Assembly (NCBI GenBank): GCA_019058365.1
Contig: JAHPZE010000001.1
Span: 384,001-448,000, forward strand
Length of the DNA stretch: 64,000 nucleotides
Source of the DNA: Promethearchaeota archaeon
Lineage (GTDB): Archaea > Asgardarchaeota > Lokiarchaeia > Sigyniarchaeales > SOKP01
Reading direction: 5' to 3'
Shown: positions 1 through 64,000 of the stretch, in pieces
How positions within the stretch are numbered: position 1 is the stretch's first letter
Layout of the letters: each line of letters starts with the position of its first letter
The notes under the pieces: generated by a model
Databases searched by the model: none
Told to the model about the DNA's origin: nothing
What the model saw: only the letters and a program-made list of their open reading frames with translations
Program-made: the position numbers and the translations under genes

Positions 1-506
1 TTTACTGCTACTCGTGCTAAATCTTCCTTTGTCCAACCATACTCATGAAAACTTCTTGTTGCAGCCATAGAAAACATCGCTGGTGCGGATGGTGTTGGAT
101 ATAATGGGTGTCCAAACTGCTTAAAACCTGGAAGTCCACTACCTCCCTCATCCATTAGTTTCTCTACTCCACACGCAAGTGCAACATCATATGCTCCAGA
201 AGCAATAGCAAATGATGCATTTCTAAACGCATCCATTCCGCTCGCGCAATAATTTTCAACTCGAGTAGACGGTTTTCCGTCTAATCTTAGAATATCTTCA
301 ACCATAGCACCGGAAAGACCAGTAAAGTAATAAAATATTCCGACCCAACTAGCATCAACCTCATCTTTTTTTATTCCAGCATCTTTAATTGCTCCTTGAA
401 AGGCTTCAAAAAGAAGATCATATTGATTTTTATCCCATAATTCTCCATATTTCGTCATATCGCAGCCAATAATAGCAACTTTATCCTTAATTCCTTTTCT
501 TCCCAT
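1..506 (-). CDS. Thiolase (acetyl-CoA acetyltransferase, archaeal/SCP-x type), 5' part; runs off the window
   Basis: Not in the ORF track. Hand translation from ATG at 506: MGRKGIKDKVAIIGCDMTKYGELW...TRVENYCASGMDAFRNASFAIASGAYDVALACGVEKL. Has the thiolase ENxCASG catalytic Cys motif and a GGAGGT RBS upstream. Confidence 0.9.
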   Translation of the reverse strand, partial: MGRKGIKDKVAIIGCDMTKYGELWDKNQYDLLFEAFQGAIKDAGIKKDEVDASWVGIFYYFTGLSGAMVEDILRLDGKPSTRVENYCASGMDAFRNASFAIASGAYDVALACGVEKLMDEGGSGLPGFKQFGHPLYPTPSAPAMFSMAATRSFHEYGWTKEDLARVAV

Positions 507-521
507 TTTTAATTACCTCCT

Positions 522-1961
522 TTATGGTCTCCCCCTTTCGGGACGACACTTCCAATAATAATTTTTAAATTCTGCACCTTCATGTTCTTTTCTAAAGGTT
601 AATTCAACTCTCATACCAATTTGAACATTCTCTTCAGGTTTCTCGATTTCAGTCATATTTAATAGAACCCTTCCGCCACCATCTAAATCAACTACACATC
701 GAGGCACTGGAGTATCAAGATAATTTCCTCCAACCAAATGATCTAAGGTATATGTAAAAATCGTACCTTTTAATCCAAGCTTCACCCGCTCAAGTTGGTC
801 ATCAGCTCGACAGATATAACAAGATCTAAGCATATCTGGATATTGAATTGCTCCACAACTTTTACATTTTACGCCATACCATTTATATACTGATGCTGTG
901 TCACGCCATATTAAAACAGCAGAACTTTTCCTGGTATATCTATCTTTTTCAAGAATTTCCTTAAAATCAAGAAATTTATCATAATTTTTTAATGATACCA
1001 TCGATTTTTGATGTCCTAAGACTCCCATTCGAGTTTTTCCAAGATCCCTTAGAGCATCTCTATTCTGAACTTGCAGTAATATCGCATCTGCTCCATCACC
1101 AAATCCTGCCATGATTATTTTTGCATCAGGTTTAGGTCTTCTTAAAGCACCGATAAATAATATAAATGGCATTGGAGTTCCTAAATCACCAAGTTGGAAA
1201 AACACACTGTTTTGAGCAACTCCTCCCGCAAATTTCATTATTTTTGAAACTCTGCCCTGCAATCGAGGATTATTATAATAATATGCTGCAGCACCGATCT
1301 CTTCTGGTTTCAAATTATTTCTCTTTAAAATTTCTGCCATTACTTTTGTGATACTCTCAAAGTAAAATTTTGTGTCCATTTTTACTTCATAAGTTCTTAT
1401 GAATTTATCCTTACCTGCTCTTTTCCAAGGTCCAGTAACATTTGCAGAAACTGAATAGTAGTCTTCTATAGATAACGGTAGATTATCCCCTTCAGCTATG
1501 AGTAAGGCAGCTGCACCATCAGCAAACCCATACTCCCACATTGTTGATGGTTCTGGAGCTCTAGTATCCGAGGCAACTACAAGAATGCTTTTAATATCTT
1601 TATTTGCTTTAATTGTATCAACTGCTCTTGACACTGCAGTTGTCCCTGCTTTTAAAGAATCTGTAAAATCTGCTGTTATTATATCTTCCCTCATATCTAA
1701 TATTGTCGCGATTAACGAAGCAGAATCTTTTTCTGTATATACTTGAGTTGTTGATGCAAAAAACAATCCATCAACTGCTTTAGGGTCAAAACCACTCAAA
1801 GCATCTAAACCAGCTTCAACAGCCATTGTAAGACTATCTTCATCAGCCATAGCTATAGATTTTGTTCCAGGAACGATTGGGAAATCCCACGCTTTTCCAA
1901 TAAGGTCTCGTGGCAATAAATACCTTGGCAAATAAGCTCCATACGATTTTATTCCTATCAA
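522..1961 (-). CDS. HMG-CoA-synthase-like domain (catalytic residues apparently lost) fused to a DUF35 Zn-ribbon/OB-fold domain
   Basis: N-term IGIKSYGAYLPR, DEDSLTMAVEA, GFADGAAA (HMGS fold). C-term CKSC..CYIC and GTIFTYT...VVDLDGGGRV...GMRVELTFRK (DUF35). Directly upstream of the thiolase. Confidence 0.85.
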   Translation of the reverse strand: MIGIKSYGAYLPRYLLPRDLIGKAWDFPIVPGTKSIAMADEDSLTMAVEAGLDALSGFDPKAVDGLFFASTTQVYTEKDSASLIATILDMREDIITADFTDSLKAGTTAVSRAVDTIKANKDIKSILVVASDTRAPEPSTMWEYGFADGAAALLIAEGDNLPLSIEDYYSVSANVTGPWKRAGKDKFIRTYEVKMDTKFYFESITKVMAEILKRNNLKPEEIGAAAYYYNNPRLQGRVSKIMKFAGGVAQNSVFFQLGDLGTPMPFILFIGALRRPKPDAKIIMAGFGDGADAILLQVQNRDALRDLGKTRMGVLGHQKSMVSLKNYDKFLDFKEILEKDRYTRKSSAVLIWRDTASVYKWYGVKCKSCGAIQYPDMLRSCYICRADDQLERVKLGLKGTIFTYTLDHLVGGNYLDTPVPRCVVDLDGGGRVLLNMTEIEKPEENVQIGMRVELTFRKEHEGAEFKNYYWKCRPERGRP

Positions 1962-2231
1962 TTTTTATTTTCTCCCCTTTATATTTTTTTAATACTCATT
2001 TTAAAATTATTATATATATGATTTTGAATGCATCACGATAAATATATTTCCTCAAATTTGATCGAAAAAAAGAAATGAAAAGTATGACTAATTCTCAAGA
2101 TTTTTACTTTTTTGTACCACTATTTTAACAACAAGCATTTTAAAATTATAATTTAATTCATCAAATATGTTTAAGAATTTCAAAAAAAGGGAAAAACAAA
2201 ACAAATATAAAAAAAAATTGATTTTAGAAAT

Positions 2232-5200
2232 TTACTTTTTAAATTTCTTTTTAATTAGCACTAGAGTTGTAAGAGAGACTAATCCTACTAAAATAAATGG
2301 ATTATAACCTGGGATTCCACCTGATTCAGAAGGAGATAAAATTTCAAAATAGTCGCTATAATCATAAACATTAGGATGTAATATGTCTATAATTTTTATT
2401 CGATATTGATCTGAAGCATTTAGTTCTATTGGAAGTGACCAAGAAAATAAACCATCATTAGTTTCACTTGCACTTATTTCCATTATAAATTGGTTCCCAT
2501 CATATAGCTCTAATTTCACATTCGGAATTGTTCCTATTGAAGTCCAGTTTACATCATAAGATAATCCTATTATCCACTGACTAGCGCTTTCTGGTGCAGT
2601 AACTGTAATTGAAGGAGTGAAGATTTCAAAATATTCACTTGTATCAACATTATCGAAATAATCCATATCAATCAGTTTTATTTGATATTGGGTAGAATCT
2701 GTTAATCCTTCGGGAATTACCCATAGGAAATCACCATCATTAGGGGTACTACCAATAATTTCAGATACAAATACTCCACCTCGATAGAGTTCAATTTTAA
2801 CATTCTTAATATTTGGTGTCGGATCCCATGTTATGTGATAGGAACCATAAACCTCCCATGTGGAAGCTGTATCAGGTGTGATAATATGATTTGTGTAATC
2901 ATAACTAGTCGGACTATACATCACTAAGTTTTCAAGTAATTTTGTATAATTGAAATTTGCATTCCATTCAAGAGTCTGAGTATACATTACTATATACCCA
3001 CTTCCATATTCTAATTCAAGTAACACAGGATTAGAGCTCGCAACATCAAGTAGAATCTCTTTTGCTTGAGCAGGATAGGAATGAAAATATCCATGTGCAG
3101 ACCACCCCCAATCATCGAGCCCATCATCTTCGACTAAGTAAGGATTGAGTAACACAGGATGATAGGGTATATTAATTGAAACATTGTTAAGATAGGATTG
3201 TGTCTTATTAATACCTCCAGGTAATAAATAGGAATCATCCCATACTCCACCACCCCATCCGCTATCACAAGCAGAGAATTGTAAAATTCCACCATTAAAC
3301 GCATAATCTTCAAACCAAGTAACATTTCCAGCAAGTCTATCGTAGAATGCTTGGGTTTGGTCGGAAGAAATTATCACTTTATCATAAGGTGAGAGATCTA
3401 CTGAACCAAAATCTAAAGAGTCATACATATCATATGTGATATTATATTTGACTAATATAGGTTCTGTATCATTATTATTCCATGGATATCTATCTTGAAA
3501 CATTGCAACGGGACCTAAAATTGGGATGTATTTTGAATCAAGATAGATGTATAAGTAATCATCATCCCCATTCCAGTTAATAAAATCATTGTATGATTTT
3601 TCATAGAATCCAGGATAAGTAACATTTACAGTCCACCATCCAATATATAAACCTGTTACATTATAGAACCCAGAGCTATCTGTAAAGCCTTCATTGAATA
3701 ATTCTCCATTTGACATGTTATAACATCTTACATATGCATTTTCAATAGGATTAGTTGTGACACTATCACGTACCCTCACTTCAATATAGCCACTATCGGG
3801 GGGCAAAGGATCCATTCCAAAGTAAAGATAATCGTCATCCCCATTATAATTAATAAATTCCGAGAGCACCTTATCATAGTATCCTACTTTTGATACATAA
3901 ACATCATACCATCCTACATCCAATCCTGTTATATTATAAAACCCACTGCTATCTGTAGATCCAGAAGCTACTATATCATTAGTTGCATTTCTACATGTTA
4001 CGAGAGCAGATTGAATTGGGTTTGTGGTTATACTATCTTCAACCGTTACTTCAATATAACCTGTGGGAGGTGGGATAGGAGGATCGTTCACAGTTATTTG
4101 CGTTGAAATATATGCTATATTATCACTCTCATCAAATTCATCGATATAATCATATCTGTCGATAATCCATCCGACATAATAATTCCCAGCAGGAATGCTA
4201 GATGGAAAAGTGCCAGACCATAATGAATCTCCATAACTAAAAGGAGAAATTGATGACACATAATCAACACCTATTAAATAGTCAGCTGTGGATATAACAG
4301 TATTAGTAGAAGCATAATAATAAACATAGAAGCCTCCCGTATAGGCGGTTCCTACATTTCTTACATCACTCCATACACTAAAACTGGTTTGTCCTCTGGT
4401 TACTGTTCCTGTATTATAACCTGAATAAGTTGAGCCTCTATCTTTCATATCGGGTTTATCGGTAGGTGATGTATCTGCTGCTAACCAGTCAAAAATCCTA
4501 TTGTATTTATCAGTATTAAATCTCGTACCGTAATTCGAGAGTGTACCGCCCCTACCATAGGCATGAATTGTAAGTACATAACGATTCCCCCCAGTATATT
4601 TCCAAATTGGCATTCCACTCTGTCCTCCAGCCGTATCTATCCAGTAATAATGATTATACTCTGTTGCACCATCTCCATAGTCAAAATCAAAATACATGTC
4701 CTCACCACCTGCTAAATCAGCGGGATAACCAGCACTATTTACTCCATCAGTATAAAGAGTATCAGATGAAGCCGCTGTCATCCGTCCCATCCATCCAGTA
4801 TAAGATCCAACATTTCGATCAAGAGTTAGCATAGCCCAATCATGTTCTGGCATCTGTGATGAGGTCCATCCTGAATAAGAACGCATATATGTCATATATG
4901 CATGTCCAAATGGATCCCAACTACCATCTTTGCCAGGAACTACTTCAATTTCAGTTGCCCATCCACCATGACCATGAATATAGGCACAATGACCCGCTGT
5001 TAAAACATGAAAACCATCAACAATAAAGCCGGATCCAATCCAATGAGAAGCATCAGGGGCAGTAATGTATAATTTGCAAATCGTATTCCATGGGAAAGAT
5101 TCTGTATTAGAAATATAGGTACGATCATCAGGAAGTATAACATCCTCTGGTGTAGGGTAGTTTAAAAGACCTCTATATTCCTCTACGATTGAAGGATAGT

Positions 5201-5576
5201 CATTTAGTGAATTTTCAAGGGATTCAATATTTTCTACTCCAGTTTGTAGATCATAACCAACAGTTTCAAGATTATTTACCCCCGTTTCAGTATTTTGTGC
5301 TGAAAATTCTAATGCTTGTTCAATAGGTAACCATTCAAAATCATCTCTATTTTTTATAGGTTCTATTACTTCTTCCTCGAAATCTACATTACTATTCATA
5401 ATAGATAAATCCGGAGCAGTCTTAATTTGAGGTGTTTTAGTAGGTATACCATAACTATTGCTGAAAGATACCATTGAAAAGGAGAAAGATAAGATTAGTC
5501 CTAAAATTCCGAAAAAAATTACTTTATTTTTATGTAATTTCATTGTTCGTCTCCAAATTTTTATTCTTTTTACCAT
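2232..5576 (-). CDS. Membrane-anchored trypsin-like (V8/glutamyl endopeptidase-type) serine protease, multidomain surface protein
   Basis: Signal peptide; catalytic triad motifs LTAGHC, HDWAML and GQSGMP; CARDB-like domain; two ~90-aa GYIEVxV repeats; Ser/Thr-rich Ig-like repeats; C-terminal IPGY + TM + KKKFKK sorting signal. Confidence 0.85.
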   Translation of the reverse strand: MVKRIKIWRRTMKLHKNKVIFFGILGLILSFSFSMVSFSNSYGIPTKTPQIKTAPDLSIMNSNVDFEEEVIEPIKNRDDFEWLPIEQALEFSAQNTETGVNNLETVGYDLQTGVENIESLENSLNDYPSIVEEYRGLLNYPTPEDVILPDDRTYISNTESFPWNTICKLYITAPDASHWIGSGFIVDGFHVLTAGHCAYIHGHGGWATEIEVVPGKDGSWDPFGHAYMTYMRSYSGWTSSQMPEHDWAMLTLDRNVGSYTGWMGRMTAASSDTLYTDGVNSAGYPADLAGGEDMYFDFDYGDGATEYNHYYWIDTAGGQSGMPIWKYTGGNRYVLTIHAYGRGGTLSNYGTRFNTDKYNRIFDWLAADTSPTDKPDMKDRGSTYSGYNTGTVTRGQTSFSVWSDVRNVGTAYTGGFYVYYYASTNTVISTADYLIGVDYVSSISPFSYGDSLWSGTFPSSIPAGNYYVGWIIDRYDYIDEFDESDNIAYISTQITVNDPPIPPPTGYIEVTVEDSITTNPIQSALVTCRNATNDIVASGSTDSSGFYNITGLDVGWYDVYVSKVGYYDKVLSEFINYNGDDDYLYFGMDPLPPDSGYIEVRVRDSVTTNPIENAYVRCYNMSNGELFNEGFTDSSGFYNVTGLYIGWWTVNVTYPGFYEKSYNDFINWNGDDDYLYIYLDSKYIPILGPVAMFQDRYPWNNNDTEPILVKYNITYDMYDSLDFGSVDLSPYDKVIISSDQTQAFYDRLAGNVTWFEDYAFNGGILQFSACDSGWGGGVWDDSYLLPGGINKTQSYLNNVSINIPYHPVLLNPYLVEDDGLDDWGWSAHGYFHSYPAQAKEILLDVASSNPVLLELEYGSGYIVMYTQTLEWNANFNYTKLLENLVMYSPTSYDYTNHIITPDTASTWEVYGSYHITWDPTPNIKNVKIELYRGGVFVSEIIGSTPNDGDFLWVIPEGLTDSTQYQIKLIDMDYFDNVDTSEYFEIFTPSITVTAPESASQWIIGLSYDVNWTSIGTIPNVKLELYDGNQFIMEISASETNDGLFSWSLPIELNASDQYRIKIIDILHPNVYDYSDYFEILSPSESGGIPGYNPFILVGLVSLTTLVLIKKKFKK

Positions 5577-5816
5577 TTTTATTTAAATTTAACGTTCAAA
5601 AATAAACGTTAAACTTAATAATACAATTCGCAAATATAAATATTTGTTAATTGCTTCCAATTTTGTACTACGAATTTTAATAGCACTTAATTTTTTGCTT
5701 GATTCTACGTTAAGAGTTTAGAAATTAAAATAAATCAAATTCATATTCTTTTATAAATTTTAAAATTTAAAGAAAAGTAATAAAGTAATTCTAAAAATAT
5801 AAAAAATTAAAGAATA

Positions 5817-6176
5817 ATGGCACTTATATTTTATGATAAAATTGGAACTCCAATGGCTTATACTGATGATAATATACATATTTTTTATTTTACTGGTGAA
5901 ACAATTGCATATATCCATGGAATATCAATATATAATTATGAAGGAAAGCACTTAGGATTTTTTAAAGATGGATGGATTAGAGATAATAATGGAAAGTGTG
6001 TCATCTTCACAAAAGGTGCCATAGATGGTCCAAAGAAAAGAACGCAAGACATTGCCCCCGTTAAAAGCCAAAAATTGAATATTCCAAATAAAAAACCTAA
6101 AGAAAATAAAAATAAGGAGTTCCTAGTTAAGCAAGAATGGTCTGAGTTAGCAGTAAAAGAGTTTTTCGATCAATAA
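5817..6176 (+). CDS. Small protein, 4-fold beta-flower-like repeat family
   Basis: Four short beta repeats (FYDKIG / FYFTG / YNYEG / RDNNG) followed by a Pro/Lys-rich tail. Confidence 0.6.
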   Translation: MALIFYDKIGTPMAYTDDNIHIFYFTGETIAYIHGISIYNYEGKHLGFFKDGWIRDNNGKCVIFTKGAIDGPKKRTQDIAPVKSQKLNIPNKKPKENKNKEFLVKQEWSELAVKEFFDQ

Positions 6177-6375
6177 CCTTATTGAATAATATTTAATTTT
6201 GATCTATAATGAAAGAAATATTGTTAATATCCCAATGATCAAATAGAATAGAGAATGGAGTCTTTAGCGAGATTTTATAAAAAGAAATATAAAAAATCAG
6301 ATTTAAAAATAGTTTTTGAGCCCAAGCATTTGCGGTTTTTACAGGTTAGATTTGAGCAAATTACTCTCTAAAAAA

Positions 6376-6864
6376 TTAAAATCTTTTTTCAAGGACAGTT
6401 ATAATTGGTTGAAAACCTACTTTAGCAAAGACATTTATTAATTTATTATCTGCTTCATAAGGCAGATTAATTCTTACTGATTCACAACCCCATGATTGAA
6501 GAATTTGTATAGCCTTATCTGCTAAAAGTTTTCCTACATGTTTACCAATAAAGCCTTTTTTTGTAGCCCAATTATCTAAATATCCAATATATTGTCCTAA
6601 TGTATTTTTTACAGCTTCGATCATTCCCATACTTACAACCTCACCTGTAGGTTTGAACTCAGCAATTAAGGTTATTCTTTTAAGATTAGGTTTAAATTGT
6701 CTTAATCCGGATGATTCTCTCCATTGTTCTTCTCTTAAACCAATATCATATAATTTATGGAGTTCTTTTAATATTTCTAAAGTTGCTTGATAATCTGAAG
6801 TTCTATAATTTCTGATAATAATGTCTTCTTCACTAATTTTATCTTTTAACATTTTAGATTCCAT
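6376..6864 (-). CDS. GNAT family acetyltransferase
   Basis: IIIRNY N-term; KGFIGKHVGKLL acetyl-CoA loop; VFAKVGF C-term motif. Confidence 0.75.
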   Translation of the reverse strand: MESKMLKDKISEEDIIIRNYRTSDYQATLEILKELHKLYDIGLREEQWRESSGLRQFKPNLKRITLIAEFKPTGEVVSMGMIEAVKNTLGQYIGYLDNWATKKGFIGKHVGKLLADKAIQILQSWGCESVRINLPYEADNKLINVFAKVGFQPIITVLEKRF

Positions 6865-6866
6865 CT

Positions 6867-7916
6867 TTAACTTGTAATTTTATTAATTAATTTTAAATCA
6901 ATTCTTTGGGATAATTTATTTTCAATATTTCCTCTTCCATCTCCCTTCTTTATGGAAAATAAATATTCATCGATATGAGGAACTATAGGTGACACAAACA
7001 AGAGTTCTTCTTGAGGAAACCAAAATTCAACCTCTTGATTCATTACTTCTTTTTCAAAATATTCTTTAACATGAGTTATAGTTATAAATAAATTCTTTAG
7101 CTCTTCATCCGAATTATTTTGAACTGTAATTTCTATTTCTTGGCTATTTTCAATAAAATTAATGCTAGCTATAGAAAATAGAGATTTTGTTCTAATATCC
7201 TCATTCTTTTGTTTTTTAGAATCAAAAAGGTCTACGTCGGCAAAATTTCCCTCTCCTCTCAAATTACTAAGGGGAGAAAACTCAAATCCTTTTAAAGAGA
7301 AATAAGATATTGCTTTTTGAGCTTTAAGAGATGGTGATTCGGATCTTTTTTCAATCACTCTGGAAAAATAATCTCTAATTTCCTTATCGATTAATTCTCT
7401 CATAAAAACTTTAATTTTATTTCCTTTAGATATACGTTCCTGAATTTTTGGTGTCTTTATCACAGCATCAGTAGCAATTCCACACTCTATGACTTCAGCT
7501 AACTGATCTTCAAACTGATCTCTTAATTTTTCTGTTAATTCTTTTATTAGCTCATCACCAAAAATTTCTAACTCTACAGGCAGAGAAACTATTATAACTA
7601 TAGTTTCTGGAGTTTCTTCTTCAAGTCCAGCTCTTCTTTTTGGTCGTTGTGATTTTGCCTTGAATTTCTTACCAAAGAATGCGTAACCCTTATATTCTAA
7701 ATCAATATGGTCGAGTTCTTCAGTTTCTAAGAACCAAACTGGATGAAAATTTATTGGTCGCATGTATCTCTTATCTTTTCTGAATCTATCATCAGGATAC
7801 ATCAATAGAGGGACTTGTCCCTTTTTTTCATCAAAATATAGGACATATACTACACATAAATCTTCATGAGGATTTTTTTCCACTGTCCCATTAAAAATAT
7901 CCGACACTCCAACCAA
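6867..7916 (-). CDS. Hypothetical protein with N-terminal longin/uDENN-like region
   Basis: VYVLYFDEKKGQVPLLMYP resembles the uDENN 'FDxxxG...YP' start; C-terminal beta-sandwich-like part. Confidence 0.5.
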   Translation of the reverse strand: MVGVSDIFNGTVEKNPHEDLCVVYVLYFDEKKGQVPLLMYPDDRFRKDKRYMRPINFHPVWFLETEELDHIDLEYKGYAFFGKKFKAKSQRPKRRAGLEEETPETIVIIVSLPVELEIFGDELIKELTEKLRDQFEDQLAEVIECGIATDAVIKTPKIQERISKGNKIKVFMRELIDKEIRDYFSRVIEKRSESPSLKAQKAISYFSLKGFEFSPLSNLRGEGNFADVDLFDSKKQKNEDIRTKSLFSIASINFIENSQEIEITVQNNSDEELKNLFITITHVKEYFEKEVMNQEVEFWFPQEELLFVSPIVPHIDEYLFSIKKGDGRGNIENKLSQRIDLKLINKITS

Positions 7917-8040
7917 ACCAAGAATTGTTCTAAAGAATATAATTATTCTTTTTTCAAGAGAAAAAAATTCATCTTATTCTAAAAATTTATCTATAAAAAA
8001 ATGTAAACTATTATTAATTTACTTTAGGGTACATTAAAAA

Positions 8041-9123
8041 ATGAAAATTATAGATGTTCAAACTTATGTATTAGCACTTGATTTTAGATTTAAAATCGGG
8101 GCAATGCCTCCAATACAAGCCAGTGGAGTTTTAATTAACATAAAGACGGATGAGGATATTGATGGGTGGGGATTAGCGCATTTTAATTTGAGTAATAATG
8201 CGCAAAAAGTGTTTATTGATGAAGCATTATCACGAATTTTAATTAATAAAGATCCTTTTATGGTCGAGGAAATTTACCATGAAATTTACCATAGTAGTAA
8301 TAGAATTACTTATGGTATACCTCATGCTACTTCTGGCATACAAGTTGCACTTTGGGACATAATAGGAAAAAAAACTAAACAACCGATTTATCGTTTACTG
8401 GGGGGAATGAAAAAAAAGGTGAGAGCTTATGCTTCAATGCCTAGAGGTTTTAAACCAAAAGCTGCTGTAGGTGCCGTTCAGTCTGCTATTGATCTTGGCG
8501 GTTTTACAGGAGTAAAGTTACGTGTAGGGGGTAGAGGTGGAGAGCCCGGAGCAATAGTGAAAGAAGTAAGAGACGCCTTTCCTAATTTACATATTATGAT
8601 TGATGCTAATTCATACTATTTAACCGTTTCCGAAGCTTTAAAATTTGCTAAAATATGTGGAAAGAATGAAATTGAATGGTTAGAAGAACCAATGCCTTCA
8701 GATAATCTTAATGGTTTAACAAAGTTAAGAAGAGAATCACCAGTAGATATTGCTGGAGGGGAAAATGATCTTGGAATATTTCGTTTTGAAGATATTTTAT
8801 CAAAAGAGTGCTATGATATCGTGCAACCAGACGTGACACGTTGTGGTGGATTTTTACAGGTTAAGAAAATTGATGCAATGGCTGAAGTAAAAGGAGTGCG
8901 CTGTATACCTCATATTTTTGGATTCGGATTATCTCTTGTTGCTAATCTTCATTTAATACTTTCCACGAGATGTGACTGGTTGGAATTTCCGTTTTACCCC
9001 GAAGAATTCCAGATTCTTGAAGAACCAATAAAGGTTGAGAAAGGTTATGTGTATGCTATAGAAAAACCAGGATTAGGTGTAGAGATCAACAAGAAATCAT
9101 TTGAAGAAAATGTAATTAAATAA
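8041..9123 (+). CDS. Mandelate racemase/muconate lactonizing enzyme (enolase superfamily)
   Basis: SGIQVALWDIIGK..PIYRLLGG; metal ligands IMIDAN, WLEEP, GGEN; IVQPD; KPGLG. Confidence 0.9.
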   Translation: MKIIDVQTYVLALDFRFKIGAMPPIQASGVLINIKTDEDIDGWGLAHFNLSNNAQKVFIDEALSRILINKDPFMVEEIYHEIYHSSNRITYGIPHATSGIQVALWDIIGKKTKQPIYRLLGGMKKKVRAYASMPRGFKPKAAVGAVQSAIDLGGFTGVKLRVGGRGGEPGAIVKEVRDAFPNLHIMIDANSYYLTVSEALKFAKICGKNEIEWLEEPMPSDNLNGLTKLRRESPVDIAGGENDLGIFRFEDILSKECYDIVQPDVTRCGGFLQVKKIDAMAEVKGVRCIPHIFGFGLSLVANLHLILSTRCDWLEFPFYPEEFQILEEPIKVEKGYVYAIEKPGLGVEINKKSFEENVIK

Positions 9124-9130
9124 ATAATTC

Positions 9131-9826
9131 ATGATAAATATGGTATCTTTTGAAGAAATAAAGTCTACTTTAAATAGTGACGAGAAAATTTTTTGGAAAA
9201 AACAACACTATACAAATGAATTAAAAGAATTAAGATTCACTTTAAATATTTTAATTTTTACTGTAGGAATTTCAATTTTTAGCTTATTATTTTATTTTTT
9301 AACTTCAACAATAAAGTTTGATGTTTTGCTAAGTCTTTTCATTTCATTAACAATTTTACTCATTTCTGGTTTTCCTTTATATCTCTTTTTTAGGATTTAT
9401 AGTGAATATAAGAAAATTATAAAAAGATTAGAGTTAAAACTCATTAATTTGCGAAGGTATGAAGAATTCTTTATATTAACTAATAAGAGATGGATTCAAA
9501 AATCTTTTTATTTGGCAAAAATAGATGATTTTAATTATGAGAGTGATCTGATGGTAAAAAGAAAAGATATGGCTTTTGCAAACCTAGATAATATAGAAGT
9601 AATCTACATTTCACCCCAAAAGAAGACAGAAATATTTCAAGTGAATTTTTTTAGAGTATGGGATAAAATTTTAGAAGAATCAATTCTTCACGTTTTTTTA
9701 GAGAAGAATGATTTCCAAACATTAATGGAAACTTTTCAAGAATTATTTCATATATCAAAAGAAGAGCATGACGTTATTAAAAATGGAGATTCTGCTTTTT
9801 ATTGCAAAAAGAAAATAGAGTGTTAA
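9131..9826 (+). CDS. Hypothetical membrane protein (2 TM plus possible PH-like domain)
   Basis: 231-aa ORF, two hydrophobic helices, YEEFFILTNKRWI motif; 7 bp downstream of the preceding gene. Confidence 0.55.
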   Translation: MINMVSFEEIKSTLNSDEKIFWKKQHYTNELKELRFTLNILIFTVGISIFSLLFYFLTSTIKFDVLLSLFISLTILLISGFPLYLFFRIYSEYKKIIKRLELKLINLRRYEEFFILTNKRWIQKSFYLAKIDDFNYESDLMVKRKDMAFANLDNIEVIYISPQKKTEIFQVNFFRVWDKILEESILHVFLEKNDFQTLMETFQELFHISKEEHDVIKNGDSAFYCKKKIEC

Positions 9827-9896
9827 ACATTTAGATAATGTTATTCTAAGATATAGATTTTAATAAAATAAAAAAAAAAGGATTATATTAACTTTA

Positions 9897-12521
9897 TTAT
9901 TTAGGTTTACGTTTCTTTATAACCACTACTACTGTTACGGCAACAGCAACGCCCCCAATAATAACTATAATAATAATTATCATTATAGTATTATCTGGAG
10001 AAGTAGGTCGTCTAATTGCAAAATTATCACTGTAATCATACACTAAGGGATTAGAGGCATCACTAATTTTTATTTGATATTCAGTTGAAGTAGTAAGATT
10101 CGAAGGAATATTCCAAGTAAATTCTCCATCATTTGGTGTATTTGCTTCAATTTCTAATACAAAAGTACCATTTAAGAACAATTCAATTTTCACATCTGGA
10201 AGAGTTCCAGTTGAAGTCCAATTGAGGAAATGTTCTGTCCCTCTTATCCATGAACTTGAACTATCAGGAGATGTTATAGTAATGGTAGGATTGTAGATTT
10301 CAAAATATTCGCTATAATCATAGGTATATGGATTAGATAAGTCTGTAATTTTTATCTGATAATGAGTAGAATCAATGAGGCTTAGAGGAAATGTCCAATA
10401 AAATTCTCCATCAGTAGTCGTATTTGCAGAAATTTCCATTTCAAAAACACCACTTCTAAATAACTCGATTTTTACATTTGAAATATTTCCTGTTGTAGTC
10501 CACTCGATGTAATGGGATGATCCTGTTTGCCATGAACTAAGTGCATTGGGAATCTCAACATTTAAAGTATCAGAGAAATAATGAGCTGAAGGATCATATA
10601 GAAGAATATTTTCATATATAACTGATCCTGGGATATAAGGGCTATCAAATAAATAAGCAAATTCAAGAGTCTGCGAACTAGCTATAATATATCCATTTCC
10701 GAACTCGAATTCTATTAGAATAGGATCAGATGTACTTGTACGTTGCAATATTTCTCTGCTATTGGTTGGGTATACATCAAAATATCCATGAGCAGAAAAA
10801 TCCCAATTATCTACACTTGTATCATTAGCTGGGTGTGGATTTAATATTATTGGATGTTGAATTAAATTAATATCCACGTCGTCGAAACCTGCATCTGTCA
10901 TATCTAAACCTCCAGGCATTAAATACAATCCATTCCAATCTCCTCCGTTCCATCCTCCATCAGCTGCGTGAACTTCGAGAATACCACCGTTCTTAGCATA
11001 GCTTTCAAACCAAGATACATTTCCATCTAATCTATTATAAAAAGCTTGAGGTTGATCTGATGAGATGATGACTTTCTGATAAGGTGTAAGGTCCACTACT
11101 CCAAAATCTGATGAATCATATATAGTATAGGATATGCCATACATCTCTAAAATGATATCTGTTGAATTATAACTCCAAGGATAAGCATCTTGAAAGATTG
11201 CTACTGGCCCCGAAATCGTTCTAAACTCAAAAAAGTGTCCCTTTTGGTCTGGATTTAATACTCCAACAGAACCAGTGCTTGAAACAATCCAATCGGAAGC
11301 TCGATCAGTGTCGATATCATTTGTTCTATACGCAGTATTACTAGCTAAATGTATATAAGTATCATTGATCCATATTGCATCACTTGGATGAGGTAATGTG
11401 TGATTATATGTTTGAAACCAATCAATATTAGCACCTGTATCATCAAAAAGACCAACTGCAATTTCCCTACTAGCCCAAAAAATATTATCTCCAGTGTATA
11501 ACTCAGTATTTGTATCAGTTCCACTATACTCATATAAAACTACTACTTGATGAGAATTAAACATCCATCCATCAGGGAAAGTATAATTAAAATCAAGAAT
11601 ATTATCATCATAGAGTTCGACATACCATCCTGTCATATTTATACTAGAACCGTAATTATAGAATTCGATGTAATCGGGAGTTCCAGCATTTACTTCATTA
11701 ATAACTATAGTTTGAGGTACATCTACGAATTTTTCTCTAATCCAATTGATACTGTTTAGAATCATTTGTCGATTAGTTGTAGTATTCCAATTTAAATTAT
11801 CCCAAATGTGGACTACTCTTCCGCAATAAGGGGCGTCCAATGCAACTACAACATCATAATTACTCCCAAGATCCGCTTTAACTAAAGGAGTATAATATGG
11901 TCCCGCAGAAGATTTCATGATCGCATCTGATAAATATCGAGAATCACCAGCAGTTCCATTTACAATCTCTCCATACGTATAACCATTCATAACTGGATGC
12001 TCATCATTAACTACTTTACCTTGATCTGAGGATGCATAATTCCAATAAGTAATAATCCCATTTGTTCCGTCTGCCTCTGGTGGTATGATTCCCGCCCAAT
12101 TCAATAGACAAATACTACTATCGAAAGAAAGTATGCCACCTCCCTTAAGAACCCAATCTCTAACTGTTGCTGAAGCTGCATCACTTGGCAAATTATCGAT
12201 TAAGACTAAAACATCCACGGTTAATAATATATCCGCGAGAATATCAGCATTTGTGATAACAATTGTATCAAATCCATTAGCCACTAGTGCATTATAGATG
12301 GTTAAGTAATCATTAGTAAATCCACCATTAGCATAACTAGGAAGAACACCAGAATTTAAAACTGCAACTTTTAAATTTGTAGCAGCGGTTTTAGGTTGAG
12401 GAGTATCTTTTTCTATCTCTAAAGTTGTAAAATTTGAAGAAATATTTATAAAACTAAATCCTCCTAAAGTTAAAAAGCAAATCAAAACTAAAATTAAAAG
12501 ATTTTTATTATTTATTCTCAT
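9897..12521 (-). CDS. Surface protein with GATase-like, lamin-tail (LTD) and Ser/Thr-rich Ig-like domains, C-terminal TM anchor
   Basis: Signal peptide; IVINEV...DYIEFYN...INMTGWYV (LTD signature); C-terminal module shared with the 2232 protease; poly-Ile TM + KKRKPK. Confidence 0.75.
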   Translation of the reverse strand: MRINNKNLLILVLICFLTLGGFSFINISSNFTTLEIEKDTPQPKTAATNLKVAVLNSGVLPSYANGGFTNDYLTIYNALVANGFDTIVITNADILADILLTVDVLVLIDNLPSDAASATVRDWVLKGGGILSFDSSICLLNWAGIIPPEADGTNGIITYWNYASSDQGKVVNDEHPVMNGYTYGEIVNGTAGDSRYLSDAIMKSSAGPYYTPLVKADLGSNYDVVVALDAPYCGRVVHIWDNLNWNTTTNRQMILNSINWIREKFVDVPQTIVINEVNAGTPDYIEFYNYGSSINMTGWYVELYDDNILDFNYTFPDGWMFNSHQVVVLYEYSGTDTNTELYTGDNIFWASREIAVGLFDDTGANIDWFQTYNHTLPHPSDAIWINDTYIHLASNTAYRTNDIDTDRASDWIVSSTGSVGVLNPDQKGHFFEFRTISGPVAIFQDAYPWSYNSTDIILEMYGISYTIYDSSDFGVVDLTPYQKVIISSDQPQAFYNRLDGNVSWFESYAKNGGILEVHAADGGWNGGDWNGLYLMPGGLDMTDAGFDDVDINLIQHPIILNPHPANDTSVDNWDFSAHGYFDVYPTNSREILQRTSTSDPILIEFEFGNGYIIASSQTLEFAYLFDSPYIPGSVIYENILLYDPSAHYFSDTLNVEIPNALSSWQTGSSHYIEWTTTGNISNVKIELFRSGVFEMEISANTTTDGEFYWTFPLSLIDSTHYQIKITDLSNPYTYDYSEYFEIYNPTITITSPDSSSSWIRGTEHFLNWTSTGTLPDVKIELFLNGTFVLEIEANTPNDGEFTWNIPSNLTTSTEYQIKISDASNPLVYDYSDNFAIRRPTSPDNTIMIIIIIVIIGGVAVAVTVVVVIKKRKPK

Positions 12522-12594
12522 TAGTTTTCACAATTGTTTTGTTATTAGATATTCTTAAATAAAACTTGTAAGTAATAAGTTGTTTTCTACTTAT

Positions 12595-13965
12595 TTAAGA
12601 TTTTTTATATTCTAATTCTTTTCTTCTTTCTGATAAGATATCACTACAATTTTTTGATTCTTTAGGATAGTAGAAATATGAGATTATCCATAGAAGTGTT
12701 CCCCCTAACCAAATGAATAAAACTAATGAAATAGCAAATGGTAACCATGACAAATTATTCTCAATTAAAGAGGATAATAAAAGGTTACCAATGATACCAC
12801 CAATATTTACCATTAAACCATTCATTGCGTTCGCAGAACTTCTTAGTTCCGGAAGACAAACCTCCGAATAAATTGCAAATTGATTTCCCACTGAGAAAGT
12901 TGAAAACATATATCCTAAAAAACCAAAACTGATAAAAAAGATCCAAGAAAAGATAATTTGAATAGTAGTAGCTGCAAAAAAGGGAGTTAAATAGAAGATT
13001 AATGTAAAGATAACGCCAAGAATAACTCCAATGAGGGATATAATTGCTCGACCTCTAGTTTTTCCTTTACTCAAATAAATGTCTCCTAATTTACCGCCTA
13101 TAATTGTTCCTGGAAGGGCTCCCGCTCCCGCGATAAGATAAATTGTAGTAGCTGATAATTCTGCATTAACCCCACCAATTTTCGAAGTTATATAAAAAAT
13201 TCCCCATGTTCCAAGAGTAGAAGTTGCTAATCCAGAACAGAGCACATAAACCAGAATAGAACCTATTGATTTTTTCCGAAAAAGTCCTTTAATGCTGTTA
13301 AAAGTAATTTTATAATTATAATTTATCTCACCTTTAAAACTTTCAAACTCAGGTTCAGCGCGACCTCGCTCAGGCTCAATTCCTTTAAAGATGTAAGGGA
13401 ATATTGCACATATTCCCAATATAAAACCAAAAATATAAGTTATCCTCCAGCCTAATGATCCTGCCACATAACTTCCCAATAACCCTCCAGCAATAATTCC
13501 CATTCCACTACCTAATATTAGAGAAAAATTCATAACCCCAAATTTTTTTCCTCTTTCTTTTGGAGGGTAAAAATCTCCTATCATGGAAAAACCTATAGGT
13601 AGAAAAGCACCCGTCCCTATGGCGCTTATTGTAAGAAATATCAGATAATAAAAATAATCAGGAGATAAACTAGCAAGTCCATATGAAATAATCCATATAA
13701 AATTAGTTAAAATAAATATTTTTTTTTTTGAATACTTTTCAGCTATTTTATCTTCATAATAACCAAAAAATAAAATACTAATTATACCTACGATTAAAGT
13801 GGATGCTATTAAAAATCCGACTCCAAATTTTGTTGTTTTTGGAAGATAGAGTAATATATTATCAATATTTACTGGCATAATTCCAGTAAAAAAATATATC
13901 ATAAAGTAGAGGTGGAAGAAGGAACGAAAAGTTTTTTGTCTTCTTTGTTTGAAATTCTCATCCAT
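12595..13965 (-). CDS. MFS transporter
   Basis: About 12 TM helices; GYYEDKIAEKYSKK (motif A), MIGDFYPPKERGK, GWR, ELRSSANA. Confidence 0.9.
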   Translation of the reverse strand: MDENFKQRRQKTFRSFFHLYFMIYFFTGIMPVNIDNILLYLPKTTKFGVGFLIASTLIVGIISILFFGYYEDKIAEKYSKKKIFILTNFIWIISYGLASLSPDYFYYLIFLTISAIGTGAFLPIGFSMIGDFYPPKERGKKFGVMNFSLILGSGMGIIAGGLLGSYVAGSLGWRITYIFGFILGICAIFPYIFKGIEPERGRAEPEFESFKGEINYNYKITFNSIKGLFRKKSIGSILVYVLCSGLATSTLGTWGIFYITSKIGGVNAELSATTIYLIAGAGALPGTIIGGKLGDIYLSKGKTRGRAIISLIGVILGVIFTLIFYLTPFFAATTIQIIFSWIFFISFGFLGYMFSTFSVGNQFAIYSEVCLPELRSSANAMNGLMVNIGGIIGNLLLSSLIENNLSWLPFAISLVLFIWLGGTLLWIISYFYYPKESKNCSDILSERRKELEYKKS

Positions 13966-14319
13966 AAGCGAAATCTACTTCCTTATTAATAATTAATATT
14001 TTTTTTTGGATTGGGAAATAATATTATTTGAATTTTGTAGTATAATAAGTTTTATTTTCAACAAAAATGTGTAATCCGAAAGCTTTTTTTCGAATAAAGT
14101 TTATAAAAAAAAACTTTAGCTTTCTTAAGAGAAAATGACCGACGCGAGTCATGTTTTTCTACTATCTCTAACGATATGGTTACAAACTTAACAATCATAA
14201 TCTCATTCATTTTGGTGTGGATTGTGATTCTACTTTTAGATTTGGGTAGATTCAAAATTTATGTTTTTTTAATACACTTATCCTGTAAAATTTAAATCAA
14301 AAAAAAGTGAAATAATGAA

Positions 14320-14649
14320 ATGATTAAAGGACCAATTAATAAAGAAAATGTAGAAAAAGTTAAAGCTCTTGAAGGTATTTATAGAAAGACATTAGTTTAT
14401 GATAATAATGTTATGTTATGTTTTTTTGTCTTAGAAAAAGATGCAGTAGTGCCACTTCATGAACATGAAGCTCATCAAATAGGGTATGTGTTAAAAGGAA
14501 AAATAAAGTTTATGACAGAAACAAGGGAATTCATTGCTAAAGAAGGAGATAGTTACCTTTTTGATTCTAATGAAAAGCACAGTGCGGAATTACTCGAATA
14601 TACTGAGATTATTGAGGTTTTTAACCCAACAAGAGACGATTACAAATAA
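14320..14649 (+). CDS. Cupin domain protein
   Basis: PLHEHEAHQIGYVLKG and GDSYLFDSNEKHS cupin motifs. Confidence 0.9.
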   Translation: MIKGPINKENVEKVKALEGIYRKTLVYDNNVMLCFFVLEKDAVVPLHEHEAHQIGYVLKGKIKFMTETREFIAKEGDSYLFDSNEKHSAELLEYTEIIEVFNPTRDDYK

Positions 14650-14745
14650 TAGTCTTATACTTTAATTAATATAAGCTGTTTGAAATCTTGTTAAAATAAA
14701 GCTATTTTTTATCAATATTTTAAAAAAAAAAAAAATGTTATGAAT

Positions 14746-17700
14746 TTATTCTGATTCTCCTACCCCTTCTCCTACCTTTCGTTTTCTAAGTAGTAAAACT
14801 ATAACAACAGAGACAACAGCAGCTCCGCTAACTATAGAAATAACGATAATGATTATAATGAAATTATCTCCTGTAGTTGGAGTGACTTTTTCTATATTCA
14901 CACTTTCTGATGCGAGATTTCCAGCTGTATCATTAGCATAGAACGTGATGGTAACAGAACCTAAGGACAATGCAGCCCATGCTGTTTGATCGATGGTACC
15001 ATTAGTAATGAAAGTGAAAGTGGTTAATCCACCATCAAGTGAGTACCACATTGAATCTAGATTATCATCTGAGATTTCAACTATGAAACTCGGAGCTCCA
15101 GCAAATCTATCATCTATATTTGGAGAAATAATTGCGATAATAGGTGTTTGACTATCTTTTTCTATATTAACTGAAGCTGATCCTATATTTCCGGGATAAT
15201 CTGAAGCATAGAATGTCAATATGATTATTCCATCAGGTGCGTTATCCCACGCAGATTGATCAATAGTTCCAGTAGATCCCGTAAATGTATAATTATGCAA
15301 TCCTCCATCAATCGTATACCATGTTTCATTAAGTAAATTATCTGTAATTATAACACTAAAACTTGGAGCATTGGTACCAAAAACATCTGCTGGGTGAGGA
15401 GTATTAACTACTACAGAGGGAGGCCCATCTTCAGCTATTGGTAAATAGTCTATACTTCCCGCCCCACCACCAATATAGGTATATGGAACATCTACAATTC
15501 CGTCATTAGGACTTGTATCTGGACCAGTGTGATTGTCCCAATAATTACCAATAACTGTATTGTTCCAATCATTACCTGCTCCATCGTCATATGCATGTCT
15601 TGCATTTCCTAGAAATACATTGCCATATAATAAATTATTGGCAGATCCTGTAGCAATATTGATTCCATACATAACATTATCAATTAAAATATTATCATGG
15701 ATCGTAGTATCATCTCCATTTGTTAGATATATACCATTTTGCTGATTCTCCTTTGCTAGTGTTCCTTCAATAGTATTATCATTACTGTTATCAATAATAA
15801 TTCCACTCAAAGTATTGTTAAATACAATATTTCCTGAAATGAAATTATTGTCGGCAGCTGATGTAAGAACAATACCATAATTAAGGTTTTTTAAAACAGT
15901 ATTATCTGAAATGGTATTATTATCAGAAGCGAATAAAAATATTCCCTGCCAACAATTTTCTACTGTATTTCCATCAATTAAATTGTCATGATAACCACTA
16001 CTAAATTGAATTATAATTCCTGATCCTAAGCCATCTCCATATATTTCGTTATCAATAACTTCGTTGTAGGAACCTTCAAGATATATTCCATGTCGGTTAT
16101 TAGTAAGTAAATTGCCTGAAATTAAGTTATAATCACTTAAGAATAGATAAATGCCTGCATTTCTATTATTGTCAAATTGGTTATCGATAATATTTCCATT
16201 AGTAACATTATTTAGATATACACCTGCTTCAGAACTAGAAACTATAGAGTTATTAAGTTCACATCCTCGAATTATAAAATGTGCCTCCGAATTTAATATC
16301 TTAATACAACTATCTGTAAAATTAGCATCGATATTCAACCCCTCTATTATATAAGGATCTAATTCAGTTCCAGAACCACTACACCACGCTTGATTTACTG
16401 CCCACGTCCAATTATTTAAACTACTTGGAAGATCGTCAATTACAATTGGAGCTTGCTTATTGCATATGGGTAAATAATCTATACTCCCCGCAGAACCAGT
16501 TATGAAAGTATATGGAGTATCTCCAATGCCATCTAAATCCATGTCATATCCAAGATAATCATTCCAATAATTTCCAATAATAGTATTATTCCAATTATTA
16601 TTAGCACCATTATCAATAGCATTATTTGAATTATTTACAAAATAATTACCATATAATAAATTTCCATCAGATCCTGTCGATATAGAAACACCATAAAAAT
16701 CATTTTCTCTTATTTTATTATTGTAGATATTGTTATTATCACCATTGTCTAAATATATGCCATTTTGCATGTTATCAATAAGATAGTTATTTTCAATCAT
16801 ACTATCAAAACTCCAAACTATCCGAATTCCATCCAATACGTTATTTACTACTATATTCCCCGAAGCAAATGTATAATAACTGTATTGTAGAATAATGATT
16901 CCATTTTGTAAATTATTGGAAACTTCATTCCCTAAAAGTGTTGTATTTTGAGCACCATAATTCCAAATTCCTTGCCAACAGTCTTCTATTGTATTTTCAG
17001 AAATTATGTTGTAATCAACATCCCATATTACAATTCCCGTCCCAGATCCATCTCCATATATTTCATTATCAATAACTTCGTTGTAAGAACCTTCAAGATA
17101 TATTCCATGTTGGTTATTAGTAAGTGAATTGCCTGAAATTGTGTTATGATCACTTAAGGATAGATAGATGCCTGCGTTTCTATTATTATCAAAAGTGTTA
17201 TCGATTATATTTCCATTAGTAACATTATTTAGGTAAACACCTGCTTCAGAAACAGAAACTGTCGAGTTATTAAGTGTACAACCTCGAATTATAAAATGTG
17301 CCTCTGAATTTAGTATTGCAATACAACTATCGGTAAAATTTGCGTCTATTTTTAAATCCTCTATTATATAGGGATTTAACTCAGTCCCAGAACCACTACA
17401 CCAATTCTGACTCACTGCCCAGTTCCAGTTATTTAAACTACTAGGAAGATCATTAATCTCAAGTGGACCCATAATATCCCATATAGGTAAGTAGTCGAAA
17501 TTTCCAGCGCTCCCGAATATACTATAAGGATCATCGCCTATTCCATCAAAATTCATATCGTATCCTACATAATCATCCCAATAATTCCCAATCACAGTAT
17601 TGTTCCAATCATTATTAGCACCATTATCAATAGCATTGTTGAATGCATGATTAGTTACGTAATTATCATAAACTAGATTATTATCAGAGGTAACATCTAG

Positions 17701-18291
17701 TTCTATGCCATAATCTCCACCATTTCCATTTATGATATTTCCAGTAATGACATTATTATCACTATTAGTTAACAACCATATACCATAATCGGAATAAATG
17801 GAGATATTATTATTTGAGATAATCGTATTGCTACCATCTATGTATACTATGCCGTAACCATTGTTTATTATAGTATTATCGAGAATTTCTCCATTAGTAA
17901 CATTGTTTAAATGAATACCTGCCCAGGCAGGATGTGAATTTGTAATTGTACAATTTCTAACAATAAAATGTTTTATTGAATTTAAAATTCTAAGGCATTC
18001 ACCAACCCCTGTACTATACATAAAAGTCTCATCTTCAATTCTATAAGGATCCATGGCTGTACCAGAGCCCCCTTTAAACCAAGGTTGAGTAATAGCCCAA
18101 GACCAATTATTCAAGCTACCTGGAAGATCATTAATATCAATATCATAATATATTCCAGAACTCTTTATTTCTTTGAATTCACTAATACTTTTGCTTTTTG
18201 GTGTTGAAGGAATAAAAGCGAAATTCAGCGTTATTAACAGAATTAACCCGAAAATGAATTTAATTTTCTTATTTTTTAAATTCTTATACAT
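14746..18291 (-). CDS. NosD/CASH right-handed beta-helix surface protein with three repeated modules, Ig-like domains and TM anchor
   Basis: Many NNxIxxNxIxxN..GI repeats; three GNYW(D/N)D/N motifs; three I(N/D)DLP(S/G)SLNNW modules; signal peptide; C-terminal TM + RKRK. Confidence 0.85.
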   Translation of the reverse strand: MYKNLKNKKIKFIFGLILLITLNFAFIPSTPKSKSISEFKEIKSSGIYYDIDINDLPGSLNNWSWAITQPWFKGGSGTAMDPYRIEDETFMYSTGVGECLRILNSIKHFIVRNCTITNSHPAWAGIHLNNVTNGEILDNTIINNGYGIVYIDGSNTIISNNNISIYSDYGIWLLTNSDNNVITGNIINGNGGDYGIELDVTSDNNLVYDNYVTNHAFNNAIDNGANNDWNNTVIGNYWDDYVGYDMNFDGIGDDPYSIFGSAGNFDYLPIWDIMGPLEINDLPSSLNNWNWAVSQNWCSGSGTELNPYIIEDLKIDANFTDSCIAILNSEAHFIIRGCTLNNSTVSVSEAGVYLNNVTNGNIIDNTFDNNRNAGIYLSLSDHNTISGNSLTNNQHGIYLEGSYNEVIDNEIYGDGSGTGIVIWDVDYNIISENTIEDCWQGIWNYGAQNTTLLGNEVSNNLQNGIIILQYSYYTFASGNIVVNNVLDGIRIVWSFDSMIENNYLIDNMQNGIYLDNGDNNNIYNNKIRENDFYGVSISTGSDGNLLYGNYFVNNSNNAIDNGANNNWNNTIIGNYWNDYLGYDMDLDGIGDTPYTFITGSAGSIDYLPICNKQAPIVIDDLPSSLNNWTWAVNQAWCSGSGTELDPYIIEGLNIDANFTDSCIKILNSEAHFIIRGCELNNSIVSSSEAGVYLNNVTNGNIIDNQFDNNRNAGIYLFLSDYNLISGNLLTNNRHGIYLEGSYNEVIDNEIYGDGLGSGIIIQFSSGYHDNLIDGNTVENCWQGIFLFASDNNTISDNTVLKNLNYGIVLTSAADNNFISGNIVFNNTLSGIIIDNSNDNTIEGTLAKENQQNGIYLTNGDDTTIHDNILIDNVMYGINIATGSANNLLYGNVFLGNARHAYDDGAGNDWNNTVIGNYWDNHTGPDTSPNDGIVDVPYTYIGGGAGSIDYLPIAEDGPPSVVVNTPHPADVFGTNAPSFSVIITDNLLNETWYTIDGGLHNYTFTGSTGTIDQSAWDNAPDGIIILTFYASDYPGNIGSASVNIEKDSQTPIIAIISPNIDDRFAGAPSFIVEISDDNLDSMWYSLDGGLTTFTFITNGTIDQTAWAALSLGSVTITFYANDTAGNLASESVNIEKVTPTTGDNFIIIIIVISIVSGAAVVSVVIVLLLRKRKVGEGVGESE
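15450..18140 (-). repeat. Intragenic tandem module repeats in the beta-helix gene (units 2 and 3 offset about 1017 bp, high nucleotide similarity)
   Basis: atcaataacttcgttgta(g/a)gaaccttcaagatatattccatgt occurs near 16051 and 17068; module starts near 18134, 17457 and 16440. Confidence 0.85.
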
Positions 18292-18388
18292 ATAATTTTC
18301 ACCAAAAAAAAGGTGTTAAAACTCAAGATTATTTGATCTTATTTAAAGTTAATTCTCAATATGAATAAACTTGAAAATCTTAAAAGAA

Positions 18389-19672
18389 TTAGGATGTTCT
18401 TTTTAATATTTGACTAAGATCAATAAAAAGATTAAATTCTTCTTTTCCTTTATTATATTCATCCTTAGACTTACGAATTAAAGATTCTATCATTTCATCG
18501 TCTATCATTCTAATAAATGATTTATCTATTTTTGACCAGTGAGGCATTCCTTCTAAAAACACATTCCATATGGATTTATCCTTATCTTCAGATCTTAATT
18601 TAACTTCTTTTGAAAGAAGCAACCAAAATAAAATTAATTTATATGAAACACCCGATTCAATTTTTAATCCCATACGTTGAAAATTCCCAAATGCTAGAAT
18701 CATTAATAGAGCTAAAGAATATCTCATTTGAATTTTATAAGAATGGACTAAATATTGATTCTTTAAAGAATCCCAATGAAGATCTCGAAGTAAATTATTA
18801 TCAGACTTTTTTATACTATCTCTTAATTTATTATAATAAAATTCTTTGGTTAAATGTGGTTTTGTTTCAACAAATTGGAATATTCTAAGGGCACCAGCAA
18901 TCCTCCATTCCAACCATTCTAGTGAATATTCTTTCGCTTTTTTTAGGGCTAACTCTTTATTTGGCCAAATATTCAAAATAATTTTTAATTTTGAATTGAT
19001 TTCATCATAATACTTGATATAATGGTCAAAGATTTTAGTGTAGTAGTAGCCAAGAATATCAATATATGTAAAAACTTCTAATAGATCGATGAATCTATCA
19101 ATGGTATTTTCATTTTCAATTAATTTATTGAATTCTGGATCATTAATTAATGAATAAATTCCATAAAATGTAGATTCTCCAGTATATATTGTTGCAATAA
19201 GTAAGTGATAGTGAATTAGTTGTCTGATAAGTAATTTCTCGATATCTGAAAGCTCAAACGGGTCAAGCAAATCCATGCGTGATATAAGATGATAACTATG
19301 ATACGGATGTTCTTTATTATCAATATATCTGCCAATATCATGATACATTAGAAGTATTGGGATGATTAATGGATTTTGAGAGTGCTGATTCAAAACTTTT
19401 TCTTGGATTTTAGTTACAGCATCTTTTGAAAGAGTTTCATGAAAAAATTCTCCACTTTTTATCAAAAAGAATATTTTATATGATCTAAATATGTGTCTTA
19501 TAGTTCTTTGAAGTTCATCTCTGTTTTTCTCTCGAGCGTCTTGAAAAATTCTCTTTAAATTAGGAAATATTGATATTAGATCATAAAACTCATCAGAGGT
19601 ATCAATATCAGTTACAGAATCAATCCAAGAAAGTTCGATGTTGTTAAATAATATACTTAGCAAATCTATCAT
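18389..19672 (-). CDS. HD-domain-like protein of unknown function
   Basis: RTIRHI...LLMYHDIGR...EHPYHS...IHYH...TYIDI pattern. Confidence 0.55.
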   Translation of the reverse strand: MIDLLSILFNNIELSWIDSVTDIDTSDEFYDLISIFPNLKRIFQDAREKNRDELQRTIRHIFRSYKIFFLIKSGEFFHETLSKDAVTKIQEKVLNQHSQNPLIIPILLMYHDIGRYIDNKEHPYHSYHLISRMDLLDPFELSDIEKLLIRQLIHYHLLIATIYTGESTFYGIYSLINDPEFNKLIENENTIDRFIDLLEVFTYIDILGYYYTKIFDHYIKYYDEINSKLKIILNIWPNKELALKKAKEYSLEWLEWRIAGALRIFQFVETKPHLTKEFYYNKLRDSIKKSDNNLLRDLHWDSLKNQYLVHSYKIQMRYSLALLMILAFGNFQRMGLKIESGVSYKLILFWLLLSKEVKLRSEDKDKSIWNVFLEGMPHWSKIDKSFIRMIDDEMIESLIRKSKDEYNKGKEEFNLFIDLSQILKRTS

Positions 19673-19679
19673 AACTTAT

Positions 19680-20633
19680 TCAACTTTTTTTTTCTAATAA
19701 TTGAAAAAAAGGTTCTACATCAACATTTCCACCACTTAATATTACCCCAACCTTTTCATTCTCTACTGAAACTTTTTTTGATAATATAGCTGCTAAAGGA
19801 ACTGCACCAGAAGGTTCTACGATTATCTTCATACGTTCCCAGAGAAATTTCATGGCTTCTATAATTTCGATTTCAGAAACAGTTATTACATCATCAACAT
19901 ATTTGCGAATAATATTAAAGGTTCTCTCACAAAGAGAAGTACGTAAACCATCTGCTATAGTATCTGGATAAGTACTTGGTATGATATAACCTGCTTTAAG
20001 TGATTTTAAAGCATCATCCGCTAATATAGGTTCAACTCCAATAACCTTGGTATTCGAATGTAATCCTTTAGAAGCTAAAGCAGTTCCACTTAATAAACCT
20101 CCACCCCCAAGTGGAGCAATAACAACGTCTAGCACTCCCATTTCTTTAATTAACTCATAAGCAGCAGTTCCTTGCCCATTAATTATATTTTCGTTATCAT
20201 AAGGATGGATTAGAACAGCTTTATGCTTTTTAATTAAATCTTCAGTTGTTTTAATTCTCGCTTCGAGTGTATTGTCACAAAATACGACTTGAGCACCATA
20301 ACTTTTTGTAGCATTAATTTTATTTATTGGTGCTCCCTTTGGCATAACAATTGTTGCATTAATTCCCCATAATGATGCTGCAAGAGCGACAGCTTGAGCA
20401 TGATTACCACTTGAGTGAGTGATGACTCCCATTTTCTTTTGCCTATCTGAAAGCAAACATAAAGCATTGTATGCCCCTCGAAATTTAAAAGCGCCTACTC
20501 TTTGGAAATTTTCACATTTAAAAAAAATATTTGCTTTCACAAGGAGATTTAATGTCCTTGAAGTTATAACCGGAGTCTTATTAACTACTTTAGCAATTCT
20601 ATTATAAGCTTCTTCTATTCCTTGAAATGACAT
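19680..20633 (-). CDS. PLP-dependent threonine/serine dehydratase (serine racemase-like)
   Basis: FKCENFQRVGAFKFRGA (PLP Lys), SSGNHAQ, GGGGL, EPSGA, LSGGN. Confidence 0.92.
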   Translation of the reverse strand: MSFQGIEEAYNRIAKVVNKTPVITSRTLNLLVKANIFFKCENFQRVGAFKFRGAYNALCLLSDRQKKMGVITHSSGNHAQAVALAASLWGINATIVMPKGAPINKINATKSYGAQVVFCDNTLEARIKTTEDLIKKHKAVLIHPYDNENIINGQGTAAYELIKEMGVLDVVIAPLGGGGLLSGTALASKGLHSNTKVIGVEPILADDALKSLKAGYIIPSTYPDTIADGLRTSLCERTFNIIRKYVDDVITVSEIEIIEAMKFLWERMKIIVEPSGAVPLAAILSKKVSVENEKVGVILSGGNVDVEPFFQLLEKKS

Positions 20634-20703
20634 TAAAAGTTAAATTATTAATTGTGTTGTTATATCTTTAAAATTATTATAGAATTAAAAACATATAGAA
20701 TAT

Positions 20704-22005
20704 TTAAAACCGAATTGGTGGTTCTTGCCGGAGATCTTTAATTTTTCCTTTAAGTAGAGGGTCGTCTGTACGTTTCATCCATTCATACAACTTTTCTTTT
20801 AATTCTGTAACAACAACTTTATAGTTAAAGTCATCAATTATATTATGTGTTTCGTTGGGATTCTTTTTAAGATCATAAAGTTCTTCATTAGGTCGAGGCT
20901 TATTAATAAGTTTTAACATATATTTACCTAAAGCATCTTGCTGTATATCCATCCCTATTTGATATAGATTTTCTGATTTCTCAAAATTAATTATGAACTT
21001 AAATTCTTCTGTTCTAATACTTCGAATAGGGTCATAAAATTCATGAAAAGATTTCTCTGAATATATCTCTTTTCTGAATATATTAGTTTCACCCTTTAAA
21101 AGAGGTGTAAAACTCCTGCCTTCAATGTTTTTTGGTATTTTAGCTCCAATTAAATCTAATAATGTTGGTAATAAATCAATATTACTAATCATTTGGGTAT
21201 ACACCTTATTCTGTTGGAGAATGTCTGAACCGGGCCAAGACAGTAATAGTAGGGTTTTTAAACCAGGATCATATAACGTGCATTTTGCTCTAGGATACGC
21301 TTCTCCATGGTCAGTTGTATAAATAAATAAAGTATTTTCCCTTAAGCCAAGGTCTTCTAATTGTTTAAGTATTTTTCCAATACAAGTATCAACTCCCTGT
21401 ATTGCTCCATAAAATTGAGATAAATCTTCTCTTACAATCTCTTTATCTGGTAAATAAGGAGGGATTATAACTCCGCTTGGATCTACAGGATCTCCCCATA
21501 CTCCAAAGGGTCGATGCACTTGAGTAACCCCAATACTTACATAGAAAGGATTTTCTTCATTTTGATGCGTTTCAAAAAACTTTTGGTAATTTTTTTTCAT
21601 TTTCTGGCAATTATATAAGGGTTCTGACCTTCGCTTACTAATTGTATCATACCCTAAAGTAAAAGCATCAAAAGCTTCATGCTGAAACCCCATTAAATGA
21701 GTTGTATATCCCTGTTCTTTTAAATACATCGGAAGAGTTTCATTTCTTTCTGGTAAAGTCCATCCTCTATCCACAAGTCCCATAAGACCATTTTGATGAG
21801 GATATAATGATGTTTGAATTCCACCTCGACTTGGACTACATTGAGGTGCAGTACAAAAATGGTTTGTAAATCGTACTCCATTTTCGGCAAGTTTATCTAA
21901 ATTAGGAGTGTAGAGGGAATTGGGAGTTTGTGGTGAACTATAACATCCAAGAAACTGCCCTTGGTCATGAGTTATAAATAATATGATGTTTGGTTTTTCT
22001 TTCAT
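20704..22005 (-). CDS. Sulfatase (Cys-type formylglycine, sulfamidase-like)
   Basis: KPNIILFITHD, CSPSR active-site motif, TTDHG, EELYDL. Confidence 0.92.
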   Translation of the reverse strand: MKEKPNIILFITHDQGQFLGCYSSPQTPNSLYTPNLDKLAENGVRFTNHFCTAPQCSPSRGGIQTSLYPHQNGLMGLVDRGWTLPERNETLPMYLKEQGYTTHLMGFQHEAFDAFTLGYDTISKRRSEPLYNCQKMKKNYQKFFETHQNEENPFYVSIGVTQVHRPFGVWGDPVDPSGVIIPPYLPDKEIVREDLSQFYGAIQGVDTCIGKILKQLEDLGLRENTLFIYTTDHGEAYPRAKCTLYDPGLKTLLLLSWPGSDILQQNKVYTQMISNIDLLPTLLDLIGAKIPKNIEGRSFTPLLKGETNIFRKEIYSEKSFHEFYDPIRSIRTEEFKFIINFEKSENLYQIGMDIQQDALGKYMLKLINKPRPNEELYDLKKNPNETHNIIDDFNYKVVVTELKEKLYEWMKRTDDPLLKGKIKDLRQEPPIRF

Positions 22006-22052
22006 AAAAATTCCACAAAATCATTAAAAAGAATAGATAAAAGTAGATAAGC

Positions 22053-23033
22053 TTAGATCTCAACTATGATTTTAACAAAATTTCTTTCTTTAGGATCTAT
22101 ATATCTCTCGAAAGTTTTCTGCGTATCCTCCAATCGAATCGCTTCAGAAATAAATTCATTAGTTTCTACCTTATTCTTAGCAAACAAATCAATTGCCTTC
22201 AAGATATCATCCCTATCATGACCTAAACTTCCTTTTAAAGTTACTTCTTTTGAATTCAACATGAACAACGGGAATGTTATACTTCCTTTATGAATTCCTT
22301 CTAATAAGATAGTACCACCTTTTTTGATAAAGTTAACTGCATTGGATATAGTTTCTTCATTTCCAACGCAATCAAAAATAAAAGTAGGAACTCCAAGTTT
22401 TTTAGTAACTTTTTTAACTTGAGCTCTGCTTGTACCAGTAGCATCTGTTGCTCCCATCGCAATTGCTTTATTTCTTAAAAATTCATTTGGTTCAACTACA
22501 ACCACATAATTAGGTTCTCTTTCAATTAATAAAGATTTCAATGTGACTAATCCCACATTACCCCCTCCAATAATGAGAATATTCTCGTTATTTTCAATTC
22601 TCGACAATTTAAAAGCACGCATTATTAACGCAAAAGTTTCAATCATAACAGCATCTTTCGTTGAAACATTTTCAGGAAGGGGAAATAGTGATATTTTAGG
22701 TACTTTAACATATTCAGCAAACCCTCCATCTTGAAACATTCCCATACCTATTAGTTGTCCTTGGCTAACATCAAGTGATACATTTACACAAAGAACTCTA
22801 TCTCCCACTTTTACTTCAGAAATATTTTCACCTATTTCTACTACTTCCCCTGTTATTTCATGTCCCATTATTAAAGGCATATTGTAGGTTTTATATCTAA
22901 AATTTGTTATATCACTTCCACATATTCCACAATAATGAACTTTAACCAATGCATCATCGGCACCGAAAGTTGGTTTAGGATAATCATCCCTATAAGTAAT
23001 TTTTTTGATGTCTTCTATAACAGCAGCTTTAAT
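22053..23033 (-). CDS. Zn-dependent medium-chain dehydrogenase; probable non-canonical ATT start at 23033
   Basis: CGICGSD, GHE and GGGNVG motifs. Frame extends 28 codons upstream of the track's TTG (IKAAVIEDIKKITYRDDYPKP...), preceded by GGAGATGA. No ATG/GTG/TTG lies between it and the upstream in-frame TAA. Confidence 0.8.
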   Translation of the reverse strand: MKAAVIEDIKKITYRDDYPKPTFGADDALVKVHYCGICGSDITNFRYKTYNMPLIMGHEITGEVVEIGENISEVKVGDRVLCVNVSLDVSQGQLIGMGMFQDGGFAEYVKVPKISLFPLPENVSTKDAVMIETFALIMRAFKLSRIENNENILIIGGGNVGLVTLKSLLIEREPNYVVVVEPNEFLRNKAIAMGATDATGTSRAQVKKVTKKLGVPTFIFDCVGNEETISNAVNFIKKGGTILLEGIHKGSITFPLFMLNSKEVTLKGSLGHDRDDILKAIDLFAKNKVETNEFISEAIRLEDTQKTFERYIDPKERNFVKIIVEI

Positions 23034-23132
23034 AGAAATTTCATCTCCTATTATTTTTACTTTTATTTCATTTATTTAATTTACATAATATACTTTATGG
23101 AATTTTAAGAAAAAAATGTAAAAAATAGGATT

Positions 23133-23885
23133 TTAGAGCCCTAATAAAGTGCTCATGCTTTTTAGGATTGCATCTATTTCAGTATCAAAAGTTTTAACTT
23201 GATCGAAGAAGATATTGTTTACTTGAAGTAATTGCTTTACTACATATTCAGGTGATTGAGTAATTTGTTTTGCCAGGTTTATTGCCTCATTCAATACTTC
23301 CCCTTTCTCAGCTAATTTATTAATAATATTCAACCGGTATGCTTCCTCAGCCGTGAGAAAAGTATCTCGGGTTCCTGTATTTAATGTAATTTCAAGAGCC
23401 TTTCCACGCCCCACAAGAGTCATATAGGGAAAGAAAAGTGGGCACGCACCGAATCTTATCTCCGGGTGACCAAAAAGAGATCCCTTTGAAGCAACTCGAA
23501 GGTGACAAATAACAGTAAGGTCGAATGCTCCTGCAAGAGCATATCCATTCACAGCAGCAATTAACAATTTAGGAAATTCAAATATTGTCTTATGAAAAAG
23601 GTGATTAGAATCGATAAATTGCTTAGAGTCTCCTTTTCCTTGTACTACTGCTTGGACTTCATCTCTATCAAATCCCGCTGAAAAAAGTTCTTCTCCTCCA
23701 TAGAATATTACAGCTTTTACTCTTTTTTCTTCTTTAATAGAATTTAAAGCGTCAATAATTTCTGCTCTCATTGCTTCACTCAAAGCATTTTTCTTTTCAA
23801 GACGATCAAACTTAATTATGGAGATTTTGCCTTTCTTCTCAACTTTAATACATTGATATTGTTTTTCCATTTTTTCTAACTCCAT
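23133..23885 (-). CDS. Enoyl-CoA hydratase/isomerase (crotonase) family
   Basis: KKNALS, FSAGFD, IAAVNGYALAG, FGHPEIRFG. Confidence 0.9.
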   Translation of the reverse strand: MELEKMEKQYQCIKVEKKGKISIIKFDRLEKKNALSEAMRAEIIDALNSIKEEKRVKAVIFYGGEELFSAGFDRDEVQAVVQGKGDSKQFIDSNHLFHKTIFEFPKLLIAAVNGYALAGAFDLTVICHLRVASKGSLFGHPEIRFGACPLFFPYMTLVGRGKALEITLNTGTRDTFLTAEEAYRLNIINKLAEKGEVLNEAINLAKQITQSPEYVVKQLLQVNNIFFDQVKTFDTEIDAILKSMSTLLGL

Positions 23886-23993
23886 GAAAATTTTATATAA
23901 ATTATTTAAGATTTAGATATATTACCTTAAATTTCTTTGATCAATAATAATTAGCATAACAAATATTTTAGAGATTAACTTAAAATTATAATT

Positions 23994-24236
23994 ATGAGAC
24001 CCCCTATTTGTAGAATATGCGATAAGAATCTAGTAGATAAGGATGATGGAGGTTTGATATATTTTAGAAAACGCCCTTCTGATAAAGAATGGGAAAAGAG
24101 GATGGAAGGAATTGGAGGTGTAGGACATCCACCCTATGCAGAATGGTTCTGTAAAAAGCATTATGATAGAGCAAAGGAGCTAAAACATTTACCTATCAAT
24201 GAAGCATTAAAAATTTTAAGATCTGAGGGGACCTAG
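23994..24236 (+). CDS. Small hypothetical Zn-finger-like protein
   Basis: CRIC...GHPPYAEWFCKKH; 80 aa; slight 3' overlap with the convergent mvhD. Confidence 0.55.
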   Translation: MRPPICRICDKNLVDKDDGGLIYFRKRPSDKEWEKRMEGIGGVGHPPYAEWFCKKHYDRAKELKHLPINEALKILRSEGT

Positions 24237-24650
24237 TTCCTTAATCTGGTGAGTAAATTCTGTAATTACCTCAGCAAACCGTTTTCCTTCAGATGCGCTA
24301 ACCCATTCTAACCGTACCCGCTTAGGATCCACTCCCAATTGTTTAATTAATATAGAATGTAACCTTTCGAATCTTTCTTGAGTGTATTCATTTCCGGTAA
24401 TATAATGACAATCACCTATATGACATCCACTTATAAGGACACCATCAGCACCATTCTTCAATGCCTTTAATACAAATGCAGGGTCTACTCTTCCAGAGCA
24501 CATTACCCTTATAATTCTAATATTTGGGGGATATTGAAACCGAGAAACTCCTGCTAGATCTGCTCCTGCATAGCTACACCAATTGCAACAAAAGACTAAA
24601 ATGTGGGGTTCAAATTCTTCTTTTTCTGCTTTTTTCTTCGACTTTGACAT
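24216..24650 (-). CDS. mvhD: MvhD [2Fe-2S] subunit (Cys form)
   Basis: FCCNWCSYAGAD, MCSGRVD, GCHIGDCHY, WVSASEG. ATG at 24650 preferred because GGTGAT lies upstream as RBS. Confidence 0.93.
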   Translation of the reverse strand: MSKSKKKAEKEEFEPHILVFCCNWCSYAGADLAGVSRFQYPPNIRIIRVMCSGRVDPAFVLKALKNGADGVLISGCHIGDCHYITGNEYTQERFERLHSILIKQLGVDPKRVRLEWVSASEGKRFAEVITEFTHQIKELGPLRS

Positions 24651-24659
24651 GATTATCAC

Positions 24660-27600
24660 CTACAAACCGTTCTTAACTTCCTCTTTTTCTAATAAATAAG
24701 AATCAATCATTGTAGAGATCTGGTCAAAATCATAATGTTTAACCATTATAGCTCCAACAGGGCAAGTAGCTGCACATGTTCCACAACCTTTGCAGACTGC
24801 AGCGTTGATATTAGATTTTCTGACTTTGATACTTACATCCTCAAATTCTTTGGTTATTTCTATAAGTTCTATTGCTTTATACGGACACACGTCTTCACAT
24901 TTCCCACATCCTATACATTTTTCTTCTGAAACCTCTGCTACCAATCCAGAAGTAGTAATTTTATCCGCACTTAAGAATCTACTTGCTCTTCCTGCAGCAC
25001 CATTAGCTTGCGAAATTGAATCCTGTATATTTTTTGGCCATTGAGCACAGCCACATAAGAAAATTCCATCTGTAGCAAAATCTAAGGGTCTCAATTTAAC
25101 ATGTGCTTCTAAAAAGAATCCATTCTTGTCTAATGGAACTTTCAACATCATTGCTAATTCTTTTAAGTTATCTGCTGGAATCATAGGTGTCGAAAGTATT
25201 ATCAAATCTGTTTCAAATTCGACGGTATCTTTTAAATTAGTATCAAATACTTTTATCTGATATTTTTCAGGACTTCCTTTTTTCTTTTGCACTTCTGGTA
25301 AATTATCTAAGTCATATCTCAAAAAAATTGCGTCTTTTCTGCGTTCACGATAATATTCTTCGAATTGTTTTTTGGCCATTTGTAAATCTCTATAAATAAC
25401 TACAAGTTCTAAATCAGGCTTCAATTCTTTTAATATTCTAACATTTTTGACGGAATTAGCACAACAAATATTGGAACAGTAAGTTATTCCCTCATTTTGT
25501 CTTGCATTTACACATAAAATTAATGTTATTCGAGTAATTTGATCTAACCAAGATTTATCTTTATTTTGTAATTTCTGCTCTAACTCCAATTGAGTCATTA
25601 CATTTTTATTTTTATCGTGGTATTCAAAAAGTCCTGATGGCTTAAATTCTTGGCCGCCAGTAGCAACTATTATCGTCCCAATTTTTAACTCATGGGTTTT
25701 GTTATTTGAATCGTTTATCACTACATCATAATTTCCGACATAACCTTTAATATTCTTAATTCCACCATTTAAGAATACCTGAATGTTACTACTTTTCTCT
25801 ATCTTTTCTTTTGTTTCATTTAATAATTCTAATGCATTTTTATGAACTGGATATAATACATTTAGAAATCTTAAGTTTCCACCTAACTCATTTTTTTTTT
25901 CTATAAGAAAAGTTTTAAATCCTTGATTAGCTATATTTAAAGCTGCAGTCATACCTGAAATACCTCCTCCAATAATTAAAGCTGTATGGGTAATATCTAT
26001 TTTATCTTCTTTCTGGGGCTTTAGTAATTTAGACTTTGCGACATGCATTCTAATTAAATCTATGGCTTTATGAGTAGCAGCATCTTTTTCTTTCATATGA
26101 ACCCATGAACATTGATCTCGAATATTAACAAGCTCAAAAAGATATTTATTTAACCCGGCTTCTTGACATGTTTCTTGAAATAAGCTTTCATGTGTTCTAG
26201 GAGTACAAGATGCCACAATAAATCTATTTAAATCATGTTCAGCAATTAATTCTTTAATCCTAATTTGAGAGTCAGATGAACATGAATATAAATTTGCTTC
26301 ACATACCACTACGTTTGGGAGGTTTTTAACATATTCTACAACTCGAGGAACATCTACATAATTTCCAATATTGATTCCACAATGACAAACCATTACCCCT
26401 ATTCTTGGTTTATCTGTAATTTTAACCACTTTTTCTGCTATATCGAATGTTTTTTCTTTCACTTGGGTAAATTTAACAGAGTTTAATAAATCAGCGATTT
26501 GTGCTGCTACTCCACTAGCGTCAGCAACCGTCTCTGGAATATCCATTGGTCCTTGACAGAATCCACATAAGAAAATCCCATTTCTAGTAGATTTTAATTT
26601 ATCAAAATACGATTTTTCTTTGAAAAAGTTGTATGTATCTAATTCAATTCCTAAAGTTTTTCCTATTTCTTTAACTCCTTTTGATGGAACTAAAGGGGAT
26701 GCCAGAACAACCAAATTAGCACGAAAATCCTTGAATTCACCAGTCTTCAAATCCTCATAATGTATAATTAAATCTTTAGTTTCGGGATCTTCTTCAATTG
26801 TACTTATTTTTGATTGAAAATATTTTACTCCATATTCTTTTTGAGCTCTTTGTGTGAATTCATAAAAATTTTTACCATATGCGCGAATATCATGCCGAAA
26901 TACATAACATTCTGAATTGTCCGAATGTTCTTGGGTAATTATTGCTTGTTTTGCTGTATAAGTGCAGCAAACACTAGAGCAAAAAGGGACATTTTCATGA
27001 AGATCTCTTGAACCTGCACATTGAATAAAAGCAATAACTTCAGGTTCTTCATCATCACTTAATCGCTTGACATGTCCACCAAATGGTCCAGATGCGCATA
27101 ATATCCTTTCATATTCAAGAGCACTAACAACATTTTCGTATCTATACCCCCATCTTGAAGTTAATTTTTCAGCAGGCATTTCAAAACCTGTTGCTACCAC
27201 TACAGCTCCAACTTTAATTTCAAATTCTTCAGGTTTCTGTTCAAAATCTATTGCCTCAGCAGGACAAGCCTTTTTACATATTTGGCATACTCCCTTCGTT
27301 AAATATAAACACATCTCGGAATCAATTAAATAAATAGGAGGTACTGCTTGTGGAAAAGGAATAAATACTGATTTTCTTTTACCAATGTTCATTTCAAAAG
27401 GATTTGGAGCCATTATTTTGGGGCATTTAGCAGCACATTCTCCACATCCCTTACATTTAGTTTCATCAATATATCGAGGTTTTTTCAGGATTTTCGCAGT
27501 AAAATTACCAGGTTCACCGTCTACTTGAAGAACTTCATGATATGTCATTAATTCAACATTAGGATTACGAAATACTTCAACCATTTTTGGAGCTAATATA

Positions 27601-27767
27601 CATAAGGAACAATCTAATGTTGGAAAAGTCTTGTCCAGTTGAGACATTCTACCTCCAATTGAAGGTGATTTCTCAACTAGGTATACTTTAAATCCTAATT
27701 CTGTGAGATCAAGAGAAATTTGTATTCCCGCTATACCTCCTCCAATTACTAACACAGAACCCTCCAT
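24660..27767 (-). CDS. hdrA: Large HdrA-like flavoprotein (two FAD-binding motifs, ~1030 aa)
   Basis: GGGIAG and GGGISG; DKTFPTLDCSLC; CSSVCC; CHCGINIG; ASCTPRTHE; EAHVKLRP; C-terminal 2x[4Fe-4S]. Confidence 0.93.
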   Translation of the reverse strand: MEGSVLVIGGGIAGIQISLDLTELGFKVYLVEKSPSIGGRMSQLDKTFPTLDCSLCILAPKMVEVFRNPNVELMTYHEVLQVDGEPGNFTAKILKKPRYIDETKCKGCGECAAKCPKIMAPNPFEMNIGKRKSVFIPFPQAVPPIYLIDSEMCLYLTKGVCQICKKACPAEAIDFEQKPEEFEIKVGAVVVATGFEMPAEKLTSRWGYRYENVVSALEYERILCASGPFGGHVKRLSDDEEPEVIAFIQCAGSRDLHENVPFCSSVCCTYTAKQAIITQEHSDNSECYVFRHDIRAYGKNFYEFTQRAQKEYGVKYFQSKISTIEEDPETKDLIIHYEDLKTGEFKDFRANLVVLASPLVPSKGVKEIGKTLGIELDTYNFFKEKSYFDKLKSTRNGIFLCGFCQGPMDIPETVADASGVAAQIADLLNSVKFTQVKEKTFDIAEKVVKITDKPRIGVMVCHCGINIGNYVDVPRVVEYVKNLPNVVVCEANLYSCSSDSQIRIKELIAEHDLNRFIVASCTPRTHESLFQETCQEAGLNKYLFELVNIRDQCSWVHMKEKDAATHKAIDLIRMHVAKSKLLKPQKEDKIDITHTALIIGGGISGMTAALNIANQGFKTFLIEKKNELGGNLRFLNVLYPVHKNALELLNETKEKIEKSSNIQVFLNGGIKNIKGYVGNYDVVINDSNNKTHELKIGTIIVATGGQEFKPSGLFEYHDKNKNVMTQLELEQKLQNKDKSWLDQITRITLILCVNARQNEGITYCSNICCANSVKNVRILKELKPDLELVVIYRDLQMAKKQFEEYYRERRKDAIFLRYDLDNLPEVQKKKGSPEKYQIKVFDTNLKDTVEFETDLIILSTPMIPADNLKELAMMLKVPLDKNGFFLEAHVKLRPLDFATDGIFLCGCAQWPKNIQDSISQANGAAGRASRFLSADKITTSGLVAEVSEEKCIGCGKCEDVCPYKAIELIEITKEFEDVSIKVRKSNINAAVCKGCGTCAATCPVGAIMVKHYDFDQISTMIDSYLLEKEEVKNGL

Positions 27768-29047
27768 TATTTTTCTTCCTCCGCCGTTGGATTAGAATCA
27801 ACGACATAAATTAAATTTACTAAGAATTCAGAAAAATCGACTATTTCTATTGAGGAAATATCTTCATAATCATTTTGCAAGCACGAAAAATGCATTTTGC
27901 ACTTAGGACAAGACGTAACCATTATTTTTCCCACGTCTTTTGCTTCTAAGAGCCTTTTATATCGCAATGCTTTTGATCGATCATTACAATTCATCCAAGA
28001 ACTTACTCCACAACACAGAGCATCTTTCTTGTTATGTGCCATTTCATTAAACTTATATCCTAATTTTTTCAATTGAGAAAAAATTTCACGTACATTTTCT
28101 ATTATCTGACTATCTTTAGGTAAAAATCGACTTAGACGACATGGATCATGATAAGTAAATGGGATAGGTTCTTCTTTTTGAGAAGGATTCTTAAACTCAA
28201 TCTTATTTGCTTTCCAATTTTCATAAATATACTCTATTAAATGTTTAACAATGAATTTTTTATTAAAATCGTCAAAAAGATTTTGATAATCTACTTTAAA
28301 TGTCCTATAACATTCAGCACAGGCAGTTATAATTGTTTTAACTCCCGTTTCTTCAATTCTTTTAATATTCTTCTTTGCTAAATTGATAAATTCTTTGAGT
28401 TTTCCTTGACCCCAATAGAGATCATGGCCACAACAGATTTCATCTTGAAGAACTACTACAGGTTCTTTTTCAATCTGGCATAATATTTTTAAAGTGCTTT
28501 CTGCTATAGAATTGGAATTTTCAAACTCAAAATTAAAAAAGGGTAAACACCCAACATAATACATAATATTTCCATGTTCTGAAATTTCACATCCCTTAGG
28601 AACCCATTCAAGAGATCTTTCTGGCTTTATATCGGAAGCACTCATTATTTCTGAGATAGTTGTATATACCCCCTTATGAGCAATATACTCATCCGGGTTT
28701 TGATTATATGATTCTCGCATTTTATATTTAGCCATTCTTACGATGTCTGCGAAATTTATTCCCTCAGGACAGTTTTGAAGACAAGCATTGCAAGTTAAAC
28801 AATCCCATAAAATTCCACTCTCAATAACTTTATCCTCAAAACCCTCTAGAATCATTTCGATTATTCTGCTCGGTTCAAAAGTTTGAACTTTACTAAGTTG
28901 ACAAACACCACTGCATCGAACACATTGATAACATCGATATAATAATTTTCTTATATCTGGTTCATAAATTTTTTCAAGATATGAATCAATATTATCCTTA
29001 GGTTCTTCTGGATCTTCCGCTTTTGAAGTCTCTGTAATATTATTCAC
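27767..29047 (-). CDS. HdrD/HdrC-B-like Fe-S oxidoreductase (ferredoxin plus two CCG domains)
   Basis: CYQCVRCSGVC, CLTCNACLQNC, CCG twice, TACAEC, HDPCRL, SCPKC. Confidence 0.9.
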   Translation of the reverse strand: MNNITETSKAEDPEEPKDNIDSYLEKIYEPDIRKLLYRCYQCVRCSGVCQLSKVQTFEPSRIIEMILEGFEDKVIESGILWDCLTCNACLQNCPEGINFADIVRMAKYKMRESYNQNPDEYIAHKGVYTTISEIMSASDIKPERSLEWVPKGCEISEHGNIMYYVGCLPFFNFEFENSNSIAESTLKILCQIEKEPVVVLQDEICCGHDLYWGQGKLKEFINLAKKNIKRIEETGVKTIITACAECYRTFKVDYQNLFDDFNKKFIVKHLIEYIYENWKANKIEFKNPSQKEEPIPFTYHDPCRLSRFLPKDSQIIENVREIFSQLKKLGYKFNEMAHNKKDALCCGVSSWMNCNDRSKALRYKRLLEAKDVGKIMVTSCPKCKMHFSCLQNDYEDISSIEIVDFSEFLVNLIYVVDSNPTAEEEK

Positions 29048-29198
29048 TTTCTCTGGTTATTTCAAATTTTAATAATTTGAACCAATAATGATTAGAAAAA
29101 AAATAGAAAGAATTTATTTTTTCTGATTAGGTTTCATAACTCTCTTGTCAAATGAGGAATTGCATTGATGATAAAGCAAGATTCTTCTTTATTTGAAT

Positions 29199-32100
29199 TT
29201 ACATAGCAAGTGTCCTAATCATTGCATTAATTTGCTCAAAATCGTAATGTTTTATTGAAATTGCCCCAACTGGACAATTAACAGCACAAGTTCCACAGCC
29301 TTTACATAATCCTGAATTAACAGTAGACTTCTTTATCGGAAGGCTCACTTCTTCAAACTTCTTCAGCACTTCTACAATTTCTATTGCGTTATATGAACAT
29401 ACTTCCTCGCATGTCCCACAACCGATACATATCTCTTTTTCTACTTCCGCAATTAATCCAGATGTGGTAATTTCTTCTGCGCTTAAAAATCTGCATGCTC
29501 TTCCTGCTGCGCCATTTGCCTGTGATATTGAGTCTTGGATGTTTTTAGGCCAATGAGCACATCCACATAAGAAAATTCCATCAGTAGCAAAATCTAATGG
29601 TCTTAATTTAACATGAGCCTCCAAAAAAAAACCATTTTTGTCTAATGGAACTTTTAGTTTCTGTGCTAATTCATCTAAGTTATCAGCTGGAACCATTGGT
29701 GTTGATAGTACTATTAAATCCGTGTTAAAATTAATATTTTCTTGTAGATTTGTGTCAAAGACTTTTATTTCAAATTTCTCTCTTCCTCCATTTATATCTC
29801 TAATGACAGGGGGATTGTCTAAATCATATCTCAAAAATATAGCATCCTTTCTTCTTTCACGATAATATCTTTCAAATTCTTTCTTTGCCATTTGAAGATC
29901 TCTATAAAGCACTATTAGCTTTAGATCCTGCTTTATTTCCTTAAGGATATTAATATTTTTTATAGCAGTTTCACAACAAATATTTGAGCAGTAAGTTATC
30001 CCTTTTTCTTGTCTTGCATTAACGCATAATAATGTTGTAATATGATTAAGTTTATCTAACCATGATTGATCTTCATCCTTTAATTTCTGTTCTAATTGTA
30101 ATTGTGTAATTACATTATGGTTCGTATAAGTATATTCAAAAAATTCATTAGGTTTTAACTCTTTTCCACCAGTGGCGACAATAATAGTGCCAATTTTTAA
30201 TTCATGAACATTGCTATCTGAATCGATAACTGAAGCATTATAGTTGCCAAGATATCCATAAATATCTTTCAATTCAGAATTTAAAAAGACTTGAATGTTC
30301 TTATTTTGTGTAACTTTTTCTATAGTTTCATTTAATAAGATTGAAGCATCCTCCTGGGTAGGATATAACATATTCAAATACTTTAAATTGCCACCTAAGT
30401 ATCTGTCTTTTTCTACGAGATAAACTTTAAATCCTTGATTAGCTATACTCAATGCGGCTGTCATTCCAGATATACCTCCACCAATTATCAATGCAGTTTG
30501 AGTAATTTTTAATTTCTCTTCTTTTTGCGATTTTAATAATCTTGATTTAGCAACTCCCATTCTTATTAAATCAATTGCTTTTTTCGTAGCAAGCTCCTTC
30601 TCTTTCATATGTACCCATGAACATTGATCACGGATATTTACCATGTCAAAAAGATACTTGTTTAGACCTGCTTCTTGACATGTCTCTTGGAATAATGATT
30701 CATGGGTTCGTGGGGTACAAGACGCGACAATAAATCGATTTAAATTATATTCACCTATTACTTCTTTAATTCGTTCTTGCGAATCAGAACTACAAGAATA
30801 AAGATTATCTTCACAAAAAACTACATTAGGCAATGTTTTTATGTGTTCTATAACTTGAGGAATCTCAATATATTTTCCAATATTAATACCACAATGACAG
30901 ATGAGGACCCCAATTCTAGGTATATCTGTTTCTTTAACTGCCTTTTCTGGTATCCCTACAATTTTTTCTTGTGTCTCAGTAAACTTAAAAGAATTAAGTA
31001 AAGTTGCTACTTGTGAAGCTACCCCACTGGAATCAGCTACCGTTTCTGGTATATCCATTGGACCTTGGCAAAAACCAGCTAAAAAAATGCCTTCTTTAGA
31101 GGATAAAGATTTACTGTAATATGATTTCTCCTGAAAAAAATTATATTCATCCAACTCGATATTTAAAACTTGAGCTAATTCTCTAGTTCCAGCCGAAGGG
31201 ACTAGGGGTGTGGCCAATACTACTAAATTTGCCTTAAAATCCTTAAATTTACCAATTTTTAGATCTTCATAATGAATTACTAAATCATTTGTTTCTGGAT
31301 CTTCTATTATTCTGCTAATTTTAGTTTGGAAATATTTTACCCCATATTCTGACTGAGCTCGCTGGGTAAACTCGTAGAAGTTTTTTCCATAAGCCCTAAC
31401 ATCATGCCTAAATACAAAACACTGTGAGTTTTCAGAATGTTCCTTAGTTATGATTGCTTCTTTAGCTGTATACATGCAACAAACTGAAGAACAATACGGA
31501 ACACCTTCACGTAAATCCCTTGAACCCGCGCATTGAATAAATGCTATTTTTTCTGGCTCTTTCGCATCGCTAGGTCTTACAATATGCCCCTGAAATGGTC
31601 CAGAAGCTGATAATATTCGCTCATATTCCAAAGCACTTACCACATTTTTATAATTATAACCCCATCTTGAGGTTAACTCTTCTCCTAACACATCATATCC
31701 AGTAGCAACAACAATAGCACCAACGTTCAATTTGATTTCTTGAGGTTTCTGTTCATAATCTATGGCTTCTGCCTTACAAACTTTCTCACAGACCCCGCAT
31801 ACTCCTTTAGTTAATTTTAAACACAATTCAGAGTCAATTAAGTATACCGGAGGTACTGCTTGAGGAAATGGAATGTAGATTGACTTTCTTTTACCAAGAT
31901 TCATATCAAAGATGTTAGGGGTTTCAATCTTTGGACATTTAGCAGCACAGTCACCACAGCCTTTACATTTAGTCTCATCAATATAACGAGGTTTCTTAAG
32001 TACTGTAACATCAAAATTACTTGCGTTTCCAGAAACTTTTTGAACTTCATGATAAGTCATTAATTCAATGTTAGGATTTCTAAATACTTCCACCATTTTA

Positions 32101-32279
32101 GGCGCAAGAATACATAAACTACAATCGTTTGTAGGAAAAGTTTTATCAAGTTGAGCCATTCTTCCTCCAATCGATGGGGTTTTTTCTACTAGGTAAACTT
32201 TAAAGCCTAATTCAGTTAAGTCTAAAGAAGTTTGGATCCCTGCTATTCCACCACCAATAACTAACACTGATCCTTCCAC
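29199..32279 (-). CDS. hdrA: Large HdrA-like flavoprotein (two FAD-binding motifs)
   Basis: Same motif set as, and close paralogue of, 24660-27767. Confidence 0.93.
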   Translation of the reverse strand: MEGSVLVIGGGIAGIQTSLDLTELGFKVYLVEKTPSIGGRMAQLDKTFPTNDCSLCILAPKMVEVFRNPNIELMTYHEVQKVSGNASNFDVTVLKKPRYIDETKCKGCGDCAAKCPKIETPNIFDMNLGKRKSIYIPFPQAVPPVYLIDSELCLKLTKGVCGVCEKVCKAEAIDYEQKPQEIKLNVGAIVVATGYDVLGEELTSRWGYNYKNVVSALEYERILSASGPFQGHIVRPSDAKEPEKIAFIQCAGSRDLREGVPYCSSVCCMYTAKEAIITKEHSENSQCFVFRHDVRAYGKNFYEFTQRAQSEYGVKYFQTKISRIIEDPETNDLVIHYEDLKIGKFKDFKANLVVLATPLVPSAGTRELAQVLNIELDEYNFFQEKSYYSKSLSSKEGIFLAGFCQGPMDIPETVADSSGVASQVATLLNSFKFTETQEKIVGIPEKAVKETDIPRIGVLICHCGINIGKYIEIPQVIEHIKTLPNVVFCEDNLYSCSSDSQERIKEVIGEYNLNRFIVASCTPRTHESLFQETCQEAGLNKYLFDMVNIRDQCSWVHMKEKELATKKAIDLIRMGVAKSRLLKSQKEEKLKITQTALIIGGGISGMTAALSIANQGFKVYLVEKDRYLGGNLKYLNMLYPTQEDASILLNETIEKVTQNKNIQVFLNSELKDIYGYLGNYNASVIDSDSNVHELKIGTIIVATGGKELKPNEFFEYTYTNHNVITQLQLEQKLKDEDQSWLDKLNHITTLLCVNARQEKGITYCSNICCETAIKNINILKEIKQDLKLIVLYRDLQMAKKEFERYYRERRKDAIFLRYDLDNPPVIRDINGGREKFEIKVFDTNLQENINFNTDLIVLSTPMVPADNLDELAQKLKVPLDKNGFFLEAHVKLRPLDFATDGIFLCGCAHWPKNIQDSISQANGAAGRACRFLSAEEITTSGLIAEVEKEICIGCGTCEEVCSYNAIEIVEVLKKFEEVSLPIKKSTVNSGLCKGCGTCAVNCPVGAISIKHYDFEQINAMIRTLAM

Positions 32280-33001
32280 TATTTAACACTTTCTTATTTT
32301 TTTGATAAAAATTTGTATTCACATCTTTTTTTCAGTTGAGTAAAAAATAAGGAAAGGTAATTATATAAATATTTTTATGAAAAATGATCGGAATTCGACA
32401 TGTTTCACTTTGCGAATGATCATTCCCAAACATTTTCTAAGTTCAATACCTCGTAATTGGTCATAATTTCTATTTTTTGTTTCCGTTTCTAGGAATTATG
32501 CTCATTTTTGCTAATCAATTATGGGAATAAGGTCCAAATTGATAACTTTTATTGTAGAATTTTAATGATAGTCAACTTTATGGATGTTTATTGACAGATT
32601 CGACTTTTTCAGCTATCGTTTTTCTATATTATGAATGTTTAGGAAAAAAAGTTAGCCTCAAAATATTATAAAATTACAAAATAATAAGAAAAATCATTAA
32701 TTTCGATAGTTGTTCAAATCTTCCAAGAACTGTCATTTTAAAAGATTCATGTAATAGAAAATAAAAGAATATATTATGTTGAGTATCTCATATAATTATA
32801 AGACAAAAATTTTAAATCTAAACTTTTCAAAATGACCAGAGATAAAACAGACATAAATTACTTTAAATTTATGACAAAACGATGATTGAAAGAATAAATT
32901 CTTTTATAGGCAAAGAATGGGGTGAAAATTTTTTAGACTTATTAAAAAATGGTGAAAAAACAAATTCATTATTGGAATTATAAAAAAATTTAGGTAATCT
33001 C

Positions 33002-34258
33002 ATGATTGAAGATAATAATAAGATTTTTAAATCTATTAGTGCAGGTGAACTCTTAACATCTAATCACGTAGAAAAACTAATCTGTCGAAGTGAGGCTATT
33101 AAAAGACTTACAGCAAATTTCGGAAGTATATTGAAAGAGCCAAAAAACTTCTCTATTAATTGCCTTCTTATCGGTAAGGGAGCTATCGGAAAAACGTTAG
33201 TTGCGAAATATTTTGGGTACGAACTTATTAGAAGAAAAGCTGTTGAAATGAAAATTAGATTTATGATTGAATATTTTAATTGTATTCATTTCCGTTCAAA
33301 AGGCAATATAATCAGAGAACTCATTGCTAAATATGTACCTCTGAGTTGGAATCGAGGATATAAGCTTAACAAATCTCTATTATTTTCAAAATTAAAACAG
33401 GACAATCGGTTTATATTATTAATTCTTGATGAAGTTCATCTTTTAAAATCAGAGGATATTTTAGCGCTTCTCGATATCGGAAAAAAATATTCACAGATAG
33501 CAACAATAATGATTTGTAGAACACAGGATTGGTTGCGAGTAAAAAAGGATAAATTGCTATTTGATGAAATTATAGAGCTTCGACCATACAATTTCAATGA
33601 AGTTTTTAACATCTTGAAATATAGGAGTGAAATTGCATTCCAAAAAAATGTTATTACTGATGATGTATTGAAGACTATATCTCAGATTGTAGTAGATAAT
33701 GAAAATATGAGAAACGGGCTCGAAATTTTAAGAAAAAGTGGTTCACTATGTGTAAAGAAAAACTTGGATCAAATAACTGCTGATATTGTGAAAGAAACCA
33801 ACAAGGATATATATCCTACTTTTCGCAATGATCTAATCACCGAATTAAATTTAAAAGAACACGAGTATTTAATATTATTTGGAGTTGCAAGATCAATAGT
33901 AAATCAAGACAACCACTACACGTCAACTGATGAAGCTTTTGAGGAATATCTAAAGATATGTGAGGAATATCAAAAACTTTATGACGATAATCAGAAGGTG
34001 TACCCTGGAATAATTGGAGATTATTCTATTAAACCAATTGACAAAATGAACTTTAAAAAACATATTCACTTACTTACGCAACTGAAATTGATTGTTTCAA
34101 AGACAGTTAAAAATGAGGAACCGACAAACAGTAGACATTTAGAGATCTCTTTATTAGATATATCTGAAACCAAATTATCCGTTTTACTAAAAGAGTTTTT
34201 AGATGGAAAATATAATGTACTTGACGATTTTAACCCCGGAGAAAGAATGCCCTTTTGA
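33002..34258 (+). CDS. cdc6: Orc1/Cdc6 family AAA+ ATPase (divergent)
   Basis: Walker A GKGAIGKT, Walker B LILDEVH, LRPYNFNEVFNILKYR, sensor-2 NMRNGLEILR, C-terminal winged helix. Confidence 0.82.
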   Translation: MIEDNNKIFKSISAGELLTSNHVEKLICRSEAIKRLTANFGSILKEPKNFSINCLLIGKGAIGKTLVAKYFGYELIRRKAVEMKIRFMIEYFNCIHFRSKGNIIRELIAKYVPLSWNRGYKLNKSLLFSKLKQDNRFILLILDEVHLLKSEDILALLDIGKKYSQIATIMICRTQDWLRVKKDKLLFDEIIELRPYNFNEVFNILKYRSEIAFQKNVITDDVLKTISQIVVDNENMRNGLEILRKSGSLCVKKNLDQITADIVKETNKDIYPTFRNDLITELNLKEHEYLILFGVARSIVNQDNHYTSTDEAFEEYLKICEEYQKLYDDNQKVYPGIIGDYSIKPIDKMNFKKHIHLLTQLKLIVSKTVKNEEPTNSRHLEISLLDISETKLSVLLKEFLDGKYNVLDDFNPGERMPF

Positions 34259-34373
34259 GGAGCAGAACATTTGTGTCTTTTAAAATTTAAACTAATAATT
34301 TTAATAATTTTTTAGAGTAATAAGAAAAAGTGCATTAATTCTCTAATATTGAATTTTTCACATAAACTTCATT

Positions 34374-34540
34374 GAAATCAGACTCTCAATTTACCATTTC
34401 ATATGTATCCTTAGCGATGGGTAATATAAACATATTTATAAGTTAAGAAGTAAAAAAAATATGATTTTTTAGATCATTAAAAAACGAATAGATTATGGTA
34501 TTAAATTGTTTATAACGCGGATCTAGTTTTTTAATTTGAT
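34374..34540. repeat. Degenerate copy of the mvhD 3' trailer (27-nt motif, 36-nt block, last mvhD codons)
   Basis: gaaatcagactctcaatttaccatttc resembles 43034-43060; 34460-34495 matches 41776-41811 at 32/36 nt; ends in ggatctagttttttaattt (minus strand QIKKLDP). Confidence 0.65.
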
Positions 34541-34645
34541 CTGATCTGTGATTAATTTCAAGTTCAATATGGTATCATTACTAATTAAATATGAAATACT
34601 AAAACTTAAATAATATTGTATACAAATTTACTATGGTAAACTAAT

Positions 34646-34930
34646 ATGTCAATTGTAAAAATTAAAAATAAGAAAGGTTTGGAACAACTTCAAGCCAAAT
34701 TAACTCTAAGATTAGGTCGAAAACCCACACAGCAAGAGACTCTTGATTATTGCCTTATTTTAGCGAATCAAAATTTTGAAGAAATTATTCAAATAGCAAT
34801 GAATCTTCCAATATTAAACCCTAAAAAAGCTCAAAAAATTATTGAAAAAAGAAACAGCCTTGGTGATATTCCCTATAATCCTAACTCGCATTTTACTTCG
34901 GAAAATGATGACGATATTTATAACTTATAA
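34646..34930 (+). CDS. Putative antitoxin of a VapBC-type module
   Basis: 94 aa, abuts the PIN gene; MSIVKI...LQAKLTLRLGRK N-term; acidic DDDIY tail. Confidence 0.65.
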   Translation: MSIVKIKNKKGLEQLQAKLTLRLGRKPTQQETLDYCLILANQNFEEIIQIAMNLPILNPKKAQKIIEKRNSLGDIPYNPNSHFTSENDDDIYNL

Positions 34931-35380
34931 TTGGTGTTTCATGTGGGTGTATTCCTAGATACTGGTTTTTATCTTGGACTTTGTCATCCAAAGGATAAAT
35001 ATGCAGAACTAAGCGAAAAGATATTAAAAGAATTAGCTATAGGGAATTATGGAGTTCTATATACATCCTATTTTATTATAAATGAGGTGACTACATTAGC
35101 TGCCATCAGATCTAAAAATAATCTCAAAGTGTTCAACCATCTGGAAAAACTATTGTGGGGAAGTGAAAAAATTGCAACTATTCTTCCTTTTGATTTAAAT
35201 TTTGAACTTGAAACATGGCAATTATTCAAGAAAGAAAATACGATTGACTTGAAAGAAAAAAAAACAATGAGTTATACAGATATCAGTTCTATTGTTCTCT
35301 GTAATCATCATCAAATCGAATATATTGTTAGTTTTGATTCTCATTTTGATGGGTTTCTTCAGAGAATCTTTCAAGTATAA
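34931..35380 (+). CDS. vapC: PIN-domain VapC toxin
   Basis: VFLDTG, INEVTT, MSYTDISS, IVSFDSHF. Confidence 0.88.
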   Translation: MVFHVGVFLDTGFYLGLCHPKDKYAELSEKILKELAIGNYGVLYTSYFIINEVTTLAAIRSKNNLKVFNHLEKLLWGSEKIATILPFDLNFELETWQLFKKENTIDLKEKKTMSYTDISSIVLCNHHQIEYIVSFDSHFDGFLQRIFQV

Positions 35381-35636
35381 GAATGTCTTTATGTGTTTTT
35401 TCAAAGAAATTTTTATGTAAATCAGACTATGAATTTACCTTTCCTTACTAATTTTTAATATTACATAAAATGTTTCGAAAATGAAGAACTATTTTATGCT
35501 AATCATAGTAATTATTCATTTTTATAACTTCGAATGAGGTTTTTTTATTTATAGATTAAAGATTGAAGAGAAATAAAGAAAATTGTATCGAAAAAATTAA
35601 ATGCTAACATCGTTATTAATCATTAAATGAAAAGTC

Positions 35637-36062
35637 TTGTTTCAGAAGTTGGTTAAAATGGAGGAAATCCTTCAATATTTAATGAAACACTGCTCTTTCC
35701 TATATAAGCCAAATCGATTTCGCTTTGTTGATTCTGGCTCATCAGAGAGTTTTGGAAATGCATTCTTGATTCTCGAACATGAGGATTTACGTTTGCAATT
35801 TGTCAGAGACCGCGGGCAAATATTCCTTGATTTTCAGCCAACAAAAAAACAAACCAAAAGCAATTGGTTTTCGATCGATATTATCAAGCAGATGGTAACA
35901 GGTAAGATAGAACCCTCAGCTGAAATGGATTCTGAGAAAGCAAAGTTCTTAAAAACCAATCTTGATAAAATCGAACAGCTTTTTTCTACTGCTAATATGG
36001 AAAGCACAATTAAGAAATTAAAAGAGTTAGAACGTGCACGTGCAAAGCGATTATTTCCATGA
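35637..36062 (+). CDS. Hypothetical protein (start possibly at MEEILQ)
   Basis: 141-aa ORF; SFLY...SFGNAFLIL...LRLQFVRDRGQIFLDF...WFSID motif pattern. Confidence 0.6.
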   Translation: MFQKLVKMEEILQYLMKHCSFLYKPNRFRFVDSGSSESFGNAFLILEHEDLRLQFVRDRGQIFLDFQPTKKQTKSNWFSIDIIKQMVTGKIEPSAEMDSEKAKFLKTNLDKIEQLFSTANMESTIKKLKELERARAKRLFP

Positions 36063-36106
36063 TTTTATCTGTTATATATAATAAATAAATCTGTCTGTTC
36101 CTTCAA

Positions 36107-37993
36107 TTAACACCATTCTTTATGGAAATCTGTTCCAAATATTCTTTTTAATGCCTTTAAGTAATCTTTATCTAACATTCTACAATAAGGCAACCAAGCA
36201 TCTTTTATTCTCAATAAAACACTACGGACTTCTTCATCTCTCTCCTTGATAACGAAAAAATGAGGAAATAAACTGAAAATATTGCATTCTAAGTATCTTT
36301 TAGCAATATCAGTATGATGATGATTCAAAATAAGATTACAAATGTCACTAAAGAACCCAATTTCAAGACCTTCCTTGAGTTCATCGTCATAATAAACCCC
36401 AAGGAATATCCCTTTTAAATAACGAAATATTTCTTCATAATCCAGATATTTAAAAACGAAATCAAAGAGATAATTTATTTGTCTTACTGTTTCTCCACCA
36501 AGGAAACTAGTTTTTCTCATTTGCGTCGTCCCTATTTGACGAAGTAAATGACTTCTATTTTCTATTAAATATTTTCTGATATCCTTAGGATTCTTCATAG
36601 ATTTTAATCTGGTAATAGTGATTTTCGGTTCTAAATCTGGTTTAGTAATATAGACATTTACGACAGGTTTTCCTTGTCTTAAGGTATACAAATCCCAGGA
36701 TTCCCACCTCTCATAGGGTTGTAACCAACCATGACTCCTCCTTAATTTAGGATCAAAGATCCTTAATCTTCTTGAAGTACTTGTTGTTTTCATAACACCC
36801 TCATCACCTATTCCTGTATAGTCATATTCTGTATAACCGCAGACTACGCTACCAGGTTGAGTTATGTAATTTTTATCTGAAATACCTAATGCTTTCAATA
36901 CAGGTCGTTCATTATCAATTTCTAAAACTATCTCTTCAAATGTGGGGGTTCTGTCAATTTGTCCTCTAATAATCGGCCAATTTTCCTCAATTTCATTAAC
37001 ATTATACTGAGTATCAGCAGCAAATAACCTATGAATACTTTCTTCGTTTGGTGGTATGATCCCATGACATATAAAAATCATATATAATGAAGCAGGGATG
37101 GTATAATCACTAAAACTTCCTAAACTTATAGACAAAAAAACCGCTTTCTCCTCATGAGGATGAACTACCCAATTATACTCGGCATTAAGCGATTTAGTTC
37201 TAAGAAAATTTTTAATATTCAATCCGTCCTCGATGATCTTTATAAATCTTCCATCGGAAGTCCCTTGTTTTTTAAATTCTAACCCATTAATTTTACATAT
37301 TTGTTTTAGTGATTGAACTAATTTATTATCAAGCTCCCATTTAACAATCTTATCTTGTCTATCCTTAGATTTTATCGTATTATACATAGACCAAATATTG
37401 GGATTATCTATTGGTATTCTTTCTAATGTTGAGTCATCGATTATTATTTTATCTTTTATCACTTTGGTTTTTGGGTCAATAAGAGTAATGAGTAAACCTA
37501 TATTCGGATAATCATAACAAATATGGCGGTTCATCGATTTGATCTCAGTTTCAGGATACTCTTTCTCGATGATTGATTGAATTTTTTGAGTAATATCCCA
37601 AGGAACTTTTTGTTTAATCCACCAATACTCAGTGAAAAATTCGCTATTTGAATATGAAGGAAAAATTTCTATAGTTAAAACAGATGATCCTAACACTTTA
37701 CTGGCAGCAGTTTTTATCTTCCCAATTACTTCGTCTTTTTTCTTTATAAAAAATTCGTAAAAAAGGGGTTGACCATTAACATCATAAATCGTCAAAGGAC
37801 TTTGATCATCCCATACAACTCTAAAACCTTCCCATATCTTAAGATTTATATGCATATGTATTAATAGACCTGTGATAGCATGCTCAAATGCAACCTCCTT
37901 ATCAACTAGGTGATTTTCTTCTTGTTCTGGAACTGGGACTATATTATCGAACAAATCTATTTTCTTTTTTTTCATATTTTCTTTTAAAGTCAT
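36107..37993 (-). CDS. Hypothetical protein resembling archaeal C39 peptidase-like proteins, catalytic motifs degenerate
   Basis: PLTIYDVNGQPLFYEF..AASKVLGS, CYDYPNIG, PTFEEIVLEIDNERP, VVCGY, IFDP. Confidence 0.5.
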   Translation of the reverse strand: MTLKENMKKKKIDLFDNIVPVPEQEENHLVDKEVAFEHAITGLLIHMHINLKIWEGFRVVWDDQSPLTIYDVNGQPLFYEFFIKKKDEVIGKIKTAASKVLGSSVLTIEIFPSYSNSEFFTEYWWIKQKVPWDITQKIQSIIEKEYPETEIKSMNRHICYDYPNIGLLITLIDPKTKVIKDKIIIDDSTLERIPIDNPNIWSMYNTIKSKDRQDKIVKWELDNKLVQSLKQICKINGLEFKKQGTSDGRFIKIIEDGLNIKNFLRTKSLNAEYNWVVHPHEEKAVFLSISLGSFSDYTIPASLYMIFICHGIIPPNEESIHRLFAADTQYNVNEIEENWPIIRGQIDRTPTFEEIVLEIDNERPVLKALGISDKNYITQPGSVVCGYTEYDYTGIGDEGVMKTTSTSRRLRIFDPKLRRSHGWLQPYERWESWDLYTLRQGKPVVNVYITKPDLEPKITITRLKSMKNPKDIRKYLIENRSHLLRQIGTTQMRKTSFLGGETVRQINYLFDFVFKYLDYEEIFRYLKGIFLGVYYDDELKEGLEIGFFSDICNLILNHHHTDIAKRYLECNIFSLFPHFFVIKERDEEVRSVLLRIKDAWLPYCRMLDKDYLKALKRIFGTDFHKEWC

Positions 37994-38018
37994 TACAAAT
38001 AATTTTTCTTACATTAAA

Positions 38019-38222
38019 CTAGTTAAACTCCTCTCGAAGAATTGTTTGATAATCAAGATCTCTTTTCTTGAACGAAATCTTTTCTCCACCGTTATAAATG
38101 TTGTTAGTAATGGCGTTTTGAAACATGGACGTAAAGGAGATAGCTATATCCTTGTGCATAGCATCAAACTCTGGATTTCTATTCTTCTTCCTCTTTATCT
38201 TATCAGCAGAATAGGGTTCCAT
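38019..38222 (-). CDS. Short hypothetical ORF or gene fragment
   Basis: 67 aa, same strand and 25 bp upstream of the 628-aa gene; no motif recognised. Confidence 0.3.
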   Translation of the reverse strand: MEPYSADKIKRKKNRNPEFDAMHKDIAISFTSMFQNAITNNIYNGGEKISFKKRDLDYQTILREEFN

Positions 38223-38816
38223 TCAATTCAGCTAAATTTATATGTATTATAAGTTCAATTGTAAAATCTTGTCTTATATTTCTATAGACCTTACCAACTT
38301 ATAAAATTATCAGCACATATATTTCTTACTTTACTTTGGTATTGTATTATGATTTATTCTTTTTCTCTATTATTTAATGATATCAATTGATCTGTCGATT
38401 ATTTTATAAATAAAAATTTATTTAAGAATAGAAACTCATCCTCCACATTTCTGATCTGATCTCATAAAGGACAAAAAAGAAATCTAAATATTAATTTAGG
38501 ATCTTAATCTAATTACGTCATTTTCACTCTAACATCTTTATATTTCTCACTTTAAATTTTCTTCGAAATCAAACTCTGAATTTTTTCCTAAAAAAAAAAG
38601 TAATGGATTTCTCTAGAGTAATTATCTCTTTGAAATTTTTATCCAAATTCTTAATTTTTCATTTATATAGCTAGCTTTTTAAAAATATCTTAAAAATTTA
38701 GTATTTTTTTGATAGAAACATTTAAATTTATAAAATCTAATGTAAATCCTTATAACGTAATTATCTTGATAAAAAACTGAAATTAAATAGAATTAAAAAC
38801 TTAGGAGTGTATTACC

Positions 38817-39383
38817 ATGGGGAAAAAAGCATTATCAATAATAGCAGTTTTAGGTTTTATTATTGGAGCATCAGGACTAGGTCTAGGAGTTTTTTCATTA
38901 ATAAATATGCAAGCAAACCAAGGATCTTCAGGAACAACTTGTGTTGTCGTCGGAATATGAGATCGGTTATATAAAAATAAGAATTATGCCCCTTATGATA
39001 CAGATCAACAATATCTCATTAGAGTAGATGGGATAGAAGTAAATAATAGTGATTATTTTTTCTTAAATCGAACCGATACTCGATTTCATTTAATTAAAAG
39101 TGGTTGGTATCGAGTTAATCTGTTACTTACACTGGTTAGTATTTCTGGAACTGCAGATGTCTATTTCAGGGCTTTTAAGGAAGGATCAACTGCAGTAGCA
39201 TTTGCTTATACATATAATGCTACCACTGATGGAAACTTTCTTACTATGGAAGGGCAATTCTATATTTACAGTGATGGTTCTAATTATTACGATTTCTATG
39301 TTTCATCAGGACTCATGACCAGTGATGTCGCGCCAAATAACGCTTTTAACCAGTTAGGGATTGAATACGTTGGAGATTATTAA
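38817..39383 (+). pseudogene. N-terminally anchored beta-sandwich (C1q/TNF-like) protein, 188 codons, interrupted by one TGA at codon 48
   Basis: Not in the ORF track. RBS AGGAGTG; MGKKALSIIAVLGFIIGASGLGLG...VVVGI*DRLY...FHLIKSGWYRVNL...NQLGIEYVGDY; TGA at 38958-38960. Confidence 0.7.
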
Positions 39384-39459
39384 ATTTGTTGTTCTCAATA
39401 AATTGAAAGAAATTTATATCAAATCTTTATAAAATTAAATTTTTTTTTATCAGTTATTT

Positions 39460-39822
39460 TTAATGTAAATTGTCTTTATAAGGAGATTCCTCAAGAATTT
39501 TATCAAGCTCCTCCTTTTCCCATTGTGCGAATTTCGAATCGAGTTGTTCCATTAATTTTATTAGTTTGGCAAATAATTGCCTCCTATTATCTTCATTGGG
39601 CTTACGATGTTCTAATTCATAATCATTCGCCATTATGAACACAATAGATTTGAATATCCAATATAATAGTTTTTCAATATCTTTTGTCTGTCTTCGTTCA
39701 AATTCTTCTCCTCTCTCGCTAACTACATAATTATACCCATTCTTATCAATTTCAATATGGGGAGAACCAAACCCATCACTAGAAGCACGAAAGGTAAGTA
39801 AATGACTTGGAGCGTTTATCTC
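39460..39822 (-). pseudogene. Imm63-like immunity protein, 5'-truncated (no canonical start in front of the homologous region)
   Basis: Frame is open upstream of the track ORF: EINAPSHLLTFRASSDGFGSPHIEIDKNGYNYVVSERGEEFERRQTKDIEKLLYWIF...YELEHR...DNRRQLF. Confidence 0.65.
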
Positions 39823-40105
39823 AACCAGGTTTGATAATTTCTTAAGAAATATGGAAATTGAAACAGTTCTAATTTCTGGAGTTGTGACGAATTTTTGTGT
39901 TCATTCAACTACTCGAGAAGCATATGATTATGAATTTCAAACGATTATTGTGGAAAATTGTTGTGCAGCCTGGTCTGAAGATATCCATTTATCAATCCTA
40001 AAATCTTTTGGATTAATTTATGGTTGTATATTACCCTATGAAAAAGTTATAAAAAAAATCTCAAGATCAATGAAAAAAGCAAAAAAAGAATTAGTGACTC
40101 ATTAA
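39806..40105 (+). pseudogene. Isochorismatase/cysteine hydrolase C-terminal fragment
   Basis: LGAFISTRFDNFLRNMEIETVLISGVVTNFCVHSTTREAYD; N-terminal half (D-x-Q-N motif) absent. Confidence 0.75.
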
Positions 40106-40306
40106 ACTTATAAGTCCGGTGGCTAGCTTACTTTCAAACTGCTCCCACAATTTCCATTTGGTAAGAGTATTTAGAACGGTAAAGAGAGCTTTAAAATTAA
40201 AAAATTAAAAATTTTTTAAAAACATTATAATTTAAAATACTACTACTTAAAACTATAAGTTGAAATTTAAAATGCAAATTAGAAAAAATACTTAAGAGTT
40301 ACTATT

Positions 40307-40483
40307 ATGAAAAAAAATAAAGGTAAAAAACGATATAAAACTGATGAATGGAATGAGATGAGCAGAGATCGCGAGGAAGACGAAATAGAAGAAGAAGACA
40401 AGGACTGGAATAAAAAAGATGATGAAGATGAGGAAATGGGCGAAAAGGGAGATGAATTCCATGAATCAGATTATGACACATAA
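40307..40483 (+). CDS. 58-aa protein with basic N-terminus and highly acidic body
   Basis: Below the track cutoff: MKKNKGKKRYKTDEWNEMSRDREEDEIEEEDKDWNKKDDEDEEMGEKGDEFHESDYDT; purine-rich island in AT-rich flanks. Confidence 0.6.
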   Translation: MKKNKGKKRYKTDEWNEMSRDREEDEIEEEDKDWNKKDDEDEEMGEKGDEFHESDYDT

Positions 40484-40770
40484 TATCCTTACAATATTAC
40501 TATGGTAGTAAAAAATATATCCCACACATAAAATCTCTTATTATTCTTACTGTTTGATAGCTGGTGTGTAAACATTTCTTAATTTTAACAGCAATTTTTT
40601 GTAAAACAATCTTTACCTTTTATTTAATAGTTTTTTCATCGTTTTCAACCGATATATTTACCATTTTATACATACGCATAGAGATGGATGAATAATACAA
40701 ACATATATCAAAGTTAATATATAAAAGAGATGATATTTTTTAAAACAGTAAATATAAATGAATAATTATT

Positions 40771-40850
40771 TTAAGTTGACCTTAAAGGATCTAGTTCTTT
40801 TATTTGGTTAATGAATTCTGCAATACCTTCAGCAAATCGTTTTCCTTCAG
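40771..40850 (-). pseudogene. mvhD 3'-end remnant (closest to the 24216 copy)
   Basis: Translates EGKRFAEGIAEFINQIKELDPLRST* versus EGKRFAEVITEFTHQIKELGPLRS*. Confidence 0.8.
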
Positions 40851-40879
40851 TTCTTATTAAGATAAAAAAATTTAATATA

Positions 40880-41581
40880 TCAATTTTTTTCAATTTCAAT
40901 TTCAATATCACTAAGTAGATAGTCAAGTTGTTTCGATTTTTTATTGATATTTAACACAGTATCAAGATATACTACATCTTCGTTTCCTAAAAGCAAGTGA
41001 ATTGAACCAGATCTTAATAGAAAAAACTCGAAAATATCAGGAATTTCTTTTTTAATACGTAGACTTTTTGTAGGATATCTCACAGCCGAAATGAATATTC
41101 CCTTTTTATGGATTACTTCATTTCTTTCCAATTTCCAATAATCAAACCTAGTTGCTATCCAAGCTATTAAGAAAATAAAAGCTAGAATGATAACCGTTGA
41201 CAAATAAAATTGATAACTCATTATAATAGTCACCTCGAATGACAATATTTGTGAGATTATTGCATTTGGATGGAAGATAAGAGTAAAAATCATTATTAAG
41301 ATAATAGCAGCTAAGAGCAATATAAAGAATTTAGTTGATGAGGTGTCGAAAGCAATAATAAATAAATTAGCGAAAAAAACTGTAATCCAAATTGCTCCAA
41401 GTATCGGTTCATCCATTCCTACAAAGTATTGTATTAGAAATAATGTTAAAGACGTAAAGAAGAGTGGATAAAAGAAAATAACTTTAGAATAACTCCTCAA
41501 AAATATTTTCTCTTCTCTTTTTATATCTTTTTCAATCTGATCTTCTGTGGGTAATTTAGATCTATCACTCATATTAACCAT
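40880..41581 (-). CDS. Hypothetical membrane protein (4 TM plus PH-like C-terminus)
   Basis: Hydrophobic helices, then DYWKLERNEVIHKKG...EIPDIFEFFLLRSGSI. Confidence 0.65.
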   Translation of the reverse strand: MVNMSDRSKLPTEDQIEKDIKREEKIFLRSYSKVIFFYPLFFTSLTLFLIQYFVGMDEPILGAIWITVFFANLFIIAFDTSSTKFFILLLAAIILIMIFTLIFHPNAIISQILSFEVTIIMSYQFYLSTVIILAFIFLIAWIATRFDYWKLERNEVIHKKGIFISAVRYPTKSLRIKKEIPDIFEFFLLRSGSIHLLLGNEDVVYLDTVLNINKKSKQLDYLLSDIEIEIEKN

Positions 41582-41775
41582 TTTTTTCTATTAATTAGAT
41601 AAAATTTATTTGTTTTGATTTAAATTTGAAAGTTAAATATGTGAAATACTCATATTGTCTTAATAAATATTATTAATTCAAATTATAAAAATTTCAAGAG
41701 TATAATGAGATCGCTATTAGAATAAGGCATTTTAGCATTTTTTGAGAAAATTTCAAAGCTAATAAGAAAAAGAGG

Positions 41776-41904
41776 TATAATTTTTTAAATCATTAAAAAA
41801 CAAACAGATTAATATGTAATATTGCGTGCAACGGACCAAGTTTTTTAATTTCATTAGTAAATTCTGTAATAACTTACGCAAATCGCTTCTCTTCAGATGC
41901 ACTT
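41776..41904 (-). pseudogene. mvhD 3'-end remnant plus trailer (closest to the 43157 copy)
   Basis: Translates SASEEKRFA*VITEFTNEIKKLGPLHA versus SASEGKRFAEVITEFTNEIKKLGPLQV; shares agttttttaatttcattagtaaattc exactly. Confidence 0.85.
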
Positions 41905-42009
41905 TACAGAAGATTTATTAATTTCTCATATGTGATCATGAAAAACCACAATTTTATACCAATTGATTTTATAATATGATTTTAATTCAATTTTTATTTT
42001 TGATTAATA

Positions 42010-42212
42010 TCAAAGGAATTTTAATGCATCATTCCCAATTTCTAACAACTTTATAATGACTTAGCGGTCAAGATGGGGGCACTCTTCTTGGATCTCGTTG
42101 ATGTATAATTCATACCAACTAGTTCATAAATTAAAGCAACAAGAGTTCTCGTGCCTTTTATAATAGGCTTCCCCCCAAGGATCTCTGGGTTTAATTCAAT
42201 TAGATCCGACAT
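42010..42212 (-). pseudogene. DUF433 antitoxin-like pseudogene (frameshift plus stop)
   Basis: MSDLIELNPEILGGKPIIKGTRTLVALIYELVGMNYT, then in the shifted frame INEIQEECPHLDR*VIIKLLE. Confidence 0.8.
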
Positions 42213-42319
42213 CTTTTAAGATATAATAAAATGATTCTGAGATAAATATATTATTAATAAATAAAAATCCAATGATATATTATAAAAGGTGAATATCTTT
42301 AAATACAAAGGGTAATTAT

Positions 42320-42580
42320 ATGGGTATGGGTGATTACATGGGAAAAGTTGAAATTGATGAACGTGGTCGTTTGACTTTACCTTCCAAAATACGAGAAAAA
42401 TTACTTATACAACCAGGTGATAAATTAACCATTAAGATTAATCCAGACAATTCAATTAATATTAAGAAAAGCCCCTCTAAAAAAGAAATATTCGATGAGC
42501 TTGTAGGATGTATAACAACTCCATTAGAAGAGAAACTAACACCAGAGTTGATTAAAAGCATATGGACCAAAAACCAATAA
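42320..42580 (+). CDS. AbrB/MazE-type antitoxin (VapB)
   Basis: VEIDERGRLTLPSKIREKLLIQPGDKL. Confidence 0.88.
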   Translation: MGMGDYMGKVEIDERGRLTLPSKIREKLLIQPGDKLTIKINPDNSINIKKSPSKKEIFDELVGCITTPLEEKLTPELIKSIWTKNQ

Positions 42581-42993
42581 TTTTTGTAGATTCAAACTAT
42601 TGGATCTATTTATTCGATAAAACAACAGATGAGCACGAATCAGTTAAAAAACATTTTAATAATCTCTATGATGAAGCAGTTTTAGCAATAAATACAGTTG
42701 TGATGATGGAAGTAATGCATTATTTAGTCAAAAGACTTGGATCTGAAATAGCTAAAGAGAAATGGGATTTGTTTTCATCAATAAATTTTATAGTTGGAAA
42801 TTTAGAATTTGAAGATTTGGATACTATTTTTTCAATATTGTGCAAGTACTCACATACGGGAATAGGAGGGAGAGATGCCACGATCCTATCATTTCTAGAA
42901 ATAAATCAAATCCAAAAGATTTGTACTCATGATAATGCATTTAAAAAAATTCCAAATCTAGAAATAATCGACCCCATTACACAAAAAAATTAA
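42562..42993 (+). CDS. vapC: PIN-domain VapC toxin
   Basis: IFVDSNYWI, VMMEVMH, GGRDATI, ICTHDNAF; overlaps the antitoxin. Confidence 0.9.
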   Translation: MDQKPIIFVDSNYWIYLFDKTTDEHESVKKHFNNLYDEAVLAINTVVMMEVMHYLVKRLGSEIAKEKWDLFSSINFIVGNLEFEDLDTIFSILCKYSHTGIGGRDATILSFLEINQIQKICTHDNAFKKIPNLEIIDPITQKN

Positions 42994-43156
42994 TGATACA
43001 ATCAAAATTTATAAAATTAGATTAATTTCTTTGGAAATTAGACTCTAAATTTACAAATTCTACAACTATTTTCAGAAACTTGAAGCTAAAATATTTTAAT
43101 GTTAATAAGAAAATGAAAATGAGATATGATTTTTTAATAATTGAAAAATAAATATT

Positions 43157-43588
43157 TTAAATAACTTGCAGTGGTCCTAGTTTTTTAATTTCATTAGTAA
43201 ATTCAGTGATGACTTCAGCAAATCGCTTCCCTTCAGATGCACTTACCCATTCAAGTCTAAATCTTTTTTCAAGATTGAATATTTTTAATATTTCCTTAAA
43301 ATGTTCAAATCTATCCCTAGCAAACTCATTTCCTTTTAAGTAATGACAGTCACCGATATGACATCCTGTCACAATGACTCCATCAATACCATCTTTAAAA
43401 GCCTCCAAAATAAAAGCGGGATCTACTCTACCAGAGCACATCACTCTTACTATCCGAATAGTAGCAGGGTACTGAAAACGAGATACGCCAGCTAAATCTG
43501 CCCCAGCATAACTACACCAATTACAACAAAAACATAATATATTTGGATGGAAATCTTTTTTATTTACTTTCTTTTTTGACTTAGACAT
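43157..43588 (-). CDS. mvhD: MvhD [2Fe-2S] subunit (Cys form)
   Basis: FCCNWCSYAGAD, MCSGRVD, GCHIGDCHY, WVSASEG. Confidence 0.93.
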   Translation of the reverse strand: MSKSKKKVNKKDFHPNILCFCCNWCSYAGADLAGVSRFQYPATIRIVRVMCSGRVDPAFILEAFKDGIDGVIVTGCHIGDCHYLKGNEFARDRFEHFKEILKIFNLEKRFRLEWVSASEGKRFAEVITEFTNEIKKLGPLQVI

Positions 43589-43606
43589 AAGTTAATACCT
43601 CATAAT

Positions 43607-46600
43607 TTAAGTTTGGACAAGAAGTGCAGAAATCATAGCGTGAATTTGCTCAAAACCAAAATGTTTAATAACTATTGTTGAATTAGGACATTGTGCGCCA
43701 CATGTACCACATCCCTTACAAAGCGCAGGATTTATATGAGATTTTTTATTAGTCATTGTAAAATCTTCGAACGTTCTTTCTTTTTCTATTAATTCTATAG
43801 CATTAAATTGACAGACTTCTACACAGCTTCCACAGCCAATGCAATTTTCTTCTATTACAACCGCTACAAGTCCAGATGTTACAAGCTTTTCAGCACTTAA
43901 AATTTTAACTGCTTGAGCAGCAGCTCCATTGGATTGTGCAATTGATTCTCGAAGATCTTTAGGTGAATGTGCACTTCCACATAAATATATACCATCTGTA
44001 GCAAAATCAATTGGTCTCAATTTAACATGTGCTTCCAAAAAGAATTTGTCCTCATTAAGTGGCACTTTTAACATTTTTGCTAGCTCTTCATTTTCTTTTA
44101 TAGGTGCTACGAGACCAGTACTTAGTACGACTAAATCAGGATTTATTTCAAGGGCTCCTAAATCTGGATTATTGATTTTAATTTTTAATCTTTTATTTTT
44201 AATAGTTAATTCTGGAGGTTTAGATTCATCAAATCTAAGAAATATAACCTTTTTATCTCGTGCTAAGTTATAATATTTTTCTTTAAAACCATATGTTCGG
44301 ATATCACGATATAGAATTACTATTTCTAAATTAGGATTGATTTCTTTTGCTTTTAGCGCATTTTTAATAGCTTCTGAACAACAGATTCTACTACAATAAG
44401 GGTGATCTTCATTTCTAGATCCAACGCATTGAATCATAGCTATTGATTTCAATCCTTTTATTTTATCCGTAGTAAAAAGATCTTTTTCAAATTCGGTTTG
44501 GGATATAATTCTTTGATCTTTCCCGAAACCATATTCTTTTGGTTGATATTCTTTTGCCCCTGTGGCTACAATAATTATTCCATGGTCTAGATCAACACTT
44601 TTACTATTATTTCCATAACTTATGTTTGTGGAAAAATTCCCTATATATCCTGAAATTGAATTAATTTGAGCATTTTTAAATACGTGAATGAATTGATTAT
44701 TTTCAACTTTTTTAATTAGGTTTCCAAGATACTCCTGAATATCATCATTTTCAAGGGTTTGATAAATATTTTTGGCAAATCCACCTAGAGAATCTTCCTT
44801 TTCAATTAAAAAAACTTCATAACCTTGAGAAGCCAGATTTAATGCTGCTGACATTCCAGATACACCCCCTCCTATGATGAGACCCTTACTTATTACAGTA
44901 ATTTCTTGTTCCTGCAACGGGATTAATTGGCTAGCCTTTGCTATTGACATACGCAATAAATCTTTTGATTTTGCTGTAGCTTTTTCAGGTTCATGCATAT
45001 GAACCCATGAACATTGATCTCGAATATTTACCATTTCAAAAAGATATTTATTCAAACCAGCTTCCCTAATTGTTGCTTGAAATAATGGTTCATGTGTTCT
45101 TGGAGTACATGAGGCAACAATAACTCTATTAAGTTGATTTTTTTCAATTTTTTCTTTAATATTTGTTTGGGTATCTGCTGAACAAGTATACAAATTATGT
45201 TCAGCATAAACAACATTGGGCAATGTTTTAACGTATTCAACTACATTAGGAACATCAACAACTCCACCAATATTTATCCCGCAATGGCATATAAATACCC
45301 CTATTCGCGGGTGTTGACCACTTACATCTAATTCTTCGGGAAGTTCTTTCTTAGAGACTAATTTATTTCTTGCTTCTGATAGAAGAACATTTACATATCC
45401 AGCAGCAGCACTAGCTTCAATAACGGTTTCTGGAATATCTTTTGGTGTTGCGAAAGACCCACAAACATAAATTCCAGGTCTTGAAGTCTCTACTGGGTTA
45501 AAGGTTCCAGTTTTACAAAACCCATATTCATTTAACTGGATATTTAATTTCTGTGCTAATTCTTTTGCTTTTTGATTAGGTTGCATTCCAACGGAAAGGA
45601 CGACTAGATTAAAAATTTCTTTAACAATTTTTCCATTTCCTGTTTCATAATAAACCTTTAAATCTTTAGAGTCCGGAATTTCTTTAATAGAAGAAATTCT
45701 GCGTCTGATATATCTTATTCCATACTCATTCTTCGCTCGTTCAATATATTTATCAAAATCTTTACCATATGCTCTGATATCCATTGTAAAAATTGTTGGT
45801 TCTATAATATTCATGTGCTCTTTTGCTATTACTGCTTCTTTTGTTGTATACATGCAACACACAGAAGAGCAGTAATCAATTCTATGCTTTCTATCTCTTG
45901 AACCTATACAATGTAAAAAAGCAATTTTTTTGGGGATAATCCCATCAGAAGGGCGAATTATTAAACCAGAATGTGGTCCACTAGCACTGAGTATACGTTC
46001 AAATTCAATACTAGTAATCACATTTAAATGCTTACCGTAACCCAATTCCGTTAAAGGAGTAGGATCATATTCATCAAATCCAATTGCTAATACTACAGCT
46101 CCTACATTAAGGTTAATTAAACTATCTTGAAGTTCATAATTTATAGCTTTTGCTTTACATATTCCTTTACAAATACCACAACCTATACATTTTTGTTTAT
46201 TAATTGAGAAAACTAATGGAACTGCTTGAGGAAATTTCACAGAAATTGCTGCTTTGTTAGAAAGCTTTTCATTAAAAAAATCAATAGCCTCTATAGGACA
46301 TTGTTGAGCACACAAACCGCACCCTGTACATTTATTCTGATCCAAACGAAGGGTTGTTTGAGTTAAATGAACATTAAAATTTCCTGGAACACCTTCAATT
46401 TTTTCAATTGAGGAATTAATTAAAATATCTATATTTTCATGTCGACCAGTTTGTACTAATTTTGGGGCAAGAATACATATTGCACAGTCATTAGTTGGAA
46501 ATGTTTTATCCAATTGAGACATAGTTCCTCCAATACTGGTTGTAGATTCTGCTAGATATACTTTATAGCCTGAATCTGCTAAATCTATAGAAGTTTGAAT

Positions 46601-46648
46601 ACCAGCAATTCCACCACCAATAACTAGAACAGCTCCGACTTTCTCCAT
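43607..46648 (-). CDS. hdrA: Large HdrA-like flavoprotein (two FAD-binding motifs)
   Basis: GGGIAG and GGGVSG, DKTFPTNDCAIC, CSSVCC, CHCG, ASCTPRTHE, CSRICC, ferredoxin motifs. Confidence 0.93.
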   Translation of the reverse strand: MEKVGAVLVIGGGIAGIQTSIDLADSGYKVYLAESTTSIGGTMSQLDKTFPTNDCAICILAPKLVQTGRHENIDILINSSIEKIEGVPGNFNVHLTQTTLRLDQNKCTGCGLCAQQCPIEAIDFFNEKLSNKAAISVKFPQAVPLVFSINKQKCIGCGICKGICKAKAINYELQDSLINLNVGAVVLAIGFDEYDPTPLTELGYGKHLNVITSIEFERILSASGPHSGLIIRPSDGIIPKKIAFLHCIGSRDRKHRIDYCSSVCCMYTTKEAVIAKEHMNIIEPTIFTMDIRAYGKDFDKYIERAKNEYGIRYIRRRISSIKEIPDSKDLKVYYETGNGKIVKEIFNLVVLSVGMQPNQKAKELAQKLNIQLNEYGFCKTGTFNPVETSRPGIYVCGSFATPKDIPETVIEASAAAGYVNVLLSEARNKLVSKKELPEELDVSGQHPRIGVFICHCGINIGGVVDVPNVVEYVKTLPNVVYAEHNLYTCSADTQTNIKEKIEKNQLNRVIVASCTPRTHEPLFQATIREAGLNKYLFEMVNIRDQCSWVHMHEPEKATAKSKDLLRMSIAKASQLIPLQEQEITVISKGLIIGGGVSGMSAALNLASQGYEVFLIEKEDSLGGFAKNIYQTLENDDIQEYLGNLIKKVENNQFIHVFKNAQINSISGYIGNFSTNISYGNNSKSVDLDHGIIIVATGAKEYQPKEYGFGKDQRIISQTEFEKDLFTTDKIKGLKSIAMIQCVGSRNEDHPYCSRICCSEAIKNALKAKEINPNLEIVILYRDIRTYGFKEKYYNLARDKKVIFLRFDESKPPELTIKNKRLKIKINNPDLGALEINPDLVVLSTGLVAPIKENEELAKMLKVPLNEDKFFLEAHVKLRPIDFATDGIYLCGSAHSPKDLRESIAQSNGAAAQAVKILSAEKLVTSGLVAVVIEENCIGCGSCVEVCQFNAIELIEKERTFEDFTMTNKKSHINPALCKGCGTCGAQCPNSTIVIKHFGFEQIHAMISALLVQT

Positions 46649-47925
46649 TACTTCTCCTCAATATTATAATTAGGTTCTATTAATGTGATCATATTCACTA
46701 AAAATTCTGAAAAATCTATAATTTCTATAGAAGAGAAATCATCATAGTCTTTTTTTAGACAGTTCAAATGCATTCGACATTTTGGACAAGCTGTAATCAT
46801 TTTAGTTCCAACAGCTTTAGCTTCTAACAAACGCTTATATCGTAAAGCTTTTGATCGTTCATTACAATTCATCCAAGAATTTACTCCACAACAATAAGAA
46901 TTTTCTTTATTATGCGCCATTTCTTTAAAATCATAACCAATAGCCTTCAAATATTTGAAGATTTCTCGGACATTCTCAACTATTTTATTATCCTTAGGTA
47001 AAAATCTACTTAATCTACAAGGATCATGAAAAGTAAATTGAATTAGTTCATTAGATTCATTGGGGTTTTTAAATTGAACTTTTCCTTGCTTCCATTTATC
47101 ATAGATATATTCAATTATATGTTTAACTTCAAATTTTTCATTAAAATCTTCAAATAATTTTGGATAATCAATTTTAAATGTTCTATAACATTCAGCACAT
47201 GCTGTTACTATATGTGTAATTCCTGCTTTATCAAACAGTTTAATATTTTTTTTCGCTAATTCAATAAAGCTTTCGAATTTTGCTTGGCCCCAATATAAAT
47301 CATGACCACAGCATACCTCATCTTTCAGAATAACTACTGGATCATTTTCTAATTGACAAATAATCTTAAGTGTGCTTTCTGCTATAGATATTGAATCTTT
47401 GAATTCATAGTTAAAGAAAGGTAAACATCCTACATAATATAAAATATTTCCTCTATCTGAAATTTTACACCCTTTTGGAATCCAATCTAAAGGTCTCTCA
47501 ATTTTAAAATTATCTTGACTCATCATTTCTGACATCAAAGGATAAATACCTTTATGAGCAATAGAACGATCAGGATTTTGAATATCTTTTAACCGCATTT
47601 TATATCTAGCAATTCTGACAATGTCAGCGAAATTTATATCTTTAGGACAATGTTGTAGGCAACTATTACACATTAAACAATCCCATAACACCCTACTATT
47701 GATTATCTCATCTTCAAAACCTTCTAATATTGTTTGAATAATTCTACTAGGTGTAAATTTTTGTACTTTACTTACTTGGCATACACCCGAGCAACGGGCA
47801 CATTGATAACATTTTTTTAGTAAGTTAGATAAATCTGGCTCGAATATTTTTTTCAAATATTCATAATTGTCATCAGAATCTGGTTCTAATTTATCGGACT
47901 TTTTACTTTCAGTTATGGTAGTCAC
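46648..47925 (-). CDS. HdrD/HdrC-B-like Fe-S oxidoreductase
   Basis: Close paralogue of 27767-29047; two [4Fe-4S] motifs and two CCG domains. Confidence 0.9.
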   Translation of the reverse strand: MTTITESKKSDKLEPDSDDNYEYLKKIFEPDLSNLLKKCYQCARCSGVCQVSKVQKFTPSRIIQTILEGFEDEIINSRVLWDCLMCNSCLQHCPKDINFADIVRIARYKMRLKDIQNPDRSIAHKGIYPLMSEMMSQDNFKIERPLDWIPKGCKISDRGNILYYVGCLPFFNYEFKDSISIAESTLKIICQLENDPVVILKDEVCCGHDLYWGQAKFESFIELAKKNIKLFDKAGITHIVTACAECYRTFKIDYPKLFEDFNEKFEVKHIIEYIYDKWKQGKVQFKNPNESNELIQFTFHDPCRLSRFLPKDNKIVENVREIFKYLKAIGYDFKEMAHNKENSYCCGVNSWMNCNERSKALRYKRLLEAKAVGTKMITACPKCRMHLNCLKKDYDDFSSIEIIDFSEFLVNMITLIEPNYNIEEK

Positions 47926-49429
47926 TCCTCTCTTTTTCTTCTTTTAGTTCAATTGGTTTACAATTTTTTCTCTTAGTACCAGCAATTCTTTCTAATAAGG
48001 ATTGCCCCGGTTTAACATCCTCTAAGCTTTTTGATTCTATTAATCCTGCATTAATTGCCTCTTTATAAAGGGTTTCACCCTTTTTATTTCGTGTAATCAC
48101 TGTAGACCACCCACTAGGGGACCCTATTGATCCTACAGAAATATCAGCATAATCGGAGGTCAAGTCTTCGCAATAGTGACAATTATGGCGAGCATAGGAT
48201 TTGACTTCATTTAAGGGTACGTTTAAATCTTCACCCGAATCTAAATAAATGATAAATTTCCCACCACTTATATCCATTTTCGTAACTTTATTAAAATCTG
48301 ATTGGAACTTTTCATTGATTAAGTTAAGAACACCCTCATAAGGAAAAGATTCCATACAAAAAAGCCCTATTCGATATTTAATGTTTGTAAAAAATGGTAG
48401 TCCACTCGGAAATAAAGTACCTTTTTCTAAAGCATTCATCATACAGGGAACGCCTACAACTGCAATGTTTTCATACTTTTTTGTTTCATCTATAATACTT
48501 AAAGTCGAGGCATTAGCGTATTTAGTGCCACTTGTTTTGTAAAGATCTTTAATGTCTTCTATTATCACTGGCTCTGGTTTCCATAACTCCTTCGAATGTT
48601 GTACTGCTACAATCACATCAACTAATTTATTTTTAAGTAAGTATTCAAGCAAAGAGGTAACAATCCCACCATCTTGTCGTACTTTTTTAATATCATTCTT
48701 AGTGGTGCTCGCAGAATAGGTATTTATATAACCATTAATTTGTTCTGAGAACTTTAAGGATTTATCAAGCTTATTTATATTTTTGCCCGCTTGTTCGATT
48801 GAAAATGATCTCGGGCAAACTGAATAACATAAACCGCATTTTATGCAAATTTTATCATCTATCTCCAAAGTATCTGCTGTGGCTGTGATGGCATTCACGG
48901 GACAAATTGATGAACACCAACCACATTGACAGCATACTTCAGAATCAAACACAATAGAAACTGGTTCAAAAAAATGTTCAATAAAATCATCGGGGAGATC
49001 TTTAACTTGATAGCGATAAAAATATTCTTTTTCTTCGACTTCTTTTTCTTCTCCCTTTATTTTCTTGATAACAGTCTTAGTTTTTATATCGATAAGTTCT
49101 TCAATATATCCCTGTTCTTTAAGATAAATTACATCACGAATTACATTTTCTACAGGAAAATCTTTTACAATTTTTGCAATTTCCTCTAAAAATAATGGTT
49201 CTTTACCTTTTAATAATTCTAACACTAATTTACGCTCTGTTTCTGCATCAATCAGGGCATCTAGTATTTCATAAAATTCTTTTTCAGAATACTTTCCAGT
49301 TTTTAAAATTTCATCTTTTGCTTCGAAAAAAGCGCGAATTTGAAAATTTTCTACGGCCTTATAGGTAGCATCCATTAAATTTTTTGGAGATATTCCATTG
49401 AAATTTACGTTATTTGAAATTTGAACCAT
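47909..49429 (-). CDS. FrhB/FpoF-like F420-binding subunit with N-terminal winged-helix-like and ferredoxin domains
   Basis: CCQCGWCSSICP, CIKCGLCYSVCP; QDGGIVTSLL, SGTKY, VGVPC, IGLFCME, CHYCED, ADISVG, GWSTVITR. Confidence 0.88.
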   Translation of the reverse strand: MVQISNNVNFNGISPKNLMDATYKAVENFQIRAFFEAKDEILKTGKYSEKEFYEILDALIDAETERKLVLELLKGKEPLFLEEIAKIVKDFPVENVIRDVIYLKEQGYIEELIDIKTKTVIKKIKGEEKEVEEKEYFYRYQVKDLPDDFIEHFFEPVSIVFDSEVCCQCGWCSSICPVNAITATADTLEIDDKICIKCGLCYSVCPRSFSIEQAGKNINKLDKSLKFSEQINGYINTYSASTTKNDIKKVRQDGGIVTSLLEYLLKNKLVDVIVAVQHSKELWKPEPVIIEDIKDLYKTSGTKYANASTLSIIDETKKYENIAVVGVPCMMNALEKGTLFPSGLPFFTNIKYRIGLFCMESFPYEGVLNLINEKFQSDFNKVTKMDISGGKFIIYLDSGEDLNVPLNEVKSYARHNCHYCEDLTSDYADISVGSIGSPSGWSTVITRNKKGETLYKEAINAGLIESKSLEDVKPGQSLLERIAGTKRKNCKPIELKEEKERSDYHN

Positions 49430-49494
49430 ATTTCTATCCTTTTGGTTTACAATTTATTAAAAAATTTTAAATTTTAATTGAATACTATTTAAAA

Positions 49495-49562
49495 ACCCCT
49501 TCCCTTGCAAGGTGAGTTCTCTTATAACTAATATTTTTTTATAAGAGTCATTCTACAGGGGT
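49495..49562 (-). ncRNA. Candidate SECIS-like stem-loop overlapping the mvhD(Sec) stop codon
   Basis: mRNA: ACCCCU-GUAGA-AUGA-CUCUUAUAA-[AAAAAUAUUAG]-UUAUAAGAG-AACUCA-CCUUGCAAGG-GA-AGGGGU-UUUU. Perfect 9-bp upper helix right after AUGA, A-rich apical loop, 6-bp lower helix. The 3' GA of the core is out of canonical register. Confidence 0.55.
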
Positions 49563-50009
49563 AGTTATAACTTGTTTTGTTTCAATTTTTGACTCTTCTT
49601 CTACTAAGTTAAGTGGATTTGGTCCAGCTTTGCTTACTTTTTTATAAGCGTCCTCGACAGATTCGACAAATTTCCCAGCATCTCCTCCACTTACCCAATA
49701 CATGTTTATTCTCTGATTTCCGAAACCTCTTGATTCTAAGATTCTGTTTGCTAATTCTACATGTCTTTCGGCTGTGAAATTACCATTTTTAAATTGACAT
49801 TCATTGGGTCGTCAGCCTACAATCATGACACCATCAGCTCCCGAGCGAATACTGTAGAGAATATGCTTAACATCAACTCTACCAGTACATTTTACTTTGA
49901 TTATTTTTACTGCAGGTGTATACTTCAATCGAGAAACTCCCGCTAAATCAGCAGCACTATAACCTCATTTTAAACATGCAAAAATAATCATTTTATACCT
50001 ATTTTTCAT
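49548..50009 (-). CDS. mvhD: MvhD/VhuD selenoprotein, 153 aa, Sec at codons 15 and 66
   Basis: Absent from the track. MKNRYKMIIFACLK-U-GYSAADLAGVSRLKY...VKCTGRVD...GADGVMIVG-U-RPNECQF...YWVSGGDAGKF. TGA at 49965-49967 and 49812-49814 align to CNWC and GCH cysteines; GGAGGTG RBS. Confidence 0.92.
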
Positions 50010-50015
50010 ACCTGT

Positions 50016-51959
50016 TTAAACACCTCCGAGAAGACCGTCAATTTCAGCAAATAATTGATGATCTCGATAATATCTGATATCAATTGCTTGAGTAGGACAA
50101 CATGTAGCACAAATACCGCATCCGTCACAATTTGTCTCATCAATAAATGCACCGATATCCTTCTCAATTCTAATGGCGTTTTTGGGACACTCTTTTTCGC
50201 ATCGTCCACATGAAATACAGAATTCGCTGTTCACTTCAGCAGTAATTAGTTCTATATCGATTTGTCCTGGTGCTGTTAACTCAGCTGCTTTGCTAGCCGC
50301 TGCCCTCGCTTGAGAAACGGAATAAGAAATATTTTTTGGTCCTTGAGCAAATCCAGCTATAAAAATTCCTTTTGATTTCGTTTCTTGCGGCATGAGTCCG
50401 AAATGGGATTCTGTGAGGAACCCGTATGTATTAGTATCAAGGTTTAGTACTTGTACAATCTGATTAGTACCTTTTGAAGGGAGTGCTGCTGAGGATAATA
50501 CGACTAAATCTGCATCAATTATTACGATCTTATCTGTTAGTGTTGAATAGACGCGAACCTTCACATTTTTAGTTTCAGGATCTTCAGAGATTTCCCCTAC
50601 TTTTCCGCGAATCATTTTAATTCCTACATCTTTAGCTCGTTCATAGTACTCTTCAAATCCTTTTTCGGGAGTTCTTATATCAATATAACAGATTGTAATA
50701 TTCGCATCGGGAAATTCTTCGAGCAATAACCTTCCGTTTTTTAGAGCGAGCATGCAACACACACCACTACAATAAGTTCGTTCATTTTCTCGACTTCCTA
50801 CGCATTGTATAAATACAATTTCTTTTAACTTCTTATTATCAGAAATTCGATGAACATGACCTTCAAGTGGACCATTTGGAGCAAGTATTCGTTCTAACTG
50901 AACTTGAGTTATGACATTCTCAAATTCTCCGTATCCATATTCACCAAAAGGTTCGTAGATATCCCATCCAGTTGCTATAATGATTGTACCAACTTCAATA
51001 TCAACTTCTGTAGGCACTTGACTGAAATCAATGGCATCTAATTCACAGGCATCTACACAGGAAAAACACTCAATACACGCATCCCTGTCGATATCATATA
51101 GAAACGGTACTGCTTGACCAAATGGAATATCAATTGCTTTTCGCGCTCCCAAATGTTCATCAAAATAATTGCTCACATATAAAGGACAAACCTCACTGCA
51201 TGCACCACATCCATTACAGTCGTCCGTCGTATATCGCGGTTTCCTTTCAATAGTTACTTTATAGTTCCCGACATATCCTTCTACTTTTTTTACTTCACTA
51301 TAGGTGACTAATTCAATATTCTCATTTCTATTAACTTCTAACATTTTGGGACCACAAATTCATATAGCACAATCGTCTGTAGGAAAGGTTCTGTCTAACT
51401 GAGACATTCTCCCTCCTATTGTAGTTTTTTGATCAACTAAATATACCTTGATGCCTTGATTCGCAAGATCGAGAGCCGCATTCATACCACAAATCCCAGC
51501 TCCAATAACTAATGAGGCTTTTGTAACTGGAACTGTCTTAATTGGCACTGGCTCTAATCGTTTTACTCTTTCAATTCCACTTTTCACTAAGATTTTTGCC
51601 TTCTCTGTAGCTTCTTCTTTACTATCTGTGCACCATGAACACTGTTCACGAACATTTACCATTTGAAAGTAGTATGGATTTAGGGCAGTTTTAGCTATTG
51701 TCCCCCGATAAATAACCTCATGTGTACGTGGGGTTCAAGCAGATGCTACAATTCGGTCTAGATTTTTTTCTTTAATATCTTTAATAATTTCATTTTGAGC
51801 ATTATCGGTGCATAGAAAAGCATTTTTTTTAGCAATTACGACATCATCAAAAGTCTTACTTACGTATTCTACAAGCTCATCGCAATCTACTTTAGTCCTA
51901 ATATTTACTCCTCATTGACAAGCATAGTATCCAATCCGATGATTTTCATTATTATTCAT
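50016..51959 (-). CDS. hdrA: HdrA selenoprotein, 647 aa, Sec at codons 16, 75 and 200
   Basis: One frame joins the two track ORFs and an untracked 5' part: RIGYYACQ-U-GVNI (51912-51914), VASA-U-TPRTHE (51735-51737), FPTDDCAI-U-ICGPKM (51360-51362). Canonical HdrA length and domain order. Confidence 0.92.
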
Positions 51960-52429
51960 CTCTTTTTACACATCCACCTCTAGCTTTTACATAATTGTAT
52001 ATTCATAAATTTCTTAGATTTTTATTGGATGTTTTTTAAGTTCCAATATTGATCTTTTTGTAACGATCGATATTAAATATTTTTTTTAATTGTATTTACA
52101 TTTTCAATATTTTTAATAGTTTTTGTTACCATATATAAGCAAATATTTGTAAAGCGGTCACAACATCAAAATATTTTTGACCAGATTGAAGATTTTTAAC
52201 TATTTTTTTTTGAAGATAATCATAGAAAGAGGAATTTATGATCGATCTTAAACATTTTTATTTAAGAACTTCTTAATCAAATTGGATTCTATTTTGCATT
52301 GATTCTAATCTTTATAAGATTTGACATTTTTATCAAAAAGACCAAGAATACTAAAATTGATGTTAATTCAATAAAGCTGATAAAAAGAGAAAAAGTTAAT
52401 TCTCCTCATAAAAATTATAGGACTCAATT

Positions 52430-53407
52430 CTAATGAAGATCATTATTTAAGTACTCTTTATAATAGTGAGATTTATTTAAAAGGTATTTTTGAACAATTG
52501 GTTTAAATATCATAGTAAAAAATCGTGAAATGACTACTTTTTTTTTTACCGCATTGAAATAATCATCGAGAGTATATCTTTGATAATTAAGAAATGCTTG
52601 ACTTTTATCTGTTGTCATGAATCCGCAATGAAATCCCCTCCCTCGCCTGAAAGCTTCCTCAGGCAATCCTTCAAAACCTATACCAAAAATGTCTAGCATT
52701 TCCTTAAGATAATCACGATATGAAATCCGACATCTATCTCCGCCTGCAATATGCATAACTTCTCCCCAAATTTTTTCATTTTCCACAGCATTGGTAAGAG
52801 CAAGACCCACATCTTTGGTATCGCAGATTTCTATACAAGTTTCAAGAGGCATTTCAAACATTAAAGGATCCATTTGCAATTTATTCAAAGAGACAATATA
52901 AGTCAACCGAAAAATCGCCCAATCCAAAGAAGAGTTCTTAATTAATTCCTCACACTTTAATTTTTGTTTGGCATATTCATCATCAACGTTTGGATTTAGT
53001 GTATCATCTGGTGTTATTAAAGGATTTTCAAGTCGATCTCCGTATACTGCTACTGAAGATGTAAAAATGAGTTTTGGTTTTTTAGGCTGATTTTCCATAG
53101 CTTTAACAATATTAGCAGTTCCTCCAACATTTACAGATTCTGCAAATTTAGGTTTTTTATCGGCAAGAGGTGGAATAATTGCTGCTACATGAATAATAAC
53201 ATCTCTATCAGCAACAGCCTTTTCGACATTATTATAATTCCTTAAATCTCCCCAAAAGATTTCTACATCTTTCTTGTATTTAATTGCCAACCTTTTGTTC
53301 CTTCTAGTTTTAATATCAAAAATTCTAATATCATAATTTCTTTTAAGCATTTCTTTTAATGTGCTCAATCCTACATTACCAAATGCTCCTGTTAATAAAA
53401 CTTTCAT
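52430..53407 (-). CDS. NAD-dependent epimerase/dehydratase (extended SDR)
   Basis: TGAFGNVG, HVAA, TSSVAVYG, YAKQK. Confidence 0.9.
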   Translation of the reverse strand: MKVLLTGAFGNVGLSTLKEMLKRNYDIRIFDIKTRRNKRLAIKYKKDVEIFWGDLRNYNNVEKAVADRDVIIHVAAIIPPLADKKPKFAESVNVGGTANIVKAMENQPKKPKLIFTSSVAVYGDRLENPLITPDDTLNPNVDDEYAKQKLKCEELIKNSSLDWAIFRLTYIVSLNKLQMDPLMFEMPLETCIEICDTKDVGLALTNAVENEKIWGEVMHIAGGDRCRISYRDYLKEMLDIFGIGFEGLPEEAFRRGRGFHCGFMTTDKSQAFLNYQRYTLDDYFNAVKKKVVISRFFTMIFKPIVQKYLLNKSHYYKEYLNNDLH

Positions 53408-53436
53408 AACAATTTCTCATTTTATTTAATTTTGCT

Positions 53437-54426
53437 CTAAACGTGAATTAATTTTTGAGATTTATAATAGGGTGATGTTTTTATTAAATAATGTTTTATA
53501 ATAGGTCCTAATGAACGAATTACGTATCTTTTAAATCCGAATTTCTTTTTTAAGTAAATTAGATAATCATTAAACGTGGTTCTTTGATAATTAAGCAATT
53601 TCTGAGATTCTTCGGTATCAAGCCAATCTGTATAAAACCATTCGCTATCTTTTTCAGGAATACGGAAAGATATCTTAGGTATCATTCTAATTCCCAATGA
53701 ATCAAAAATTCTCTCTACAAATTCTCTTTGGTATAATTTACAGCCTTCTCCACCACCTATTAATAAGATTTTACCATCAGTATTGGCTTTTACAGCATTA
53801 GATATCGCGTTCCCTACATCTTCTATTGCTAATATTTCTATACGCTGATCTAGTGGTATATCAAACAGCATTGAAGTCATTTTCATATCAAAATCAAGAG
53901 GCATAACTGCAGCTATACGAAGAATTGTCCAAGGGAGTCCGCTATTTCTTATAAGTTCTTCACATTTTATTTTATGTTCGGTATAATTATCAGTAGAAAT
54001 AATTGGATCATCAGATGTCCGAGGTGGAGGGTTATTCATTTGAGGTCCAAAAACAGATATTGAACTAGTAAAAATAAATTTTGGCTTCTTTTCCAATAAA
54101 TTAGCGGCTTTTATTAATTTTTTTGTCCCCTCAACATTTACTTCATATGCTAATTTTGGATTTTGTTCACTTAAAGGAGGAATAATGGCTGCTAAGTGAA
54201 TAATGACATCGATGTTTTTTACAGCTCTTAATATATCATTAAAGTTCCTTAAATCTCCCCAAAATACATCAATATTATTTTCAAATTTGTTTGAAATCTT
54301 TTGATTTTTCTTTGTTTTTAGGTCAAAAGCTCTAACATAAAAATTTAATTCAATCAATTTAGTTAAAGTACTCAATCCTATATTACCAAAAGCTCCTGTT
54401 AATAAAACTTTCATGAGAAATACCAT
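53437..54426 (-). CDS. NAD-dependent epimerase/dehydratase (extended SDR), tandem paralogue
   Basis: TGAFGNIG, HLAA, TSSISVFG, YTEHK. Confidence 0.9.
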   Translation of the reverse strand: MVFLMKVLLTGAFGNIGLSTLTKLIELNFYVRAFDLKTKKNQKISNKFENNIDVFWGDLRNFNDILRAVKNIDVIIHLAAIIPPLSEQNPKLAYEVNVEGTKKLIKAANLLEKKPKFIFTSSISVFGPQMNNPPPRTSDDPIISTDNYTEHKIKCEELIRNSGLPWTILRIAAVMPLDFDMKMTSMLFDIPLDQRIEILAIEDVGNAISNAVKANTDGKILLIGGGEGCKLYQREFVERIFDSLGIRMIPKISFRIPEKDSEWFYTDWLDTEESQKLLNYQRTTFNDYLIYLKKKFGFKRYVIRSLGPIIKHYLIKTSPYYKSQKLIHV

Positions 54427-54545
54427 ATATTCTTAAATAGATCTTAAATATAGCTTACATTTTGCAATTTTAATATATTCTATTTTTGGATATGTCTGAA
54501 TCTTATATATCCAACTTATTTATAAAATAGTCTTCTGACATATAA

Positions 54546-54581
54546 ATATATCGTATTCGAATATATCACGTTCAAATATAT
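54546..54581. promoter_or_regulatory. Candidate PadR operator array upstream of the SDR pair
   Basis: ATATATCgtattcga-ATATATCacgttcaa-ATATAT (15-bp period); similar to the motif upstream of padR. Confidence 0.5.
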
Positions 54582-54646
54582 AAAAAAATCAAAAAAGTTA
54601 TATGATTAGACGAGATTATCTTCTTAAAGATCTTTCAGAATAATAT

Positions 54647-55225
54647 TTATTTATTCTCTTTTTTTAAACTTTCAATTCTTTGGTTAATCTCGTTAACAAA
54701 ATTTTCTAATTTGTTAACTATTTTTGATAAGACAAGCATTCTTTTTGTAAGAATTTTGAGCTTCTCATCATCAGTTTTTCCGATTAAACTTGCATCATCA
54801 ATTAAGTCTGGACCAAATAAATCTTCGAAATCATTGGGGAGGGAGAAATCTGTGAGCCCTATCGTTGACATAATCATTGAAAGCAGAGATTTTCGCATAT
54901 TTTGCTGTCTTTCAAGGAGTTTCTTTAAAGTTTTTCTACCTTTATCAGTAATTTCATAAACTTTTTTCTCTCTTTTCCCATCCATCTCCGCTTTAAATTC
55001 AATTAAACCTTTTTCTGTAAGTGATGACAGATGCGGGTATAGTGAAGAAGCAGTTGGATTCCAGACTTCATATGTATCCTCTTTTATAGTATGCATTAAG
55101 CTGTAACCATGAGAAGGTCCTTTTTCTAAAGCTAACAATATTAATGTGCTAATATGTCCTTTTTTCATAGAATGTTCAATTGCATCAGCAATAGCATCAA
55201 TTTTTTCGCTATTTTTCTTACTCAT
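54647..55225 (-). CDS. padR: PadR family transcriptional regulator
   Basis: LILLALEKGPSHGYSL, SSLYPHLSSLTEKGLI, KKVYEITDKGR. Confidence 0.92.
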   Translation of the reverse strand: MSKKNSEKIDAIADAIEHSMKKGHISTLILLALEKGPSHGYSLMHTIKEDTYEVWNPTASSLYPHLSSLTEKGLIEFKAEMDGKREKKVYEITDKGRKTLKKLLERQQNMRKSLLSMIMSTIGLTDFSLPNDFEDLFGPDLIDDASLIGKTDDEKLKILTKRMLVLSKIVNKLENFVNEINQRIESLKKENK

Positions 55226-55258
55226 ATCAACGCAACACTGACTAATTCAAAAAAATAA

Positions 55259-55290
55259 ATATCAATTATAGATATATCAAATTCCGTAAT
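55259..55290. promoter_or_regulatory. Candidate PadR autoregulatory operator
   Basis: Inverted repeat ATATC-aattata-GATAT, overlapped by a second ATATCaa half-site, about 34 bp upstream of the padR start. Confidence 0.5.
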
Positions 55291-55354
55291 AAATATTAAT
55301 TTTTAGAGTTTTTTCTAAAAAAAAAGGTATGGATAAATTAGAGAATTAAGTTTT

Positions 55355-56092
55355 CTATCTTGGTATTAAATCTGGTTTCATTAAAACAATAAGTGAAAGA
55401 GGGATTATCCAGATTAATATTGAGAAGAGTAACATCCATTCTAATAATGGAGTGCCATATATTAGATTCAGAATTGTAACAATTAATGGACCGAATATTC
55501 CATAGATTCCTAGACTTTTTGGTATCTTAGTATCATATAACACGATTAACCAGCCCATAAAAAATGCGGCAAAAGTAAAACCCCCAAAAGCGAGATATGA
55601 CATAATACCGTGTGGACCTTGTCCTAAAACCTTTAATACGTCATAATCCCGGTCAGCACTAAAGATCCCCACTCCAATATAGCCAAAATTGCCAATAATA
55701 CTAAATAAAAAGGCAAAACTACTTAATCGAAAACGTAATCGAGAGTAGTGTCGTTCTCCCAATTCATTTCTCTTAGGTAATGGAGCAAGTAATTTTTCCA
55801 TATAGTAAGTAAGTGGAATGGTCATAGATCCTGCTATAATACATGCGATATCATATAAAAATGGAGTGGGAGTGTGATCACTTGACCCTAGATCAGAAAT
55901 CCAGTTATTCCAAATCGTATATCCGTTTGGATCGAGAATTTCTGCAATGATAACGCCTATTATTAGCAATAAAATATATCCCACCATAACTATCATAGCA
56001 CTGAACTTCACAACTTTAAAATTTGTAGCAAAATTGTATAATTTTGCTCGTATTTTATTTATTGATTCGCGTACAGTCATAATAGTATTCAT
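55355..56092 (-). CDS. DUF998-like membrane protein
   Basis: GYTIWNNWISDLGS, GVGIFSAD, multiple TM helices, PLLEW. Confidence 0.75.
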   Translation of the reverse strand: MNTIMTVRESINKIRAKLYNFATNFKVVKFSAMIVMVGYILLLIIGVIIAEILDPNGYTIWNNWISDLGSSDHTPTPFLYDIACIIAGSMTIPLTYYMEKLLAPLPKRNELGERHYSRLRFRLSSFAFLFSIIGNFGYIGVGIFSADRDYDVLKVLGQGPHGIMSYLAFGGFTFAAFFMGWLIVLYDTKIPKSLGIYGIFGPLIVTILNLIYGTPLLEWMLLFSILIWIIPLSLIVLMKPDLIPR

Positions 56093-56195
56093 TTTCTATT
56101 TTTATTAAATATACTTGACTCAAGTGAATATAAATGTAATTATATTTTAGAAATTTTTAATTTTTAGTGGAAAAGAAGATATAAAAAAGCAATTT

Positions 56196-56915
56196 TTATT
56201 TTGGTTTTAATTCTGAGTTTCGTAGTATCATAAATACAAGTGGTATTATCCATAGAAGAATCGAGAATAATAAAATCCATTCCTATAATGCTTCCATCGT
56301 ATATAGGAAAGTGAATAGCATACTTGATGGCCCTATTATCCCATAAATTCCAAATAATTTTGAGATTTTAGTATCATAAAGTACAATTATCCATCCAATA
56401 AAGAATGCTCCTAATGCAAATCCAGTGAAGGAGAAAAAGGAGAATATATCATGATAACTAGCAAAATCTAATAAAGGGTAATTCCGATCTTCGCTAAAAA
56501 TCCCTACAAAAATATAACCTATGTTTCCCATCAAGCTAAAGAAAAATGCATTACTCCCTAGTCTAAACCTTAGGCGTGAAAAATGTTGTTCTTGTAAATT
56601 CTTCCTTTTTGGTAACGGAGCAAATAAATTTTCAATGTAGAATGTTAATGGGATAGTCATAATTCCAGCGAATATACAAGCAATATCAAAGATGATTGGT
56701 GCAGGAGTATACCTACTTCCTCCTAAATCTGAAATCATGCGAGTCCAGATAGTGTATCCGTAAGTGCCCAAACTCGCTGCTATAATAACAGCAATTAGTA
56801 GTAGTGAAAGATATACAGTTATTACGATAATCGAATTTTTCCTAATAAAATTATAATTAGTTACACTATTGTAAAATTTAGCTCTAACCTTGTTAATTGA
56901 TTGACGTATTGTCAT
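56196..56915 (-). pseudogene. DUF998-like paralogue with in-frame TAG at codon 211
   Basis: After TAG (56283-56285) the frame continues EWILLFSILLWIIPLVFMILRNSELKPK*, matching the paralogue's EWMLLFSILIWIIPLSLIVLMKPDLIPR. Confidence 0.75.
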
Positions 56916-57235
56916 AGTAAATTACATTATTCATTTTTATTAAAACTGTTTGGATTGCTACAATTTGAATTTAATTATTTATAAAAAATCTTGATTTTAA
57001 TAGAAAGTTAAGAGTAAATATACTGAATATGATAAAGGTACACTGAGAAATTATTATGATCGTCTATTTTTACTTGTCTGGGTGACAATTATCTGGATTT
57101 ATGTTTACTTTGGATAATATTATTAAATACAATTATGTTTGATTTGGGTAATGTTTTAATAGTTGATGATCCTTTTTGATAATTAATTAAAAAATAAAGT
57201 ATCATTTTGATCAAGTTAGTATAAGAGCATTATTA

Positions 57236-58834
57236 ATGTTAAAAACAAAAATTCACCCTCGTGAAATATATCAGCGAAGCGAGGAGTTTGGATTAAAAAA
57301 TTCAGCAGATATGCTGACTGAAATCATAGAAACAGAAAAGGATGATAGTAAGCGAAAGGAAGCAATTAAATATTTAGGATTACTAAGTAGTAATTCAACA
57401 TCGTTGAAGAATGAATGTTTTGGAACATTTGAAAATTTGTTAATTTCAGATGATACTATTGAAATTAAATGTGAAGCCGCAAAAGCATTAGGTAAGCTAA
57501 AACACGAAAAAGCTTTAAAACCATTAAATTGGGTATTGACACAAGAGCCCGTTGATTATAATATTAAAATTTCCGTATTAAAAGCCATACACAAAACACA
57601 ATTTGAGGAACCTGAAATACGGCTTTTTATAAATGAATTAGATAGCAAATTTAATTCGATTAAAGAATATGTTTCAATTCAATTATTAAGTCTACCACCA
57701 GAAAAATTAATAGCTATATTATTAGATTCATTAAAAAATAAAGGATTCTCAAATGAACATAAAGCTGAGTTTTTAAAATTAATTGGATATGAATTGTCAA
57801 GTATAAATATCTCTTTCGAGGATATTAGTTATATTAAAGTAAAATATCCTGAGCTTTTAACAAATCTACTTAAATCCAAAGATATTTTGTTGGAAGTTAT
57901 CACCCAAATTTTAAAGGAAGAAGATTTAAGCCTAGTTGATTCTGTTATCACTATTTTGAGAATACTAGGAAAGAATGTAGAAAAGGACATTATAAAACTA
58001 CTATTAATAGATGATTTTATTGTAAAGAAAAATGCTGTTGTGTTATGTGGGAAATTGAAACTGAAGGATTCTGTAGACTTTTTAATTTCTAACTTAGATA
58101 ATATCTATCATGAAGTGAGTATTGCAGCAATTGAAGCTTTAGGAGAAATTGGAGATGTCTCGGCAATTCCAGAGCTTTTAGATGTGTTAGATATTGAGGA
58201 TGTAAGTTTTGAATATACGGATTTAGATATGAAGCTTTATATTTTAGACGCAATTAAGAGTATATACCTTAATAATAAGGATACTTCATATGATTATTTA
58301 TATCAATCTCTGAGTAAAGAAAATGATACTATCAGAGAAAGTGTTGCATTTATTTTGGGCGAAATTGGTAAAGAAGAATTCGTTAAACCATTATGTAATC
58401 TATTAGCAGTTAGAAACTTAGATGTGAGAAAGAATACAATTATCGCCTTAGGAAAAATTGGAAGCGTAGCACCTATAGCAGATTTACTTAATATAATTGA
58501 AGATGAAAAAGCTTATTGGTTAATAAAAAAAGTTGCGATTGATGCTATTTATAATATATTTCAAACCAACTGGTATAAAGTAAAAGACGATAAGCAAGAT
58601 ATAACAAGAGTATTGAATAAAAATATAGCAATTCTAACAGATTACTTAAGAACAAAGGAAGATGAAAATCATAAAGTGAAACTTAGTATAATTAAATTAT
58701 TAGAAATTTATGGTGGAGAGCAAGCATTAAACGCTTTACTCAAGAGAGTCAATGATTTTCATAGAGTTGTGCGAATTTATGCTTCAAATGCGATAAAGAG
58801 AATTGAAGAAAGACTTGAATTAGAAAATACTTAG
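57236..58834 (+). CDS. HEAT (PBS lyase-type) repeat protein
   Basis: Repeated AAKALGKL / AIEALGEIG / VAFILGEIG / IIALGKIG. Confidence 0.9.
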   Translation: MLKTKIHPREIYQRSEEFGLKNSADMLTEIIETEKDDSKRKEAIKYLGLLSSNSTSLKNECFGTFENLLISDDTIEIKCEAAKALGKLKHEKALKPLNWVLTQEPVDYNIKISVLKAIHKTQFEEPEIRLFINELDSKFNSIKEYVSIQLLSLPPEKLIAILLDSLKNKGFSNEHKAEFLKLIGYELSSINISFEDISYIKVKYPELLTNLLKSKDILLEVITQILKEEDLSLVDSVITILRILGKNVEKDIIKLLLIDDFIVKKNAVVLCGKLKLKDSVDFLISNLDNIYHEVSIAAIEALGEIGDVSAIPELLDVLDIEDVSFEYTDLDMKLYILDAIKSIYLNNKDTSYDYLYQSLSKENDTIRESVAFILGEIGKEEFVKPLCNLLAVRNLDVRKNTIIALGKIGSVAPIADLLNIIEDEKAYWLIKKVAIDAIYNIFQTNWYKVKDDKQDITRVLNKNIAILTDYLRTKEDENHKVKLSIIKLLEIYGGEQALNALLKRVNDFHRVVRIYASNAIKRIEERLELENT

Positions 58835-58981
58835 TATGATTATTGCGTAATGTTAATTTCATCTCTTATATTTAGCTAAGGAGGTATTTTCTGCTAAATT
58901 TGGTATGTGTATTTATCTTTACAAGTTAATTTTAACTTTTTATATAAATCTTAAAATAGTAAACTATCTATAAATAATCAT

Positions 58982-59623
58982 ATGGAAAATATATCAGATA
59001 TTGAATTAAGAGCCTTTGAAAATTCAAGTATTGGGAAAAAAGAGATCTTTTTTGCGAATGAATTAAAAAGAATGGCAAAAGAAGAATTAAAGAAAGCAGA
59101 AAAAAGAGAAGCATTAATGCAAAGTCAATTATCGGTTGCTAAAATCAGAGAAGATTTAGCGGAGCAAAATAAAAAACTAGTTGAACATAAATTAAAATCA
59201 AAACATTTAATACAAGCATCAGACGTAGTTTTAAAGCATGATCAAGAATTTACAGTATATCATGAAAAAATGGCAAAAATTCAGAGAGAGATCGCCAAGA
59301 TACATAAAGAAGTTGCACAACAAGAGAGAAAAGTAGCTGAAAGACGAATAGATCTAGCCAAAGAGAAAATAGATTTGGGTAAAAAAAGAATAAGTATTTC
59401 TAAAAAGCAAAAAGCTTTTGTTAAAGCTATTAAAGCAATAAAAAAAGACGAGAAAATCAAAGATATTAAATCTCAATATGAAAATGAGCAGAAAGAACTT
59501 AATGATGCGAGAAATGATATATTAGAAATTGAAAAAGATATCAGGAAGAACACAAATAAAATAGCAGATTTAAAAGGAACGTTAGCACTTAAACTAACCG
59601 AGAGTGAAAAAATACGATATTAA
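58982..59623 (+). CDS. Coiled-coil protein
   Basis: K/E-rich heptad pattern throughout; no Pro. Confidence 0.7.
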   Translation: MENISDIELRAFENSSIGKKEIFFANELKRMAKEELKKAEKREALMQSQLSVAKIREDLAEQNKKLVEHKLKSKHLIQASDVVLKHDQEFTVYHEKMAKIQREIAKIHKEVAQQERKVAERRIDLAKEKIDLGKKRISISKKQKAFVKAIKAIKKDEKIKDIKSQYENEQKELNDARNDILEIEKDIRKNTNKIADLKGTLALKLTESEKIRY

Positions 59624-59681
59624 TTAAACTTCATGAATGAATTTTTTTGCATTTTTTCAATTAATTTCACAAAAACATAAA

Positions 59682-59915
59682 TTAAAAATGATGAATTAAG
59701 TCTTGACGATAAATATTAAGACGGGGTATGAAGTTTAAGTGCCAATATTCATAAATGCCTTTAATTGCTCTCGGTTGATCAGGAAATTTGTAGAATTTAT
59801 CATAATCATGTAGGTTTGCGCCAAAATCGAGAAATAAACCTTTCCCATTTTCCTCAACATAGATCTTATTGCCCCCTATGGTATCATTTCCATCATATAC
59901 GGTAATTGAAGTCAT
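59682..59915 (-). pseudogene. N-terminal fragment of an MBL-fold (RNase J-like) hydrolase
   Basis: MTSITVYDGNDTIGGNKIYVE...LFLDFG; stops before the HxHxDH motif. Confidence 0.7.
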
Positions 59916-60001
59916 TGGAATTACTTTAGTCTTATTAAGTTATTACTTGGTTGTTTTCTTAATAATTCTATGAGTATTTCATATTTCAAATTTTTGTTCT
60001 C

Positions 60002-60679
60002 TTATTTTAAACTTGTTGGAAAACTTTTAAAATTAAATCCACAATTAACGCAAAATTGCTGATTGATATCTACGACCTTCTCACCACAATCGGGGCAAAA
60101 TTTAAAGGAATGTGGAACCTGACTGTAATCATAAGGAGCAAGAGATTCTGACTCCTTAAGGGTGATGACTTCCTTTGGTCGTTTTGGGCTCATCTTTGCG
60201 GCAGCATATCCAATTAATGACAATATGGCACCAAGAAATGGACCTATAACTCCAAATCCAGGATTAATATACTCCCAGAAACTCATTCCCACATCTATCT
60301 GTGTAGAAATTTCAATTCCTATAATCCATACAAGGGCTCCAACTATCAGTAATATTGAGGGGGTAATCCATTTCTTACCTGTAATACCTGTTTTTCTGCT
60401 TGAATTTGCACTGGAAACAAGTCCTAACGCTCCAGAGAATACTAATAACGTAGCACTGATAGAAATTATCAGTTCAACAGGACTTTGGGTAAACCGAGTA
60501 GTTGTTATATAGCCAAGTTGTAAGTAATCAAACTGACGAATGGAAAATAATCCCCACATCCAAACTTGAACGCTATTATAGAGAATAGAAACCGAAGCTG
60601 CAGGTGTTAATAATCCTATTAATGCTACTATCCCTCCGATAAGAGGAAGTATCCATATATGTTCTGTATTATCGCCCAT
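60002..60679 (-). CDS. 4-TM membrane protein with C-terminal zinc ribbon
   Basis: Four TM helices, PGFGVIGPFLG, FCPDCG...FCVNCG. Confidence 0.75.
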   Translation of the reverse strand: MGDNTEHIWILPLIGGIVALIGLLTPAASVSILYNSVQVWMWGLFSIRQFDYLQLGYITTTRFTQSPVELIISISATLLVFSGALGLVSSANSSRKTGITGKKWITPSILLIVGALVWIIGIEISTQIDVGMSFWEYINPGFGVIGPFLGAILSLIGYAAAKMSPKRPKEVITLKESESLAPYDYSQVPHSFKFCPDCGEKVVDINQQFCVNCGFNFKSFPTSLK

Positions 60680-60896
60680 CTTTTATCATCATATATAATT
60701 AATACATATAATTTTCGTCTTACCATTATGCAAGACACTTTCAGTTATAAATGAATATATTTTATGAATCGTCACCAATTCCTTTAATACGACATAATTT
60801 TTACCTCATATCTATATCATAAATCTCTCACTCCCTTGACAATTAAAGCATAAAGATTTCATTAATTTCATAAATTATTATTTTAATACCAGGGCA

Positions 60897-61922
60897 ATGG
60901 AAGACAAAGAGGTATTAATTGCTCTTAATGTAGAGTTAAATCAAGTTTTTAATCTTCGCTATAGACGACCGAAAAATCCTAATAACTACACATGGATCTG
61001 TAAACATTGTAAAAAGCAAGTTTATTATAATGAATATGAAAAGTGTTTCAAGCATAGGGGGTTGAAACCGGATGATTTTGAACCTGAGACAACTGAGCAT
61101 AAGACGATGAAAGAATGGTGGTATAACAATTTTCCGTTAACCAATTCAATTACTATGAGAAAAAAGGAGTATTGGCTTGGCGATCAGGTTGCAGATGTGT
61201 ACTTTGAGCTACGAGAGACTAATCAAAAAATCGCAATAGAGTGTCAAAATTCTCCACTTACCAAAAAAAAGCTAATAGAACGAACCAAAAAATATGCTGA
61301 GAAGGATATATATTTATTATGGATATTTAACGGTTCGGGGAGTATTGTATCAGAAGAAAAACAGCCACGAAATATGGATAAAGTTCGAGCGCATGGAGTA
61401 GAAAAGAGAGTTCATAATTTATACGGGGGACGTATTTATTATATGAATGTGGTGGGAGAGGTGGTTGTAGAAGAACCATATGCAATTCACTTTTCTCCGT
61501 ATTTTAAGCATAAGGAACTAGAAACCAGTATTTACGGTCATGACAAATACTACAAGGAGTTTCAGAGTGTTACGATTGGCAATATTCCTTCCTATAAAAT
61601 TGTATGCAATGAATATAAAGGGTATAAACTTGCTCGATTTATGGATAAGAATGTAAGTGTTTCTTGTACTGAGCAATTGCTTACTTGCATTAGGGAGATA
61701 TGTTTTAAACGAATGGATGAAGGAAGTATCGATGAGAATTGTGAGCTTAAAATTCCGGTGGATACAGTAATTGATTTGGTAAAGGAAGAATTCGGGTATT
61801 TCTTACCATACTTAATTCTTAAAAAGTCAAAAAGGATTAAAAAGGTTAAATCTGGAAAGACTATCTATGAAAAGTATAACGTTCAAGAGATTCTCACATT
61901 TAAAACCACAGATTATTTATAA
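60897..61922 (+). CDS. CoiA-like PD-(D/E)XK nuclease
   Basis: CKHC..FKH..EPETTEH, ADV...IAIECQNS, RT..Y...LWIF. Confidence 0.8.
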   Translation: MEDKEVLIALNVELNQVFNLRYRRPKNPNNYTWICKHCKKQVYYNEYEKCFKHRGLKPDDFEPETTEHKTMKEWWYNNFPLTNSITMRKKEYWLGDQVADVYFELRETNQKIAIECQNSPLTKKKLIERTKKYAEKDIYLLWIFNGSGSIVSEEKQPRNMDKVRAHGVEKRVHNLYGGRIYYMNVVGEVVVEEPYAIHFSPYFKHKELETSIYGHDKYYKEFQSVTIGNIPSYKIVCNEYKGYKLARFMDKNVSVSCTEQLLTCIREICFKRMDEGSIDENCELKIPVDTVIDLVKEEFGYFLPYLILKKSKRIKKVKSGKTIYEKYNVQEILTFKTTDYL

Positions 61923-61954
61923 CCTTCCTTTCTGTATTTAAATAAAAATTTAGT

Positions 61955-62812
61955 TTATAATTTAATAATTTTGCTTTCAAATTCTTCATAAAAAATGGTA
62001 AAGATCTTTCTTACATTTCGAGAATCTGAAGGCTGCTCTTCTTTAGTCCCTATTCGTGTAAAACCTACCTGACTTCCTATATATTTATAGAAGATAGTAG
62101 CTTTAGGAAATTCATTTTGAATCTCTCTCTTATAATCTGGAATTTTTCCTTCTCGCTTATATTGTGTCTCTACTTGATTGAATAAAAAATACAACTTATT
62201 TGAAAATTCTTCTTCACTTAATTCAAATTTTTCAGCAGTTTCTTGCAATTTTCTTATCATCCCGATTGTTCTTCCTAAATCATTATATGTTAATCTTAAT
62301 GGAACTATACATATATCTGATGCAAAAAGGCTTGTTAAAGCATAAGTTAGCCCATAACAAGGGATATTATCGAGAATAATATAATCATACTTCAAATCTG
62401 ATGGCATAAGTTTTAAAGCATCTCTTAATTTTTTCTCACTATGCCCAGCGGACGTTGTATGCCAAATCTTTCCCATAACATCTTCTAGCCGAATACTTGA
62501 TGCAATGAAATCAATTGCGACTCCTTGAAAATAAGCATTGGAAATATAATATTTAAATTCTAAATCTCTTAATTTTCCCCCTTCAATTACCTTTTCTAAT
62601 AAATCTGCTGAAGTCTTAGCCTTATCTTCAATTTCTTTTTTATAGTCTCTAAAATCTTTCAAGTTTAAAGTAAGACCTAAACTTGGATCTAAATCGATTA
62701 AAAGTGGAGTATTATTTCTTTCTCTTAGAAACCAACTTAAGCATAAGGCTATAGTGGTCTTTCCAACACCACCAGGAGCGGAAATAAATGAAATTGTTTT
62801 CCTTTCACTCAT
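61955..62812 (-). CDS. parA: ParA/MinD family ATPase
   Basis: GGVGKTT, LLIDLDP, YDYIILDNIP, ASD..IVP, LFNQV. Confidence 0.85.
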   Translation of the reverse strand: MSERKTISFISAPGGVGKTTIALCLSWFLRERNNTPLLIDLDPSLGLTLNLKDFRDYKKEIEDKAKTSADLLEKVIEGGKLRDLEFKYYISNAYFQGVAIDFIASSIRLEDVMGKIWHTTSAGHSEKKLRDALKLMPSDLKYDYIILDNIPCYGLTYALTSLFASDICIVPLRLTYNDLGRTIGMIRKLQETAEKFELSEEEFSNKLYFLFNQVETQYKREGKIPDYKREIQNEFPKATIFYKYIGSQVGFTRIGTKEEQPSDSRNVRKIFTIFYEEFESKIIKL

Positions 62813-63218
62813 TATGATTCACAACTCTCATAATTCTTTCTTTATTGTCGATAAGAATACCTAAAAAATCTAAATTCGTAGCTAAATCTGTGAAACCTTT
62901 GATAAATTTATCATCAATATATCTATTAACATGAAGAAGTATATTATTTTTGATTTCATAAAGAAATTTTTGAATTATAATTTGTCCTATTCCTGAATAA
63001 TATCTTTCATTAAACTTTACTTCTAAGGCAAAATCTCTTCCTAAAACATCAATTTCAACATTTGGATAAATATTCGAAGATAAGGTCTGTCTAACTTTAC
63101 AATTTAATTGAGATCCTAATATATTCTGAATATCCCTCTCACGTTGACACTCACATAGTAAATTAAGAGATGAATTTATAATACCTATAATTTTTTTCAG
63201 AATTTCTGGATTCTCCAT
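62805..63218 (-). CDS. Small PD-(D/E)XK nuclease-fold protein
   Basis: ERDIQ...EIDVLGRDFALEVK...GIGQ; 8-bp overlap with parA. Confidence 0.65.
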   Translation of the reverse strand: MENPEILKKIIGIINSSLNLLCECQRERDIQNILGSQLNCKVRQTLSSNIYPNVEIDVLGRDFALEVKFNERYYSGIGQIIIQKFLYEIKNNILLHVNRYIDDKFIKGFTDLATNLDFLGILIDNKERIMRVVNHNE

Positions 63219-63448
63219 ATATTACTAAGTTATAAAATAATTGAATTCTATTAAGAATTTCACAATAAATATTTTATTATGAAATAGTAAGTTAAAGAAA
63301 TCGAATAATCTTAAAAATATATAATTTAAAAAAAAAGGTAAACTGTTATCTGAAAATTTTCTTTCTAATTTAAAGGAAAATCAGAAGGCACTATTACTTT
63401 TTATACAAAAATGTTATTTTATTATTATTTATTTCATATATTAATATC

Positions 63449-64000
63449 ATGGTAGAATTGAATCCAATTTTTAATGATTTTAAAAATTTGTTTATCTCTC
63501 CTATTTTTGATATTGACCCTTATTCAGATTTAAAAGATACTTTAAGAGAGAATATATTAGAAGATATCTTGAATAATAAATTGAATGAAGCAATAGAAGT
63601 CTTAAAAAATAGTATTCCTAATTTATTAGATTTAAAGTTTAAAAAAGAACTCAATGAATATCTGTATTCTATATGTCCTAAAGATAATCATTTTCCAATA
63701 ACTGCATTTACACGGAACTTACATCATATTTCTCAATGGATTATTAGAAATAAAGGATGTTTAACATCAGAATTTATCAATTCTCTAAACGATTTATCAC
63801 TTGAATATTATGCTAATCACTATGATTTGTATACTCTTAAAATCTATCAAAAGAAAGGCTCTTTAAAAGAATTAATAGAAAATACTACCTATATCTTAGA
63901 AAAATACACTGGTAAGATAGGTGGAGGAATAGGCGCTGTATATGGAGGATTAGGTGTCGAATATCATGATATTCATACTCTTAGACCCTCAATTAAAAAC
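63449..64000 (+). CDS. Hypothetical protein, 5' part (runs off the window)
   Basis: Not in the track; 184 open codons from ATG 63449 (MVELNPIFNDFKNLFISPIFDIDPYSDLK...). Confidence 0.65.
   Translation, partial: MVELNPIFNDFKNLFISPIFDIDPYSDLKDTLRENILEDILNNKLNEAIEVLKNSIPNLLDLKFKKELNEYLYSICPKDNHFPITAFTRNLHHISQWIIRNKGCLTSEFINSLNDLSLEYYANHYDLYTLKIYQKKGSLKELIENTTYILEKYTGKIGGGIGAVYGGLGVEYHDIHTLRPSIKN

Follow-up and report, generated by a model that had tools for sequence, protein, structure and literature searches.

A hydrogenase-free, putatively F420-coupled Hdr-type gene cluster with a selenoprotein HdrA-MvhD pair in a Loki-type Asgard archaeon

The genes described here belong to a Loki-type Asgard archaeon (Promethearchaeota archaeon) and lie within a 64,000-nucleotide stretch of its genome (C16:384001-448000), hereafter the window. 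Six co-directional, tightly spaced genes occupy positions 43157-51959 on the minus strand, all at the coordinates given in the original prediction. They encode, in order, a selenocysteine-containing HdrA (Sec-HdrA), a Sec-MvhD, an FrhB-type fusion protein, an HdrD-like protein, a 1013-aa double HdrA and a Cys-type MvhD. Successive genes lie 6 nt and 118 nt apart, then overlap by 17 nt and by 1 nt, and the last two are 18 nt apart. A SECIS element sits within the 118-nt gap between mvhD and frhB, and because of this gap and a U-run the genes may be read as two transcripts. The HdrA2 model matches the two HdrAs with E-values of 9e-231 and 4e-293.

The first gene (50016..51959, minus strand) encodes a type I HdrA selenoprotein of 647 aa, with in-frame TGA at codons 16, 75 and 200 (U16, U75 and U200). 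An Fe-S domain at the N terminus is followed by a TrxR/FAD core with equivalents of Lys407/Glu356, and there are two ferredoxin domains, one inserted and one C-terminal; besides this Lys/Glu pair, the HA4-type CxGSR...CSxxCC motif is retained. The mvhD start follows 6 nt after the hdrA stop. Sec-MvhD (49548..50009, minus strand) is an MvhD/VhuD-type [2Fe-2S] adaptor of 153 aa (FlpD, E 1.2e-41) with TGA at codons 15 and 66; the resulting U15 and U66 are aligned to C25 and C76 of the Cys-type MvhD. TGA was found at all three hdrA positions in 50/50 orthologous loci, paralogues having Cys codons instead, and at both mvhD positions in 53/53 orthologues. The two genes have one lokiSECIS in common (49491..49561, minus strand), and the UGA stop of mvhD falls within its AUGA (49551-49548). 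The stem has 9 bp (49547-49539 / 49527-49519) and carries an A-rich loop of 11 nt; the 3' side shows the AA variant of the GA core, followed by a GC-rich lower helix and the U-run. In an alignment of 22 orthologous loci, compensatory stem changes were seen in L036, L062, L064 and L088. No Rfam family matching the element was found, and it agrees with the lokiSECIS descriptions in PMC4989117 and PMC11227280.

The third gene (47909..49429, minus strand) encodes a 506-aa protein, FdFrhB, which the original prediction had listed simply as FrhB and which is in fact a three-part fusion. It starts with a helical plus winged-helix-like domain (residues 1-155), continues with a 2x[4Fe-4S] ferredoxin domain (residues ~156-230) and then has a predicted FAD/[4Fe-4S] F420 oxidoreductase domain of the FrhB type (residues ~231-495; FrhB_FdhB_C, E 5e-42; FrhB_FdhB_N, E 1e-21). 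The last domain matches solved FrhB (3zfs_C) with 204 bits, compared with 72 bits for ElpB (8rvu_E) and 27.6 bits for HCAR. FdFrhB clears the NCBIfam cut-off of the FrhB subfamily (277 vs 269) and falls under that of the equivalog TIGR03289 (246 vs 331.5). All 12 cluster cysteines are invariant among homologues as distant as 32% identity. The Fd+FrhB layout matches 8rja_E and 8riu_B, the F420-reductase subunits of Ethanoperedens CODH/Fwd; such modules serve as F420 reductases for CODH and Fwd (PMC11493965). Some relatives have a fusion of 623-639 aa that unites an MvhD-like domain (Pfam FlpD, 27 bits) with the N-terminal extension, ferredoxin and FrhB domains, which places the FrhB unit beside an MvhD fold.

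The start of the HdrD-like gene (46648..47925, minus strand; 425 aa) overlaps the frhB stop by 17 nt. Its product is an HdrC+HdrB fusion (CCG, E 3e-18) with two CX2CX2CX3C cubane motifs (C39-49 and C83-93) and two complete CCG motifs (C167, CC205/206, C243xxC246; C303, CC345/346, C380xxC383), so that 10/10 CCG cysteines are present. The protein scores under every curated NCBIfam cut-off. For its CCG region the best solved relative is mycobacterial EtfD (9ojn_A, 79 bits), an ETF-oxidising protein, and no solved HdrB matched at E 1e-3; by sequence it is nearer to EtfD than to solved HdrB. The type II, or fused double, HdrA (43607..46648, minus strand; 1013 aa) has two modules. The first combines a TrxR core, into which a ferredoxin domain is inserted, with Cys55/Cys58; the second has an Fe-S domain at its N terminus, an insert-free TrxR core and a ferredoxin domain at its C terminus. 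Both retain the Lys/Glu pair that stabilises FAD (K270/E217 and K762/E721). The Cys-type MvhD adaptor (43157..43588, minus strand; 143 aa; FlpD, E 2e-54) is 35% identical to Sec-MvhD.

The original prediction had seen no hydrogenase, fdhA or separate hdrB in the window, and this was borne out. The [NiFe] large-subunit matches of the genome (C16:92850 and C16:339722-340915) represent two hydrogenase loci, both outside the window and neither at the Hdr cluster. The HdrB model matches, weakly, only the two HdrD-like genes in the window, and no molybdopterin enzyme was found among the window ORFs of >=100 aa scanned with Pfam, the remaining ORFs being too short for FdhA. The six genes stood as listed, with the correction that the window contains a second Hdr cluster, at 24216..32279 (minus strand). 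It comprises a type II HdrA (1026 aa), an HdrD-like protein (426 aa), a further type II HdrA (1035 aa) and an MvhD (147 aa). In most other species the orthologues of the last three make up the HdrD-HdrA-MvhD trio downstream of the FrhB genes. In close relatives this second cluster directly follows the six genes, which form the first part of a 10-gene Hdr array; in loci L034, L014 and L021 the next HdrA begins ~0.5 kb past mvhD. In this genome only, the array is divided by an 11-kb island (32280..43156) with a Cdc6-like gene, PIN/VapC and unassigned genes, and the island genes had zero matches in the relatives' loci.

Conservation was surveyed in 56 orthologous loci from named Lokiarchaeial MAGs, with denominators that vary by side. 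The cluster proved conserved: HdrA and MvhD lie upstream in 50/50 loci, and HdrD, double HdrA and MvhD downstream in 40/41. A second FrhB of ~370 aa stands directly before hdrD in 36 of the 41 and has been lost from the studied window. Paralogous loci have the HdrA-MvhD-FrhB trio in 16/18 cases and the HdrD module in 0/10. The trio is also found alone in the host genome (contig C9) and in other families, amid unrelated flanks such as seryl-tRNA synthetase and ribosomal proteins. A single six-subunit complex, as first envisaged, was not supported. An SDR gene upstream of the cluster is kept in ~40 loci. The suggested link to CoA-ester or lipid oxidation, drawn from the neighbouring genes, found no support in conserved synteny: in the fetched flanks of relatives ECH, sulfatase and PALP had 0 matches and the ADH neighbour had 1.

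The host genome contains CofG, with an adjoining CofH-like gene, CofD and CofE, all three above cut-off, and F420-dependent Mtd. Together with the FrhB scores and the invariant cysteines, these F420-biosynthesis genes point to the F420 link that had been proposed. Neither McrA nor ComA (one CoM-synthesis gene) was found in this genome, estimated to be 100% complete. Two unlike HdrA types, of 647 and 1013 aa, do occur together, as had been claimed, in an archaeon that yielded no McrA. The genome has three EtfAB pairs, with ETF genes on contigs C46 and C24, and 16 AOR genes; the window itself contains neither ETF nor AOR genes, nor any for an acyl-CoA dehydrogenase.

Our preferred reading, held with moderate confidence, is that two adjacent modules encoded by the locus make up a soluble Hdr-type system that works without hydrogenase, is coupled to F420, performs flavin-based electron bifurcation (or, in reverse, confurcation) and has a disulfide as acceptor. 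Module 1 would comprise Sec-HdrA, Sec-MvhD and FdFrhB, and module 2 the HdrD-like protein, the double HdrA and Cys-MvhD, to which most relatives add the ~370-aa FrhB. Judging from the homologous solved complexes Mvh-Hdr, Fdh-Hdr, Elp-Hdr and BCRII, a hydride from F420H2 would reach the FAD of the FrhB domain, and the electrons would pass via the FrhB cluster and the ferredoxin domain of FdFrhB to the one at the C terminus of HdrA, then to the MvhD [2Fe-2S] cluster and the bifurcating FAD. From there the low-potential electron would leave through the inserted ferredoxin domain to ferredoxin. The high-potential electron would travel via the TrxR-domain cluster to the HdrD-like protein, where two predicted Hdr-type noncubane clusters would reduce a disulfide. 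The disulfide is probably one other than CoM-S-S-CoB, given that neither McrA nor ComA turned up in the genome. FdFrhB may be docked beside MvhD by its N-terminal winged-helix domain, in place of a scaffold of the FdhA/ElpA kind. In the cell, such a system would link the F420 pool (Mtd of the H4MPT Wood-Ljungdahl pathway) with ferredoxin and with thiols, and could run in either direction. Counted against this reading are the HdrD-like protein's scores below the NCBIfam cut-offs and its nearness to EtfD, the missing McrA and ComA, and the absence of the second FrhB from the window.

Since module 1 stands alone elsewhere, the two modules need not work jointly. They could be separate neighbouring enzymes, the trio a reduced-ferredoxin:F420 oxidoreductase without a third substrate and HdrD-double-HdrA-MvhD a bifurcating reductase fed by another FrhB. 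The solitary trios and the second FrhB before hdrD in most relatives speak for this, and such a role has been proposed for the Korarchaeial trio (PMC10667645) and for Archaeoglobus. We nevertheless judge it unlikely: the modules adjoin in constant order and strand in 40/41 orthologous loci, frhB and hdrD overlap here while the bigger gap falls within the trio, and a plain Fd:F420 oxidoreductase would need no bifurcating HdrA that retains CxxC(U) and a Lys/Glu pair. The two HdrA/MvhD pairs, one Sec and one Cys, might also be selenium-dependent back-up isoenzymes, as in Methanococcus, which, according to a passage of PMC11097638, reportedly switches between such isoforms. Both kinds of pair do occur within this single locus, but the HdrA architectures differ (type I versus fused type II), the MvhDs share just 35% identity and both pairs are retained jointly in at least 40 species, so that this reading appears extremely improbable.

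Other partners for the electrons were weighed as well. With BamD/EtfD-like wiring, the HdrD-like protein would exchange electrons with ETF or another protein instead of a small disulfide, and electrons from acyl-CoA oxidation would be confurcated with reduced ferredoxin onto F420. The EtfD match of the CCG region, the transfer of electrons from BamD to ETF in BCRII, the three EtfAB pairs and the apparent colinearity of the double HdrA with BamE all favour such wiring. We regard it as quite improbable, given that both CCG motifs have the Hdr-type 'CC' where EtfD has T-C, that Glu245 stands opposite the non-catalytic ligand His583 of EtfD, and that the distal cluster is intact here and mostly disrupted in BamD homologues. 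Moreover, the ETF genes lie on other contigs, the window has no acyl-CoA dehydrogenase or AOR gene, and no counterpart of the neighbouring enoyl-CoA hydratase gene turned up in the relatives' fetched flanks. At the other end of the path, the FrhB-like domain might use ferredoxin (as in the HCAR branch) or another hydride carrier in place of F420. The family does have non-F420 members, Pfam controls match in Synechococcus and Bacteroides, HCAR matches weakly and TIGR03289 is under its cut-off. Set against this are the far higher score for F420-reducing FrhB than for HCAR, the cleared subfamily cut-off and the F420 biosynthesis genes and Mtd of the host, and we consider it very unlikely.

As to whether such an architecture had already been characterised, a question raised with the original prediction, comparable ones are known elsewhere, namely Elp-Hdr (PMC12350162), the type II HdrA clusters (PMC12054007) and the Korarchaeial trio (PMC10667645). 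For the selenoprotein pair, passages of Mariotti 2016 (PMC4989117) and PMC11227280 describe Lokiarchaeial HdrA-VhuD pairs with one common lokiSECIS. The likeness extends to a multi-Sec HdrA, a spacing of few nt, a 2-Sec VhuD/MvhD and a single downstream SECIS with a 9-bp stem, an 11-nt loop and the AUGA_AA variant; these passages contain no description of the genes further on, those for FrhB, the HdrD-like protein, the double HdrA and the second MvhD. In Korarchaeia, hdrA-mvhD-frhB was proposed from genomics to be an Fd:F420 oxidoreductase, after Archaeoglobus FqoF (PMC10667645). The three genes are the same and the H4MPT Wood-Ljungdahl pathway likewise needs F420H2, but the Korarchaeial trio has neither the HdrD/type II HdrA module nor selenocysteine, and a winged-helix or ferredoxin N-terminal extension is unreported there.

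Type II HdrA clusters of ANME and methylotrophic methanogens have FdhB, sometimes plus type I HdrA and HdrD, and F420H2 as mid-potential carrier and two bifurcation events have been proposed for them (PMC12054007; PMC9012536). They resemble the Asgard cluster in the fused double HdrA, both Lys/Glu pairs, MvhD and an FdhB/FrhB protein, but have a non-catalytic molybdopterin protein and HdrBC, both of which the Asgard cluster lacks. As described by Chadwick et al., the fused HdrA has the N-domain first and Cys197 in the C-terminal half; in the Asgard protein, as in BamE, the arrangement is the other way round. The present cluster also differs in its Asgard host and in the selenocysteine of its type I HdrA and the accompanying MvhD. 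Elp-Hdr of Methanothermobacter marburgensis, (ElpABC-HdrABC)2, was purified, assayed and solved (PMC12350162; PDB 8RVU and related entries). It is an F420H2-dependent Hdr with an FdhB/FrhB homologue and an MvhD homologue in place of the hydrogenase, and thus likewise an Hdr without hydrogenase. The Asgard cluster differs from it in having no ElpA/FdhA-like scaffold, with its own ferredoxin and winged-helix N-terminal domain on the FrhB protein, an F420 domain nearer to FrhB than to ElpB, a fused HdrD-like protein where Elp-Hdr has HdrB+HdrC, an added type II HdrA and second MvhD, selenocysteine, and a host genome in which McrA and ComA were not found.

[quoted passage not shown] By published residue numbers only, the 1013-aa HdrA is apparently colinear with BamE (Cys55/58 vs Cys59/62, Lys270 vs Lys280, position 762 vs 768). 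The likeness did not extend to the second flavin site, where BamE has Gln768 in contrast to Lys/Glu, to the CCG motifs, both intact here while the distal cluster of BamD is degraded, or to MvhD, which in module 2 is short and Cys-type whereas BamF is >100 aa longer and contains Sec. BamBC (AOR) and BamGHI are absent near the Asgard cluster, with no BamB-type AOR in the window, and the winged helix, an element used for docking in the BCRII complex, is here located on the FrhB protein. Every part of the cluster is of a known kind, and similar clusters have already been described or characterised in methane archaea and in the bacterial benzoyl-CoA reductase.

The focal cluster lies on the minus strand at window positions 43157-51959 and consists of six genes, all of which could be assigned with very low E-values against Pfam and NCBIfam. 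It opens with an HdrA of 647 aa carrying in-frame TGA at codons 16, 75 and 200 (51959..50016), followed by an MvhD of 153 aa with TGA at codons 15 and 66 (50009..49548), an FrhB-family protein of 506 aa that is a fusion of three parts (49429..47909), an HdrD-like protein of 425 aa with two cubane and two CCG motifs (47925..46648), a large, fused double HdrA of 1013 aa (46648..43607) and a second MvhD of 143 aa with Cys at every position (43588..43157). Successive genes are separated by 6 nt, 118 nt, an overlap of 17 nt, an overlap of 1 nt and 18 nt. All [NiFe] large-subunit matches of the genome fall outside the window, no separate HdrB or HdrC gene was found within it, and neither a molybdopterin enzyme nor an FdhA/ElpA-like gene was present among the window ORFs scanned with Pfam. 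The original prediction of a six-gene Hdr cluster without hydrogenase is thus borne out in its genes, their spacing and their domain assignments.

The prediction that two different HdrA types share this cluster also holds. The selenocysteine-containing protein (Sec-HdrA) aligns with the HdrA2 model over residues 1-639 (E 9e-231) and has the layout of a type I HdrA, with an N-terminal Fe-S domain, a TrxR/FAD core, and inserted and C-terminal ferredoxin domains. K407 and E356 are the equivalents of Lys409 and Glu356, the CxxC pair (Cys194/197) is C197-x-x-U200, and the ligands of the N-domain include U16 and U75. Its score is under the equivalog cut-offs, which were chosen for MvhD-containing methanogen proteins of 760-780 aa. 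The double HdrA is of type II, having two TrxR/FAD cores per chain with complementary losses: the core in residues 1-440 is accompanied by Cys55/58 and the inserted ferredoxin domain but lacks the N-domain and the C-terminal ferredoxin, and the one in residues 441-1013 is combined with those two parts and has neither insert nor CxxC. The Lys/Glu pair is kept in both modules (K270/E217 and K762/E721), and the two other large HdrAs of the window have the same layout. Both small subunits are MvhD proteins by their Pfam FlpD matches (E 1.2e-41 for Sec-MvhD and 2e-54 for Cys-MvhD), and U15 and U66 of the former align with C25 and C76 of the latter. The idea that the Sec and Cys pairs are selenium back-up isoenzymes was rejected on HdrA architecture and MvhD sequence comparison.

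Reading the TGA codons as selenocysteine is well supported by their retention in orthologues and by the conservation of a SECIS element. All three HdrA codons are retained in 50 of 50 orthologues and both MvhD codons in 53 of 53; paralogues have TGT/TGC or TGA at the Sec positions of HdrA and MvhD. The stop UGA of mvhD sits within an AUGA core, followed by a perfect 9-bp stem, an A-rich loop of 11 nt and an AA 3' core, so that all parts of a lokiSECIS are found directly after the second gene. This element is conserved across 22 orthologous loci, with compensatory stem changes in four of them. An Rfam search over the region yielded nothing at gathering thresholds and chance-level matches only, with no lokiSECIS family among the matches. 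A Sec pair with a shared SECIS is biology already known: Mariotti et al. 2016 (PMC4989117) give the lokiSECIS geometry with one SECIS per Loki HdrA-VhuD pair, and PMC11227280 records the AA variant of the 3' core, also seen here, for Lokiarchaeial hdrA/frhD genes.

The 506-aa FrhB-family protein (FdFrhB) begins with an extension, residues 1-155, that was modelled by AlphaFold2 as helices and a winged helix with a long hairpin (pLDDT 85). A Foldseek search of the PDB with this model gave no hit at E <= 0.001 and returned weak winged-helix regulators only, and an Atlas feature search placed it with winged-helix clusters at 0.83, a lead only. The extension is followed by a 2x[4Fe-4S] ferredoxin domain and an FrhB domain, in which both FrhB_FdhB_N and FrhB_FdhB_C were matched together with the FrhB-type ligands. 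The FrhB domain scores 204 bits against the solved FrhB 3zfs_C and 277 against the FrhB subfamily NF006807 of NCBIfam (cut-off 269), and C329, C358, C417, C420 and the QDGG/GTKY motifs are invariant. The same ferredoxin and FrhB layout is found in the solved F420-reductase subunits of Ethanoperedens CODH and Fwd. A check of the genome for F420 biosynthesis was positive, with CofG (beside a CofH-like neighbour), CofD and CofE above cut-off, and the F420-dependent Mtd is present. A complex prediction for FdFrhB and Cys-MvhD, both entered as alignments, scored 0.00 and gives no verdict either way on binding.

Of 68 genomes in the family, 58 yielded the N-terminal extension, as did three other Asgard families; with the query used, it was not recovered from seven sampled sister-family genomes or from most other families. 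In fusions of 623-639 aa (L028:7950-9818 on G002:C2, and loci L082-L084), the three parts of FdFrhB are attached to an MvhD-like domain, which is over the Pfam FlpD cut-off (27 bits) and has lost all five cluster cysteines. At L112:5694-8471 (G016:C1), and in ORFs of about 915-929 aa in several relatives, the extension, ferredoxin domain and FrhB are fused to a GltD/SudA-like domain (Fer4_20 and Pyr_redox_2), and a glutamate dehydrogenase gene adjoins; this fusion may be an F420-linked enzyme of NAD(P)H or glutamate-synthase type. Given the fused forms with MvhD-like and GltD-like domains, the unit of winged helix, ferredoxin domain and FrhB looks like a portable F420 module plugged onto different flavoproteins. 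A third ferredoxin-FrhB protein of 495 aa, with a C-terminal rather than an N-terminal extension, is encoded just past the window end (L032:3784-5271; G000:C16:451784-453271), alone beside a Gtr1/RagA-like small GTPase gene, and is conserved in many relatives at a distance of some 10 kb from the cluster.

The HdrD-like protein carries the motifs of two cubane clusters and two complete CCG motifs (10 Cys), the cysteine pattern of HdrBC/HdrD. Among solved structures, mycobacterial EtfD is the best match (79 bits), and the alignment covers solely the soluble part of EtfD. It has the Hdr-type C205-C206 where EtfD has T-C, retains 'CC' in both CCG motifs, and has Glu245 at the place of the non-catalytic EtfD ligand His583; the T-C motif and the His ligand, which together with a membrane heme-b domain mark EtfD and ETF:quinone FeS oxidoreductases, are thus missing at the aligned positions. 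The protein scores below every curated Hdr cut-off, and McrA and ComA had no match in the genome, which is 4.74 Mb in size and estimated to be 100% complete. On these searches and cut-offs it does not qualify as a reductase of CoM-S-S-CoB, and because McrA and ComA were not found its disulfide is probably another one.

When a single genome per species was scanned, 79 loci emerged, every one in a Promethearchaeota or Lokiarchaeial MAG, and a few of these MAGs bear other Asgard names from their submitters; 56 of the loci form the orthologous set. Within the genus, gene order is identical in all 11 loci examined. HdrA and MvhD stand upstream in each of the 50 orthologous loci with enough upstream DNA, and HdrD-like, double HdrA and MvhD follow in 40 of the 41 with at least 6.5 kb downstream, so the survey found the cluster to be conserved. 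A second FrhB of about 370 aa (FrhB2) lies between the 506-aa FrhB and hdrD in 36 of those 41 loci, from which we infer that the window cluster is a six-gene derivative of a seven-gene cluster and has lost the second FrhB. Within the genome, the gene most like FrhB2 (~62% identity) stands alone on contig C29. Paralogous trios of Sec-HdrA, Sec-MvhD and FdFrhB likewise stand alone among unrelated genes, both in this genome and in other families. Some 470 nt upstream of Sec-hdrA, and co-directional with it, is an SDR/epimerase-family gene of 325 aa (52430-53407) that is kept in that place in about 40 related loci; farther upstream, PadR, DUF998 and HEAT-repeat genes are retained in closer species.

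The second Hdr cluster of the window (24216-32279) encodes a double HdrA of 1026 aa, an HdrD-like protein of 426 aa, a double HdrA of 1035 aa and an MvhD of 147 aa; its two large HdrAs share 73% identity with one another and 48% with the double HdrA of the focal cluster. In most species the trio that follows the FrhB genes is the orthologue of part of this second cluster (29047..24216), and in the closest species the array runs uninterrupted through HdrD1, HdrA-A, MvhD1, HdrA-C and onward. Here an 11-kb segment (32280-43156) fills the space from mvhD to the double HdrA that comes next, a distance of about 0.5 kb in three related loci (L034, L014 and L021). It encodes a Cdc6-like protein (33002-34258), a PIN/VapC protein (42562-42993) and unassigned proteins of 628 aa and 233 aa, and the island genes had no match in 99 related loci. 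Judging from gene order in the relatives, a ten-gene array has been split by an 11-kb mobile island in this Promethearchaeota genome, and the focal cluster is the head of that array.

The redox modules of the genome are strongly expanded. FrhB-domain matches number 12 and MvhD matches 15, of which four have two TGA; there are also at least eight type I HdrA genes, about eight of type II or split, and many HdrB and HdrD-like genes. Three EtfAB pairs and 16 AOR genes are present, none of either in the window. Two [NiFe] large-subunit loci are found elsewhere on the contig, and Hdr/MvhD genes adjoin both. AOR-family tungsten/molybdenum enzymes occur near Hdr genes at three places (C21:98000-116000, locus L030; C9:22-37 kb; C46:62-64 kb), with HdrD-like genes and a set of Sec-HdrA, Sec-MvhD and an FrhB of 379 aa as neighbours. 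These loci look nearer than the focal one to the AOR and Hdr logic of class II benzoyl-CoA reductase (BCRII).

A mechanism can be proposed from homologous complexes of solved structure, namely Mvh-Hdr, Fdh-Hdr, Elp-Hdr and BCRII. The FrhB domain would exchange hydride with F420, and from the FrhB clusters electrons would reach the C-terminal ferredoxin domain of HdrA and then, through the MvhD cluster, the bifurcating FAD. The low-potential exit would be the inserted ferredoxin domain, towards ferredoxin, and the high-potential exit the TrxR-domain cluster, towards the HdrD-like protein. By this analogy we lean, by a little, towards a cluster that connects the Wood-Ljungdahl F420 pool with ferredoxin and a pool of thiols, where electrons could flow either way.

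It is unlikely that the two modules are separate enzymes; the trios standing alone and the second FrhB in relatives speak for such a division, and the near-invariant adjacency of the two modules and the frhB-hdrD overlap in the window argue for coupling. That the Sec-HdrA of type I and the double HdrA of type II work in series, as a supercomplex with two coupled flavin-based bifurcations and one HdrD-type sink, seems quite unlikely; if it were so, a non-methanogenic Asgard archaeon could use F420H2 (-340 mV) to reduce ferredoxin with the help of some thiol/disulfide couple. An ETF-linked system in the manner of BamD/EtfD is improbable; the intact catalytic-type cluster pattern of the HdrD-like protein speaks against it, as does the lack of conserved beta-oxidation neighbours. 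The suggested link to CoA-ester or lipid oxidation fell away when the neighbours of relatives' loci were compared, since beta-oxidation genes are not a conserved feature there. The cluster itself is real, conserved and coherent.

Lokiarchaeial energy metabolism feeds into models of eukaryogenesis that invoke hydrogen or electron transfer to a partner, and Lokiarchaeial genomes contain many Hdr genes; in the present one, searches for McrA and ComA gave no match. The cluster is a defined, strongly conserved candidate for the wiring of F420, ferredoxin and thiol pools without hydrogenase, and a clear protein set for expression or purification. Its value is limited in that the parts and the principle are established already in methanogens (Elp-Hdr) and in BCRII, and similar clusters appear in genomics papers. 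What this window adds is the apparent six-gene derivative without second FrhB, the putative array head cut off by a mobile island, and an HdrD-like protein with a catalytic-type cluster pattern despite EtfD being its nearest sequence relative.

Literature searches, whose coverage left out most subscription papers, returned no description of the focal cluster in Asgard archaea. A proven case is Elp-Hdr (PMC12350162), which was purified, assayed and solved and established the principle of an F420H2-fed, hydrogenase-free Hdr. Its composition (ElpA, a truncated FdhA, with ElpB, ElpC and HdrABC) is not that of the focal cluster, whose F420 subunit resembles FrhB more closely than ElpB. The type II HdrA clusters of ANME and methanogens, described by genomics with FdhB and at times type I HdrA and HdrD (PMC12054007, PMC9012536), have a similar gene set; the molybdopterin scaffold and HdrBC are theirs and absent here. 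The resemblance to BamDEF that had been noted stands for the gene types, HdrD-like, fused HdrA and MvhD, a module whose form is shown by a structural BCRII preprint. It does not extend to membership: BamDEF associates with the tungsten AOR BamBC and with BamGHI and has a degraded distal BamD cluster, whereas the focal locus has both CCG motifs intact, K762 in place of the Gln at the second flavin of BamE, and a 143-aa Cys-type MvhD instead of the long Sec BamF. Since the window contains no AOR, a dearomatising reading with coupling to BamB was discarded for this locus. The hdrA-mvhD-frhB trio of Korarchaeia, proposed from genomics as an Fd:F420 oxidoreductase (PMC10667645), is the same three-gene unit as the first module here, and the Loki HdrA-VhuD pair with one lokiSECIS (PMC4989117) is the same Sec pair and SECIS. 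Compared with these known systems, the focal cluster dispenses with an FdhA/ElpA-type scaffold, carries an FrhB with winged-helix and ferredoxin extension, has HdrD rather than HdrBC, brings together HdrAs of types I and II, each with its own MvhD, uses selenocysteine and belongs to a non-methanogen.

Follow-up and report, generated by a model that had tools for sequence, protein, structure and literature searches.

Evidence for a two-selenocysteine VhuD-type mvhD gene that completes a five-UGA hdrA-mvhD pair in a Lokiarchaeial genome

We focus here on two neighbouring genes in a stretch of 64,000 nucleotides from a Promethearchaeota archaeon of the Lokiarchaeia (contig JAHPZE010000001.1, positions 384,001 to 448,000), the whole of which we call the window. 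The genes lie on the minus strand, and the plus-strand frame at the same coordinates is full of stops. The pair is laid out as follows:

50016-51959, minus strand: hdrA, with ATG at 51959, 647 codons and a TAA stop at 50018-50016 (from translation)
51914-51912, 51737-51735 and 51362-51360, minus strand: in-frame TGA codons 16, 75 and 200 of hdrA, predicted to encode selenocysteine (Sec) (from translation)
50021-50027, minus strand: GGAGGTG, a Shine-Dalgarno-like sequence within the 3' end of hdrA, 11 nt before the mvhD ATG (read from the sequence)
50010-50015, minus strand: spacer of 6 nt separating the hdrA stop from the mvhD start, too short for a SECIS
49548-50009, minus strand: mvhD, a VhuD-type FlpD gene, with ATG at 50009, 153 sense codons and a terminal TGA at 49550-49548
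49967-49965 and 49814-49812, minus strand: in-frame TGA codons 15 and 66 of mvhD, predicted to encode Sec (from translation)
49495-49562, minus strand: lokiSECIS-type element (from its fold and the published shape)

A plain list of open reading frames contains mvhD only as a 51-aa C-terminal fragment (49548-49703). The preliminary description of this DNA had nevertheless placed a 153-codon mvhD with two TGAs 6 nt after the hdrA stop and had counted a five-UGA bicistron, and translation of the minus strand reproduces both this layout and the count of five in-frame TGAs, three in hdrA and two in mvhD. The GGAGGTG sequence may serve mvhD in ribosome binding. Furthermore, the 6-nt spacing, together with the single SECIS, suggests that hdrA and mvhD are co-transcribed. 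We consider mvhD to be supported as a genuine two-Sec gene of the VhuD/MvhD type that completes the five-UGA pair, since its TGAs and its reading frame are conserved, a SECIS follows it and the genome encodes the Sec machinery.

The recoding hairpin begins inside the end of mvhD and is composed of the following parts:

49562-49557 paired with 49500-49495, minus strand: lower helix, ACCCCU/AGGGGU
49551-49548, minus strand: AUGA core, formed from the terminal GAA-UGA and overlapping the mvhD stop
49547-49539 paired with 49527-49519, minus strand: upper helix, a perfect 9 bp
49538-49528, minus strand: apical loop AAAAAUAUUAG, 11 nt, starting with AAAAA and ending with AG
49518-49517, minus strand: 3' core, AA
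49512-49503, minus strand: small hairpin within the element
49495-49491, minus strand: U-run after the element
49539-49541, minus strand: back-up stop TAA, in frame and three codons past the terminal TGA (UGA CUC UUA UAA), within the upper helix

In the published lokiSECIS (PMC4989117), an AUGA is combined with a stem of 9 bp, and the loop of 11 nt opens with five A residues and closes with a G that usually has an A before it. The hairpin described here has the AUGA, the 9-bp stem and an 11-nt loop that runs from A5 to G, and it is the single SECIS after the vhuD-type gene. Its 3' core is AA in this copy versus GA in 13 of 15 orthologues, so that the GA half of the kink-turn core is absent; this does not exclude it from the lokiSECIS class, since AUGA_AA is a variant already described for hdrA/frhD of Lokiarchaeia (PMC11227280). 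The structure is also borne out by covariation. In a set of 20 elements (16 orthologous copies and four from this genome), 92% of cells are paired versus 40-66% when the partner column is slid, and changes on both sides are found in 11 of 18 pairs, which none of 500 shuffles equalled; one divergent paralogue was misaligned by MAFFT and enters this count as noise. The stability of the fold taken alone is unremarkable (z = -1.2), and a search of 49300-52200 with Rfam, whose library is without a Loki-type model, matched no SECIS family. Of the 15 orthologues that were read to the gene end, 14 keep the back-up stop in the form E-U-[FLI]-L-stop.

A strict form of the SECIS pattern gives only four matches in the whole genome, and three of these directly follow two-TGA FlpD genes, that is, Sec-mvhD genes. 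The further two-Sec mvhD genes of this genome, each with an hdrA before it and a lokiSECIS-like hairpin after it, are:

C21:106945-107313, minus strand: further two-Sec mvhD
C9:30451-30819, plus strand: further two-Sec mvhD
C9:90773-91138, plus strand: further two-Sec mvhD

The hdrA genes before these three carry two TGAs each, at positions of about 16 and 200, and stop with TAA or TAG. All four Sec-mvhD genes of the genome thus stand behind an hdrA that has two or three TGAs and a TAA or TAG stop, and ahead of a SECIS hairpin.

Downstream of the Sec pair, the same strand carries other genes of heterodisulfide reductase type:

47909-49429, minus strand: FrhB-like protein with a ferredoxin domain, downstream of the Sec pair
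46648-47925, minus strand: HdrD-like CCG protein, downstream of the Sec pair
43607-46648, minus strand: HdrA-like protein of 1013 aa, downstream of the Sec pair
43175-43540, minus strand: Cys-type mvhD, after the gene for the 1013-aa HdrA-like protein

The U-run after the SECIS and a gap of 119 nt that is rich in AT suggest that the Sec pair forms a transcript of its own. No hydrogenase gene adjoins the pair, the nearest match to a NiFe large subunit (C16:339722-340915) being about 92 kb away. The gene order in 43175-49429 recalls input modules of the F420 or formate type (Elp/Fdh-Hdr) more than Mvh.

The family assignment of both products is clear. Residues 8-129 of the mvhD product match Pfam FlpD (PF02662) end to end, covering profile positions 2-123 of 123 with 142 bits against a cut-off of 22.3 (E=1.2e-41). 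Its closest solved relative is VhuD of Methanococcus maripaludis (PDB 9sfi_K, E=8.5e-39), the deposited sequence of which has X at both positions that align with U15 and U66; the earlier statement that methanococcal VhuD is a two-Sec protein is borne out in this way. The hdrA product scores 768 bits with NCBIfam HdrA2 and 667 bits with PDB 9sfi_A, where X stands opposite U200 and Cys opposite U16 and U75. All five TGAs of the pair fall on columns that are Cys in paralogues, and three of them coincide with Sec of the solved M. maripaludis Hdr-Vhu complex. In alignments with paralogues and PDB proteins, the five Cys positions of the FlpD family (CxxC, C and CxxxxC) correspond to C12, U15, C41, U66 and C71, and, in agreement with the preliminary description, both Cys-type copies of the window (24231-24602 and 43175-43540) have the second Cys of CNWC where U15 stands and the Cys of GCH where U66 stands.

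This correspondence bears on which of the two Sec residues would hold the iron-sulfur cluster. Of the five Cys positions that are conserved in the FlpD family, only four are needed to ligate a [2Fe-2S] cluster, so that the spare one has to be decided by structure. It had been proposed that U15 and U66 both ligate the cluster together with C41 and C71, half of the ligands then being selenium. This fits the invariance of both positions as Cys or Sec across the family, but we regard it as unlikely. For MvhD of M. marburgensis, PMC13580544 describes Cys16, along with Cys202 and Cys205 of HdrA, as additional cysteines that are conserved and lie between cluster and FAD. U15 stands opposite this Cys16 in the alignment to 9sw2_D, the numbering of which was checked by His68 and Asp71. 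C12, on the other hand, is invariant in all aligned members of the family, as is expected of a ligand. Since U15 is the equivalent of a Cys between cluster and FAD, the ligands are likely to be C12, C41, U66 and C71, with one selenium ligand of four rather than two, an assignment that draws on one sentence about another species (PMC13580544), on the count of five conserved Cys positions and on the alignment.

With U66 as the probable selenium ligand, U15 would sit with C197 and U200 of HdrA at the gap between cluster and flavin. Recent structures place three non-cluster Cys positions between the [2Fe-2S] cluster of MvhD and the bifurcating FAD (PMC13580544), and a 2026 structure from M. maripaludis has a Cys-Sec197 feature at this cluster-to-flavin place. 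MvhD U15, HdrA U200 and HdrA C197 appear to occupy these three conserved positions, and it is conceivable, although we hold the idea only tentatively, that a selenol/selenenylsulfide relay bridges the gap. If that were true, the enzyme would be a natural 77Se probe of the electron path from the cluster to the flavin.

The reading of the TGAs as Sec presupposes a machinery, the absence of which had been named beforehand as an observation that would speak against a Sec gene. Its components are encoded in the same genome:

C34:23408: SepSecS
C34:17562: EFSec-like factor
C37:58884: PSTK
C34:23029-23182 (the same as L027:3029-3182), plus strand: tRNA-Sec, found by BLAST with the intron-less tRNA-Sec genes of same-genus relatives

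In addition, the genome has two SelD genes with one TGA apiece (Sec-SelD). The tRNA-Sec has a UCA anticodon and a G discriminator and lies about 225 nt upstream of SepSecS. It contains two introns, a 34-nt one in the D arm and another in the T loop (about 29 nt), and these explain why the standard finders missed it: ARAGORN, Rfam RF01852 (run on the genome and on 40 kb round the Sec genes) and three descriptor or GC-island scans did not return it. Same-genus relatives have an intron-less tRNA-Sec that scores 62-63 bits.

Two other sequences were considered as tRNA-Sec and rejected, namely a T-arm-like sequence at L027:5527-5544 and the stretch at L027:13971-14097 (C34:33971-34097), which is a type-II tRNA, probably Ser(GGA). 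The latter has two introns of its own, the first of which follows the anticodon while the second, about 30 nt long, interrupts the T loop, and it is absent from the ARAGORN list. About 400 nt upstream of the tRNA-Sec, at C34:22634-22653 (L027:2634-2653), there is furthermore a 20-nt exact copy of its 5' part (positions 4-23 of the relatives' gene), which could be the remnant of an insertion or duplication.

The machinery also bears on whether the UGAs might be read as an ordinary amino acid, either through a code change (Trp or Gly) or through near-cognate read-through (Cys or Trp). Public gene callers did use table 4 for many orthologues and so wrote W at these codons; in the protein database, more than 100 metagenomic mvhD homologues were translated with table 4. 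The six of these that we read out show W for codons 15 and 66 and again for the terminal TGA, which is read through (..EWFL). These W residues reflect a systematic error of annotation on short contigs of low GC content, and they show the same codons independently. Elsewhere in this genome, on the other hand, TGA is a normal stop: 278 of 1879 long frames terminate in it, and the next stop follows after a median of 7 codons. The five TGAs of the pair lie only on Cys/Sec columns, never on Trp or Gly, and a complete Sec machinery and a SECIS are present. Taken together, these data make a reading as an ordinary amino acid very improbable, and we retain Sec as the predicted residue.

Conservation among relatives provides the most direct view of the TGAs. 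In 16 of 18 same-genus genomes the best match is an mvhD orthologue of 67-86% identity that contains two TGAs. The resulting 16 copies, which are the window's own and 15 orthologues, all keep both TGA codons unchanged and have neither an in-frame TAA or TAG nor a frameshift, so that the conservation of the TGAs and of the frame beyond them, which the preliminary description had put forward as a check, turned out in its favour. At the third codon position, 48 of the 50 sites between the TGAs and 61 of the 64 beyond the second TGA vary, which is close to saturation, while the second codon position is mostly fixed, with 7 of 50 and 26 of 64 variable, respectively. Given this background, the invariance of both TGAs in all 16 copies is beyond chance. 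Synonymous codon differences outnumber non-synonymous ones by 2404 to 838 between the TGAs and by 2377 to 1631 after the second, and these patterns strongly indicate that purifying selection goes on downstream of each TGA. That mvhD is instead a decaying pseudogene, its TGAs being nonsense mutations in a former Cys-type gene, is an idea to which we give almost no credence, since, although the list of open reading frames has fragments only and the many intact Cys-type paralogues in the genome could make this copy dispensable, the invariant TGAs fall exactly on Cys columns, the frame shows no other interruption and the signature of strong selection after each TGA, the SECIS is conserved and Sec occurs at the same sites in solved VhuD.

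For hdrA, TGAs 16, 75 and 200 are invariant in 16 of 16 orthologues, and its stop is TAA or TAG in all 16. The orthologue set recovers the five HdrA Sec positions that have been published, 16, 50, 75, 200 and 614. Codon 50 (window 51812-51810) encodes Cys here and is TGA in 13 of the 16 orthologues; because of this Cys, the pair has five UGAs rather than six. A TGA at position 614 occurs in one orthologue (G011). To judge from the codons, the variation at 50 and 614 is an exchange of Sec and Cys between close relatives.

Farther afield, the two sites of MvhD are found singly. Members of other families of the order (Lokiarchaeial; L045, L046 and L048) have Sec only at the first site (K-U-GY). 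Some homologues of Desulfobacterota and Bacillota have Sec at the second site only, as seen in the MvhD homologues of Desulfobacteraceae, Desulfosarcina and Desulfovirgula (L084, L096 and L114; GG-U-HPG). The distribution of the codons indicates that Sec arose independently at the two sites, in different lineages.

Our current understanding of the locus is thus as follows. The hdrA gene and the VhuD-type mvhD would form a two-gene selenoprotein unit, probably on one mRNA, in which the five UGAs (HdrA 16, 75 and 200; MvhD 15 and 66) are read as Sec under the direction of one eukaryote-like SECIS. The AUGA core of this SECIS overlaps the mvhD stop, and the terminal UGA as well as the hdrA TAA would be read as stops; according to published reasoning, a UGA this close to the SECIS is not recodable, and hdrA never stops with UGA (PMC4989117). 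The products would be a flavin-bifurcating HdrA and its [2Fe-2S] electron-input subunit. U66 of MvhD most likely replaces one Cys ligand of the cluster (C12, C41, U66 and C71), and U15, adjacent to the C197/U200 pair of HdrA, would replace the extra conserved Cys between cluster and HdrA flavin. We are confident of this explanation as a whole, that is, of a two-gene Sec unit with five UGAs, one shared SECIS and U66 as a ligand; it builds on the observed gene structure, conservation, SECIS shape and covariation and Sec machinery, while Sec insertion at the UGAs and the role of each Sec are what we infer from sequence.

The preliminary description had implied that such an arrangement was new. 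On the contrary, it is already known, and the pair is an ordinary member of a kind published for this lineage, the Lokiarchaeia (PMC4989117, PMC11227280). In Lokiarchaeota, Mariotti et al. 2016 (PMC4989117) reported HdrA-VhuD pairs in tandem with very short spacers. Of five positions that can be Sec in HdrA, up to four are used, and VhuD has two Sec. They described a single lokiSECIS behind VhuD for as many as six UGAs within about 2 kb, and UGA as a stop of VhuD though never of HdrA. The description was extended to 1439 Asgard selenoproteins, the AUGA_AA variant included, by Huang et al. 2024 (PMC11227280).

We compare the pair here with three known systems. First of all, it is like the Loki HdrA-VhuD pairs in having hdrA upstream of vhuD on the same strand, a 6-nt spacer, an hdrA stop other than UGA, a multi-Sec HdrA, a two-Sec VhuD, one SECIS after vhuD and a UGA stop of vhuD. 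It is unlike them in having five UGAs against a maximum of six, with Cys at HdrA 50, and an AUGA_AA rather than an AUGA_GA core, which amounts to no difference in kind. Second, VhuD of Methanococcales (9SFI chain K, NF045873) is similar in sequence (about 47% identity), in Sec at both sites, in its HdrA partner and in the motifs C-x-x-U-G-Y and G-U-[KR]-P-N-E-C. VhuD (NF045873) is the best NCBIfam family for the mvhD product, but the score of 153.6 bits lies below its cut-off of 215. The gene here, on the other hand, lies away from vhuAGU and has FrhB-like and HdrD-like neighbours, its SECIS is eukaryote-like and not of the methanogen GAA_A type, and its HdrA has three Sec whereas methanococcal HdrA has one. 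Finally, Cys-type MvhD (M. thermolithotrophicus 5ODC chain D, M. marburgensis 9SW2 chain D and the window's own copies) agrees with it in fold family (FlpD), in the five Cys positions that are conserved and in serving as a [2Fe-2S] connector to HdrA, but the protein here has Sec at two of the five Cys positions and belongs to another clade.

The last point concerns the age of the lineage. The two Cys copies of the window are 73% identical to each other, whereas the Sec MvhD is only 35-37% identical to them and is closer to VhuD of M. maripaludis (about 47% over 127 residues). In a maximum-likelihood tree of 45 FlpD domains, proteins of the K-U-G-Y type form one clade (support 93/81), comprising the four Sec paralogues, their orthologues and relatives from other families of the order. 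Cys-type proteins with CNWCSY fall outside this clade and are mixed with many archaea and bacteria, and the window's two Cys copies stand together in the tree (100/98). The lower identity to the Cys copies and the distinct clade support the earlier view that the Sec MvhD belongs to an old lineage separate from them. The tree is without Methanococcales sequences, and the link to VhuD is thus one of PDB and NCBIfam scores. Methanococcales relatives were sought among genome contigs, which returned mostly Cys-type relatives and none from Methanococcales, and a search of the phylum around one 'Methanobacteriota' MAG gave no two-TGA relatives.

The locus adds no new kind of system. It is a clean and well-conserved case of one 3' SECIS that apparently serves five UGAs in two cistrons, up to about 2.4 kb away. 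It is of use for annotation, as gene callers miss such genes or translate them with the wrong code, and it corrects which Sec is likely to be a cluster ligand.

The fourth genome-wide match to the SECIS pattern lies behind a gene of another kind, and the features concerned are:

C34:290263-290712 (the same as L180:1501-1950), plus strand: gene of about 150 codons that include two consecutive in-frame TGAs, preceding the fourth SECIS match
C34:290724: lokiSECIS-shaped hairpin after this gene
C34:292061-292501: paralogue of this gene

Its predicted Sec-Sec protein has no match in Pfam or NCBIfam and is not among the Asgard selenoprotein families of PMC4989117 and PMC11227280, and we put it forward as a candidate for a new, unreported selenoprotein family. 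A search of 20 relatives gave homologues in 17. Each of these has two TGAs, and the match runs past them even at 24-30% identity. The motif is HAD-U-U in the genus (..HAD-U-U-ADVMK.. here) and (P)DA[GQ]C-U-U in distant relatives. An AlphaFold (AF2) model has a pLDDT of 89, and its Foldseek matches are weak and largely to ubiquitin-like beta-grasp folds (Urm1, bacterial Ubl, HVO_2177 and superantigen beta-grasp domains). In the model, the last strand is closely followed by the Sec-Sec pair, and proteins of the Urm1/MoaD type carry Gly-Gly just after their last strand. The upstream neighbour of the gene encodes an SBF/ACR3-type transporter.

Follow-up and report, generated by a model that had tools for sequence, protein, structure and literature searches.

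The hdrA-mvhD locus and the element at its 3' end

The window analyzed is a stretch of 64,000 nucleotides from a Promethearchaeota archaeon of the Lokiarchaeia, and hdrA, mvhD and the SECIS-like element all lie on its minus strand. When TGA was read as U, the hdrA open reading frame extended over 50016..51959 (647 codons, stop UAA at 50018..50016), with in-frame UGA (Sec) codons at 51914..51912, 51737..51735 and 51362..51360. Pfam assigned FAD/NAD-binding and 4Fe-4S domains to its product, identifying it as an HdrA-type flavoprotein. The mvhD (vhuD) gene occupies 49548..50009 (153 codons, ATG at 50009, stop UGA at 49550..49548). It has in-frame UGA (Sec) codons at 49967..49965 and 49814..49812 and encodes an MvhD/FlpD protein (PF02662 FlpD, E = 1.2e-41 by Pfam). 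The spacer between the hdrA UAA and the mvhD ATG is 6 nt, which leaves no room for a separate mvhD promoter; from this spacing, hdrA and mvhD are probably carried on one bicistronic mRNA. A Cys-only FrhB/FdhB-like gene (PF04432 and PF04422) follows on the same strand at 47909..49429, its start lying 118 nt past the mvhD stop.

Each of the five internal UGA codons of hdrA and mvhD is aligned with Cys or with UGA in the paralogues encoded by the genome, indicating that they are Sec codons and not damage. Both mvhD positions are Cys in the Cys-type paralogues. The AUGA of the element lies downstream of the five codons, at distances of 263 to 2363 nt. Two Cys-type mvhD paralogues lie within the window itself, at 24228-24602 and 43172-43540, both on the minus strand; neither is followed by a SECIS, and the second closes the six-gene cluster that begins with Sec-hdrA.

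The element spans 68 nt of the minus strand, 49562..49495. The original prediction described an AUGA supplied by the mvhD stop codon, a perfect 9-bp helix and an A-rich apical loop, and these features were found at 49551..49519. The AUGA core is at 49551..49548, so placed that its UGA (49550..49548) is the mvhD stop. The 5' strand of the stem, CUCUUAUAA (49547..49539), forms nine Watson-Crick pairs out of nine with the 3' strand, UUAUAAGAG (49527..49519). The stem encloses an 11-nt apical loop, AAAAAUAUUAG (49538..49528), with AAAAA at its start and AG at its end. Directly 3' of the stem is AA (49518..49517) in place of the usual core GA, the variant designated AUGA_AA. The 3' GA had originally been considered out of register and the helix short. 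What follows the 9-bp stem is really AA, a documented core variant, and 9 bp is the normal length for the lokiSECIS class.

Below the core, A49554 and G49553 (the C-stem, 49553..49554) are paired with C49516 and U49515, and A49552, A49551 and U49550 form a 3-nt bulge (AAU). The kink-turn features that can be recognized in the sequence are the G-C and A-U pairs, the AAU bulge, a G.A pair and then an A.A that replaces A.G, and the core is predicted to adopt k-turn geometry. The AA is followed by CUC, then A, and then by a 3' mini-hairpin at 49512..49502 (CCU, loop UGCAA, GGG). A single A separates the mini-hairpin from AGGGGU (49500..49495), the 3' strand of an outer, or lower, helix whose 5' strand, ACCCCU (49562..49557), lies within the mvhD coding sequence and is connected to the AUGA by GUAG and then A. 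This lower helix and the U-run at its end had also been predicted, and both are present; the U5 run is at 49495..49491 and overlaps an TTTAAATA motif at 49493..49486. The U5 run is possibly the archaeal termination signal of hdrA-mvhD, and TTTAAATA possibly the TATA box of the next gene. The block AAAUAGUAUUCAAUUAAAA that follows TTTAAATA (window 49468-49493, minus strand) is near-identical in most same-genus loci (13/19). Placed downstream of the SECIS and ahead of the FrhB-like gene, it may act as the promoter of that gene.

Specificity, conservation and covariation

The fold stability of the element was unremarkable (z = -1.35 against dinucleotide shuffles), so that stability alone cannot carry the SECIS claim. 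A search of Rfam gave no family at the gathering threshold over the whole window and none at E <= 10 in 47500-52500, a silence that is expected because lokiSECIS is not an Rfam family. The genome (4.74 Mb, 29.5% G+C) was scanned with a strict pattern: ATGA, a stem with at least eight of nine positions paired, an A-rich loop of 11 nt whose last nucleotide is G, and GA or AA after the stem. There were six matches, and all six lie directly 3' of UGA-containing ORFs. A covariance model was trained on these six copies. With filters off, the focal element scored 52.8 bits and the runner-up in the window 19.4 bits, although the score of the focal element is partly by construction because it is one of the six training sequences. 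The model added three genomic copies, again behind ORFs with in-frame UGA, bringing the total to nine. The next three matches in the genome were weak and not behind UGA-containing ORFs.

The original prediction would have been weakened by an element equally present behind Cys-only genes. Since no Cys-only orthologue of mvhD occurs among the 76 loci described below, the control drew on the 15 mvhD paralogues of the genome. An element was located within 400 nt of all four Sec-type paralogues, which have two UGA codons each. None of the 11 Cys-type paralogues had a covariance-model match or a match to a relaxed pattern. In this genome the element is tied exclusively to Sec genes.

A stand-alone HdrA-like ORF with two in-frame UGA codons (an open frame of ~678 codons) was found elsewhere in the genome (C16:343500-347200, locus L002). 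It has its own lokiSECIS of the AUGA_AA type at C16:346840-346874, 14 nt past its stop, and no mvhD gene lies between that stop and the SECIS.

Several other selenoprotein candidates were encountered in the genome. Two paralogous 158-aa ORFs on the plus strand (C34:290239-290715 and 292028-292504, equivalent to L004:1740-2216 and 3529-4005) contain a tandem in-frame UGA-UGA, that is, a Sec-Sec dipeptide (...DUUA... and ...CUUE...). They are without a Pfam match, and a lokiSECIS follows each. Matches to this family were obtained in 31 of 41 related genomes, with both UGA codons kept in nearly all, and in same-genus genomes the similarity runs to the C-terminus. The database homologues are annotated as 'hypothetical protein' and are ~122 aa long, the length expected from a cut at the first UGA. 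The family seems unlike any of the seven Asgard selenoprotein families named in PMC11227280. Two further SECIS copies (C35:297180-297220 and C16:318504-318544) each lie behind a small putative selenoprotein with a hydrophobic N-terminal part. One of these proteins has ~136 codons, the motif ...CFUH... and a GUGA-core SECIS; the other has 89 codons and the motif ...GCGUGG....

An HdrA search recovered 80 loci from Promethearchaeota/Promethearchaeia MAGs at 74-94% identity. In all 75 loci that are untruncated before the end of mvhD, exactly one covariance-model match (E <= 1) was obtained, and in each case it was at the mvhD 3' end. The position of the hairpin is conserved in these loci. Over ~2.5 kb to either side, neither the sequence upstream of hdrA, the intergenic spacer nor any other place in the 75 loci gave a second match at E <= 1. 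The original claim that no SECIS precedes hdrA or separates the two genes was borne out, and neither Rfam in the window nor the covariance model in the window and the 75 loci revealed a better SECIS elsewhere in the transcript.

The AUGA is invariant in 76 of 76 loci, as are loop positions 3-5 (AAA) and the final G of the loop; position 6 (U) is nearly so. The 3' dinucleotide of the core is AA in 12 of the 76, the focal locus included, and GA in most others. Compensatory changes in the hairpin had been named as a check on the prediction. Both partners of every one of the nine stem pairs vary across the six paralogous copies, but these were selected for pairing, so that the result shows shared geometry only. 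The 75 orthologues likewise have compensatory changes at all nine stem pairs, and 94% of the alignment cells are paired, as compared to 41-58% when the partner strand was slid. Furthermore, RNAalifold independently predicted the inner eight stem pairs from an unfitted MAFFT alignment. The first stem pair is unpaired in about half of the orthologues, which fits a non-Watson-Crick position beside tandem G.A pairs.

Raw complementarity of the lower helix was rejected as evidence. All 76 loci score at least 14, yet so do 57% of controls in which the 3' flank was reversed, because a C-run faces a G-run; column-wise covariation was used instead. In the unfitted MAFFT alignment of the 76 loci, five of the six lower-helix pairs have changed on both sides (for example, U-A in 29 loci vs. 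C-G in 22), and variants such as ACUCCC/GGGAGU and AGCUCC/GGAGCU occur. Additionally, 75 of the 76 loci retain the G-C pair of the C-stem below the bulge, and the A-U pair covaries (AU 41, GU 8, UA 5, GC 2 among the 76).

The two C-G pairs of the mini-hairpin are kept in 70 and 73 of the 76 loci, respectively, and its third pair covaries (UA 29, UG 21, AU 8, CG 3). An equivalent mini-hairpin with a GC-containing loop accompanies all nine SECIS copies of the genome. The mini-hairpin was seen in addition in 21 elements that follow genes of an unrelated family, and the layout is shared by GC-rich members of the same order with an MvhD of only ~44% identity. The 5-nt loop of the mini-hairpin nearly always contains GC, as in UGCAA, UGCGA, CGCAA, AGCAA and UUGCU. 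When the nine genomic copies were folded without constraints, five or six of them formed the complete junction (outer helix, SECIS arm and mini-hairpin), and eight formed an outer helix. We tentatively suggest that the SECIS of this Asgard order may be a three-way junction composed of a kink-turn core with its 9-bp arm, the 3' mini-hairpin and an outer closing helix, a proposal that is at present possible rather than probable. If it is true, an archaeal SECIS-binding factor could recognize the extra arms as a second determinant, and the arms could explain the failure of a minimal lokiSECIS in Methanococcus (see below). The covariation behind the junction could guide the choice of RNA constructs for first binding or reporter assays.

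Proposed recoding of the upstream UGA codons and termination at the last

The best explanation, to which we assign a probability of roughly 0.85, is that the element is the SECIS of the bicistronic hdrA-mvhD mRNA and belongs to the published, eukaryote-like lokiSECIS class. The A.A pair of the core, instead of the usual A.G, counts against it. That one element serves both genes, as originally proposed, has comparative support in the single match per locus (75/75), and the element is most likely shared, serving all five UGA codons of hdrA and mvhD.

In the proposed mechanism, the RNA would fold around a kink-turn-type core made of a short G-C/A-U stem, the AAU bulge and the GA of AUGA opposite AA. 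The 9-bp helix with its 11-nt A-rich loop would stand above the core, and the 3' mini-hairpin and the closing helix below it. This structure would be read by a factor, for which the archaeal EFSec itself and a protein of the L7Ae family are candidates, and Sec-tRNASec would thereby reach ribosomes that have paused at any of the five UGA codons upstream, across the cistron boundary. Such recruitment of EFSec and Sec-tRNASec by a kink-turn-type core is suggested by the class to which the element belongs and by analogy with eukaryotic and archaeal SECIS biology. Once the mvhD stop (the sixth UGA) occupies the A site, the mRNA channel of the ribosome would take in the 5' side of the helix, so that the element would melt and the release factor would win. 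This escape of the terminal UGA through helix unwinding is presumed from the size of the ribosome footprint and from stop-codon statistics.

The stop codons in the 76 loci are consistent with the original suggestion that the terminal UGA is shielded by its position inside the element. The hdrA gene ends on UAA in 63 loci, on UAG in 13 and on UGA in none. Its orthologues have three to five in-frame UGA codons, except for one locus counted with a single UGA, and mvhD has two in all 76. In 53 of the 76 loci mvhD stops at the UGA within the AUGA; otherwise its stop is mostly a UAA or UAG 5-19 nt upstream.

It was also considered that the terminal UGA may be partly leaky, in which case some ribosomes would add Sec-Leu-Leu and stop at the UAA three codons on (49541..49539). 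This UAA had been regarded as a back-up stop in the original prediction. It is present, and 62 of 76 loci have an in-frame UAA at the same distance from the UGA. However, it belongs to the conserved helix (UAUAA), so that its conservation needs no coding explanation and it cannot be read as a selected back-up stop. The same UAA is found also in loci with an earlier UAA or UAG as the mvhD stop. Moreover, judging from the ribosome footprint, the 5' strand of the helix should already be within the ribosome when the UGA is in the A site, and leakiness is considered unlikely.

Alternatively, the element may serve mvhD only, with another signal, located within hdrA or 5' of it, recoding the three hdrA UGA codons. 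For any SECIS it is unusual to act over 2.4 kb and past a stop and a restart, and a differently shaped signal would escape the covariance model. Furthermore, the runner-up match of the window, at 52446..52398 (19.4 bits, E = 0.15), is ~440 nt upstream of hdrA. As a second SECIS this match was rejected; its loop is 19 nt and its AUGA falls within the last coding part of an unrelated epimerase-like gene. It is also without a counterpart at E <= 1 in the 75 orthologous loci. No Rfam SECIS family, archaeal types included, was detected anywhere in 47500-52500, and RNAz found no other conserved structure in HdrA genes (PMC4989117). Additionally, an element of this kind closely follows the stop of the stand-alone Sec-hdrA, indicating that hdrA does use this SECIS class. 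An element confined to mvhD is therefore improbable.

A further reading, in which the hairpin has no role in selenocysteine insertion and instead ends the transcript, directs its processing or binds a protein (as a terminator or L7Ae site), is highly improbable. In its favor, the hairpin is located in an intergenic spacer next to the U5 run, and a U-run of at least 4 follows the element in 59 of 76 loci. That run is missing in the other 17, however, and a scan of 49300-50100 found no bacterial-type terminator. A terminator also has no need of the conserved unpaired AUGA, the loop AAA or the final loop G. Finally, the hairpin is absent after 11 of 11 Cys-type mvhD genes, whereas it follows every Sec-type one and also Sec genes that are unrelated.

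A host with lokiSECIS elements is expected to carry the archaeal Sec machinery (tRNASec, PSTK, SepSecS, EFSec and SPS/SelD). The genome encodes SepSecS (381 bits), an EFSec-like protein (240.9 bits) and a PSTK-like protein (150.7 bits), and has two Sec-containing selD genes. The selD genes are on the minus strand (C30:28235-29104 and 31024-31818), ~2 kb apart, with one in-frame UGA each. The covariance model gave no match downstream of either, which agrees with the different (type II) SECIS reported for selD. No tRNA-Sec was found in the genome with Rfam RF01852, which matched only tRNA-Gly and tRNA-Ser; ARAGORN, with introns allowed, detected no UCA anticodon in the whole assembly, and there was none in the 20-kb region around EFSec and SepSecS. 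A 31-nt intron in the T-loop has been reported for the Loki tRNASec (PMC4989117), and such an intron may explain the missing match, as may the small tRNA count; ARAGORN detected only 30 tRNA genes in this assembly, whose completeness is rated at 100%. Many tRNAs of the genome, probably including tRNA-Sec, are likely to be split by introns.

Comparison with known systems

In its published definition (Mariotti 2016, PMC4989117), the lokiSECIS has a 9-bp stem preceded by AUGA and a loop of 11 nt that opens with five A's and closes with a G, usually after an A. In that study the stem is followed 3' by GA, or by AA in VhuU. A single lokiSECIS after VhuD was reported to serve a multi-Sec HdrA as well as VhuD across ~2 kb, HdrA never ends in UGA, and in VhuU.1 the AUGA acts as the stop codon. 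A minimal-distance argument was advanced, according to which a UGA close to the element cannot be recoded (PMC4989117). The element described here resembles the lokiSECIS of the HdrA-VhuD pairs in its AUGA, 9-bp stem, 11-nt loop and position at the gene end, in being the one element after vhuD that would be common to a multi-Sec hdrA, and in the lack of a UGA stop in hdrA. It differs in that the core is AUGA_AA, whereas AA is described there only for VhuU, and in that the AUGA is the stop of vhuD/mvhD, the named example there being VhuU.1. The mini-hairpin and the outer helix are not mentioned in the main text of that paper.

More than 400 Asgard genomes were surveyed by Huang, Xiao and Zhang in 2024 (PMC11227280). 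These authors reported AUGA_AA in hdrA/frhD of Lokiarchaeia, one element shared by hdrA and frhD, and UGA stops that often overlap the AUGA. With their type I eSECIS-like elements the present one has in common the GA_[G/A]A core, an upper stem within 7-15 bp and a loop within 8-20 nt, and there is no essential difference. The 'lower stem' of that paper seems to be the short stem just below the core, and its main text does not describe a three-way junction. The layout with a 3' mini-hairpin, absent from the main texts of both PMC4989117 and PMC11227280, may thus be an addition.

The likeness to eukaryotic SECIS elements (Rfam SECIS_1, type I) lies in a putative kink-turn core of the AUGA...GA type, unpaired apical A's, a presumed long-range action from a site at the mRNA 3' end and a lower limit on the distance at which a UGA can be recoded. 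In contrast, helix II is 9 bp here and ~12-15 bp there, A.A replaces A.G, and the element appears to act on two cistrons. SECIS_1 and the related Rfam models gave no match at the gathering threshold in the window, nor at E <= 10 in 47500-52500. The SECIS elements of Methanococcales and Methanopyrus are also 3' of the gene, and their vhuD element likewise carries AUGA...GAC/AAC (PMC4989117). By sequence and fold, however, the present element is without their GAA_A asymmetric internal loop and their G-C clamps. The putative GA/AA core of kink-turn type beside a possible three-way junction is reminiscent of the k-junction, a kink-turn elaborated into a three-way junction (Wang et al. 2014, cited in PMC11227280), but this is a resemblance only.

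The lokiSECIS class as a whole presumably functions in Sec insertion. Asgard archaea are not known to encode an SBP2 homologue (PMC4989117, PMC11227280), and Peiter and Rother's group found a lokiSECIS to be non-functional in Methanococcus maripaludis (PMC11881835).

A shared hdrA-mvhD element with the stop codon inside the SECIS is already published, having been described in Lokiarchaeota in 2016 and across Asgard archaea in 2024, and the present locus is therefore another instance and not a discovery. It is remarkable that one RNA element seemingly recodes five UGA codons over two cistrons and 2.4 kb while a sixth, internal to the element, still terminates, and the arrangement bears on the origin of the eukaryotic SECIS. 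To the published descriptions, the analysis adds the contrast between Sec-type and Cys-type paralogues (4/4 vs. 0/11), the stop-codon statistics over 76 loci and the covariation of the putative three-way junction.

Follow-up and report, generated by a model that had tools for sequence, protein, structure and literature searches.

We analysed a 64,000-nucleotide stretch of DNA (the window) from a Promethearchaeota archaeon whose genome comprises 4.74 Mb in 54 contigs with 29.5% GC. The window very probably holds an intact Lokiarchaeia (Promethearchaeia) hdrA-mvhD selenoprotein pair, as judged by sequence comparison. The three UGA codons within the hdrA gene are almost certainly read as selenocysteine (Sec). 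HdrA with several Sec residues is already known from Lokiarchaeota; it was published in 2016, and orthologues with Sec at positions 16, 75 and 200 were catalogued in 2024. The remaining new element is a structural reading of the conserved N-terminal Sec and Cys residues, which would make the shuttle cluster of this HdrA a multi-selenolate cluster.

The hdrA gene and its neighbours

Translation of the minus strand from 51959 to 50016 gave 647 codons with three in-frame TGA codons and without TAA or TAG (Table 1). This confirms the uninterrupted frame reported in a first-pass annotation of this DNA, which had not given the strand. The plus strand was considered as the coding strand and rejected, its translation being full of stops. 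Calling of open reading frames with table 11 splits the gene into pieces of 100 aa (51360-51662) and 442 aa (50016-51344), the two fragments that the annotation had expected from standard pipelines. The read-through protein matched solved HdrA proteins over its full length (9SFI_A from Methanococcus maripaludis, E 2.5e-199; 5ODC_A, E 1.6e-193), and each TGA aligned with a Cys of solved HdrA or with the X at the Methanococcus Sec site. In this alignment Sec200 corresponds to Cys197 of 5ODC and to the Sec of the Methanococcus CxxU motif, in agreement with the earlier proposal that it is equivalent to the single Sec site of methanococcal HdrA.

The product has the four-domain layout of HdrA: an N-terminal Fe-S domain, an FAD-binding thioredoxin-reductase domain, and inserted and C-terminal ferredoxin domains (2x[4Fe-4S]). 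The Cys sets of HdrA are also present (CxC, CxxC at about 197-200, four copies of CxxCxxCxxxC, and CxxxCC). K407 and E356 are retained as the counterparts of K409 and E356 in 5ODC; we take the residues equivalent to Glu356 and Lys409 to have a role at the flavin. A conserved Lys is described as a hallmark in the literature.

Directly downstream, starting 6 nt past the hdrA stop, is an mvhD (vhuD) gene with two Sec codons of its own, followed by a SECIS element; both were absent from the first-pass annotation. Its product matched VhuD of M. maripaludis (9SFI_K, E 8.5e-39), with both Sec residues aligned with X positions.

Table 1. Features of the hdrA-mvhD locus and related elements. Locations are positions in the window unless preceded by a contig (C) or locus (L) handle.
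Feature	Location	Strand	Remarks
hdrA, 647-aa selenoprotein	50016..51959	minus	ATG at 51959; stop TAA 50016-50018
hdrA Sec16 TGA	51912..51914	minus	YACQ-U-GVNI, second Cys of CxC motif; TGA in 76/76 orthologues
hdrA Cys50 TGC	51810..51812	minus	FL-C-TD; TGA/Sec in 55/76 orthologues; same letters in second sample
hdrA Sec75 TGA	51735..51737	minus	VASA-U-TPRTHE; TGA in 76/76 orthologues
hdrA Sec200 TGA	51360..51362	minus	TDDCAI-U-ICGPK, canonical site, C197xxU200xC202; TGA in 76/76 orthologues
mvhD/vhuD, 153 aa	49548..50009	minus	stop TGA 49548-49550
mvhD Sec15 TGA	49965-49967	minus	CLK-U-GY
mvhD Sec66 TGA	49812-49814	minus	G-U-RPNEC
lokiSECIS (type I eukaryote-like SECIS)	49517..49551	minus	AUGA, 9-bp stem, 11-nt A-rich loop, AA
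FrhB/FdhB-family (F420-binding) protein with ferredoxin domain, 506 aa	47909..49429	minus	kept in 73/80 loci
HdrD-like HdrC/HdrB fusion (ferredoxin and two CCG domains), 425 aa	46648..47925	minus	kept in 62/80 loci
Cys-only fused double HdrA, 1013 aa	43607-46648	minus	homologues in about 50/80 related loci
Cys-only MvhD	43157-43588	minus	homologues in about 50/80 related loci
In-window HdrA paralogues, Cys-only	43607-46648, 24660-27767, 29199-32279	minus	CHCGINI, ASCTPRTHE and DC(SL/AI)CIL motifs
SepSecS (SecS)	C34:23408-24565		E 4.7e-114
tRNA-Sec, two introns	C34:23029-23185	+	just upstream of SepSecS, ~4.5 kb from EFSec
TGA-TGA frames	C34:290227-290712 (L124:2228-2713), C34:291995-292501 (L124:3996-4502)	+	SBF/Acr3-like transporter gene adjoins
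Hairpin-like inserts in hdrA orthologues	L051:967 (39 nt), L060:8306 (39 nt), L059:8056 (30 nt), L117:8038 (30 nt), L117:8346 (35 nt)

The neighbouring genes point to an F420H2-linked bifurcating or confurcating module, whose partners and substrates are suggested by gene order alone. A likely module would consist of the FrhB-like protein (F420H2 in or out), MvhD, HdrA and the HdrD-like protein, together with ferredoxin. HdrA of methanogens partners HdrBC and Mvh, Vhu or Fdh; the conserved genes alongside this hdrA instead encode an FrhB-like protein, a fusion resembling HdrD and a double HdrA fusion. The protein is otherwise collinear over its full length with the Sec-HdrA of M. maripaludis (9SFI; PMC13518236) and with Methanothermococcus HdrA (5ODC), with CxxU or CxxC at 197-200, and the two Sec sites of mvhD are those of M. 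maripaludis VhuD.

There were about 20 HdrA-like frames in the genome. The Cys motifs of the three paralogues in the window are as the first-pass annotation quoted them, but each of these genes encodes a double HdrA in one fused chain of about 1010-1035 aa, with a permuted motif order, and is not a collinear copy. The three genes (1013-1035 aa) lie in the minus-strand regions 24216-32279 and 43157-46648; two of them are preceded by ~425-aa genes and followed by a Cys-only mvhD. Elsewhere in the genome, four more full-length Sec-HdrA genes carry TGA at the positions that correspond to codons 16 and 200. One two-Sec hdrA outside the window, a 678-aa frame at C16:344792-346825 (+), has its own perfect lokiSECIS 14 nt past the stop. 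No separate vhuD frame was found immediately downstream, in contrast to the published rule that hdrA and vhuD always occur as a pair. For a pair of two-Sec hdrA and two-Sec mvhD genes at C9:28422-30888 (+), a search of the 900 nt past the hdrA stop with both the strict and the relaxed pattern gave no SECIS.

The lokiSECIS and the Sec machinery

The lokiSECIS overlaps the end of mvhD, its AUGA containing the mvhD stop codon, and lies ~2.36 kb from the first UGA of hdrA. The folding energy of this region is -16.5 kcal/mol (z -3.1), and the element was found behind 68 of the 76 full-length orthologues. An alignment of 36 copies showed pairing in 94% of cells, compared to 40-55% in slid controls, and a compensatory change in eight of the nine pairs; the loci were chosen by the pattern itself, which biases these pairing figures in favour of the element. 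The strict pattern had 16 matches genome-wide and 6-8 in shuffled sequences. Because the pattern is weak evidence when taken genome-wide, the case for the lokiSECIS rests on its position, the perfect stem and the covariation among orthologues.

By the published model for Lokiarchaeota, hdrA and mvhD would be carried on one mRNA, and a single SECIS acting with EFSec and Sec-tRNA would recode five UGAs (three in hdrA, two in mvhD) over ~2.36 kb. The UGA that ends mvhD may be too near the SECIS for recoding and would act as a stop. If one SECIS serves both genes, hdrA must therefore end in UAA or UAG. The tandem arrangements of Mariotti 2016 (PMC4989117) were described as sharing a single SECIS among up to six UGAs that span about 2 kb, and the Lokiarchaeota HdrA proteins in that work had up to four Sec, at five positions that correspond to conserved Cys and always include ~200. 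The locus described here is the same in having vhuD directly downstream (6-nt gap, two Sec), a single lokiSECIS after vhuD, an hdrA ending in UAA or UAG, and in-frame UGA confined to conserved Cys positions, with the canonical site at ~200 among them. It differs in its core, AUGA_AA rather than AUGA_GA, and in having three Sec rather than four in hdrA. An AUGA_AA core variant for hdrA/frhD is described by Huang 2024 (PMC11227280).

The genome encodes tRNA-Sec, PSTK, SecS, EFSec and SelD, so that each component named for a genome search by the first-pass annotation was located, EFSec and PSTK with scores below their curated cut-offs. The EFSec/SelB candidate, ~5 kb from SecS, scored 240.9 bits (just under the cut-off of 242.25) and the PSTK candidate 150.7 bits (E 8.7e-44; cut-off 290.5); each was the best match. 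There were two SelD genes, each with one TGA (Sec-SelD). The tRNA-Sec was missed in the genome by ARAGORN, by the Rfam model RF01852 and by a strict pattern. It was recovered by a looser scan for the anticodon arm and was recognised after removal of two introns, one of 34 nt in the D arm and one of 30 nt in the T loop; the spliced form is a 93-nt molecule with the 9/4 fold, called tRNA-SeC(tca) by ARAGORN. The initial blanks are thus no evidence of absence, since the gene was later found with two introns. Mariotti 2016 (PMC4989117) gave a T-loop intron only.

Other putative selenoprotein frames were observed in the genome. Two paralogous frames of ~160 aa have adjacent TGA-TGA codons (VHAD-UU-ADV and DSGC-UU-EKV), each followed by a lokiSECIS match. 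They have no Pfam match, and none of the seven Asgard selenoprotein families of Huang 2024 (PMC11227280), as given in the consulted part of that paper, appears to include them. We regard these frames as of more interest than the finding of the three-Sec hdrA. A short frame with DDDCF-U (C35:296789-297217, +; L125) lies near a SECIS-like hairpin with a GTGA core and one mismatch, and may be a selenoprotein or a chance match.

Conservation of the UGA codons and variation at position 50

We searched 40 related genomes and GTDB contigs for orthologues, and obtained matches of 74-94% identity, mostly in records titled Promethearchaeota. The closest loci (85-94% identity) were likewise mostly in such records, some carrying other Asgard labels, which places the host in the Lokiarchaeia (Promethearchaeia). 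The tabulation of TGA that the first-pass annotation had proposed gave a uniform result: all 76 full-length orthologues (75-94% identity) have TGA at codons 16, 75 and 200. Additional TGA codons were present at codon 50 (55 orthologues), codon 301 (three) and codon 614 (one). hdrA ends in TAA in 62 orthologues and in TAG in 13, never in TGA, and one locus ends at a contig end. Compared to 17 congeneric orthologues, dN/dS was 0.03-0.12 (about 0.05), alike before and after the last TGA; this is purifying selection, and not the relaxed selection that the annotation had named as evidence against its reading. The extra cysteines it had pointed out are real (C202 in 76/76 orthologues, C110 in 70/76), and C110, C202 and C620 are clade-specific compared to M. 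maripaludis and Methanothermococcus HdrA. The M. maripaludis protein has one Sec where this protein has three.

Contigs from another sample of the same study were identical over 50617-51748 and 51759-51939, with 0 differences; they span U16, C50 and U200, and U75 lies just 11 nt from a contig end. A contig from a second study spans U200 unchanged, its four differences falling elsewhere.

There are two alternatives to the reading of these codons as Sec. The TGA codons could be genuine stops, the gene being in decay, or sequencing errors for TGT or TGC, which would be consistent with the two fragments given by standard translation and with the many other HdrA copies in the genome, one of which could be spare. 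We exclude gene decay and sequence error because 76/76 orthologues keep the three TGA codons and dN/dS is about 0.05 on either side of the last of them; with identical letters in contigs of the other sample and a SECIS present, this explanation is exceedingly improbable. Alternatively, UGA could be read as Cys or Trp, either through reassignment across the genome or through leaky read-through, and homologues do have Cys at the aligned residue. However, TGA ends 278 of the 1879 long open frames of the genome, as well as the adjacent mvhD, and because it serves as a normal stop elsewhere, the code is not reassigned. The one tRNA found with a UCA anticodon has the 9/4 fold of tRNA-Sec and is just upstream of SecS, and conserved internal TGA in the HdrA, MvhD and SelD genes examined occurs only at Cys-equivalent sites. 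Reading as Cys or Trp is therefore very improbable. Insertion of Sec, as proposed in the first-pass annotation, is supported by the machinery, the conserved codons, the purifying selection and the SECIS.

The claim that this is an unusually selenium-rich subunit did not hold within its family. Most orthologues carry four Sec (51 of 76), 21 carry three and four carry five, and the window copy is, on comparison of these sequences, a poorer form of the family. The window hdrA, with C50, nests among Sec50 sequences, the smallest well-supported set consisting of 20 U50 sequences and the window gene. In this tree U was coded as C, so the state of codon 50 did not shape the topology, and IQ-TREE gave the same nesting. 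There were at least seven changes between Sec and Cys at position 50 on the tree. From this placement, the window gene is probably a four-Sec gene that reverted to Cys at codon 50. The same pattern, Sec at 16, 75 and 200 with Cys50, is found in Lokiarchaeia_GCA_014730295_U_6 in the supplement of Huang 2024 (PMC11227280), which writes Sec as X and also lists GCA_013375485_U_2 and GCA_019058425_U_3 with four Sec. Its HdrA FASTA file contains ASAXTPR 55 times, CQXG 131 times, AIXICGP 36 times and FLXTD 16 times. In the consulted part of the main text of that paper, we did not find discussion of multi-Sec HdrA or structural mapping of the sites.

The five-Sec orthologues are L058 (codon 614) and L064, L096 and L101 (codon 301), whose additional Sec falls within a CxxCxxC motif of the ferredoxin type. 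Together with mvhD, this amounts to seven UGAs on one SECIS, compared to the four and six reported in 2016; these cases are rare and each from a single assembly. Hairpin-like inserts of 30-39 nt, absent from the window gene, also interrupt the region coding for the N-terminus in several hdrA orthologues; some of them bring in a stop or shift the frame. These are possibly tRNA-type (bulge-helix-bulge) introns within the mRNA.

Probable structural placement of the Sec residues

By homology to solved HdrA, the protein is predicted to be a dimeric, FAD-containing, electron-bifurcating or confurcating subunit. Four positions of the N-terminal domain, 14, 16, 50 and 75, hold Cys or Sec throughout the HdrA alignment and are the only ones to do so; 26, 107 and 110 vary. 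An AlphaFold model of moderate quality (pLDDT 71.9, below 50 in the ferredoxin insert) was used for secondary structure only. In this predicted fold, strands of the N-terminal alpha/beta domain (E9-14, E40-46 and E69-74) lead into C14/U16, C50 and U75, respectively. The matching residues are about Cys11, 13, 46 and 71 in 5ODC numbering; no list of the residues that ligate HA3, the shuttle [4Fe-4S] cluster of the N-terminal domain, was found in the open literature. Because these are the sole thiol or selenol positions kept in the domain and are placed at strand ends, we consider C14, U16, C50 and U75 likely to be the ligands of HA3. The proposal of the first-pass annotation that U16 and U75 ligate the N-terminal cluster is thus a reasonable one.

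The canonical site differs from these. The first-pass annotation had suggested modelling whether U16, U75 and U200 surround one cluster. U200 is not a simple ligand of the N-terminal cluster within its own chain: in 5ODC it is the partner subunit that contributes the equivalent Cys197 to the binding of this cluster (PMC9012536). In M. maripaludis, Sec at the 197 site forms a selenosulfur Cys-Sec pair, a proposed relay between FAD and the A3 cluster (PMC13518236), and the Cys pair of M. marburgensis, between MvhD and FAD, holds a ligand of unknown identity (PMC13580544). In the cryo-EM structures (PMC13518236, PMC13580544) the Cys-Sec or Cys-Cys pair sits between MvhD, FAD and the shuttle cluster. 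In the protein described here, C197 and U200 would form a redox pair between the [2Fe-2S] cluster of MvhD, FAD and HA3, and U200 could reach HA3 of the partner subunit. Selenium at these positions would tune the potential or speed electron transfer. It is not strictly required, since Cys forms exist for every site.

A different role for U16 and U75, with Sec inserted all the same, would be as free redox-active residues in a selenylsulfide or diselenide relay. Mariotti 2016 (PMC4989117) aligned the Sec sites of HdrA to conserved Cys uninvolved in cluster coordination, and the selenosulfur bond of the canonical Sec197 in M. maripaludis (PMC13518236) is a precedent for such a role. The 2016 statement, however, counted four clusters and was made before the 2017 structure; the solved structures show one more cluster in the N-terminal domain, with Cys of that domain as ligands; and 14, 16, 50 and 75 are the only N-terminal Cys or Sec kept throughout. 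We therefore consider the relay role unlikely, though it keeps some weight, and this concerns the structural part only.

If C14, U16, C50 and U75 are HA3 ligands, selenium would be concentrated on this cluster in the HdrA clade, with U16 and U75 here (two of four ligands), U16, U50 and U75 in most orthologues (three of four), and U200 of the partner subunit in addition. We think this concentration fairly probable, with somewhat less assurance than for the ligands themselves. No paper stating a multi-selenolate HA3 cluster was found, subscription literature being outside the scope of the search.

In its biology, the locus repeats the 2016 result that one eukaryote-like SECIS serves several UGAs across two cistrons. 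Standard gene callers break hdrA into two pieces, both without the N-terminus, and cut mvhD short; as a result, they undercount the capacity of Lokiarchaeia for electron bifurcation. The electron-transfer step of Hdr concerned here is still called unresolved in the structure papers of 2026 (PMC13518236, PMC13580544). If the structural reading is true, it would correct the 2016 reading of the Sec residues as non-ligands, and this HdrA clade would have a naturally occurring Fe-S cluster in which two or three of the ligands are selenolates, in the low-potential branch of electron bifurcation. With U16 and U75 fixed and position 50 flipping between Sec and Cys, the family would offer a natural series for the effect of selenium on the potential of the cluster.
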